A DNA stretch of 24,766 nucleotides, taken from assembly GCA_043812975.1 (NCBI GenBank), contig JBDRLP010000060.1, positions 1 through 24,766 on the forward strand. Direction: 5' to 3'. The position numbers and the translations under genes were made by a program. The notes beneath the pieces are model-generated. The model was not told the DNA's origin. It worked only from the letters and a program-made list of their open reading frames with translations, and made no database searches. The stretch's first letter is position 1. Each line of letters opens with the position of its first letter. Shown here piece after piece: positions 1 to 24,766 of the stretch. The DNA is from Candidatus Iainarchaeum sp. Lineage in GTDB: Archaea > Iainarchaeota > Iainarchaeia > Iainarchaeales > Iainarchaeaceae.

Positions 1-129
1 CATGCAGCTATATTGGCATTGGAAATGAACAAACCCTGTTTGGTGGGGACAAAGTTTGCCACAAAGATATTTAAGGAGGGGGATTTAATTGAATTGGATG
101 CAAATAAGGGGAAGGCATCAAAAATATGA
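1..129 (+). CDS. 3' end of a PEP-utilising enzyme mobile (phospho-His swivel) domain protein, partial
   Basis: Frame 1 reads HAAILALEMNKPCLVGTKFATKIFKEGDLIELDANKGKASKI* (TGA 127-129). This matches the HAAIxAREx3PCxVGTxxAT...GDxxExDA pattern of PEP-utiliser mobile domains. Confidence 0.85.
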   Translation, partial: HAAILALEMNKPCLVGTKFATKIFKEGDLIELDANKGKASKI

Positions 130-151
130 GTTAAAATTGCTGCAATCTTGA

Positions 152-285
152 AAAAAAAGAAAAGCCAAAGAACCCAAAATTGAAATAGAAATCAAATAGA
201 AAGAAATCCAGAATTGGCTGAGTTAATCAGAAAAGAAATGCTGTGGCATTTCAATAAATCTTCTAATGAAAATGAAAAACCATAA
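152..285 (+). pseudogene. Frameshifted C-terminal remnant of the wHTH regulator family found at 3907-8950
   Basis: AKEPKIEIEIK (164-196), then after a 1-nt shift IERNPELAELIRKEMLWHF...* (196-285). Aligns with paralog ends such as LEIEMKITQNPQLAEIARQNI and AEIEVTITKNQELASMI. Confidence 0.6.
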
Positions 286-307
286 ACTATTTGAAACAAA
301 TGTCTCA

Positions 308-343
308 CAACCGTTGGTCGGTTGACGCCCTTCGGGCGGCGTC
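308..343. other. GC-rich tandem hairpins in an AT-rich intergenic region
   Basis: CAACCG(308-313)/CGGTTG(319-324) and GACGCC(324-329)/GGCGTC(338-343), with an alternative CGCCC-TTC-GGGCG stem. Confidence 0.5.
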
Positions 344-467
344 CACTTCACTTTGGCTCAGTAGGACTTATTATAATATATTCTCTCTTTTTTGTTTGAT
401 TTTTAGCGTTTTTTTGCTCAAACGCTAGTTTTTTATATTTGGTTTCAGTTACTCTTAATGATTATTT

Positions 468-1241
468 ATGGATGAAAGAACCAAAACAGGTATTGAAGGT
501 CTTGATAAGGCTTTGAACGGCGGTGTGCCTAAAAGGAATATTGTTCTTGTTTCAGGCGGGGCAGGTACAGGTAAGTCTACTCTTGCTATGCAGTTTTTAG
601 TTAATGGTGCCAAGCTTTTTGGTGAAAAGGGTCTTTATATTTCTACTGAGCAGCAGAAGAAGGAATTGTATAGGGCTGCAGAATCTTATGGTTGGGATTT
701 AGAGTCTTTGGAAACTAATGGTTTGATTAAGATTGTTTATTTTGATGTTGTTGAAACTGATGGTTTCCTAGAGAAGTTGTATGAACTTTACACGACTTTC
801 ATGCCAAAAAGAGTTGTAATTGATTCACTAACAACTTTAACAGATTCTTTGTTAGTTTCTGGTATGGGTGAGAAGGAAGCCTTCTCAATGGTTCAGATTG
901 CTGAATCAGTTTCTCCAATCCCAAGAACCGAGAGAATTGTTTCCAAGACCCTGCTTTACCATTTAATGAAAAAACTCAGATTATTCGATTCAACGATTAT
1001 GTTGACTTCTGAATTGTTGGAAGGAGAAAAGGGACTCAGTGCAGATCAAATATCAGAATTCATCTGTGATGGGGTATTGATGTTGCATTATCTTGGTATT
1101 GCTGGTGCAGATTTGCGTACTATGCAAATTAGAAAAATGAGGTATACAGAGCATATCAAAAGTTATTTACCTTATACTATAGTTAAGAATAAAGGTTTAG
1201 ATGTGGATGCTGCCGAAGCTATGGATGTCCTAATGAAGTGA
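468..1241 (+). CDS. KaiC/RAD55-like RecA-superfamily ATPase (single domain)
   Basis: TGIEGLDKALNGGVP N-terminus, Walker A GGAGTGKST, Walker B RVVIDS, LTSE, ICDGVLML and RTMQIRKMR motifs. Confidence 0.92.
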   Translation: MDERTKTGIEGLDKALNGGVPKRNIVLVSGGAGTGKSTLAMQFLVNGAKLFGEKGLYISTEQQKKELYRAAESYGWDLESLETNGLIKIVYFDVVETDGFLEKLYELYTTFMPKRVVIDSLTTLTDSLLVSGMGEKEAFSMVQIAESVSPIPRTERIVSKTLLYHLMKKLRLFDSTIMLTSELLEGEKGLSADQISEFICDGVLMLHYLGIAGADLRTMQIRKMRYTEHIKSYLPYTIVKNKGLDVDAAEAMDVLMK

Positions 1242-1879
1242 TATCTATGTATAGTTTAATCTCAAAACTTTTAGTAACAGGAAAATTAAAATTTGAACCA
1301 GGTAAAATTACTGCTTTTAATGACCCATTTGCTTTAATTGATTTAGATTCTTTAAAAGCAATGACTGATGATGCTATTGTAGAAGGGGGTAACAGAATTT
1401 CAGATTTATATTTTTATGGGTGGGTATTTGGGTATAACACAACTAGAAATATGATTAGTTTGTTAAAACTTAAGAAATTTGAAGAACGTTATAAAATTTC
1501 AATGGACGTAATTGGTTTATTGGGTTTTGGAGATTATCAAACTATTAGCTTTCAACGCGCCAATCATGCAAAATTTAAAGTTATCGGGAATCCTTTTGCT
1601 TTATTATATCATCCTAGTAATTCATTGGTTTGTCATTATATTAGAGGTATGGAGGCAGGGGGTGGAACTCTAGTGCATGAATCTTTAATGGATAATATTG
1701 AAACTGAATGTGCTGCACAAAATGGAAATCACTGTGTTCACGCAAATTTAAATCAAGAAAAAATCGATGCGCTTGACAAAAAATTAGTATCTTCTCAGAT
1801 GAATCGAGAATATGTTAAAAAAAGGCAAAAAAAACTCATTGAAAGTCATGGCGATAATCCTTCTAGATTTGGGTTGTAG
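1238..1879 (+). CDS. V4R (4-vinyl reductase-like) ligand-binding domain protein
   Basis: GFGD motif plus CHYIRG...ETECAAQNGNHC cysteine pattern of V4R; GTGA overlap with the ATPase stop codon. Confidence 0.75.
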   Translation: MISMYSLISKLLVTGKLKFEPGKITAFNDPFALIDLDSLKAMTDDAIVEGGNRISDLYFYGWVFGYNTTRNMISLLKLKKFEERYKISMDVIGLLGFGDYQTISFQRANHAKFKVIGNPFALLYHPSNSLVCHYIRGMEAGGGTLVHESLMDNIETECAAQNGNHCVHANLNQEKIDALDKKLVSSQMNREYVKKRQKKLIESHGDNPSRFGL

Positions 1880-1907
1880 TAAAACGAATAATTGCTTGGT
1901 TTTACAT

Positions 1908-2810
1908 ATGGAAAAATTTTTTTCACAGGTTGCAAAGGAAAATTTTATTCTTAACTTACTGTTATTAGGGAGGCCATGGAACGGATTAATTATTGGGTTA
2001 TTTTCAATTATTGGTTTTTTATATTTTTCGCCTTTTAATCTAAATTTGATTTTGTCGTTATTTTTTGTTTTTTTTCTTCAATATTTTGGAGGCACTATAT
2101 TAAACGATTTAGCAGATTATTCTGCAGATAAAATTAATATGCCTTATAGGCCTTTGGAAAAAGGACTTGTAACTAAAAAGCAGGCTTTAATTTTAGCAAT
2201 TATTTCTTACTCAAGTAGTTTTTTGATTGCGTTTTTTACCTCGCAATATTTATTTGTTAGTTCTTTAGTTTTCTTCTTTTTTAGCATAATCTATTCAGTT
2301 AAACCTTTTAGATTAGTTAGTAGAGGTTTTTTTGGAAATTTTACTTTAGGTTTAGTTACTGTTTTTATCCCTTCTATTTCTGGAGCAATAATTGGATTGT
2401 CTAGTTTATTAGTTCCTGAGTGGTTTTTAATTTCATTTTTTGCATTTTCTCTTGTTTTTTCATTTTTGAGTATAGCTAAAGATTTTAAAGATATTAAAGG
2501 GGATCAAGAATCTAATAAATTAACTTTTACAATAAAACACGGGGTAAAAAAATCAATATTGGTGATGTTATTTGGAGCGTTAATTTTTTCTGTAATTTTT
2601 ATTTATTATAATCTTAAATTAGGAGTCTTTTTCATTTTTTCTTCATTTGTCTTTTTAGCTTTGGTTGTATATTTTAGTATAGGATTAATGAATGTTGGCA
2701 TTAATACAAATACTCAGAGATATGATGGGTTTTTCACAAATTTGAGAGTACTCATATTTTTTTATTCTTTAGTAATTTTAATTGTTTCATATCTTAAATT
2801 TATCCAATAA
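1908..2810 (+). CDS. UbiA-family prenyltransferase (DGGGP synthase/chlorophyll synthase-like motifs)
   Basis: NDLADYSADKINMPYRPL and KDFKDIKGD aspartate-rich motifs, multiple hydrophobic helices. Start moved to ATG 1908 to avoid a 68-bp overlap with the V4R gene. Confidence 0.88.
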   Translation: MEKFFSQVAKENFILNLLLLGRPWNGLIIGLFSIIGFLYFSPFNLNLILSLFFVFFLQYFGGTILNDLADYSADKINMPYRPLEKGLVTKKQALILAIISYSSSFLIAFFTSQYLFVSSLVFFFFSIIYSVKPFRLVSRGFFGNFTLGLVTVFIPSISGAIIGLSSLLVPEWFLISFFAFSLVFSFLSIAKDFKDIKGDQESNKLTFTIKHGVKKSILVMLFGALIFSVIFIYYNLKLGVFFIFSSFVFLALVVYFSIGLMNVGINTNTQRYDGFFTNLRVLIFFYSLVILIVSYLKFIQ

Positions 2811-2812
2811 GC

Positions 2813-3865
2813 GTGGTAATTATGGTAAAAATAAACTTTTCAAAATTGGAGCTTGGTTATGATGTAGTTGTGATTGGTGGCGGTGCTGCTGGTTGTTCAT
2901 TTCTTAGTAATATTTCCGATGAAAAATATAATGTTTTGTTAGTTGACTATCGCTCATTTCCTAGATTTAAAGCTTGTAGTGGGATTTTGGTTAATAACGC
3001 TAAAAAGTACTTTGATGGAATTAATATTCCTAGTTCAATTATGGCTAAACCAGTCGATTTACATTTAACTTATCAGGATTGGACTCATAATAAAGAGAAT
3101 AAAGTTGAGAAACATTTTGTAAATACTTATAGAAAAAAATTAGATGAATTGCTTTTTTCTGAAGTTAAAAAAAGAAATATTTCTATTTTGGAAGAAACAA
3201 AATTAATAGATTTTTTTTATACAAAAGATAAAAAGCACACTGTTGTTGTTTTAGAATCTAATGGGATGACCAAGTCAATCGTAACTAAGAATTTAATTGG
3301 TTGTGATGGGGCATTATCCCTTGTTAGAAAAAAAATATATCCAAGAAATATTCCTTATTATGTTGCAATGCAAGAAACAATCCCTGATCATAAAATTGAC
3401 CGGGCTTTTTTCATTTTTGATGAAGATATTACTGATTTTTATTGTTGGTTAATTCCTAAAGATGACGGAGTAGAAATAGGAGCTGCAGTTTCTCCATTTA
3501 AAGCAAGAGAAACATTCCAAAAATTTAAGAAAAAAGTAGCTGAAAAAACAGGAATAAAAGGAGACGGAAAAATAGAATCTGCAATAATATTGCGCCCTGA
3601 ATCATCTTCTGATTTTTTCTTAGGGGAAAATTCAGTTTTTCTTTGTGGAGAAGCAGCTGGTTTGATAAGTCCAAGTAGCGCTGAAGGGATAAGTTATGCT
3701 TTAATTAGCGGAAAATTATGTGCTGAAGCTTTAAACTCTGAAGAAAAAAATCCTATTGTAAGTTATAAGAAAAAATGTAAAACACTTCTTGATCGATTAA
3801 ATGAGAAACTCCTTAAATCTAAAAAAATTAGCCATTCTAAAAACAGAAAAACTCTTTTTTCATAA
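2813..3865 (+). CDS. FAD-dependent oxidoreductase, geranylgeranyl-reductase superfamily, CbrA(YidS)-like
   Basis: GGGAAG Rossmann motif, KACSG, GCDGALSLVR, YCWLIPK, GEAAGLISPSSAEGISYAL. ATG 2822 is an alternative start. Confidence 0.82.
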   Translation: MVIMVKINFSKLELGYDVVVIGGGAAGCSFLSNISDEKYNVLLVDYRSFPRFKACSGILVNNAKKYFDGINIPSSIMAKPVDLHLTYQDWTHNKENKVEKHFVNTYRKKLDELLFSEVKKRNISILEETKLIDFFYTKDKKHTVVVLESNGMTKSIVTKNLIGCDGALSLVRKKIYPRNIPYYVAMQETIPDHKIDRAFFIFDEDITDFYCWLIPKDDGVEIGAAVSPFKARETFQKFKKKVAEKTGIKGDGKIESAIILRPESSSDFFLGENSVFLCGEAAGLISPSSAEGISYALISGKLCAEALNSEEKNPIVSYKKKCKTLLDRLNEKLLKSKKISHSKNRKTLFS

Positions 3866-3906
3866 TTTATTTTTTAAAATCAACTGAATTAAAGAAACAT
3901 TGAAAG

Positions 3907-4779
3907 TCATTTTTTTACCTTATTAAATTGAATGATTTGTTTTCTTAAATATTCTTTTCTATATTCGTCTGCTAAACTGCTATTTTTAGTAACTATTGCA
4001 TCCATTTTTCCTTTGTATTCTCTCATTAAGTATAAATGTTTTCCTAAACCAAATTCCACAACTTTTTTTGGGAGCTTGTTTTGTATGCTCCAAAGTTTTC
4101 TGAAAGTTGGATCATAAATGAGTTCAGTTATGTAATCCCCTACTATTATTTTATCGCTTAATTTTGTGGAGCAACCAGTTATTCCAAATTTAATTTCTTT
4201 TGCTCCGTAGGATTTAAGAGTTTCTCCGAATAATTTGTCAACCTCATTATTTTCTTCAACTCTAATAAACCAATCATTTTGTTTAAAGACTTTTTTTAAT
4301 CCTGTTAAATGTTTTTCTTCTAATCCAACAACTGAATAACATAGTCTCCAAAGTGCTAAACTTGATTTATTTTCTGGATTTGGAGTATCCATTGCTTTAT
4401 CAATTAAAAACCATCCAAGATCAAGAATTCCATTAAAAGAAAGATTAATTGATTGTCCTTCTTTCATATTTTCAAGATCAATTTCTTTTTCTTTCTTGAA
4501 TTTTTCAGTAAAATGGTCCGCTTTTTTTCTAAATTGTTCTACCCAATTAGGATTTATAGAGTAACTGCTGTTAGTTTTTAACAAAACATCTTCTTCTAAC
4601 ATTTGCTTTAAAGTTTTATGCGTTGCTTGATAAGAATTAGTAATTCCAAAATGTCTTTGAAGCTGCGAATGTATCTGTTTAGCTGTAAGAGATTTTTCAT
4701 TTGAAAGTAATTCAATAATCTTTTGTTTAGTAGAAGCACTTTCTGGATTTAATTTTAAGAGTGAGAGTTCGTTGATTAT
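3907..4779 (-). CDS. wHTH regulator paralog 6 (290 aa, apparent ATA start)
   Basis: The frame stays open 59 codons upstream of the tracked ATG 4602: IINELSLLKLNPESASTKQKIIELLSNEKSLTAKQIHSQLQRHFGITNSYQATHKTLKQ, the family wHTH. ATA (4777-4779) overlaps the upstream TAA. Confidence 0.75.
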   Translation of the reverse strand: MINELSLLKLNPESASTKQKIIELLSNEKSLTAKQIHSQLQRHFGITNSYQATHKTLKQMLEEDVLLKTNSSYSINPNWVEQFRKKADHFTEKFKKEKEIDLENMKEGQSINLSFNGILDLGWFLIDKAMDTPNPENKSSLALWRLCYSVVGLEEKHLTGLKKVFKQNDWFIRVEENNEVDKLFGETLKSYGAKEIKFGITGCSTKLSDKIIVGDYITELIYDPTFRKLWSIQNKLPKKVVEFGLGKHLYLMREYKGKMDAIVTKNSSLADEYRKEYLRKQIIQFNKVKK

Positions 4780-5636
4780 TGCGCATCGACTCCGAAGTAT
4801 TTTTCTTTTAGCTGATTGAATATCATTGATGCTAGTTCTTGATTTTTCGTTATTGTTACTTCTATTTCTGCAGGGGTTTTCGAGATTTCTTGTTTTGCAT
4901 AATGCTTAAATAGATCTCCAAGGTCTTTTGTGTTGTTATAAACGTCATCCAGCATTTTTTTTGTTTTTTCTGAGTAATTAACTTCTACTATATAGTCGCC
5001 ATGTATTATGAAATCTTTTTTAAGATTCATTTTTTGTCCTGCCTTTATCCCTATAAAACCTGCTGCCTTGTATTGTTTTGCAATCCATCTGTCAAATGGT
5101 GAATCGCTTTCAAATATCCCGTATCCTCCAGAGTTGTTTTTCATCATGTTTATTAGTAAAGTAAAGTCCATAAATTTGAATTCCAATGGCCACCAAGCGT
5201 GTCTCAAGACCCCCATTCCTGTTGAAGGGTTTGTTTGAACTAGTTTTTTATCAGTAAAAAGCTGTGCAAGTTCCGTGCACATTTCACTGTAGTTATCAAA
5301 GAACCAAGTTTCTGTTCTATTTTCCTTTTCAGGAATTATATGGGTTTTTCCATTTTCTGAATATTTATCTTCAATGTTTTGTGCAATTTTTTTCAGGTTT
5401 TTTATCCAATTATGGCTTAGTTTGTATCCTTTTTCTTCTTTTGTTATTATTTCTTCTTGTGAAAGTTCCATTATAACCTTATGAATACCTTGATACGAGA
5501 TTTCTTTCCCAATTATTTTTTTATACCGGTTATAAATCTCTTTTCCACTCAAAGGCCATTCTTCAATGAGGAGTGAAATTACTCCATCCTTAGTTCCCTT
5601 GCTGTTGGCTGTTAACTGAACAAGTTCATTAATCAT
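4776..5636 (-). CDS. wHTH regulator paralog 5
   Basis: WPLSGKEIY...SYQGIHK wHTH; C-terminal RHAWWP, SPFDR, DFIIHGD, TKNQELA; ATGA overlap. Confidence 0.8.
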   Translation of the reverse strand: MINELVQLTANSKGTKDGVISLLIEEWPLSGKEIYNRYKKIIGKEISYQGIHKVIMELSQEEIITKEEKGYKLSHNWIKNLKKIAQNIEDKYSENGKTHIIPEKENRTETWFFDNYSEMCTELAQLFTDKKLVQTNPSTGMGVLRHAWWPLEFKFMDFTLLINMMKNNSGGYGIFESDSPFDRWIAKQYKAAGFIGIKAGQKMNLKKDFIIHGDYIVEVNYSEKTKKMLDDVYNNTKDLGDLFKHYAKQEISKTPAEIEVTITKNQELASMIFNQLKEKYFGVDAQ

Positions 5637-6463
5637 TTATGTTCCTCCATTTGTTTTTTGATGTTTTGTCTTGCTATTTCTGCTAGTTGTGGATTTTGAG
5701 TTATTTTCATTTCGATTTCTAAATCATTTGTATTATTTTTCATGTATTGTTTGAATAAGTCTGTTATGCTAAAGACATTTTGGTAAATTTTATCAAGTTT
5801 TTGTTTTGTTTCCTCAGAATATTTAACTTGAATAATTGTATGGCCTTGGACCATAATATCTTCATTCACATCAATATCTGCGCCAATAATTGCCTCTGAC
5901 CATTTCGCGATTCCATAATATTTTTTTATGAGTTTGTCGAAAGAAGAATTCCCTTGACAAATAACATGCGGTTTTGAAATAGCTCCAACACTTTTGCATA
6001 ATTCAAAATCCTTGAAACTGAATTTTAAAGGCCAGAAGAGATGCCTAGTCATAGCATAAACTTCAGTGTATTTTGGGCCGGCTAGTTTAGTGGAATTAAA
6101 CATATTTCCTAAAGCTAATGGAAAATCAGTATAATTATTGAATTTTAAAGTTTTTTCTTCATTAATAATTTGTTCATTTTCTTCATATGACAAATTAAGG
6201 CTATCAAAATAGTTTTTCGATTTTCCAATCCATTCTTTTGATAATTGGTATTTTTTATCAATTGATTGTATTGCTCCGTGGGATTCTAGTTCTTGGATGT
6301 TTTTGTGGGTTGCTTGATAAGTTGTGTTCAATCCTTGTTCTCTGATTAATGAGTTGTGTATTTCCTTTGCAGAAAGAGGCCACCTATTACCAAGAGTATG
6401 AATAATCAGTTCTTTTGTTGACTTAGTTTTGGGATCTAATGAAAGGAGTTCAATTTGGTTCAC
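5633..6463 (-). CDS. wHTH regulator paralog 4
   Basis: WPLSAKEIH...TYQATHK; RHLFWP, SSFDK, DIMVQG, TQNPQLA; GTGA overlap. Confidence 0.8.
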   Translation of the reverse strand: MNQIELLSLDPKTKSTKELIIHTLGNRWPLSAKEIHNSLIREQGLNTTYQATHKNIQELESHGAIQSIDKKYQLSKEWIGKSKNYFDSLNLSYEENEQIINEEKTLKFNNYTDFPLALGNMFNSTKLAGPKYTEVYAMTRHLFWPLKFSFKDFELCKSVGAISKPHVICQGNSSFDKLIKKYYGIAKWSEAIIGADIDVNEDIMVQGHTIIQVKYSEETKQKLDKIYQNVFSITDLFKQYMKNNTNDLEIEMKITQNPQLAEIARQNIKKQMEEHK

Positions 6464-7299
6464 TTTGTTTTCACCCTGAATTCTTTGAGCGTGTTTCTTC
6501 TTATTTCTTCGGCTATTTTTGGGTTGTGGATTACAAGGATTTTGTGTTTGAATTGTGTTTCGAATAGTGTGTTGAATATTTCTGAAATGTTCAGGTTTGT
6601 GAGACTTTTTGTCGCCTTGGAAAATTGGTCGTAAAGCTTTTTTCCCTTATAGTCAAAGTAGACATAAGCTATAAAATCGCCTTGAACAAGCGTGTCGGGC
6701 GTAAATGGTAGTTCTTTCCCGGTCTTTACTTTTGTTCCATGCTTTTCAAAGGCTTTTATGGCCATCTTGTCAAGGGGAGTGTTGGATGCAGCCAGAATGT
6801 ATGATTTTGTTGTTGTGAGGAATTCTTTTAAGCGCCTGAACTGGTTGTTTGACAGGGCTAATGTCGGCCATATGTGGTAAGTAAGGCTAGTATATGGGTC
6901 TTTATTTGGGTTTGGGAGAGTGCTGAATTCAAATAATACGAACTCCGCTATTTCAATGAATGTGTCAAACTCAAAGTACAATATTTTTTTCTCCCGCAGT
7001 TCCTCTGCATTTAAGGTTTTTGCTGTTTTTTCAATATTTTCCAGATGTTTTTTTGTATTCGCAATCCAGTTTATTTCAATGGTGTATTGGTGATTGTATT
7101 CTTTGAGTATTCCTGTTATTTGCATTTCTTTAAGCATTTTATGAACTGCTTGGTAAGATGAATTGTTAGCATACTGGCTTTTCAGTTCCGAATGAATCTG
7201 CTTGGCGCTGAGAGATTGCCTTTCGCCCAAAAGGCTGAGAATGTTGCTCTTGGTTGAGGTCTTGCCATTGCGTTTTTCCAACAGTAACTCGTTAATCAT
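6460..7299 (-). CDS. wHTH regulator paralog 3
   Basis: SLSAKQIH...SYQAVHK; YHIWP, TPLDK, DTLVQGD, HNPKIA. Start set at MINELL (7299) because of the ATGA overlap and upstream GGGAGG. Confidence 0.8.
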   Translation of the reverse strand: MINELLLEKRNGKTSTKSNILSLLGERQSLSAKQIHSELKSQYANNSSYQAVHKMLKEMQITGILKEYNHQYTIEINWIANTKKHLENIEKTAKTLNAEELREKKILYFEFDTFIEIAEFVLFEFSTLPNPNKDPYTSLTYHIWPTLALSNNQFRRLKEFLTTTKSYILAASNTPLDKMAIKAFEKHGTKVKTGKELPFTPDTLVQGDFIAYVYFDYKGKKLYDQFSKATKSLTNLNISEIFNTLFETQFKHKILVIHNPKIAEEIRRNTLKEFRVKTK

Positions 7300-8126
7300 T
7301 TCGCCGCCTCCCATGCTGTTTTGATTTCTTTTTTGAGGTGATTTGCAAGTTCACGGTCTTTGGTTATGATGATTTTTATTGTTCCTTTTTCTTCAAACAT
7401 TTGTTCAGGGTAGTTTTTTGTGAAAGCATCTATAGAATCTTTAACTTCGGTTGTAGCTTTTTTTACCATTGATTTTATTTTCTCTGGAAAATAAATCTGA
7501 TAAACTCTGTTGTCACTTACAACTATGTCGCAATTGCTCTCATAGTCAACTCCTAGTTTGACTTTATGTCCGATAGTTTTGTATGCCATAGAGGTAAACT
7601 TATCGACAAGCGTATTTCCTTTACATGCCATAATGCATTTTGTTTCTCCTGTTTTTTTGAACCAGTAATACTCATCTTTTTGCAAGGTAAAAATCCACCA
7701 CATATGATTATGAAATGAAACTGGATCTTTATAGGTTTTATTGTCAACTTCATCAGCAAATAACTCAAGCAATGTTCTTCCAAATTCGTGATAAGACTTG
7801 CAGTTTATAACTCTGATTTTCTTTTCCCCTTCGTTATTTTTTGTGATTCTTTCTTCAAGATCATCAAGCATTCTTTTGCTGTTTTTAACCCAATCTAGTT
7901 TTATAGAATATTTGTTGTCTATTTTGCCAACCATGCCTTCATTTTCAAGTTCAATAGTTGTCTTATGGATTGCTTGATAAGAAATATCGCTTGTAAATTC
8001 CTTGTGGATTTTGTTAAAAATTTCTTTAGCACTTAATGGCCATTCATTGCCAAGTATGTGCATAATCTGATCCTTTGTTGTTTTTGATTTAGTGCCTAAA
8101 CCTAAAGGGTTTATTGTGATATTCAT
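7296..8126 (-). CDS. wHTH regulator paralog 2
   Basis: WPLSAKEIF...SYQAIHK; HNHMWW, TLVDK, DIVVSD, TKDRELA; ATGA overlap. Confidence 0.8.
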   Translation of the reverse strand: MNITINPLGLGTKSKTTKDQIMHILGNEWPLSAKEIFNKIHKEFTSDISYQAIHKTTIELENEGMVGKIDNKYSIKLDWVKNSKRMLDDLEERITKNNEGEKKIRVINCKSYHEFGRTLLELFADEVDNKTYKDPVSFHNHMWWIFTLQKDEYYWFKKTGETKCIMACKGNTLVDKFTSMAYKTIGHKVKLGVDYESNCDIVVSDNRVYQIYFPEKIKSMVKKATTEVKDSIDAFTKNYPEQMFEEKGTIKIIITKDRELANHLKKEIKTAWEAAK

Positions 8127-8950
8127 TTTTTCACCTTTGATTCTTCATAAAGTTCTTTTGCTTCTTCAAGTAATGTGTCTGCAAGTTCTTTGTTTTTGAA
8201 GATTGTTACTTTTATTTCGCTTTTTCTTGTTCCAAATTCAAAGAGTTTCTGTATGTCAAAATCTTTTTCGCTTTTGGTTTCGGAATAAATGTTTTCCATT
8301 TCCTCTGAAAGTTCTTTTGGGAAGTACACCTGCATTATTTTGTTTCCTTCTGTGAAAGTGTCTATTTTTGCAGAGTAATCTTTTCCAACAACGATTTTTT
8401 TGCCAAGTTTTTCAACGTAATCCATTGTCATTTTATCAAGAAAAGTATCGCATGTGCATATGTTGTAATGGTTCCTGCTTGAGAAGAGCTTTTTCATTTT
8501 TTCATGCTCTTCCTGTGATGCTCCAGTCAAAGGATATGCGTGATGCCAGAAACATACGCATTCAACTGTTTTATCTGAAAAGTCCTCCGAGAAAAAATCA
8601 TTAATCAAAAATTTTCCCATTTCAATGTAAGAATTAAACTTGAGAAGAACCACGCCGTTCTGGGATTTTTCTTTCAGGTTGTTTTCCATGGTTTTGCTCA
8701 TGGAAGAAAGTTTTTTCACCCATGCAAAACTGACTTTGAACTTGTTGTTCTCTTTCTCAAGAACCTCTGTATCCTCAAGTTCCTTCAATGCCTTGAAAAT
8801 TGCCTGGTAGCTGCCAGAGAATGAGTGGTGTTTAACCATTTGGTTGTGAATTTCCTTTATGCTCAGCGGCCAGTTCTCTGAGAGAATTTGTATTATTTGG
8901 TTTTTAGTGCTTTTCTCGGCCAGTAAACCGAGACTGCTGGTCCCCGCCAT
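8123..8950 (-). CDS. wHTH regulator paralog 1 (first gene of the array)
   Basis: WPLSIKEIH...SYQAIFK; WHHAYP, TFLDK, DTFTEGN, FKNKELA. Confidence 0.8.
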   Translation of the reverse strand: MAGTSSLGLLAEKSTKNQIIQILSENWPLSIKEIHNQMVKHHSFSGSYQAIFKALKELEDTEVLEKENNKFKVSFAWVKKLSSMSKTMENNLKEKSQNGVVLLKFNSYIEMGKFLINDFFSEDFSDKTVECVCFWHHAYPLTGASQEEHEKMKKLFSSRNHYNICTCDTFLDKMTMDYVEKLGKKIVVGKDYSAKIDTFTEGNKIMQVYFPKELSEEMENIYSETKSEKDFDIQKLFEFGTRKSEIKVTIFKNKELADTLLEEAKELYEESKVKK

Positions 8951-8978
8951 CTAAATATACTTATGTAGAACAAAATGG

Positions 8979-9004
8979 TTATAAATCAACTTTTTGGTTG
9001 ATTT
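8979..9004. promoter_or_regulatory. Palindrome AAATCAAC-TTTTTG-GTTGATTT overlapping the minus-strand TATA box of the regulator array
   Basis: 8-bp inverted repeat at 8983-9004; minus-strand TTTATAA at 8979-8985, about 30 bp upstream of ATG 8950. Confidence 0.65.
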
Positions 9005-9031
9005 TTTGCTCGGCAAGGCGGTTTACAAACA

Positions 9032-9063
9032 TTTAAATATGTATAATTATGTTTAATTATACA
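9032..9063 (+). promoter_or_regulatory. TATA box and probable autoregulatory operator of the vapBC pair
   Basis: TTTAAATA (9032-9039) followed by a perfect 10-bp inverted repeat TGTATAATTA-TGTT-TAATTATACA (9040-9063). Confidence 0.65.
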
Positions 9064-9074
9064 AGTGGTTTTTG

Positions 9075-9299
9075 ATGACTGAGATAACTGTTATTACCAG
9101 AAAGTGGGGCAACAGCATCGGGGTTTCTTTTTCAAGCGATTTTGTGAAGGAGAAGAATATTGGCCCCAACCAGAAGCTGAGGATTGAGGTTAAGGATGAG
9201 GTGAAAAGACCGTTGCCCACGGTATTCGGTTCCCTCAGAGGATGGAAACTTGATGCTCAGAAACTCAAGAACAGGTTGAGAGAGGAAAGTGAGTGGTGA
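9075..9299 (+). CDS. vapB: AbrB/MazE-type antitoxin
   Basis: TRKWGNSIGV swapped-hairpin motif; 74 aa; directly precedes a PIN gene. Confidence 0.85.
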   Translation: MTEITVITRKWGNSIGVSFSSDFVKEKNIGPNQKLRIEVKDEVKRPLPTVFGSLRGWKLDAQKLKNRLREESEW

Positions 9300-9659
9300 A
9301 TGTATTTTTTCGACACTTACGCACTTATTGAACTCGTGAAGGGCAATCCAGTCTATGCAGATTACGCGGGCAAACCCATTTACACAAGCATCTTCAATTT
9401 GTACGAGTTCTTTTACTCTGTTTTGGCGGAGTTCGGCGAGAAAAAGGCTAGGAAGGAAACACAGAGCCTCAATGCCAATATTATTTCTTTGAATCTGAAG
9501 GACATTGCACAGGCTTCAAAATTCAGGTTTGAAAACAGGAAGAAAAAGCTTTCTTATGCTGGTGCACTAGGCTATGTACTGGCAAAAAGCAGGGATTTGG
9601 TATTTTTGACAGGCGACATGCAGTTCGAGAAAATGAAGAATGTGGAATACGTGAAATAA
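9300..9659 (+). CDS. vapC: PIN-domain toxin, one conserved Asp replaced by Gly
   Basis: FFDTYALIE, NLYE, LSYAGALGY (normally LSYADxxGY), LTGDMQF. Confidence 0.85.
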   Translation: MYFFDTYALIELVKGNPVYADYAGKPIYTSIFNLYEFFYSVLAEFGEKKARKETQSLNANIISLNLKDIAQASKFRFENRKKKLSYAGALGYVLAKSRDLVFLTGDMQFEKMKNVEYVK

Positions 9660-9673
9660 AACTTTCGCCAAAA

Positions 9674-9689
9674 AACTTTTTGGTTGATT
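9674..9689 (+). repeat. 16-bp direct repeat AACTTTTTGGTTGATT, identical to 8988-9003 and bracketing vapBC
   Basis: Exact match read directly from the sequence. Confidence 0.8.
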
Positions 9690-9699
9690 CTTGCGGTTT

Positions 9700-10056
9700 T
9701 TACGGCCTTTTTTTGCCTTTGAACCTTTTATCGTATTTTTTGTGTGTTTCTATTATAAGGATAAAACAAAATATTTCTATTTCGTGCCTTCTGATTGTGT
9801 AGAGCATCCTCCAGAATTTGGCCAGCCTGATTTTGAACAGGTTGTCCACATCCATGTCTTTAGGAATGTCCTTTTTCTTAACCACTTCTCCGTAAAGTGG
9901 GTCCTGTTTGAGTAGTTCCAGTTTTTCGTCTATTGATTTTAGGAGTGTCTGATTTTCAGAGCCCTTTATGCCTTTTGCTTTTTCCACTTTAACTATTTCT
10001 TTCAATTTTTCGTATTCTTCTCTGGCCTGGTCAATTAGCCTTATTCTTGCTTTCAC
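9700..10056 (-). CDS. RelE/HigB-like toxin (putative)
   Basis: Basic 118 aa; LKQDPLYGE...NLFKIRLAKFWRMLYTI...THKKYDK resembles the RelE fold; GTGA overlap with the upstream partner. Confidence 0.6.
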   Translation of the reverse strand: MKARIRLIDQAREEYEKLKEIVKVEKAKGIKGSENQTLLKSIDEKLELLKQDPLYGEVVKKKDIPKDMDVDNLFKIRLAKFWRMLYTIRRHEIEIFCFILIIETHKKYDKRFKGKKRP

Positions 10057-10322
10057 GCCTCGACACTTTCCTCTAAAAGTTTTCTCATTTTCTGAGGGGG
10101 CGTATACGTCCAGATTATTCCTTTTTTGGAGTCCAAAACCATTCCTCTTTGCCCCATGTATTCTATTATAATGTTGAGCGTGGGACGCATTATTTTGTTG
10201 TCCGACCTTTTGATTATTTCATATCTGCTTAAAGGCTCTCTGGCCTTTTTGAGTATTCCCTCAATCATGAGAACTGTTTTAAGTGTTGGATAATGCATAA
10301 CCTGATTTGTTCTTGAAACCAC
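10053..10322 (-). CDS. Small winged-helix protein, probable antitoxin or regulator
   Basis: YPTLKTVLMIEGILKKAREPLSRYEII...TLNIIIEYM..RGMV wHTH-like pattern; GGTGA upstream of GTG; coupled to the RelE-like gene. Confidence 0.6.
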   Translation of the reverse strand: MVSRTNQVMHYPTLKTVLMIEGILKKAREPLSRYEIIKRSDNKIMRPTLNIIIEYMGQRGMVLDSKKGIIWTYTPPQKMRKLLEESVEA

Positions 10323-10333
10323 AAAATCACCAT

Positions 10334-10359
10334 ATAAACTTATTACGTAATAAACTTAT
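10334..10359. promoter_or_regulatory. Probable operator of the wHTH/RelE pair
   Basis: Perfect 14-bp palindrome TTATTACGTAATAA (10340-10353) overlapping the direct repeat ATAAACTTAT (10334-10343, 10350-10359). Confidence 0.5.
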
Positions 10360-10392
10360 ATTCTAATGTGTTTTAAATCTTTCCTTTTGGTT

Positions 10393-13300
10393 TTAGGGGG
10401 CGTGGTTCAGCACTATTTGCACGTCCACTGCGGTTATGACTCCGTCCCCGTCCACGTCAGAGCATGGATTTGAAGCGTAAGGCTCTATTCCAAGGGCTGC
10501 TTTTGTAATGTAATCCACATCCGCGGAATCAACTATCAGGTCATTGTTAATGTCCCCGAGTACAGAACTGCAAATTGACTCGTTGGAGCAAACGCTACTG
10601 GTTTTCCCCGGATTGGTGCATGAATCCTCTGTTTTTGGGTTTGAATCATCACAATCCGCATCTGTGAGGCAGGCAATTGTTTCATGCAAGCAAGATGCAT
10701 GAGCGGTTCCGCCTTCAGCACATGAATCCAATGTATAATCATTGCTGTCTGCACAGTCAATGTCGTTCATGCAGGCTATTTTCTGGTGCAGGCACTGGGA
10801 AGACACTAGTCCGGGGTTTTCACAGTAATCAATCGTGTACTCGCTGGAATCAGCACAGTCCGCATTGCTTATGCATGCTATTGCCTCGTAGGAGCAGGTC
10901 GCATTCCTGCTTCCGGGTTCGATACATGAGTCATGTGAATAGGGGTCAGAGTCATCACAATCAAGGTCGCTGAAACAGGCAATGTCATAATAATTGCATA
11001 AAGATTCTGTTGTTCCCGGATTTGTGCAGGTATCTTCAGTTGCCGGGTTATTGTCGTTGCAGTCTGTGTTTGTGAAGCAAGCTATTTGAGAATACTGGCA
11101 GGATGAATTAACCGTGCCCGGATTTGCACAAGTGTCTTTTGTGTAATTGTTTCCATCATTGCAGTCTGTGTTGGTGTTGCAGGCAAATATTTCGTTCTGG
11201 CATACTGATTCAGGCGTGCCAGGGTTTATGCAGGAATCTATTGTGAAATCGTTGGCATCATTACATTCGTTGTCATTGAAGCAGATTATTGTTTTGTTTT
11301 CGCAGTAAGAGTCAGGTGTTACAGGGTTAATACAATTGTCCTGTGTGTAATTGTCTGCGTCGTCACAGTCAGTGTTGTTAAGGCAGGTGATTTGCTGATA
11401 ACTGCATTGTGATTCTGGTGTTCCGGGTTCTAGGCAGATATCTTCGGTATAATCGTTTGAGTCATCACAATCGGTATTAGTATAACAGGCAACAGGAAGA
11501 GGAGTTATCAAAATAATCCATGTTTGTTCATTGGATAATTTCCCGTCAGATAAAACCACTTTTACATCAAACTGGCCTGTTGTTCCGACAGAAGATGTAA
11601 AAGTGTAATTGTTCCCTGTTCCTGATTCAACACCATCCACAAACCACGTGTAGATTAAGTTATCTCCGTCAATATCTGTTCCTGTTGCGTTAAAATCCTG
11701 GTTTTCTCCTTCGGTTATTGAAGGATTAGTTTCAGGGATAAATTCAGTTATTTCAGGTGCTGAATTAATGTGCTCTATATTTAATGTAAAATTTTGGGTT
11801 GTTTCAAGCAAACCATCAGAAACAGTTATTGTAATAATGTGAGTTCCCGCAACAATTTTTGTCGGAGTAAATGAAATTAATCCTGTGTTTATATTAATAT
11901 CAAACAATTCTGTATCATCAGAAAAAGTTAGTTGGTCTTCTTCAAAATCAGTTGCATTAATCTGTAAGCTGAAAGGTTCGTTTGTAATAGTAAACTGTTC
12001 CCCTATTGTGTCAATAATTGGAGGATTATTTGTGTGCACATCAAACTCGTAACCTATTTGTGAAACTTCTATTATTCCTCCTGAAGCAGTAATGAATTTT
12101 ACCGGCACGAGTACATTGTTGTCTTCGGACGGCAAAGTTCCAAGGTAAGTGTTTATTGCATCAGTAATATCAAGTTCCTGATTAAATCCATTTGTTTGTG
12201 TGAAATTGAAAATTTCAGTGTCGCCAACTATTATTCTGGGGTTGTCCGGCATTCCGACATTACTGATACAAATTTCAGTAGAATATATTCTCGGGGTTTT
12301 TCCTTCGTGTGCTGTATTCAACACTGCTTTCCAGTTGAACTTGTCCCCTATTTGATTGATTGGAATTTCTATTGTTTGTCCTTTGGATATTGACTGCCAG
12401 TTTATTCCATCAGGAGTAATATAATAATCAATGTTCTGCCCCTGTAGATTTTCATTTGCTGAAAAAGAAATTGTTTTTGTTTTGAATGGGATTTCTCCAA
12501 GGTAAAGTTCTTTTCCTGTCTTAAATTGTTGCATGTATATTTTGTGTGCAGCCTGCATATTACCTATTCCTCCAAAATGCCCCATGATATTACTGTAACT
12601 TTGGTTGTTTACATTGAAGTTTATGGTTTGTTCTGTTGGTTCCCATGTACAAAAATCAGGAATTTTGTTATCACTCATTGGTTGTTTGAAACTGCTTCCA
12701 AACCATCCGCCTTGTACTTGACATTGGGATTTTAAATTATCTGTATAAGTCCATGGAGCTCCGCTACTGCATGCTGTGCTCATTTCAAATAACCATTCAG
12801 TATTATTGCAGTAAGCATTGATTTGTATTGCACTAGCTATTCCTCTGTGTTGCGGGGTAAAGTGGAAGGCTCCAAATCCTACTTGATCGGATGTTACGGT
12901 CATTTCAGTGGATAAGAACTGCGGTCCAAGTGGAAGCCCTATAAACTTTTGGTTCCCGTCCGCAAAAATGTATTTTTGCGTTGTAGACTTTGTCTGGTCG
13001 AATGTATTATATGCATTATAACATTGGGTTGTTTTTGTATCTCCTCTGATTTTTAAGTAGGCGTTTTGTACTATTGCTTTTCTTGGGATTTCTGTGTGAA
13101 GTGTCTGTTCTCCTGCTGTTTCAAATTTTAGCAATGCTTTATTTTCATTAGTGTCAAATGTTTCCTTGAAATCACATGAACCATAAGTTCGATTAACGTC
13201 CTGTGTTGAACAGTAAGCATAATAGGTTCCTGAATTTACACAAACAGGATTTATTTCTCTTGAAAATAAAACATTATTTTCACAAACCCTTGGTTCAACA

Positions 13301-16131
13301 CTGACAACATTTCCGCAGTCAAAATCAACAAAGCACTCTATTTTTGGAGCGCCTATTTCTATTGTAATATTTTTTTCTGTGTTTGTAATTCCATCATCAG
13401 CGGTTATGGTAATAATGTGTATTCCTTCATCCGCTTCTGTTGTCTGCCATTCTCTGCTTGTTGAAAACGGTTCACTGATTGTTGTTTCGAGGAAATCGTT
13501 GTCCGCATCCAGAATGGTGTAGTCCAGTGTTATTGTGTCATACGCATCTGCATAAATGTATGATGGTGCAATTATCTGTGGCGGATTGTTTCCTGAAAAA
13601 GAAATTTTTGATATTTTTGACTTGTTTTCATAACTTGTTTCCAATAATAATTCGTAGTTTGCGTTGTAATCGTCAAATCCTTCAAGAGTTATTTCTTGTT
13701 TTGAATTTCCTTTCGGAATGCTTTTGTCGAATTCATCATCGCTCAAGAATTCATTATCTTTCAATAAAATGTATTTTGACCCTGCTTCGAGGGTTTTTCC
13801 TTTGTTCTCAAAGTTTGCGTTTATGACTGTTGTTCCGCGTGCGGATTCATCAAAATCTCTTACTATTTCTTTTATTATTAGGTATGATTTTGCAGTATAG
13901 TTTGTTTTGTATCCGTTATCTTCTTGCGGATTGTTTTTGGCTATTTGTTCTGAAAATATTGTTATTTGATTTCCTGAACTTCTGTCGCCATCAATTAGTT
14001 TTATGTAGCTGTAGTTGCTTCCTGAAACGTTTCTTGAACTGTAATTAAAACCAGCTTCTGATTTCGAATAAATGTAAAAACCCAGGTTTTCCTTGTTCCA
14101 GTTTGTCAGAGTTGCATAACTCCACGGTTCTTCGTTTTTTCTCCATCTTATTTTGTTGTCGTCTACTTTTTCAAGTTCGATTGTATAGCCCATAGGGGTG
14201 AGGTAATGGGTATATCCTCCGTTGTATGATTCATATAATTCCTGGTATGAATCTGGGTGAATAATCAGTTTTATTGGAAGGTCGTTTATTGAGAATCTTT
14301 TTTCCGGCAGGCTTACAAATGAAAATGATGCTCCGCTGCTTTGGTCATAAGTGGTTTCTCCTGTAGCCCGTGCTTCAGTATTTATATACATTCCTCCTTC
14401 CCCTATACCAAAGTTTCCTTGTCCGGGTGTGCTCCCTGCCGAATTTGACAGATATGTCTCAACGTCCCATGTATCTCTTATATGGTCTGGAAACGGCGTG
14501 TAAAAATATTCTTTCGACCCATCAAATTCCAAATCAACTTTCAATATCTCCGCGTTCACTTTAAAATTTGTCCTAGTTTTTTCTTCCCCATTTTCCTCAA
14601 ACTCAACTTCATAATCGTAAAACCCTTCTTCTTTTCCGATTTGGAATGAAAGCAATTCTATTTTTTGGGAGCCGCCCTCAAGGCTTATTTGTTGTTCAAC
14701 TATTGTGTTGTTGTCTTTTATTCTGAGTGTTCCGCTTACATGGTTTGGCGTGATGTTTTCAATCAATATTTTTGGCTGTATCCAGTCGTTTGGAAAGTAT
14801 TCTGTTTCAGTTTTAACTTCTTTTATTAAAATTGGCGAATAAGGAGTATAATCAACTCCGATTTCGATATTTCGATATAATTTGAATATTCCCTGTGAAC
14901 AATCAACTATTTCTATTGGGTTGATTTGTATTACAATTTTTTCTTTATCTTCTGTGTAGAGTTGTGAGAACTCTGCTTTTGATTCTTTTGTGTTTTGCAC
15001 GCAGGTTCTTTTCACAAGGCCGTTGTCCCATTCCGGAATATTTGCTGTTATTGTAACAGGATTTGATTTGGAGGTTACATTCACTTCCCTTATTATTGTT
15101 CCAAGCGGGAATTCTATTTCTGTTGTTGCATAAGGAAGAATTTCTTTTGCAATTGAAAGTTCTTGTATCGTTCCGTTAATATCTATTATTTCAAATCCAT
15201 TTTCCTCTTCAATCGTATAATCAGAGAAGTCCATTAGTATTTGTTTTGCGTAAATTGTTTCTGTTCCCTGTGCCTTGAATCCAAGGGATTGGGCAAACGG
15301 GAACACATTGTATTCCGCGAGGTTTCCGCATACTTTTTCAAGTTCTTTTTGGGTCAAAGTTGTTCCTGTAATATCCAAATAGGGTGCTCCGTAAAGCGAA
15401 TAATCGCTTATTATTGCCTGTTGCCCTCCTGTTCCGAATTCCCTTAAATTGTTTCTTGCGTTTCTGAACCTGTCCCCAAGAGTTGAGAATTTGTAGTACT
15501 GGTTTGTGCCAAAATTACTGTCATTCAATGCTAAAGAACAAACAATCGATTTTAAGAGCGTTGAGTTTGCTTTTCCGTTTGTTGCTATTAAAGCCCCTGC
15601 TTTTCCGCTTAGTTGTGAGGAAAAACTCTGATTTTTTCCCATTGTGGGCAGATAAGTTCCTGCGTAATCTATATCTGTTATTACAAGATTTCCTCCTGAG
15701 ATTGTTTCATCTAGCTGTATTTCTTCCAGATATTTGCTTCTGGTTTGAATTTTGCTGTTTTCTATTTTTCCGCCTGTCTGCACTATGAGCATTTTGTCTG
15801 CCGGAATGTTTTCTATTTCACTGAATCTCCAGTTGCTTGTTGCTTGTGCGTTTGCCCCGTATGTTTTTTCTAGTACGCTTCTTATTTGTTCTTCTGTGCT
15901 TTGCAATGCTATTGGTTTTGAAAACAATGGCAATCCTAAGGATTTATCAGTGTAATAGTTTGCTCCGTTGATGCCAATTTCTGTGTATTCAAGTGCATCT
16001 TCTATTTCTTTCATCGAGTCTCCCTGAATCCTTCCAACAGCCGCGGTTTCAAAATCCATTGGCAAAGCCATTGTTATTGAAGAAATCATCAGCGCGAAAA
16101 GCGCAACCAAAATTGTTTTTTGTGTATTCAA
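10393..16131 (-). CDS. Giant secreted multidomain protein: degenerate C25-like region, C25-propeptide-like domain, Ig/cadherin-like domains, Cys repeats, C-terminal dockerin
   Basis: Signal peptide MNTQKTILVALFALMISSITMA; GAGGTGG before TTG; NNPP/NSAP...DxDxDxL Ig-like units; dockerin GDINNDLIVDSADV...DVDGDGVITAVDV. Confidence 0.85.
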   Translation of the reverse strand: MNTQKTILVALFALMISSITMALPMDFETAAVGRIQGDSMKEIEDALEYTEIGINGANYYTDKSLGLPLFSKPIALQSTEEQIRSVLEKTYGANAQATSNWRFSEIENIPADKMLIVQTGGKIENSKIQTRSKYLEEIQLDETISGGNLVITDIDYAGTYLPTMGKNQSFSSQLSGKAGALIATNGKANSTLLKSIVCSLALNDSNFGTNQYYKFSTLGDRFRNARNNLREFGTGGQQAIISDYSLYGAPYLDITGTTLTQKELEKVCGNLAEYNVFPFAQSLGFKAQGTETIYAKQILMDFSDYTIEEENGFEIIDINGTIQELSIAKEILPYATTEIEFPLGTIIREVNVTSKSNPVTITANIPEWDNGLVKRTCVQNTKESKAEFSQLYTEDKEKIVIQINPIEIVDCSQGIFKLYRNIEIGVDYTPYSPILIKEVKTETEYFPNDWIQPKILIENITPNHVSGTLRIKDNNTIVEQQISLEGGSQKIELLSFQIGKEEGFYDYEVEFEENGEEKTRTNFKVNAEILKVDLEFDGSKEYFYTPFPDHIRDTWDVETYLSNSAGSTPGQGNFGIGEGGMYINTEARATGETTYDQSSGASFSFVSLPEKRFSINDLPIKLIIHPDSYQELYESYNGGYTHYLTPMGYTIELEKVDDNKIRWRKNEEPWSYATLTNWNKENLGFYIYSKSEAGFNYSSRNVSGSNYSYIKLIDGDRSSGNQITIFSEQIAKNNPQEDNGYKTNYTAKSYLIIKEIVRDFDESARGTTVINANFENKGKTLEAGSKYILLKDNEFLSDDEFDKSIPKGNSKQEITLEGFDDYNANYELLLETSYENKSKISKISFSGNNPPQIIAPSYIYADAYDTITLDYTILDADNDFLETTISEPFSTSREWQTTEADEGIHIITITADDGITNTEKNITIEIGAPKIECFVDFDCGNVVSVEPRVCENNVLFSREINPVCVNSGTYYAYCSTQDVNRTYGSCDFKETFDTNENKALLKFETAGEQTLHTEIPRKAIVQNAYLKIRGDTKTTQCYNAYNTFDQTKSTTQKYIFADGNQKFIGLPLGPQFLSTEMTVTSDQVGFGAFHFTPQHRGIASAIQINAYCNNTEWLFEMSTACSSGAPWTYTDNLKSQCQVQGGWFGSSFKQPMSDNKIPDFCTWEPTEQTINFNVNNQSYSNIMGHFGGIGNMQAAHKIYMQQFKTGKELYLGEIPFKTKTISFSANENLQGQNIDYYITPDGINWQSISKGQTIEIPINQIGDKFNWKAVLNTAHEGKTPRIYSTEICISNVGMPDNPRIIVGDTEIFNFTQTNGFNQELDITDAINTYLGTLPSEDNNVLVPVKFITASGGIIEVSQIGYEFDVHTNNPPIIDTIGEQFTITNEPFSLQINATDFEEDQLTFSDDTELFDININTGLISFTPTKIVAGTHIITITVSDGLLETTQNFTLNIEHINSAPEITEFIPETNPSITEGENQDFNATGTDIDGDNLIYTWFVDGVESGTGNNYTFTSSVGTTGQFDVKVVLSDGKLSNEQTWIILITPLPVACYTNTDCDDSNDYTEDICLEPGTPESQCSYQQITCLNNTDCDDADNYTQDNCINPVTPDSYCENKTIICFNDNECNDANDFTIDSCINPGTPESVCQNEIFACNTNTDCNDGNNYTKDTCANPGTVNSSCQYSQIACFTNTDCNDNNPATEDTCTNPGTTESLCNYYDIACFSDLDCDDSDPYSHDSCIEPGSRNATCSYEAIACISNADCADSSEYTIDYCENPGLVSSQCLHQKIACMNDIDCADSNDYTLDSCAEGGTAHASCLHETIACLTDADCDDSNPKTEDSCTNPGKTSSVCSNESICSSVLGDINNDLIVDSADVDYITKAALGIEPYASNPCSDVDGDGVITAVDVQIVLNHAP
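10576..11493 (-). repeat. Nine tandem 34-aa (102-bp) Cys-rich coding repeats
   Basis: Consensus IACxxxxDCxDxNxYTxDxCxNPGTxxSxCxxxx, nine units counted from VACYTNTDC to SVCSNES. Confidence 0.9.
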
Positions 16132-16154
16132 GGTCCCACCTCAGATTTTAAAAA

Positions 16155-16649
16155 TTATTTATTGTAATCCTCCTTTGGTAGTTTTATAACGTAAGTTTTT
16201 GCTGCCTTGTCGTGTATGCCTTGTTTTTTTGAGTCAAAAATTATCCATAAGTGCACAAACTTGAACACAACCAAGAAAAATTCCTCTATTATCCATCGCA
16301 CTGTGGCATCTTTCCAACTCAGTTTTTTTCCGTTGGTCTTAACAACTTTCAAGTTCATCCACTTCTTGCCGTAAGTTTGTCCTGTTTTTTTGTAAAAATA
16401 AATAAAATACGCTTGAGTAAAAATCAGCCAAAGAATGACTACTATTGGCCATATGATTTCCCAAACATTTTCCGCTATTTCACCTATTTCTGGGTTGATG
16501 TTTTGTAATCCATTAACTATTCCTGCAAATGAGATTCCTAAAATGAAAAGTACTCCAAATACAATAATAAAATCCAGAGCAAGGGCAACTAGCCTTTCCA
16601 GAAACCCGCCGTATTTGGCTTGGGGTGTTTTTCCATTATTTTCATTCAT
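16155..16649 (-). CDS. RDD-family membrane protein
   Basis: YGGFLERLVALALD, GQTYGKKWMNLKVV, KKQGIHDKAAKTYV signature motifs. Confidence 0.92.
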   Translation of the reverse strand: MNENNGKTPQAKYGGFLERLVALALDFIIVFGVLFILGISFAGIVNGLQNINPEIGEIAENVWEIIWPIVVILWLIFTQAYFIYFYKKTGQTYGKKWMNLKVVKTNGKKLSWKDATVRWIIEEFFLVVFKFVHLWIIFDSKKQGIHDKAAKTYVIKLPKEDYNK

Positions 16650-16717
16650 TATTCTTCACACGCCTCAATTTCTTCAACAGTTATTCCATTATTTCCTTCA
16701 AGAATTTCTTTTTTCAT
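16649..16717 (-). CDS. 22-aa micro-ORF or internally deleted gene remnant
   Basis: MKKEILEGNNGITVEEIEACEE*; ATGA overlap with the upstream stop and TAATG overlap with the RDD start. Confidence 0.45.
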   Translation of the reverse strand: MKKEILEGNNGITVEEIEACEE

Positions 16718-17229
16718 TTTTTCACATCCTTTAAACCAGGAACATTTTTTGCTTCGAGGACTTCAATATCAACTAAGTATGCGCCTGCTCTCCAATCATC
16801 ACCATAAGGTGTACTAGCAGTTTCAATCCTCAATACATCTAAATCTTTGTTAATTGCAATTCTTCCAGTAATCTTCTGAGTATCGCCTTTGAATCTTTTA
16901 ACATACTCTTTTGCAGTGATTTTTTGAGTTGTGCCAAAGTCTATGTATTCATTTTCATTCAATACTTTATTTTGTATAAAATGTAATTTTATAGGAATAA
17001 TCTTGAAGCTCTTCTTCGTCCTTACATTAGTAAGGCTTTTTGAGAAGCGTTCTCCAGAGGGTGGTGGAGCATACTCGTATAATTCAATGTCATTGAAATA
17101 CTGAATTTTTCCAGTTAGTTTTATTTTGTACCGAGAGATTAAATTCATAAAACCTGATACGTTTCCATCTTTATCTATTTCAATTTTGAATTCTTTCAGA
17201 ACTTTATGCTTTCCTAATGAAATGGTCAT
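16714..17229 (-). CDS. Hypothetical soluble protein, candidate immunity protein
   Basis: 171 aa; starts 5 nt after the subtilase stop, with GGAGG upstream; no recognisable family. Confidence 0.65.
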   Translation of the reverse strand: MTISLGKHKVLKEFKIEIDKDGNVSGFMNLISRYKIKLTGKIQYFNDIELYEYAPPPSGERFSKSLTNVRTKKSFKIIPIKLHFIQNKVLNENEYIDFGTTQKITAKEYVKRFKGDTQKITGRIAINKDLDVLRIETASTPYGDDWRAGAYLVDIEVLEAKNVPGLKDVKK

Positions 17230-17234
17230 ATTTA

Positions 17235-20200
17235 TTACCTCCAGAAAACTTCCTTTGTAATTGTATCATATACTTTTATTTTAGATGTCCCTGGCATCTG
17301 GGGTAGTGCTTCTTGGATTGTAGACTCAATTTGGGTCTTTGTTAATTTTGTTCCCTTCTCTAGTTCAATCACTTGAATCCCTCCAGTGCCTAATGATTCA
17401 AATTTATTTTTTCTACTATCACTTAATAATTTCCCATATAAATTTTGTTCCGAAATTAACTCCCCTTCCATTTTTGTAGAATCAATCCAATAATCTTTTC
17501 CTCCTACTTTAATAAAATTGTCTGCATCTTTTCCGTCAGGTAAAAGCTTTTTAACTTCTACATTTTTTAATGTACCATCTGGATTAAGTTCTATTGCTTG
17601 TTTAACTAAGCTATCGTCAAATTCTCCACTTTTCTTCATTGCAATCATTATTGCATCGCCTTGTTCATCAGGGGATAGTTCAATATATTTGTGTAATCCT
17701 TTCTTTTCAACAGCACTCCAACTTTCTGCTCCAAGCCCTTTTACTGCTCTTCCTAGTGATTCAATATTTCTGAGTGGCATGTCTCCAAAGTCAGTTAGCA
17801 TTTTGAGTGTTGTTTCTAGTGTTGGTTTGCCTTGGCTTGTGAGGTGTATGAATGTTTTGGTTGATTCTACTGCGTCATCTGTTCTTTTTGCAATAAACTC
17901 TGCTGCGGTTCCGAGTAGATGTGGTGATTCTTCTATTGTTTTTAGTGCGGGTTTGAGTATTGGTTTTGGCACTAGTTTGCTTGCTTTTTTAAGTGAGACT
18001 TTGAATAGTGCCAGTCCGAAATCTACTCCTTCTCCTGGCACAAAGGACGCTCCAACGCTTAGGACTGCTGCTCCGTATGATGCTATGTCATAACCTGTTG
18101 CGACATGTATTATGCCACATACAAAGTGGTCTACTTCTGTTAGTGTAGATCCCTCTGTAATGTATTGCCAGACACACCTTCCTGAGTCAACTGCATCAGG
18201 AGCTAATTCAACTATTGGAATAACATTGCAGGTGATGTTTGTTGCGAATTCTGTTGCGTCCAAATCCTCGTCCAATCCAATGCATGCGGCCACGAAGTCG
18301 CCGAAGTTGTAGGCGTAGAATCTTTTGTCAACAATGTCCTGCCCTAATCTGTAAAGTGCGTCTTCTGGCATGGAGAGGCTTTCCTGTTTGATTATGAATG
18401 CGTATGATTTTTGCATTAGTATTGCATCGCCCCAGACATTTCTTCTAACCGAATAGTTTGCCATGCCTGTGTCGAAGAAGCGTTCGCAGCCAAGTGCATT
18501 GTTGTTCTCAAGCGTTCCAATCAAAATCAATGTTTTTCCAGCAAGTTTGTTGTTCAAAAATCCGGGTTCACAGGTTATTTCTGAAGATAAATATTCGTCT
18601 ATGCTGTTTACATTGTAGTTTGCTTGTATTTCTGTTTTGAGTGTGTTGATAATTGTTCTCAGTTTAGAGCCTTGCACAATATTATTCGGAATAACAAGTG
18701 CTACTCTCCGTTCCTCAAAAGTATTATCTGTTTCTCCAAATGAAGCGGTTGAATAAGTTGAGTATGCAATATCAGTAAAAATAGCAGGCGCTTCTTCGTT
18801 TCCAGCAATTGGAATCCTCGCTTGTGGCACAACATAATCATCTCCCACAATGAGTACGTGTTTGCAGTATTCGATTGGGCATCTTCCTTTGATGAAGCTG
18901 GAGATTTTTTGAACATAAGCATTAACTGTTCCTGTTGTTGGGTTTGAAAGTGTTTCTTTATAAGTACTCCAAACAGTAAAAGGAGAGCTACCAACCTCGT
19001 CCCTGTATTCACTTAAATCGTAAACCACTCCCTGGTTTTTGGAGGCTTTTAAATAAAGGGTTTGCATTAAAGCAGCAACCCTGGCTGGTTCCTCATAGCG
19101 TTGTTCGAGTTTTGAAGAATCGGTTACAATGATGGTTTGTGGTAATGACACGTTGATTGTTCTTGATGAAAAAGAATCAGGGGTGTTTACTTTGAAGTAA
19201 AAAGGTTTTTTTGGTGCTGAAGAACTGATTGTGAAATCACAATAATTGTTTCCGGGGGTTAGTGTTTTTGAGGTAAATGCAGTGCATTCAGTTCCTTCGA
19301 AAACTGATTCATCATACTCAAGGCTTACTGTTAAATCACTTGCCTGCCTGTTCACAAGATTAATTTGCAATTTATCTCCTCGTTGTTTGTAAACAGGCAA
19401 TCCCAGAGGAGATTCCTCAATTTCTATTGCAAACTGCTTCTGAGAACTGTCACAATAAGCAAGCCCTGAACCATTATCAACACAAATCCCTATTCCGCAG
19501 GATTCAAACTTAACCTTGTTTGAAAATGTTTCCCCGTCAAAATAACATGTTTCAACATTGCCTGTATTTGAATTGCAAGTGCTTTTTCCAAGCTCAGCAT
19601 CAGTGCAGGAATCATCTCCCGGATTAATACAGGCAGCATCCATGCACTCCTGATTTGGTGAACAAATGTTTTTCACAGGTGTTTCTGTTGTTGTTTCACA
19701 TGAACTCTGAACAGTTCCTTCGTTTAAGCAGGTTCTTGTTATTCTTTCCTGCATTACATTGCCATCAACTGCAGAACAATAAGGAGTATTTGTCCAGCCA
19801 GAATAACCGCAATCAGAATCATCATAACAGGTCACTGGATCAGGGTCACAGGTTCCTGTTTCCGCATTGCATATTTTATCCTCACAATCCTCTATTTTGG
19901 TTCCTTCATCAGAATCTATTGCTCCGGCACAATCACTTGAGTTTCCTGAACAGTACTGCTGGTCTGTAACAAGATAAACAGTTTTCCGTTTTGGCGAAGT
20001 GTTTGTTCCGCCCCTGCACTGGAAGAAAGTTCCTGTATTATTATTGCAAATGCTTGTGCTTGGCTTGAAAGTATTATAATTAAGGTTACAGCAAACCCCG
20101 GAAGCACATCCTTCTATTACTGTAAAAACATTGCTCTGTAAATACTCATTTTCAAACGGAGGAACTACACAAGAATAACTTGAGGAAGAATGACATGCAC

Positions 20201-22796
20201 CGTCATACAATTGTCCTGTGCATGAATCCCATGAGAATGCAGTTACATCATAATTCCCAATTGGTGCATCCGTTGGAACAATATAATCAAAGTAAACATC
20301 TTTCCCAACTGTTGACGGCTGCCAGTATTCCTGCGGGGCAGTATCACATGAATAAGAGTTGTTTTTTATGATTAAATTCCCGTGGTAAAAATCAGAATCA
20401 AATGCAATCGGGTTATTGTATTTTGCAATTAAGGTTATTGCTTTACCTTTTCCTATTTCCCCGTCAAGGTTTGTTCCTTCTGCCCTGACCTGAACAGGCC
20501 TTGAGATTTCTATTAAAAATTCTTTTTCTGGGTCAAAGCTTGTTGTTCCTTCAACAATCTCTAATTCTATTTGATGCGACAAAATGTAATCATTAATTGC
20601 TAAGAGGAGTTCTGCTGAATGTTTTCCTAATCCGAGTTGTTGTTGGTCAGCTGTGATAAATAAGTAAGACTCTGAATCAATGATGATTTCTTGTGGGTAA
20701 GAAACATGAAGCCATTCTTCAGTTATGTGGTCCCTTATTCTTGCTGTTTCTCCAGTGCTGTTAAAGAGCCTTATTTTTGCCTCGAACTTTTCATCATCCA
20801 GGCCGATTGTTACTATAGTAGGGTTTCTGGTTAGGGTTATTGTTTTTGGGTTAACCAAATCAATTTCCGCAAGAGCTTTATTGGCGTCTATTAAACCAAA
20901 CCCGTAAAGGTCATCTTTTCCTTTGACCCCTAAATCCAATGCACTTTTTGCCATTATGTTCCTTATTTCTCCAGGAGAAAGCAATGGGTTTTTTTCAAGC
21001 AATAATGCCGCTGTTCCTGATGCGAACGCAGCGCTCATTGATGTTCCGCTTTGTGTATTTGTTGAATCAAACAACCATGAACTTGTAATATTTTCTCCTG
21101 GTGCAACAAGATCCGGTTTTGCTCCATAATTTTGGATGTATCCTCTTGAAGAAAAACCTGAGTGTTTGTTTTGTTCATCCACAGAGCCTATTGTAAGCGC
21201 ATATTTTGAACTCCCTGGAAAAGTTAAACCAGTATACCCTTGGCATGAAGTGCTTGGTTGTTCATAACCACAGTTGCCGGAAGAAGTTACAATAAGAACG
21301 CCCATTGCTTCCGCTTCCATTATTGCTGTTTCGAGCGGTGAATTTTCAAAATCCCCTATTGCGCCGAAGCTCATATTGATTATGCGTGCTCCGTCGTTTG
21401 TTGAAATGTCATTATCCGGATTTAGAGCAAAATTTATCGCCGCTATTATTGAGGAAATGCTTCCTGAACCATTGCTGTTTAGTGCTTTTGCATTTATTAT
21501 TTTTGCATCAGGAGCAACTCCATTATAGTGTCCTCCATTACTCGTATTTCCGGATATTATTCCTGCTATGTGGGTTCCGTGACCGTGACCATCATCAGGG
21601 TTTCCTTCATCAGTGAAATCTGCTTTCGCGGAAATTTTCCCCGTGAGCATTGGGTTTGAATCATCAACCCCTGTATCAATTATCGCCACTCTAATGTTTC
21701 TTCCTGTAAAGCCAAGTTCTCTTGCATTTTGTGCTTTTACCTGAGGAATCGATTCGGTTAGAAGAATTTTTACTTTTTCATCCTTCACTATTCTTTTGGT
21801 TTCTGGAGCTGTTGCTAATTCAAATGCTTTATTTTCCGGCAGTTCAGCTACTACTATGTTTCCAATGTTTGCTGCAAATTTCACGGTTCCTCCGAGTGCT
21901 TTTATGTTGGCTGCTGTTTGAAGCAACTCTTCTTCACTTTGTGATTCTACTATTAATTGAGTTACGTTTGTGTTAGCTTCTGAGATTCCTGCTTTTACTT
22001 TGCCTGCGTTGTTTTGGGGTGACTTTGCTTGACTTAAAGACGGTGAAAGATTTCCTGTTTGGGCATCTGATGTGTCCACAAATGTTTGTGTACAGCCTAT
22101 ACAATTCTGTTCTATTTTTTCAAGTTTTTTCTGTAAAAATAATCCTAGTTTGCTTTTTCCTTTTCCGAAGAATTTTTCCTCCTCAGGAATTGGTTTTTTG
22201 GGTTCTTCCTGAACTGGCGGGTTAGGATTATTTGGTTCTTCATTTGGCGGTTCAGATTGAGGGTCTCCTCCAGAGGCGGAATTACTTGGTGAAGCATTAT
22301 CTGATCCACCAGATCCCCCTCCGCCCCCTCCTCCTCCGCAGGCTTTTTTCCAGTCCCTGCCGAGTTTCTGTGTGGTGAGTCTCATGTTGTAGCATTTTTC
22401 TGCTTTTGCTTTCAAAAAAGGATTCAGGTCATCAATGCATTTGCCGTACATCTGTCTCATTTCGGGGCAAGTTAGATTATTTGTTTTCTGTTGTGTTTGT
22501 CCTGTAACCGAATTTATAATTCTGTTTAAAGTGTTTGTCGATTTTTCTGTTTTAGGTATTTCGTAATTGTTCTCTTGATTTGAAATTTCTCTTGGTATTG
22601 CGTATTCCTCTTGGGAAAGATTTTCCTGTTGATCTGAATCTGCTGTGGGCAGGATTGTGAATCCAGTTATCTGTTCTATTGCAAAGCTTCCTATAAACAA
22701 GGTAACCAGTAACCCCAGTACTGCCAGAAGGCTGAGGGTTGTTATTAACCAGAATTTTTGCTTTTTTGTTCTGCCCGCTAGTTTTTTCAAGTTCAT
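17235..22796 (-). CDS. Membrane-anchored S8 subtilase megaprotein with Cys-rich region, C25-like N-subdomain and putative C-terminal toxin tip
   Basis: Triad IIDTG (Asp 21675-21677), HGTH (His 21579-21581), GTSM (Ser 21039-21041); N-terminal TM helix then ITGF; Gly/Pro linker. Start set at ATG 22796 (GGTGG upstream, TATA at 22836-22843). Confidence 0.88.
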   Translation of the reverse strand: MNLKKLAGRTKKQKFWLITTLSLLAVLGLLVTLFIGSFAIEQITGFTILPTADSDQQENLSQEEYAIPREISNQENNYEIPKTEKSTNTLNRIINSVTGQTQQKTNNLTCPEMRQMYGKCIDDLNPFLKAKAEKCYNMRLTTQKLGRDWKKACGGGGGGGGSGGSDNASPSNSASGGDPQSEPPNEEPNNPNPPVQEEPKKPIPEEEKFFGKGKSKLGLFLQKKLEKIEQNCIGCTQTFVDTSDAQTGNLSPSLSQAKSPQNNAGKVKAGISEANTNVTQLIVESQSEEELLQTAANIKALGGTVKFAANIGNIVVAELPENKAFELATAPETKRIVKDEKVKILLTESIPQVKAQNARELGFTGRNIRVAIIDTGVDDSNPMLTGKISAKADFTDEGNPDDGHGHGTHIAGIISGNTSNGGHYNGVAPDAKIINAKALNSNGSGSISSIIAAINFALNPDNDISTNDGARIINMSFGAIGDFENSPLETAIMEAEAMGVLIVTSSGNCGYEQPSTSCQGYTGLTFPGSSKYALTIGSVDEQNKHSGFSSRGYIQNYGAKPDLVAPGENITSSWLFDSTNTQSGTSMSAAFASGTAALLLEKNPLLSPGEIRNIMAKSALDLGVKGKDDLYGFGLIDANKALAEIDLVNPKTITLTRNPTIVTIGLDDEKFEAKIRLFNSTGETARIRDHITEEWLHVSYPQEIIIDSESYLFITADQQQLGLGKHSAELLLAINDYILSHQIELEIVEGTTSFDPEKEFLIEISRPVQVRAEGTNLDGEIGKGKAITLIAKYNNPIAFDSDFYHGNLIIKNNSYSCDTAPQEYWQPSTVGKDVYFDYIVPTDAPIGNYDVTAFSWDSCTGQLYDGACHSSSSYSCVVPPFENEYLQSNVFTVIEGCASGVCCNLNYNTFKPSTSICNNNTGTFFQCRGGTNTSPKRKTVYLVTDQQYCSGNSSDCAGAIDSDEGTKIEDCEDKICNAETGTCDPDPVTCYDDSDCGYSGWTNTPYCSAVDGNVMQERITRTCLNEGTVQSSCETTTETPVKNICSPNQECMDAACINPGDDSCTDAELGKSTCNSNTGNVETCYFDGETFSNKVKFESCGIGICVDNGSGLAYCDSSQKQFAIEIEESPLGLPVYKQRGDKLQINLVNRQASDLTVSLEYDESVFEGTECTAFTSKTLTPGNNYCDFTISSSAPKKPFYFKVNTPDSFSSRTINVSLPQTIIVTDSSKLEQRYEEPARVAALMQTLYLKASKNQGVVYDLSEYRDEVGSSPFTVWSTYKETLSNPTTGTVNAYVQKISSFIKGRCPIEYCKHVLIVGDDYVVPQARIPIAGNEEAPAIFTDIAYSTYSTASFGETDNTFEERRVALVIPNNIVQGSKLRTIINTLKTEIQANYNVNSIDEYLSSEITCEPGFLNNKLAGKTLILIGTLENNNALGCERFFDTGMANYSVRRNVWGDAILMQKSYAFIIKQESLSMPEDALYRLGQDIVDKRFYAYNFGDFVAACIGLDEDLDATEFATNITCNVIPIVELAPDAVDSGRCVWQYITEGSTLTEVDHFVCGIIHVATGYDIASYGAAVLSVGASFVPGEGVDFGLALFKVSLKKASKLVPKPILKPALKTIEESPHLLGTAAEFIAKRTDDAVESTKTFIHLTSQGKPTLETTLKMLTDFGDMPLRNIESLGRAVKGLGAESWSAVEKKGLHKYIELSPDEQGDAIMIAMKKSGEFDDSLVKQAIELNPDGTLKNVEVKKLLPDGKDADNFIKVGGKDYWIDSTKMEGELISEQNLYGKLLSDSRKNKFESLGTGGIQVIELEKGTKLTKTQIESTIQEALPQMPGTSKIKVYDTITKEVFWR

Positions 22797-22829
22797 TGGT
22801 TTCCCCACCAAAGTGAAATAATCCTGTTT

Positions 22830-22879
22830 CGAGTACTTATATACCTGCGGTTGATTGGGAATCAACTAAATGGTTGATT
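22830..22879 (-). promoter_or_regulatory. 50-bp promoter/operator cassette, copy A
   Basis: On +: CGAGTA..ATATACCTGCGGTTGATT-GGG-AATCAAC-TAAATG-GTTGATT; 44/50 identical to 23854-23903; contains minus-strand TATATAAG. Confidence 0.8.
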
Positions 22880-22882
22880 TTT

Positions 22883-23255
22883 TTATTTCACAAATTCTAC
22901 ATTTAGCAAACCGTAGAATTGTTTGTCGCCTGTGAGGAACTTTATTCCTAATTCTTTAGCCTGAATGTATCCTATGCAGTCGGTTATTGAGATTCTTTTT
23001 TCTGTTTTTATAGCGGAAATTCATTGCGTTTCTTATAATTTTAGAGTTGATTTGCATGGAAAACGGAGCATACTTATTAGTGTAAGTATACACTGTTTTT
23101 TTTCCTTGTGTTTTTAGGAGGCTGTAACAAAGTTCTGAAAGTATAAAATCATTAATGATTGGAGTTGCCGTGGTGAATTTTTTATAATTTGGATTTCCCT
23201 GCATAATTTCCATTATTGCATACGTATCAAATAGTAAAGTTTCCACAATAATCAT
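22883..23255 (-). pseudogene. vapC: Frameshifted PIN-domain toxin
   Basis: LLFDTYAIME...FRYKNRKK, then a shift in the A-run at about 22996-23001; the other frame continues ISITDCIGYIQAKELGIKFLTGDKQFYGLLNVEFVK* (TAA 22883-22885). Confidence 0.85.
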
Positions 23256-23359
23256 AATTCAATATCCAAATCCCTGTCTGTTTCCTTGAGTATTTTTTCA
23301 ACAGGTTTTTTGAATTTTAATGAACCAAATGTTTCTTTTAAGACATTTTTTTTCTTCAT
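23252..23359 (-). pseudogene. Truncated antitoxin (C-terminal half only)
   Basis: MKKKNVLKETFGSLKFKKPVEKILKETDRDLDIEL*; FGSL matches VFGSL of the 9075 antitoxin; ATGA overlap with vapC; no AbrB N-terminus. Confidence 0.6.
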
Positions 23360-23466
23360 AATAGGTTTACTTGATTATTGTTGATAATTCTTTCCTTCCC
23401 TGTGACAACTGCAGCAGCAATGCGGCCAATCAAGGCAATTACAGTAAAAGCAAGCCATTTAATCAC
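23356..23466 (-). CDS. Possible 36-aa hydrophobic peptide or truncated membrane-protein start
   Basis: GTG-started MIKWLAFTVIALIGRIAAAVVTGKERIINNNQVNLL*, overlapping both neighbours. Confidence 0.25.
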   Translation of the reverse strand: MIKWLAFTVIALIGRIAAAVVTGKERIINNNQVNLL

Positions 23467-23752
23467 TCACGCAAACAGCCCTGATTTCTTCAGTTTCTTT
23501 TCTTATTAGTTCGGAAAGCATTTCTTCAAAGTTTTTGACAAAATAAAAACCGAATTTTTCAGAAACTATTTTTCTTTCAACAAGATCATTAATTTCTATT
23601 ACTACTTCGCTTTCACTCAAACCTGTTTTTTTGGAAATATTATGTGCAGGTGCTGGTGTGTCGTTGTATAACTGTTTTAGTATTTTTGCCTGTTCTAAAT
23701 TTATTTTGTTTTGAACTGCTAACTTGTATAATGTTGTTTCAATGATGTTCAT
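23459..23752 (-). CDS. Small winged-helix protein (TrmB N-terminus-like)
   Basis: QAKILKQLY...PAHNISKKTGLSESEVVIEINDLVERKIV HTH pattern. Confidence 0.7.
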   Translation of the reverse strand: MNIIETTLYKLAVQNKINLEQAKILKQLYNDTPAPAHNISKKTGLSESEVVIEINDLVERKIVSEKFGFYFVKNFEEMLSELIRKETEEIRAVCVSD

Positions 23753-23835
23753 CCTTAAACCCCCGTAAATGGATGGGCCCCCTCTTTTGACGGAGGGGGT
23801 AGCGAGCAGAGACCGTCAATTGACTTAATCAATCT
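23753..23835 (-). promoter_or_regulatory. GC-rich structured 5' leader
   Basis: Competing stems 23778-23784/23793-23799, 23787-23793/23813-23819 and 23759-23764/23795-23800. Confidence 0.45.
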
Positions 23836-23853
23836 GCAATCAGAATCTTAGCG

Positions 23854-23903
23854 CGAGTATTAATATACCTGCGGTTGATTAACAATCAACCAAATGGTTG
23901 ATT
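23854..23903 (-). promoter_or_regulatory. 50-bp promoter/operator cassette, copy B
   Basis: Contains perfect AATCAACC-AAAT-GGTTGATT and minus-strand TATATTAA; 44/50 identical to copy A. Confidence 0.8.
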
Positions 23904-23946
23904 ATGAGAAAAGTAGTTTTCTAGTATATTTATTAATAAATTAAAT

Positions 23947-24237
23947 TTATGCATTTTTATCAAATCTTTTTTTGGGTTTTCTTGTAGTTATACTATCATC
24001 CACAGTAACATCAAATCCTTCTCTAGCGCTTTCTGTTAGAGTACCTTTTTGTCTTTTTCTTCTTTTTCTTATTAATGGAGCTGCTGGTCGTGGTTGTCCT
24101 GCTATTTCTGCATATTTGCTTGTTTCACCAGTAGGTTCTACACGAGGGTTTTCTTCAATAATTTGGTTGTGGGTCTTTGCTCCAAAAAAATTAAATCTCC
24201 CTAAAATTTTTCCTATTCTTCTACCCATTTCATTCAA
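23947..24237 (-). CDS. Hypothetical basic, probably disordered protein
   Basis: 96-aa ORF filling the intergenic space; no motif recognised. Confidence 0.45.
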   Translation of the reverse strand: MNEMGRRIGKILGRFNFFGAKTHNQIIEENPRVEPTGETSKYAEIAGQPRPAAPLIRKRRKRQKGTLTESAREGFDVTVDDSITTRKPKKRFDKNA

Positions 24238-24343
24238 CCACTAATTTATCATTTTTATTGAATCTTTAATGAAAAATGTGTTTCTGAAAAGAATGGGCAA
24301 AATACCTATTTAAACATGTTGTCAATCAATCTTTGCGATTCTT

Positions 24344-24766
24344 ATGGTTAGATTAACAGTTAAAGGGGCGTGTCAGGAAGTTGGAAGAAGTGCTTTTTTA
24401 GTGGATGATGGTGACAAAATCCTGCTTGATTATGGGGTTAAATTAACGCCTCATGGCACTGAGTATCCTTTGCCAATAAAAACAAATTTAAATGCAGCAA
24501 TAATTTCACACGCTCACTTGGACCATTCAGGAAATGTTCCTCACTTATTTCAGGAAACAAACTGTCTTGCTTACATGACTCCGCCAACACTTGACATTGC
24601 AAAGATTTTATGGTTTGACACTTTGAAAATCGCTGGTTTGGAAGGAATGGATGCTAATTTTTCAAGAGATGAAATCGCAAAAACAGAAAAATTCACTTTC
24701 CCTGTTGGTTACAACAAACCAATGGACATAACCGATAATACTTCAATGACTTTTTATGATGCCGGT
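24344..24766 (+). CDS. Beta-CASP/metallo-beta-lactamase RNase (aCPSF-like), 5' partial
   Basis: MVRLTVKGACQEVGRSAFLV...LLDYG...IISHAHLDHSG...TPPT...FYDAG; open to the window end. Confidence 0.92.
   Translation, partial: MVRLTVKGACQEVGRSAFLVDDGDKILLDYGVKLTPHGTEYPLPIKTNLNAAIISHAHLDHSGNVPHLFQETNCLAYMTPPTLDIAKILWFDTLKIAGLEGMDANFSRDEIAKTEKFTFPVGYNKPMDITDNTSMTFYDAG

Follow-up and report, generated by a model that had tools for sequence, protein, structure and literature searches.

Six co-directional genes on the minus strand of the window, by which we mean the whole 24,766-nt stretch of Candidatus Iainarchaeum sp. DNA analysed here, make up a single operon; they are old paralogs, each conserved in its own right, from a regulator family of DPANN archaea that has no name (Table 1). 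With moderate confidence, we suggest that this operon encodes TrmBL2-like proteins whose common helix reads ATCAACC-N4-GGTTGAT at the array promoter and at a few others, and whose diverged C-terminal domains would receive different inputs. DPANN archaea have very small genomes, and to our knowledge almost nothing is known about their gene regulation. The analysis defines a large regulator family that has so far lacked annotation, together with the operator it likely uses, a conserved promoter cassette and a small set of candidate regulon genes, among them those for giant secreted proteins. No publication on the family was found in the literature searched.

Table 1. Positions of the array genes, neighbouring genes and promoter elements in the window
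Feature	Coordinates	Strand	Description
Paralog 1	8123..8950	-	275 aa, ATG start; ORF call
Paralog 2	7296..8126	-	276 aa, ATG start; ORF call; the modelled protein
Paralog 3	6460..7299	-	279 aa, ATG start; ORF call
Paralog 4	5633..6463	-	276 aa, GTG start; deep clade A
Paralog 5	4776..5636	-	286 aa, ATG start; deep clade A
Paralog 6	3907..4779	-	290 codons; ATA at start position
Single-domain KaiC-like ATPase	468..1241	+	PF06745, E 2.5e-51; conserved array neighbour
V4R-type protein	1238..1879	+	213 aa; overlaps KaiC gene by 4 nt
Palindrome ATCAACC-AAAA-AGTTGAT (minus-strand reading)	8985..9002		Candidate shared operator
Composite promoter cassette 1	22831..22878	-	Faces S8 subtilase operon, start 22811
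Composite promoter cassette 2	23855..23902	-	Faces 97-aa small HTH gene (23752-23459)

Organisation and ancestry of the array

The array occupies positions 8950-3907, and its products are 25-30% identical to paralog 1. Six paralogs of 275-290 aa with a 4-nt overlap at every junction had been described from the sequence, and the ORF calls confirm this arrangement: the five junctions read ATGA (three), GTGA (one) and ATAA (one), and a GGTGA or GGAGG motif lies 6-10 nt upstream of genes 2-5. An alternative, longer ATG is available to paralog 3 at 7314. The description has to be corrected for gene 6, whose expected start codon is ATA, so that this gene may go untranslated. The next in-frame ATG, GTG or TTG is found at 4602 and its use would delete the winged helix; an open frame extends upstream to 4905, and from 4779 onwards no conserved N-terminal motif is disrupted. 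The junction before gene 6 is ATAA here, as opposed to ATGA at the homologous junction of the same-genus genome G003, and contigs from three DNA sequencing runs, which contain only small shares, left 4752-4920, including the gene 6 start, uncovered. Rfam and tRNA scans of the window returned no match, while a scan for sigma-70 style promoters and terminators gave 24 promoter-like sites against 18.8 expected, under a model that is uninformative for an archaeon.

At E <= 0.001, a profile of the six proteins matched 2073 representative clusters, of which 486 remained at E <= 1e-30, and the family is present in 127 of the 201 genomes sampled from the phylum. Its genes are usually arranged as tight arrays, with overlaps of 4 nt at 33 of 54 junctions across 22 loci. 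In the phylogenetic tree, each paralog of the window has orthologs in other genomes: paralog 1 is 72% identical to G003a_p1, paralog 2 is 63% identical to G007a_p2, paralog 3 is 83% identical to G003a_p2, paralog 4 is ~61% identical to both G008_p1 and G007a_p3, and paralog 5 is 52% identical to G007a_p4. The paralog 1 clade comprises eight rows, all from array position 1 (SH-aLRT 99). The paralog 6 clade comprises six rows (SH-aLRT 100), five of which end their arrays, while the sixth (G007b_p2) has another family gene after it. A recent lineage-specific duplication is rejected because the tree shows old orthogroups.

As a measure of selection, dN/dS for two orthologous pairs lies at 0.08-0.14 in either domain, and that for paralog 3 at ~0.09. 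Several other architectures were also observed in the family. For instance, eight of the 12 long members are of the type head-C-C or head-C-C-C, one of them joining two different orthogroups, and there are head-only genes, composed of the N-terminal domain, as well as a head-NACHT-HEAT fusion gene. The family is a natural example of PLD-fold, doubled PLD-fold and NACHT-HEAT sensor-type domains placed on one invariant DNA-reading head.

Fold and conserved motifs of the paralogs

The AlphaFold (AF2) model of paralog 2 (pLDDT 90.6, pTM 0.75) consists of a winged helix at residues 17-75 (H17-62 plus the wing at 66-75), a helix at 77-98 and an alpha/beta domain at 104-274, which is the domain order of TrmB and TrmBL2 (winged helix, long dimerisation helix and C-terminal PLD-fold domain). 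By VIA, the N-terminal domain resembles Zur, MecI, BlaI and Fur with Z ~10-11, so the winged helices expected at the N-termini are borne out by the fold. The top eight whole-length Foldseek matches are all TrmBL2 chains (E 2e-9 to 3e-7), and the TrmB-type resemblance that had been seen by eye at the C-terminal end proves to be that of the PLD-fold domain of TrmB/TrmBL2. The same domain aligns with PLD-superfamily nucleases (Nuc 1byr, NucT 6ehi and Zucchini 4ggk; Z 9.9-10.8 over 129-134 residues), the match to Nuc having Z 10.8 over 134 residues at an rmsd of 3.0. Single-domain PLD nucleases work as dimers of PLD domains.

TrmBL2 of Pyrococcus furiosus and Thermococcus kodakarensis (TK0471; PDB 5bpd, 5bpi, 5box and 5bqt) shares with the paralogs, by its published descriptions, the winged helix, the dimerisation helix and one PLD-fold C-domain without a sugar-binding subdomain, and also the length of ~260-290 aa. 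In build, the family follows TrmBL2: a winged-helix head for DNA binding, a helix for dimerisation and a single, probably non-catalytic PLD-fold domain. According to the same descriptions, TrmBL2 is encoded by one gene that is highly conserved and abundant, the product of which forms tetramers, binds DNA non-specifically and has no known effector. In contrast, the paralogs of the window are diverged and tandem, keep their helix motif invariant and have a specific palindrome to match it. The Thermococcales sugar-sensing regulators TrmB and TrmBL1 (PDB 3qph and 2f5t; Foldseek E 7e-5, the value for TrmB, and 4e-3) also have a winged helix, a helix and a PLD-fold subdomain. In published accounts, they are dimeric regulators with palindromic sites near BRE/TATA, TrmBL1 being both activator and repressor, and they possess an extra C-terminal sugar-binding subdomain. 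This subdomain is absent from the six paralogs, which stop after the PLD-fold domain, and the earlier proposal that the paralogs read different ligands thus gains no support.

No link of the family to TrmB or TrmBL2 was detected by Pfam, PDB searches or hhalign, in contrast to the structural match. Pfam and NCBIfam scans of the six paralogs gave sub-threshold matches only; PF01978 (TrmB) did not match any of them at E <= 1, although it matched 17 other places in the genome, and PF11495 had no match in the window. A PDB sequence search with the paralogs found nothing significant and a PDB profile search nothing below E 0.6. Comparison by hhalign of a 140-row family alignment with four TrmB-like proteins of the canonical type, taken from the same genome, gave a probability of 2.2% over 18 columns; the four-row profile is shallow, and hence a distant homology may still exist. 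An ESM Atlas feature lead to FilR1_middle scored 0.86, below the 0.9 bar, and the Atlas structure search led to TrmB-type clusters.

The motifs noted earlier at both ends of the proteins were all recovered in the alignment of the six. In the N-terminal domain, K32 and I34 of L(S/T)xK(E/Q)I and Y48, Q49 and K53 of (S/T)YQ(A/G)x(H/F)K are invariant, the latter motif being SYQAIFK in paralog 1. The C-domain retains H-x-W/F-W, the invariant D172 (DK/DR), D197-xxVxG(D/N) and (N/D)xxLA with the invariant A257. Pairwise identity averages 0.39 for the winged helix, as compared with 0.22 for the C-domain and 0.18 for the linker helix. Unlike the PLD nucleases, the six have no conserved HxK(x)4D: family alignments show neither the complete catalytic motif HxK(x)4D(x)6G(S/T)xN nor a conserved His two residues before the Lys of K-x-G, and a catalytic PLD nuclease is therefore rejected. 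Since the conserved H, W, D, K-x-G and D-xxVxGD are moreover placed elsewhere, the C-domain is probably non-catalytic, and the residues H, W, D172, K-x-G189 and D197 could line a pocket.

The palindrome and its probable reader

The array palindrome lies immediately next to a TATA-like TTTATAA, ~35 nt ahead of the ATG of gene 1, and this position at the TATA box of the array's own promoter suggests autoregulation. Its general form is ATCAACC-N4-GGTTGAT, with half-site centres 11 bp apart, a spacing that would suit a dimeric winged-helix protein. The genome has five perfect copies (ATCAAC-N6-GTTGAT) where 0.05 would be expected, and three of these are in the window; in relatives, 32 of 61 genomes contain 79 sites in total, as compared with 15 for the reversed pattern used as a control. 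Among 25 family gene groups examined in relatives, the palindrome is found upstream of 11, and 14 upstream regions are without the motif.

In a longer element, the palindrome is followed after 5 nt by a third half-site, ATCAACC, and then by GCAGGTATATAAGTACTC. Besides the copy facing the subtilase operon, it is present at three other sites in the genome and at many sites in relatives; the PF01978 TrmB-type gene on contig C36 also carries one. Palindrome and third half-site together appear to constitute a conserved promoter cassette ahead of the giant secreted-protease operon, the small HTH genes and a few others.

The proteins of the array are themselves the best candidates for reading this motif. 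Of 76 array proteins, 72 keep YQ and 71 keep HK, and among 140 diverse family members Y50 is invariant while Q51, A52, H54 and K55 each reach at least 90%. A single DNA site common to the paralogs, as proposed in the preliminary description, fits this near-invariant helix and the conserved palindrome on array promoters, and the six most likely bind ATCAACC-N4-GGTTGAT as dimers or higher oligomers.

It is also conceivable, if rather unlikely, that another factor reads the palindrome, either the 97-aa small HTH protein, encoded by a single-copy gene, or the TrmB-type protein of contig C36; the array would then be one target and its conserved heads would do something else. The cassette carried by the C36 gene is consistent with this, and the small HTH gene, which was detected in 28 of the 61 relatives searched with one or two matches per genome, usually bears the cassette within its promoter (15 listed places in 15 genomes lie within ~260 bp of a listed palindrome). 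Moreover, it is present in four of the five genomes that have perfect palindromes and no match to the array family (G004, G011, G012, G015 and G027), but these genomes are incomplete (76-90%). However, helix 3 of the small HTH, its presumed recognition helix, varies widely among genomes with an identical half-site, which makes this protein a less likely reader, whereas the array family keeps its head invariant. Family genes with different C-termini have the motif as well: four of the 31 called ORFs that face a cassette are N-domain-only family genes, and a palindrome sits between a head-only gene and the divergent head-NACHT-HEAT fusion gene. Helix and motif are both invariant, hence no covariation can be used to pair protein with site.

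Possible combinations of the paralogs and candidate inputs

The array proteins presumably dimerise. A stoichiometric hetero-oligomer had been raised as one possible reading; in an obligate complex of the six, translational coupling would secure an equal dose of each subunit. The overlap at every junction, the conserved order of the first and last array members and the natural head-C-C fusions, one of them between different orthogroups, are in agreement with such a complex, and PLD-fold domains of known proteins act in pairs. However, arrays consist of anything from 2 to 8 genes, and in many genomes the family is represented by just one copy. In G003, the paralog 2 ortholog is missing between those of paralogs 1 and 3 and the array contains an orthogroup absent from the window, while G005, also of the same genus, has only a two-gene array with the same flanks. 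Even members of one genus thus differ in paralog content, which speaks against a fixed hexamer, and we consider an obligate complex of this kind very improbable. A complex prediction for paralogs 1 and 2, with alignments as input, scored 0.01 against a mark of 0.32 and counts neither way.

Redundant TrmBL2-like chromatin isoforms that coat DNA non-specifically are a similarly improbable reading: TrmBL2 is the best structural match and likewise lacks the sugar-binding subdomain, but a specific conserved palindrome goes with the genes and the paralogs are old and separately conserved.

Under the preferred reading, a common head acting on one operator, divergence of the C-domains would provide every paralog with a separate input or partner, and candidates for the source of such signals are the genes for the KaiC-like ATPase and the V4R protein. 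A more elaborate version, which we regard as speculative and improbable, is a combinatorial switchboard: paralogs with the common head might pair through their PLD-fold domains, in homo- and hetero-combinations, respond to KaiC-like and V4R inputs and, at the three-half-site cassette, control the giant secreted protease and surface-protein operon for the cell surface of a host-dependent DPANN archaeon.

KaiC-like ATPases have reportedly been proposed as archaeal signalling hubs. Genes of this type neighbour the arrays of 12 out of 19 genomes (20 loci) and V4R genes those of 10, in varying order and orientation. The linkage of KaiC-like genes to arrays may partly reflect shared ancestry, as the compared genomes are kin and the present genome has eight full-length KaiC-like genes. 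The V4R-type copy in the window matches PF02830 at E 0.052, while nine of its 11 orthologs match V4R (best E 5e-15), and E155, C158 and C166 are invariant.

Layout and predicted fold of the six-gene array

ORF calling places six co-directional reading frames on the minus strand of the window (8950-3907), and all five junctions between them are 4-nt start/stop overlaps (Table), which confirms the arrangement claimed in the preliminary description; the motifs listed there are also all present in the six proteins. GGTGA or GGAGG is found 6-10 nt 5' of genes 2-5. The other paralogs are 25-30% identical to paralog 1, while the mean pairwise identity among the six is highest in the N-terminal winged helix (the head; 0.39), against 0.22 in the C-terminal domain (the C-domain) and 0.18 in the linker helix. 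A genome-wide profile search shows these to be the only six family copies in the source genome (G000).

Pfam and NCBIfam scans of the six proteins returned no model at its cut-off, and PDB sequence searches gave no match to them. An AlphaFold model of paralog 2, built from a 140-row family alignment, is confident (pLDDT 90.6, pTM 0.75). Its top whole-length Foldseek matches are TrmBL2 chains (E 2e-9 to 3e-7), followed by TrmB (E 7e-5) and then by PLD-fold proteins, and the ESM Atlas structure search likewise points to TrmB-type clusters. The proposed N-terminal wHTH is recovered as a winged-helix fold by the model, with VIA-align Z-scores of 10-11 against Zur, MecI, BlaI and Fur. The proposed TrmB-type C-terminal domain is borne out at the fold level, the C-domain aligning with the PLD-fold protein Nuc (VIA-align Z 10.8, 134 residues, rmsd 3.0); the family alignments show no conservation of the catalytic HxK motif of PLD enzymes.

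According to PMC4877046, TrmBL2 lacks the sugar-binding subdomain of TrmB and TrmBL1, forms a tetramer and binds DNA non-specifically. Given the model matches and this description, the predicted architecture of the window proteins is of the TrmBL2 type. However, the likeness to TrmBL2 is one of architecture and fold, and at the sequence level membership of the TrmB family is not supported for the six proteins. PF01978 matches 17 places in G000, including four canonical TrmB-like genes of 220-259 aa, and none in the array, and a profile-profile comparison of the array family with these four canonical proteins gave a probability of 2.2%. The array family is genuine, a conserved variant of the TrmB/TrmBL2 kind that lacks annotation; a limited search of the literature on TrmB/TrmBL2-type and KaiC-like proteins found no account of such arrays or of the family.

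Features of the array, its candidate operator and related loci (window coordinates unless a contig, locus or protein is named)
Feature	Position	Strand	Remarks
KaiC-like ATPase gene	468-1241		close to arrays in 12/19 genomes
V4R protein gene	1238-1879		4-nt overlap with KaiC-like gene; close to arrays in 10/19 genomes
Paralogs 1 to 6			275, 276, 279, 276, 286, 290 aa, in order
ATGA junctions	8126-8123, 7299-7296, 5636-5633	minus	4-nt overlap
GTGA junction	6463-6460	minus	4-nt overlap
ATAA junction (genes 5/6)	4779-4776	minus	4-nt overlap
Paralog 2 model, three helices and beta wing	residues 17-75
Paralog 2 model, long helix	residues 77-98
Paralog 2 model, alpha/beta domain	residues 104-274
Palindrome 5' of gene 1			AAATCAACCAAAAAGTTGATT; continuous with TTTATAA, ~35 nt before ATG
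Cassette sites in G000	22831-22878, 23855-23902; C36:12885; C41:45471		tail GCAGGTATATWARTACTC
Faced by a cassette, S8 subtilase gene	start 22811	minus	1858 aa
Faced by a cassette, small HTH gene	23752-23459	minus	97 aa
Faced by a cassette, PF01978 gene	contig C36		169 aa
Faced by a cassette, U32-peptidase-like and PEP-utiliser pair	contig C41
Head-NACHT-HEAT fusion gene	L052 331-2442 (G007 C43)	minus	703 aa; winged-helix head VSYQAVHK, NACHT NTPase, HEAT repeats
One head with two or three tandem PLD-fold C-domains	P0008, P0011, P0012, P0013, P0025, P0037, P0038, P0041; L030 5760-7136		369-644 aa

Gene 6 has ATA at its expected start codon, and its 290-codon frame is still intact; the next canonical start, at 4602, would remove the DNA-binding head. 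The homologous junction in the same-genus genome G003 reads ATGA rather than ATAA, indicating a single G-to-A change at 4777 by which the upstream stop was kept (TGA to TAA) and the ATG lost. Public contigs have no coverage of this position, and the ATA could reflect a sequence error, AUA reinitiation or a recent loss. Over its first 22 residues (4714-4779), paralog 6 is identical to the product of the third gene of the G003 array (G003a_p3; locus L007, 1901-1966), a member of another orthogroup. The DNA of the two genes shares ~88% identity through the first 70 nt and diverges beyond, which points to gene conversion between 5' ends or to unequal crossing-over there. MINEL also starts paralogs 3 and 5.

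Distribution and history of the arrays

The source organism is a DPANN archaeon, and the family's ESM Atlas clusters are mostly labelled Nanobdellota. Among 1.84 billion representatives, a profile of the six matched 2073 clusters when the cut-off was E<=0.001 and 486 when it was E<=1e-30, and the family is present in 48/61 genomes of relatives and in 127 of the 201 genomes sampled across the phylum. The survey of 22 loci gave arrays of 2 to 8 co-directional genes; with gene starts set by a nearest-start rule, 33 of the 54 junctions are -4 overlaps and 46 fall between -8 and +2.

In a quick IQ-TREE analysis of 76 full-length members, from which partial genes were excluded, orthologs from other genomes were recovered for each of the six window paralogs. 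Two deep clades are separated (28 and 48 rows, support 99 each), with paralogs 4 and 5 in one and paralogs 1, 2, 3 and 6 in the other. The first and last positions are conserved: all eight rows of the paralog 1 clade (support 99) stand first in their arrays, and five of the six in the paralog 6 clade (support 100) stand last, a further family gene following the sixth, G007b_p2. Array content is not fixed among genomes. For instance, the array of G003 runs from a paralog 1 ortholog through a paralog 3 ortholog to an orthogroup absent from the window, and G005, of the same genus, has just two array genes between the same flanking genes. A stoichiometric hetero-oligomer of fixed composition is therefore not supported, since paralog content varies even within the genus; nor is the sensing of ligands by the array proteins. 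The per-domain dN/dS is 0.08-0.14 in both domains (two orthologous pairs, dS being near saturation in one).

Several long family members carry more than one C-domain, with head-C-C or head-C-C-C arrangements in 8 of the 12 examined (Table). In the long member of G007, a relative, the second C-domain duplicates the position-1 type; that of protein P0008 derives from a different orthogroup. PLD domains stand side by side in known proteins. By analogy with the C-domains that lie side by side in one chain, pairing between separate paralogs through these domains is plausible.

A candidate operator and its possible reader

The recognition helix starts with a nearly invariant (S/T)-Y-Q-(A/G/S)-x-H-K: among 140 diverse members Y50 is invariant and Q51, A52, H54 and K55 are each conserved in at least 90%, and YQ and HK occur in 72 and 71 of the 76 array proteins, respectively. 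The palindrome found 5' of gene 1 recurs with at most one mismatch in 11/25 upstream regions of family genes and is absent from 14, with half-sites in several. ATCAAC-N6-GTTGAT has 5 sites in G000, whereas 20 shuffles averaged 0.05. In the 61 relatives 79 palindrome sites were counted, spread over 32 genomes, where the reversed control pattern gave 15. Because the spacer is mostly C/T-AAA-A/T-G/A, the real site is ATCAACC-N4-GGTTGAT, with half-site centres 11 bp apart. The earlier idea that the paralogs share one DNA site has good, though indirect, support from these sequence patterns, the palindrome being the candidate site.

The other four G000 sites share a longer element, the cassette, in which the palindrome is followed by 5 nt, a third half-site ATCAACC and then GCAGGTATAT(A/T)A(A/G)TACTC; its TATA box sits at the expected place of a fourth half-site. 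Cassettes are found repeatedly across the order, at many sites, and face giant secreted proteins among others. Their first ORFs include small HTH genes, several enzymes, four head-only family members and proteins whose N-termini look signal-like by eye. The S8 subtilase gene heads a minus-strand run (10393-22811) with genes for a 171-aa protein, an RDD protein and a 1912-aa Big_9/dockerin protein; the whole run may be a single operon preceded by the cassette at 22861. Window positions 1-126 hold the final 42 codons of a gene whose product has a PEP-utiliser domain, and the last gene at the end of C41 (L049, C41:46752-48149) has the same C-terminus; judging from this identity the two contigs probably abut, which would bring 4/5 perfect G000 palindromes into one ~27 kb island.

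We give the array family a little over an even chance of being the reader of the palindrome. In its favour, the invariant head matches an invariant half-site, and the cassette lies upstream of head-only family genes; in G007 the palindrome stands between a head-only gene and the divergent head-NACHT-HEAT fusion gene. Against it count the perfect palindromes in five genomes with no family match (G004, G011, G012, G015 and G027, 76-90% complete). Four of these five possess the small HTH, which may read the palindrome instead; its gene occurs in 28/61 relatives and, among the places listed, 15 are within ~260 bp of a listed palindrome. However, helix 3 of the small HTH differs between genomes with an identical half-site.

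Genes beside the arrays

KaiC-like and V4R genes recur near arrays in varying order and orientation (Table). The V4R assignment is based on PF02830 matches in 9/11 orthologs and on the invariant E155, C158 and C166. G000 possesses eight full-length KaiC-like genes, so that chance proximity is about one in ten per locus, but the compared genomes are kin. KaiC-like ATPases are reportedly signalling hubs in archaea. An inverted repeat at 404-442, TAGCGTTT-N8-AAACGCTA with a T run and TTTTATAT after it, lies ~25 nt 5' of the KaiC-like gene and could be an upstream-gene terminator or an operator.

Between the KaiC-like/V4R pair and the array (1812-3865) are genes for a UbiA-family prenyltransferase and a geranylgeranyl-reductase-family flavoprotein, found near arrays in 4/19 and 5/19 genomes, respectively. 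Divergent from the array are a short gene and a PIN-domain gene (9075-9659; PF01850, E 9e-6). A pair of 89-aa and 118-aa genes with a weak ParE-like match (9700-10322) is kept near arrays in four genomes. Both look like toxin-antitoxin pairs.

What the first reader, a model, noticed from the sequence alone, without database searches (positions are those of the whole stretch)
14848..19137. Gingipain (peptidase C25)-like domain apparently split between the two giant proteins and catalytically dead
Seen: the subtilase carries TIIVTD...GVVYDL...ISSFIK...HVLIVGDDYVVP...FTDIAY (18760-19137), resembling the C25 N-subdomain, then diverges. The 1912-aa protein starts, right after its own signal peptide, with the next C25 motif AVGRIQGDSMKE and continues through GALIAT...TLGDRFRNAR...YSLYGAP. 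At the expected catalytic positions it has LIVQTGG (no His-Gly) and VITDIDYAG (no Cys). A C25-propeptide-like domain follows (about 14848-15230), the reverse of gingipain order. Inference: a split pseudo-protease used as a docking interface to assemble the toxin-bearing protein onto a carrier, or fission of an ancestral megaprotein.
Basis: inference. Interest (0 to 1): 0.75.

Follow-up and report, generated by a model that had tools for sequence, protein, structure and literature searches.

The report
Split dead gingipain docks archaeal toxins
In tiny DPANN archaea, a predicted gingipain-like protease fold without its catalytic residues is split between a protein with an exchangeable, likely toxic tail and a separate giant, likely secreted protein; the two pieces likely lock together to mount the toxin, which would be a new way for microbes to deliver weapons.

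Summary
Protein B (10393-16131) begins, after a signal peptide, with a domain whose model matches gingipain RgpB mature residues 100-350 (Z 14.3), then a gingipain-prodomain fold (Z 12.2). Protein A (17235-22865) carries the complementary front piece, with weaker support. The cut lies inside the N-subdomain: B keeps strand 4, A has strands 1-3. The catalytic Cys is absent in 122 of 122 aligned relatives. The split is conserved: 111 of 112 relatives start at the same motif, in Iainarchaeota, Micrarchaeota, Woesearchaeota and Aenigmarchaeota. Both halves occur together in 8 of the 10 Iainarchaeota genomes (of 215) that have either. A is a polymorphic-toxin carrier: active subtilase, swappable tail, co-varying downstream gene. 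Relatives have short, signal-peptide-bearing toxin genes that keep the strand-3 part. Best reading (0.6): the halves re-form one sheet and dock toxins on B. Binding and toxicity are inferred, not tested. Nine paper searches found no description, but the main archaeal toxin survey could not be read. This scan had not noted this system; it had noted other split C25 genes.

The parts
17235..22865 (-). Protein A, toxin carrier (1876 aa from TTG; probable true start ATG at 22796). N-terminal hydrophobic segment, subtilase, Cys-rich and Ig-like stalk, C25 front piece, S-layer-anchor-like domain, pre-toxin region, variable tail
20895..21704 (-). S8 subtilase domain with intact Asp/His/Ser motifs (D397, H429, S609); candidate releasing protease
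   Evidence: Pfam PF00082 E 9e-54; motifs
18756..19139 (-). C25 front piece (A1243-1370): predicted strands 1-3 of the gingipain N-subdomain, with invariant GDD-V-P and the D of the SD..Y-type motif
18330..18749 (-). Domain after the break (A1373-1512); best fold match is the cell-wall anchoring domain of the Methanococcus voltae S-layer protein; missing in some carriers
   Evidence: 9fsa Z 9.3, rmsd 3.2, 123 aligned; BcsB and GH115 domains tie within 1 Z; absent in L035 carrier and P0181
17766..18308 (-). Pre-toxin region, Cys- and Gly/Ala-rich, shared by subsets of carriers
   Evidence: 45-49% identity to G099, G105, G106 carriers, no match in G093, G098, G103
17235..17768 (-). Variable C-terminal tail, putative toxin; resembles a restriction-endonuclease-type nuclease by recalled motif only
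   Evidence: shared with G106 carrier (41%) and one stand-alone gene (26%), different in other carriers; no Pfam or PDB hit
16714..17229 (-). 171-aa putative immunity protein, 5 nt after the stop of A
   Evidence: homologues follow both other copies of the same tail
16155..16649 (-). RDD-family membrane protein between the halves; this slot holds different genes in relatives
   Evidence: PF06271 E 4e-27
10393..16131 (-). Protein B (1912 aa): signal peptide, dead C25 back piece, prodomain-like domain, Ig/PKD domains, Cys-rich repeats, dockerin-like end
15988..16050 (-). N-terminal strand 4 and helix of the gingipain N-subdomain (ETAAVGRIQG...); proposed docking edge
   Evidence: R 111 of 112, G 111 of 112, E 108 of 110; maps to Kgp 337-375
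15355..16065 (-). C25 back piece (B23-259). His position is G120 (15772-15774), Cys position is D155 (15667-15669)
14845..15300 (-). Gingipain-prodomain-like domain, C-terminal to the dead catalytic piece
   Evidence: 5mun Z 12.2; Foldseek E 1e-7 to 4ief and 5mun prodomains
11527..12030 (-). Ig-like and PKD domains of B
   Evidence: Big_9, He_PIG, PKD, E 1e-4 to 2e-3, below cut-off
10573..11487 (-). Cys-rich tandem repeats of B
   Evidence: 37 Cys in residues 1540-1855
10405..10560 (-). Dockerin-like C-terminus of B, possible surface tether
   Evidence: PF00404 E 7e-6, above cut-off
22860..22879 (.). Palindrome AATCAAC-N6-GTTGATT, putative operator upstream of the probable start of A

Best explanation
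This locus is likely a polymorphic toxin system of DPANN archaea in which a predicted gingipain (C25) fold, lacking its catalytic residues and split between two genes, likely re-assembles outside the cell and so couples the putative toxin carrier A to the giant protein B. Steps. (1) Shown: A and B are separate genes with hydrophobic N-termini, and the split point is conserved. (2) Predicted by models: B holds strand 4, its helix, strands 5-10 and a prodomain fold; A holds strands 1-3. In gingipain the sheet order is ...10-4-3-1-2, so B would have an open edge at strand 4 that strand 3 of A completes. (3) Shown: no Cys at the nucleophile position in any aligned relative, so the unit is not a protease. 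(4) Shown: the tail of A is exchanged among relatives together with the gene behind it. (5) Inferred: B, a long Ig- and Cys-repeat protein ending in a dockerin-like domain, tethers or presents the complex; short toxin genes with their own signal peptide would load on the same edge. (6) Inferred: the subtilase of A would release the tail at a target cell; the small downstream protein would protect the producer and its kin.
For: Fold and register: (B on RgpB 100-350, Kgp 337-598); Kgp N-subdomain ends at K375 (PMC6426963) and the GR-type strand lies at chain index 115-120 of 147; sheet order from PMC4357240. Dead site: Cys 0 of 122, His 9 of 118 (6 still HG, which supports the register), against invariant His and Cys in 16 intact Iainarchaeota C25 proteins. 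Both sides of the predicted contact are kept although catalysis is gone: R 111 of 112 in B (the same Arg is invariant in intact C25); G-D-D-V-P and D invariant in 31 A rows. Conserved split: 111 of 112 B relatives start by residue 48 and none carries the front piece. Co-occurrence: each half in 9 of 215 genomes, both in 8; same contig and strand in 4 of 8, and B's upstream side ends at a contig end within 2.2 kb in the other 4. A Micrarchaeota pair is two accession numbers apart with equal contig lengths; a Woesearchaeota-cluster pair shares a 124,508-base contig length. Polymorphism: 6 of 6 strong tail pairs have matching downstream genes and no downstream gene matches without a tail match; P0179 is about 100% identical to the G103 carrier for some 1,440 residues, then 18-30%. 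Six short genes have a hydrophobic N-terminus, lose strand 1 (four also strand 2) and all keep strand 3; three have their own palindrome 55-73 bp upstream, which suggests they are expressed and not only silent spares.
Against: The A-side homology is only moderately supported (probability 7%; Z 5.5-6.8 with rmsd about 8). B folds confidently alone (pLDDT 90), and CHAT and separase chains align from model residues 1-7, so a unit of this extent may be stable without a partner. The short genes lack strands 1-2 and may not fold as a C25 piece; their retained part could be a recombination anchor (P0179 looks mosaic there). No tail or downstream gene has a known toxin or immunity family. Some carriers have no Pfam subtilase hit (P0180, P0211, P0212). 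One genome has B without A (75% complete), and G096 shows only short genes. Kin genomes are not independent.
Confidence: 0.6

Rival explanations
1. Ancient fission without present-day contact: a toxin-immunity module entered the loop between strands 3 and 4 of a giant C25 protein. A's piece now serves as a structural pre-toxin domain and recombination anchor; B is an independent pseudo-protease adhesin kept nearby by operon history.
For: B's unit folds alone and has the extent of CHAT/separase cores. Short genes are truncated within the C25 piece and are near-identical to their carrier there (69-76%), as recombination arms are.
Against: The first strand of B sits at a free N-terminus yet keeps E, R and G at 98-99% over more than 100 clusters; A keeps the C25 signature; the pair stays together in three phyla; short genes have signal-like N-termini and some have their own palindrome.
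Confidence: 0.24
2. The halves do bind, but B is a trap or chaperone and not a launcher: it captures any incoming toxin with this front piece (broad kin protection), or holds the cell's own toxin inactive until release.
For: B is constant while toxins vary; a prodomain fold is an inhibitor in gingipains (PMC4357240); more B clusters (190) than A-type proteins (about 30) were found, though by searches of unequal sensitivity.
Against: Each tail already has its own co-varying downstream gene; B lies downstream of A in the same direction, under what looks like one promoter; B ends in varied adhesin-type domains, which suits targeting.
Confidence: 0.1
3. The tails are not toxins but variable effector or recognition domains for host attachment, so the system is a self/non-self or host-recognition device with the same docking.
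For: No family hit for any tail; the window's tail has a degenerate nuclease-like motif; A has an S-layer-anchor-like domain.
Against: Tail and next gene co-vary strictly, and tails of unrelated enzyme-like types (nuclease-, ADP-ribosyltransferase-, metallopeptidase- and kinase-like, by recalled motifs) replace one another, the pattern defined for polymorphic toxins (PMC3482391).
Confidence: 0.05
4. Artefact: a broken gene or chance motif resemblance.
For: No Pfam C25 hit on either piece.
Against: Two whole genes lie between the pieces, B has its own signal peptide and ribosome-binding site, the split recurs in over 100 clusters, and the fold match is the top of 48,161 chains.
Confidence: 0.01

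Closest known systems
Gingipains RgpB and Kgp, peptidase family C25 (PDB 1CVR, 4IEF, 4RBM, 5MUN)
   Same: Predicted caspase-like fold, N-subdomain motifs and prodomain fold.
   Different: Domain is split between two genes inside the N-subdomain; no His-Cys dyad; prodomain follows the catalytic piece; no Pfam C25 score.
Polymorphic toxin systems (Zhang et al. 2012, PMC3482391; passages seen)
   Same: Conserved secreted carrier, variable C-terminal domain, co-varying downstream gene, extra stand-alone toxin genes, a peptidase in the carrier (subtilisin is listed there for Sec-dependent toxins).
   Different: Archaeal (the paper calls such systems rare in archaea; 'C25' 0 and 'gingipain' 1 occurrence in the held text); a second giant protein carries the complementary half-domain; the stand-alone genes have signal-like N-termini.
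S8-PTS of Gram-positive bacteria (Li, Tan, Zhang 2022, PMC9424270; abstract, passages, section 3.5 seen)
   Same: S8 peptidase, polymorphic toxin and immunity gene in one locus; Sec-type signal peptides.
   Different: There the S8 is a separate gene and toxins have a BetaH domain; here S8 is fused in the carrier and the constant element is a split C25. The paper has 0 occurrences of C25, gingipain or caspase.
Intact C25-like proteins of Iainarchaeota
   Same: Same phylum, secreted giants, same motif series (GD..IP, D..YY, VGR, HG, C, GDP).
   Different: They are continuous, keep His and Cys (16 of 16), and are only distantly related (no profile hit at E 0.01 for the front piece).

Membership tests
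Peptidase C25 (gingipain) | Caspase-like C-subdomain fold | tested here: met
   Model of B: 4ief Z 14.7, 1cvr Z 14.3, rmsd 3.5-3.7, 213-214 aligned
Peptidase C25 (gingipain) | Four-stranded N-subdomain | tested here: inconclusive
   Strand 4 on B is supported; strands 1-3 on A are supported by motifs, secondary structure order and weak matches only
Peptidase C25 (gingipain) | His-Cys catalytic dyad | tested here: not met
   G120 and D155 in B; Cys 0 of 122, His 9 of 118 in relatives
Peptidase C25 (gingipain) | Catalytic domain on one chain | tested here: not met
   Two genes, 2.7 kb apart, two genes between; 111 of 112 relatives start at the GR strand
Peptidase C25 (gingipain) | Prodomain N-terminal to the catalytic domain | tested here: not met
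   Prodomain fold present (Z 12.2) but C-terminal
Peptidase C25 (gingipain) | Pfam PF01364 or PF08126 score above cut-off | tested here: not met
   No match in G000 or in 44 relatives scanned
Polymorphic toxin system | Secreted multi-domain carrier with conserved N-terminal part and variable C-terminal domain | tested here: met
Polymorphic toxin system | Adjacent cognate immunity gene that co-varies with the toxin | tested here: met
   6 of 6 strong tail pairs have matching next genes; none match otherwise. Neutralisation itself is untested
Polymorphic toxin system | Stand-alone toxin cassettes | tested here: met
   Six short genes in relatives; none in this genome (one match)
Polymorphic toxin system | C-terminal domain belongs to a known toxin family | tested here: inconclusive
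   No Pfam or PDB hit for 14 tails; resemblance by recalled motifs only
Polymorphic toxin system | Toxicity to competitor cells | not testable with these tools
   needs an assay
S8-PTS | S8 peptidase encoded as a separate operonic gene | tested here: not met
   S8 is fused in A and in most full-length carriers
S8-PTS | BetaH domain in the toxin | not tested
   no BetaH model was used; the two domains modelled match other folds

The most novel reading that the evidence does not exclude
A DPANN-wide two-component toxin delivery system in which a dead protease is used as a split plug-and-socket: one giant surface protein presents an open beta-sheet edge, and any secreted effector that carries the complementary three-strand tag (or its strand-3 core) loads on it, giving these reduced archaea an exchangeable arsenal against kin, hosts or prey under a shared regulator.
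Probability: 0.45. Interest if true: 0.88.

Novelty: new variant of a known kind. Interest (0 to 1): 0.74.

Why it matters
DPANN archaea are mostly uncultured symbionts, and how they compete or act on their hosts is open. A polymorphic toxin system found in four of their lineages gives concrete toxin-immunity pairs that can be tested in a laboratory host. A naturally split pseudo-protease used as a coupling tag would be a new delivery principle for such toxins and a possible natural protein-coupling pair. The split halves escape Pfam, so the system is invisible to routine annotation; the two profiles built here find it.

Tried and rejected
Direct Pfam and PDB sequence searches of either half gave nothing relevant. 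No model of the A-B complex was obtained, so association is untested; a pass would in any case have been discounted, since halves of a split gene tend to pass by likeness to solved structures. Foldseek on the A model gave no match at E 0.001 and did not list gingipains among the rows shown. The tail could not be assigned. Fused forms: none among the best 150 of 190 hits; the 40 weakest were not seen. The 20 Iainarchaeota genomes with Pfam C25 hits hold continuous, distant proteins, not this system. A scan of viral contigs with the broad alignment could not be built. No cohesin partner for the dockerin-like end was found in this genome with PF00963. Sequencing runs: no RNA holder listed; three DNA runs covered the locus too thinly to show strain variation. 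Gene neighbourhoods outside Iainarchaeota could not be read directly. An alternative nucleophile was considered: the two invariant Cys of B (segment positions 177 and 247) lie in helices away from the aligned dyad positions and more likely form a disulfide (inference). The wHTH array is not specific to the system (127 of 215 genomes). Papers not held: Makarova et al. 2019 mBio on archaeal polymorphic toxins, de Diego 2013, Eichinger 1999. The first of these, and its supplements, may bear on the novelty claim.
Full report
Setting. The window is a whole contig of a 1.24-Mb genome. Its closest protein relatives are named Ca. Diapherotrites, and two loci with the A-type piece are titled Ca. Iainarchaeum andersonii, so it is a DPANN archaeon of the Iainarchaeota. 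On the minus strand lie protein A (17235-22865, 1876 aa), a 171-aa gene, an RDD-family gene and protein B (10393-16131, 1912 aa).

B is the back part of a gingipain fold plus a prodomain. Neither piece scores against Pfam or PDB sequences. A profile of nine B N-termini found 190 clusters at E 0.001, 103 at 1e-30. A 73-row alignment gave a model at pLDDT 90. Against 48,161 chains the best match is RgpB (Z 14.4, rmsd 4.0, 218 aligned), then Kgp (Z 12.6); the second domain matches the Kgp prodomain (Z 12.2, rmsd 3.0, 142 aligned). In mature numbering the match runs from RgpB 100 to 350. Language-model neighbours are C25 and Propeptide_C25 clusters at 0.92-0.94.

A carries the front part, with weaker support. 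A 31-row alignment gave a model at pLDDT 85 with strand-helix-helix-strand-helix-helix-strand and a hairpin over residues 10-130. The only listed chains that align to this part are gingipains, from mature residues 7-11, at Z 5.5-6.8 but rmsd about 8 because the next domain is forced along. Language-model neighbours include C25-named clusters at 0.91 and 0.86. The profile match to 16 intact C25 proteins is weak (E 0.005, probability 7%) but places HVLIVGDD on their GD strand. After the break A continues with a domain most like the anchoring domain of the M. voltae S-layer protein (Z 9.3; BcsB and GH115 domains tie).

Where the cut lies. The Kgp N-subdomain is D229-K375 with a four-stranded sheet (PMC6426963, passages seen). 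The profile of intact C25 proteins aligns its VGR strand to Kgp chain index 115-120, and index 147 is the K375 that ends the subdomain (my count). B aligns from Kgp 337. So B owns strand 4 and the helix after it, and A owns strands 1-3. The RgpB sheet order is 6-5-7-8-9-10-4-3-1-2 (PMC4357240, section on C25 read). Strand 3 (HVLIVGDD, on A) is therefore the neighbour of strand 4 (AVGRI, on B). This is the basis of the docking model: sheet completion across two chains. It is an inference from homology.

The site is dead across the family. Profile alignment puts the catalytic His on B G120 and the Cys on D155 (E 0.0016, probability 16%, used for register). Of 125 aligned domains, 0 of 122 have a Cys in the nucleophile stretch and 9 of 118 have His at the His column, 6 still as HG. 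The 16 intact proteins keep both. Yet the first strand of B keeps E in 108 of 110, R in 111 of 112 and G in 111 of 112, and A keeps G-D-D-V-P and a later D in all 31 rows.

The split is old and the halves travel together. Of the 150 hits listed, 112 cover the start of the domain; 111 begin by residue 48, the exception looks like an over-long start call, and none has the front piece. Named members are Micrarchaeota, Aenigmarchaeota, Woesearchaeota, Nanoarchaeia and Nanoarchaeota (30 clusters looked up, most unnamed); one is labelled Patescibacteria group bacterium. A-type proteins are named Diapherotrites, Micrarchaeota, Nanoarchaeia and Aenigmarchaeota. In 215 Iainarchaeota genomes each half is found in 9 and both in 8. 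The A-only genome has its carrier running off the contig; the B-only genome is 75% complete. A precedes B on one contig in 4 of the 8; in the other 4, B starts within 2.2 kb of a contig end. Outside the phylum, one Micrarchaeota pair is two accessions apart with equal contig lengths, and one pair shares a 124,508-base contig length. Only 6-7 of 22 other genomes of the same family and 0 of 5 of the same genus have it, a patchy pattern typical of conflict systems, though these genomes are incomplete.

A is a polymorphic-toxin carrier. Carriers share subtilase, stalk and C25 piece but end differently. P0179 matches the G103 carrier at about 100% for some 1,440 residues and at 18-30% afterwards; this is a tail swap or an assembly mosaic. 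Among 15 tail-bearing genes, 14 with a downstream gene, all 6 tail pairs with E below 1e-15 have homologous downstream genes; 5 weaker tail pairs do not, and no downstream genes match without a tail match. The window's tail and 171-aa gene recur together in two other loci. No tail has a Pfam or PDB assignment. By motifs that I recall, not from any call, the tails include PD-(D/E)xK nuclease-like, R-S-E ADP-ribosyltransferase-like, HExxH metallopeptidase-like, kinase-like and RNase-like types; the window's is a degenerate nuclease-like type.

Short toxin genes point to docking. Six short genes have a hydrophobic N-terminus followed directly by a truncated C25 piece, starting at strand 2 (two) or after it (four); all keep strand 3 and the segment up to the break. 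These are the parts next to B's strand 4. Three of the six have the palindrome AATCAAC-N6-GTTGATT (0 or 1 mismatch in its 12-base core) 55-73 bp upstream; two lie inside a toxin array and one has no site. The same palindrome lies just upstream of the probable start of A here and 69-92 bp upstream of two other carriers, is absent from 253 kb of control loci, and occurs five times exactly in this genome with spacer 6 against two sites for all other spacers from 2 to 11. So some short genes are probably expressed on their own and would need a partner such as B. The rival view, that the retained part is a recombination arm, is not excluded.

Against. B folds alone, and CHAT and separase cores align from model residues 1-7, so it may not need A. 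A-side homology is moderate. Toxicity is untested. Some carriers lack a subtilase hit or the S-layer-like domain.

Comparison. It works like a polymorphic toxin system (PMC3482391, passages seen) and meets the features testable here. It is not a member of peptidase family C25 as an enzyme (dyad, continuity and prodomain position not met) and not an S8-PTS (PMC9424270). Nine paper searches listed no description of a split C25 toxin system or of polymorphic toxins of this kind in DPANN; of the listed papers I saw search listings only, except those cited. PMC6393860 (passages and section 6 read) mentions archaeal colicin D and PD-DExK loci without C25 or subtilase. Makarova et al. 2019 was not available. 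Earlier notes of this scan have no sequence match to either half; they record other split or reversed C25 genes, which I did not check.

Verdict. Real, conserved, catalytically dead split C25 in a DPANN polymorphic toxin locus. Toxin system about 0.9, split homology about 0.85, docking as the present function about 0.6. New variant of a known kind; interest 0.74.

Noticed in passing
window 8984-9003, 22860-22879, 23884-23903; G000 C36:12884 and C41:45470: Palindrome AATCAAC-N6-GTTGATT, a likely operator. It is in 15 of 23 genomes of the family (reversed control in 1), and lies just upstream of the first wHTH gene in several genomes (G109, G104, G096, G106, G095, G111) and of toxin genes. It suggests one regulon; the binder is probably one of the wHTH proteins (inference).
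   Followed up: partly
window 3907-8950 (-): Tandem array of six paralogous winged-helix-like regulators of about 280 aa with no Pfam family above cut-off; the only copies in this genome. The family is in 127 of 215 Iainarchaeota genomes and flanks the toxin locus in G093, G096, G099 and G106.
   Followed up: partly
window 9300-9659 (+) and 22881-23255 (-): Two PIN-like genes flank the toxin locus in inverted orientation (53-nt arms, 72% complementary). The second looks frameshifted near its 3' end: PIN-like coding sequence continues past the ORF's stop. A RelE/ParE-like pair lies at 9700-10322.
   Followed up: no
window 22796: The true start of A is probably this ATG: it has a GGTGGGG ribosome-binding site and a TATA-like box upstream, whereas the TTG at 22865 lies inside the palindrome.
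   Followed up: partly
P0118-P0150 (about 410 aa): A family of stand-alone proteins with signal peptide, the same prodomain-like domain, Ig-like domains and a C-terminal membrane segment, with no Pfam hit. They resemble the trans-prodomain proteins in earlier notes of this scan.
   Followed up: no
L028:2669-4754, L034:3447-4529, L027:2902-3243: A second set of signal-peptide-bearing, related genes of 330-360 aa follows the short toxin genes in two genomes; one copy is cut by an insertion sequence. Possibly a further cargo class.
   Followed up: no
L068-L087: Intact C25-like giant proteins with His and Cys occur in 20 of 215 Iainarchaeota genomes, mostly annotated by partial Pfam matches only.
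   Followed up: partly
G000 C31:3023-8502 and C36:11051-12241: Other secreted proteins of this genome share B's Cys-rich repeats, and the C36 one also its dockerin-like end; no cohesin was found with PF00963.
   Followed up: partly
window 468-3865 (+): KaiC-like ATPase, V4R-like protein, UbiA prenyltransferase and FAD oxidoreductase in one apparent operon.
   Followed up: no

Follow-up and report, generated by a model that had tools for sequence, protein, structure and literature searches.

A locus on a 24,766-nucleotide stretch of DNA from a Candidatus Iainarchaeum sp. (hereafter, the window) probably encodes a polymorphic contact toxin of DPANN archaea, i.e., a very large carrier that is likely exported and that joins a conserved body to an exchangeable tip (here a predicted PD-(D/E)xK nuclease). 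The carrier is accompanied by a conserved partner and by a small protein that likely provides cognate immunity. We observed the architecture, the polymorphism of the tips, the pairing of tips and downstream genes in the window's tip family, and the linkage to the partner. The initial annotation had proposed a polymorphic toxin, and the pattern of body, tip, and downstream gene supports this proposal well; obligatory self-processing by the S8 domain and the accessory roles given to the RDD and dockerin proteins were not retained.

Organization of the locus

The large open reading frame (ORF) and the adjacent 171-aa ORF are both real and lie on the minus strand. The former spans 17235-22865 (-) and, from an ATG at 22796 that is served by a ribosome-binding-like site (GGTGGGG), encodes 1853 aa; an alternative TTG start lies at 22865, with a TATA-like box (22843-22836) downstream of it. 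The features of the locus are as follows.

22860..22879 (.), putative palindromic operator AATCAAC-N6-GTTGATT, preceding the promoter of the carrier gene
17235..22796 (-), predicted toxin/carrier gene, 1853 aa
22677..22754 (-), N-terminal hydrophobic segment (signal or anchor), residues ~15-40, from hydropathy
20895..21704 (-), S8 subtilase domain, residues 365-634, triad D374/H406/S586, from Pfam and the triad; optional in the family
19422..20294 (-), acidic stalk rich in Cys (27 in residues 835-1125)
18750..19154 (-), conserved body domain 1, residues 1215-1349, alpha/beta, IxGDDxVVPxxR...IYTDxxY, from conservation and a model
18309..18749 (-), flavodoxin-like body domain 2, also conserved, residues 1350-1496
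17901..18254 (-), pre-toxin segment, helical and containing conserved Cys, residues ~1515-1632
17667..17900 (-), helical bundle moving together with the window's tip family, residues 1633-1710
17238..17666 (-), predicted PD-(D/E)xK nuclease tip, residues 1711-1853, conserved D1714, D1759, and D1772; K/Q/H at 1796
16714..17229 (-), predicted cognate immunity protein of 171 aa, soluble and basic, belonging to no known family
16155..16649 (-), RDD membrane protein, lacking conservation among related loci
10393..16131 (-), partner protein of 1912 aa, preceded by a signal peptide
~15322-16071 (-), N-terminal C25-like pseudo-protease of the partner, conserved
3907..8950 (-), six tandem paralogous winged-HTH-like genes, 231-286 aa

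No paralog of the carrier or 171-aa gene was found in the organism's own 1.24-Mb genome, and an Rfam search gave no match. Four sequencing runs yielded pieces of ~150-235 nt, in which no joint with a tip swap was seen. A 222-nt piece from an RNA library was considered as a sign of transcription and rejected.

Architecture of the carrier

The carrier consists, in order, of an N-terminal hydrophobic segment, an S8 domain with an intact triad, a Cys-rich stalk, an unnamed conserved body, and the tip; the first three had been recognized in the initial annotation and were all confirmed. Residues 12-45 are hydrophobic (maximum KD19, 2.58) and could be an anchor or a cleaved signal. By its hydropathy, the segment would provide the export signal expected of a polymorphic toxin system, and the carrier is likely exported. 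Pfam Peptidase_S8 matches residues 365-634 far above its cut-off (E = 8.5e-54; 183 bits versus 21.8), and no second S8 match occurs anywhere in the genome. The triad is intact in 30 of the 31 S8-bearing carriers. However, 19 of the 50 complete-looking long carriers lack the domain, as do short signal-peptide forms that start inside the body (20/150 among the matches listed). Thus, self-processing by the fused S8, as proposed in the initial annotation, cannot be obligatory. The S8 domain likely trims the carrier or the protein coat of the target, yet it is dispensable in the family.

Body domain 2 resembles the S-layer anchoring domain of Methanococcus and BcsB. The pre-toxin segment that follows is modeled as helical with a low pLDDT. 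It contains CNVIPIVELAPDAVD from residue 1523 (base 18230) and VPGEG at residue 1586; the sequence reported earlier is therefore present, but the small-residue hydrophobic stretch attributed to it is weak (maximum KD19, 1.15) and gives no clear membrane span. Homology to relatives with different tips stops within this segment, which is likely a translocation or switch region and the site of tip exchange. No long repeat was found at the tip junction. A drop in C3/(C3+T3) near residue 1680 was set aside, since shifts elsewhere in the carrier gene are at least as large.

Polymorphism of the tips

Residues 1215-1853 of the carrier matched 162 clusters. About 160 clusters make up the body family, whose named members belong to Iainarchaeota and Woesearchaeota, and the body is present in 134 of 150 among the matches listed. 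In the same set, the tips of the 99 members whose body and tail are complete sort into 34 unrelated groups, i.e., variable C-terminal domains on a conserved part, as the initial annotation had anticipated for a polymorphic toxin. Bodies that are 55-67% identical bear unrelated tips, and the closest body relative of the window among the matches listed (P0003; 50%) has a different one. Body and tip relationships were compared by nearest-neighbour counts. Three genomes (G145, G149, and G156) that match body domain 2 only and lack the partner were treated as outliers; two loci from them (L042 and L043) were kept in the count of 48 pairs used below.

Most tips have no Pfam name, and in several groups the tip is helical and no enzyme motif could be recognised. 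A Scabin-like ADP-ribosyltransferase tip scored above the Pfam cut-off in one relative (P0056) and below it in four others, and kinase-like and SprT-like tips scored below their cut-offs. Toxin enzyme folds are thus represented by this Scabin-like tip and by the window's tip. More than one body ORF is present in 12 of 53 loci, and these are predicted to be tandem extra toxin/immunity cassettes.

The window's tip

The earlier suggestion of a PD-(D/E)xK nuclease core was strengthened by the topology of the model, fold neighbours, and conserved acids. The Atlas neighbours of the tip are CDI and Tox-REase domains (0.85-0.92). An AF2 model (pLDDT, 93.7) retrieved PD-(D/E)xK proteins in the top rows of a Foldseek search, none at E <= 0.001; the match to 4g6v_A had a probability of 0.99 (TMt, 0.47; rmsd, 4.0; identity, 17%). 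This structure (PDB 4G6V) is the CdiA-CT of Burkholderia pseudomallei 1026b, a PD-(D/E)xK tRNase whose catalytic residues (E187, D214, D223, and K242), in the part of PMC9086364 available, comprise three acids and a displaced later Lys. In the 14 sequences compared, an acid is found at D1759 in 14, at D1772 in 13, and at D1714 in 12; the canonical catalytic Lys position is S/T in 13/14, while position 1796 is K/Q/H in 13/14. The tip is therefore predicted, from the model, to be a PD-(D/E)xK nuclease that would use D1714, D1759, and D1772, perhaps with K1796 as a Lys contributed by a helix further along the chain, an arrangement like that of the 4G6V tRNase; residue equivalence is taken from order alone, and the delivery route differs. 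The motif GKDADN...DSTK is located at residue 1755. The tip was correctly described as Lys-rich (13% versus 5.9%), but its net charge is acidic (pI 5.2). It also occurs on unrelated carriers, given that five of the seven long relatives tested lack the body.

The downstream gene

The tight linkage of a small downstream gene was upheld: the 171-aa ORF begins 5 nt past the carrier stop codon. In 46 of the 48 unique loci, the gene after the tip encodes a soluble protein of 78-357 aa and starts at -64 to +11 nt. When downstream genes are related, the tips are usually related as well (12/15 pairs versus 34/1113 otherwise), although similarity of downstream genes is absent in 34 of the 46 tip-related pairs. 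A homolog of the 171-aa protein is encoded at both other loci with the window's tip (E = 2e-21 and 2e-6), and relatives of this protein were found only behind relatives of that tip. By sequence comparison, the downstream gene co-varies with the tip in the window's tip family, and the 171-aa protein, which is basic (pI 9.5), is likely the cognate immunity protein.

The partner protein and a possibly divided fold

A partner is encoded downstream in 17 of the 23 loci that leave 3 kb or more for it. It occurs in 9 of 215 genomes of the phylum, 8 of which are body positive. After the C25-like domain come a beta region, which is also conserved, Ig/PKD domains, Cys repeats, and finally a dockerin. 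Against an in-phylum C25 profile, its N-terminus aligned with C25 positions 153-466 (hhalign P, 89.8%; E = 2e-7); the alignment starts at the GR(I/L) motif and reaches the LxGxP motif at the end. The aligned catalytic Cys is absent in 19/19 rows (Tyr in 17, Phe in 1, and Ala in 1), and His-Gly is kept in 1/20, so the partner differs from gingipains (Peptidase_C25) in having no His-Cys dyad. At the sequence level, the partner N-terminus appears similar to the final two-thirds of a gingipain fold without catalytic activity. Body domain 1 weakly resembles the first third, and its GDD..VP..TD..Y motif is similar to the part of C25 that precedes the partner-aligned part. The dead gingipain-like fold appears to be divided over two or three genes. 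The dockerin-ending protein, previously viewed as an accessory, is more than a loose one: with its N-terminal domain, which co-occurs with the toxin, it supplies the system's conserved partner.

In five loci (three distinct sequences), the body is itself split across genes at position 62-65, and in some relatives each gene carrying a part has a signal peptide. This splitting suggests toxin cartridges that may assemble on a scaffold. We tentatively extend it to a DPANN toxin-delivery machine working by fold complementation, a scheme less likely than not, in which the dead gingipain-like fold would be shared by a protease-bearing stalk, separately exported toxin cartridges, and the large partner, so that a cell could mount several different tips on one surface scaffold against rivals for host cells.

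As a contact toxin, the carrier would be exported and held at the cell surface, where its body would dock on the partner, both likely completing one dead gingipain-like fold beside the S-layer-anchor-like domain. On contact, disulfide-bonded pre-toxin helices might bring the tip into a neighbouring cell, in which it would cut tRNA or DNA. The basic 171-aa protein would bind the acidic tip, protecting the producer and its clonal siblings. Most likely, the targets are DPANN relatives that compete with the producer for the surface of the same host.

Alternative explanations

A narrower mechanism, close to that of the initial annotation, is that the carrier is anchored in the membrane as one chain and that its S8 domain releases the tip in cis without the help of the partner. 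This would accord with the intact triads here and in 30 of 31 S8-bearing carriers. In the available parts of the literature, S8 activates a polymorphic toxin in staphylococci (PMC13556192) and subtilisin is a listed processing protease of Sec-exported toxins (PMC3482391). Such a mechanism is nevertheless doubtful, since the S8 is missing from many complete-looking long carriers (19/50), short forms start within the body (20/150 among the matches listed), and the constant companion is the partner rather than the S8. The toxin might instead be an effector that a parasitic DPANN cell directs at its host or prey, with the small gene guarding the producer during synthesis only. The genome size (1.24 Mb), the Diapherotrites/Iainarchaeum relatives, the mostly symbiotic or parasitic life of DPANN (PMC6393860, as far as available), and the universal targets of the nuclease, ADP-ribosyltransferase, and kinase-like tips are compatible with this role. 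We regard it as unlikely because the rapid exchange of tips along with their cognate small genes, the tandem cassettes, and the additional small genes indicate conflict among relatives; systems against distant targets often lack adjacent immunity genes, according to the available part of Zhang et al. (2012; PMC3482391). The patchy distribution (0/5 same-genus genomes, 63-92% complete, matched) is also unfavourable.

A surface protein for feeding or recognition (an ectoprotease and ectonuclease scavenging host or debris), in which the tips reflect substrate or adhesion diversity, is very improbable. It would account for the secreted protease, the S-layer-anchor-like domain, the dockerin/PKD partner, and the helical tip groups without a recognisable enzyme motif, but not for the tightly coupled cytoplasmic gene that stands behind each tip and changes with it, or for the movement of the window's tip among unrelated secreted carriers. 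ADP-ribosyltransferases and kinases, moreover, require intracellular cofactors, on which the corresponding tips would depend.

Comparison with known systems

Archaeal polymorphic toxin groups, predicted to be contact toxins, were reportedly surveyed by Makarova et al. in 2019 (mBio). Split-fold docking, if it holds, would be a delivery principle for which no published account was found in the literature covered. Archaeal polymorphic toxins were called predicted but untested in 2021, in the available part of PMC8416519, which describes VARTIG, i.e., hypervariable archaeal surface proteins in which an Ig domain varies rather than an enzyme tip. With Sec-exported polymorphic toxin systems, as characterized in the available part of Zhang et al. 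(2012; PMC3482391), our locus shares the signal, carrier, variable C-terminal enzyme, adjacent immunity gene, extra cassettes, and subtilisin among the processing proteases. It differs in its DPANN hosts, in extra cassettes that retain their own signal peptides, and in a carrier body, partner, and immunity family for which no Pfam or NCBIfam name was found. The S8-PTS of Gram-positive bacteria (Li et al. 2022, PMC9424270; Mwangi et al. 2026, PMC13556192; available parts) likewise combine an S8 peptidase with polymorphic toxins (BECR and restriction-endonuclease-like) and immunity genes. They have a separate single-domain S8 gene and a small diffusible BetaH-fusion toxin, whereas in our family the S8 domain is part of the carrier (1400-2800 aa) and optional, and there is a large conserved partner. 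In S8-PTS, a BetaH domain of ~120 aa directly follows the signal peptide; the architecture here differs, and our body is modeled as alpha/beta and then helical.

Attack or competition by small-genome DPANN archaea is an open question, for which the family supplies a marker domain, a conserved partner, and a putative regulator site. It yields many unnamed predicted toxin and immunity families, and about 48 predicted soluble tip/immunity pairs are testable in laboratory strains, though the organisms are uncultured.

Neighbouring genes and regulatory elements

The RDD protein, previously listed as an accessory part, was rejected as a core part, given that it was seen in the window alone among the loci examined. 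Upstream of the carrier gene, a half site and then the TATA-like box come after the operator. The 1.24-Mb genome contains five exact copies of the operator, compared with none for spacers of 3-5 and 8-10 and one for a spacer of 7. The operator is also found near toxin loci of relatives and, in the window, upstream of the six winged-HTH-like genes (8984-9003), whose sequences suggest that they are likely regulators.

Shared carrier body and exchangeable tips

The 1,853-aa protein encoded in the window is probably a polymorphic contact toxin with a cognate immunity protein, displayed with the aid of a partner protein and aimed mainly at related cells. A search with its residues 1215 to 1853 yielded 162 clusters at 50% identity, and the body (about residues 1215 to 1470) was present in 134 of the 150 matches listed. 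The initial annotation had called for homologues with a conserved body and different tips, and these were found: among the matches listed, the last 130 to 140 residues formed at least 34 groups in 99 members (phmmer) or at least 45 groups in 111 tips (BLAST). Unrelated tips often sat on bodies that were 55 to 67% identical. For 18 of the 99 members, the nearest body neighbour belonged to the same tip group, a share biased low because library clustering discards close same-tip relatives.

In a Pfam scan of 137 of the 150 listed proteins (the omitted 13 were short or partial hits), a Scabin-like ADP-ribosyltransferase domain scored above the cut-off in P0056 and below it in four other relatives, and kinase-like and SprT-like tips remained under the cut-off. 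Among 48 tips cut from the loci, none reached a Pfam cut-off. Other tip groups carry motifs that we take to be those of BECR RNases, further PD-(D/E)xK domains, and HExxH peptidases.

Of 215 genomes in the phylum, 12 matched the body (3 of the 12 as weak partial matches); it was detected in 7 of 22 genomes of the same family and in none of the 5 genomes of the same genus (63 to 92% complete). Relatives of the gene occur in Ca. Diapherotrites and Ca. Iainarchaeum, and Ca. Woesearchaeota was the named source of 1 of 10 proteins looked up; the locus sample includes 40 metagenome loci without taxonomy.

Probable toxin gene and downstream gene

The window corresponds to contig C60 in a genome of 1.24 Mb and 68 contigs. 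Its large ORF starts at an ATG (position 22796) that has a ribosome-binding-like site, and a TATA-like box lies upstream. The previously described hydrophobic N terminus, S8 domain (residues 365 to 634; E = 8.5e-54; triad D374/H406/S586), Cys-rich stalk, and quoted motifs were all found in this ORF, and the reported tight linkage holds, as the 171-aa ORF starts 5 nt past its stop. The Lys-rich tip and hydrophobic pre-toxin stretch (i.e., the helical segment before the tip) were likewise seen, but the hydrophobicity of the stretch is mild (KD19, 1.15) and the tip is net acidic, while the 171-aa protein is basic. On its flanks (window 9300-10322 and 22956-23255), the locus has PIN-domain genes and a gene with weak similarity to ParE/RelE whose small partner lies upstream; the whole is set in a toxin-antitoxin-rich island.

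Among 5.8 billion proteins, four others are related to the 171-aa protein, which belongs to no named family. The loci supplied 52 toxin/next-gene pairs, of which 48 were unique. In 46 of the 48, the next gene encodes 78 to 357 aa without a membrane segment and starts between -64 and +11 nt; only the outlier loci L042 and L043 depart from this. Homologs of the 171-aa protein lie behind the tip in both other loci with the window tip (L016 and L024) and behind no other tip among the unique pairs. Across 1,128 pair comparisons, tip and next gene were both related in 12, the tip only in 34, the next gene only in 3, and neither in 1,079 (Fisher P = 2e-15, which overstates the association because related pairs are not independent). 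Downstream similarity is missing in most tip-related pairs, including one with a tip E value of 5e-74, which counts against pairing; the unlike next genes may reflect immunity genes that diverge quickly or are replaced. A nontoxic protein for feeding or recognition seems very improbable.

Cys-rich zinc-ribbon-like small genes were observed behind several helical tips (L023:4773-5066, L068, L070, and L071). In L046:5017-8139 and L057:10489-13718, the main toxin and partner genes are separated by strings of additional small genes or of short toxin/immunity cassettes with signal peptides.

A predicted nuclease tip

The atlas neighbours of the window tip are CDI and Tox-REase domains. Its AlphaFold model (15 aligned rows; pLDDT, 93.7) begins with a helical bundle and continues into an alpha/beta core. 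The proposed PD-(D/E)xK-like nature of the tip is supported by this predicted model, for which the leading Foldseek rows were mostly PD-(D/E)xK proteins (SfsA, E = 3e-3; 4g6v_A, E = 9e-3, probability 0.99; Cdn1; and restriction enzymes), none reaching an E value of 0.001. Acidic residues are conserved across 14 tip rows (D1759, 14/14; D1772, 13/14; D1714, 12/14); S/T occupies the canonical Lys position in 13 of 14, and position 1796 is K/Q/H in 13 of 14. According to PMC9086364, the 4G6V tRNase (Burkholderia pseudomallei CdiA-CT) has three acids and a later Lys; the window tip appears alike, with putative residue equivalence.

Five of the seven long relatives of the window tip lack the body, so this tip moves between carriers. 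Other secreted carriers with this tip (P0117, P0126, P0132, P0147, and P0053), four of about 1,240 aa with CarboxypepD_reg-like domains and one a Laminin G/DUF2341/PKD protein, are probably further unnamed toxin families.

Constant and variable parts of the system

The dockerin-ending protein had been regarded as an accessory, a view that no longer fits: its N-terminal 460 aa are a constant part of the system. They were found downstream in 22 of 53 loci (some of them duplicates), a share that rises to 17 of 23 where 3 kb or more of sequence follows. Of 215 genomes, 9 carry this region, and the body is present in 8 of these. The partners differ in their C termini, and a membrane anchor closes 1 of the 8 complete proteins. 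RDD, also proposed as an accessory, was seen in the window alone among the loci examined.

The carrier would be exported and dock on this partner, the tip would enter via the pre-toxin helices and act as a nuclease, and the cognate immunity protein would protect the producer. That toxin cartridges and partner divide one C25-like fold is a tentative model, on the doubtful side. Pfam C25 matched 24 of 215 phylum genomes, 18 above the cut-off (L085-L113), many matches lying in 900- to 1,800-aa ORFs with HG and AC motifs kept; gingipain-like proteases in intact form are common in the phylum.

Obligatory release of the tip in cis by the fused S8 domain, with no need for the partner, is compatible with a toxin. 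The triad is intact here as annotated, but the protease is not constant: 50 complete-looking long carriers comprise 30 with the full triad, 1 with an unaligned His, and 19 without S8. We consider such release unlikely, and a host-directed effector somewhat less likely still.

The probable contact toxin system displays the testable features of polymorphic toxin systems set out in Zhang 2012 (PMC3482391). It would work much as S8-PTS does (Li 2022, PMC9424270; Mwangi 2026, PMC13556192), but the separate S8 gene of that family is missing here. A figure of Makarova 2019 BST reportedly depicts archaeal loci whose tips are of the colicin D and PD-DExK types, and the carrier family may already be in the Makarova 2019 mBio archaeal survey or its supplement. 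In literature that largely excluded subscription journals, we came across no DPANN system described as having either this carrier or a split C25 partner.

Operator and candidate regulators

A palindrome (AATCAAC-N6-GTTGATT) lies just 5' of the TATA-like box of the toxin gene.

Exact palindrome copies (five in the genome) and candidate regulator genes
Window 8984-9003, palindrome
Window 22860-22879, palindrome
Window 23884-23903, palindrome
C36:12884 (same genome, G000), palindrome
C41:45470 (same genome, G000), palindrome
Window 3907-8950 (-), six tandem paralogous genes, 231-286 aa, 25-31% identity, weak wHTH hits at the N terminus
Window 23459-23752 (-), HTH-like gene encoding 97 aa, with an operator copy of its own

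Against these five N6 copies, the genome holds none with spacers of 3 to 5 or 8 to 10 and one with 7. An extended element (half site plus TATA-like box) common to four of the five suggests a small regulon, as judged from sequence. One copy precedes the six HTH-like paralogs, a family with no further copies elsewhere in the genome, and another precedes a TrmB gene on C36. Homologs of the six paralogs flank toxin loci in genomes G020, G007, and G017, and in G010 and G012 the toxin has a homolog of the 97-aa gene upstream. Exact or near palindromes precede toxin loci in G020, G014, G019, G010, G007, G012, and L082; in most metagenome carriers, the upstream 260 nt yielded none. The HTH proteins may control the palindrome-bearing promoters.

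Close to the operator-preceded TrmB gene, locus L124 (L124:1666-6742; G000 C36:7165-12241) encodes, in this order, an unnamed protein of 1,082 aa, a soluble one of 190 aa, and a secreted one of 396 aa with dockerin and Kunitz protease-inhibitor domains, the latter unusual in an archaeon. The arrangement resembles that of a toxin/immunity locus, a second one unrelated to the first.
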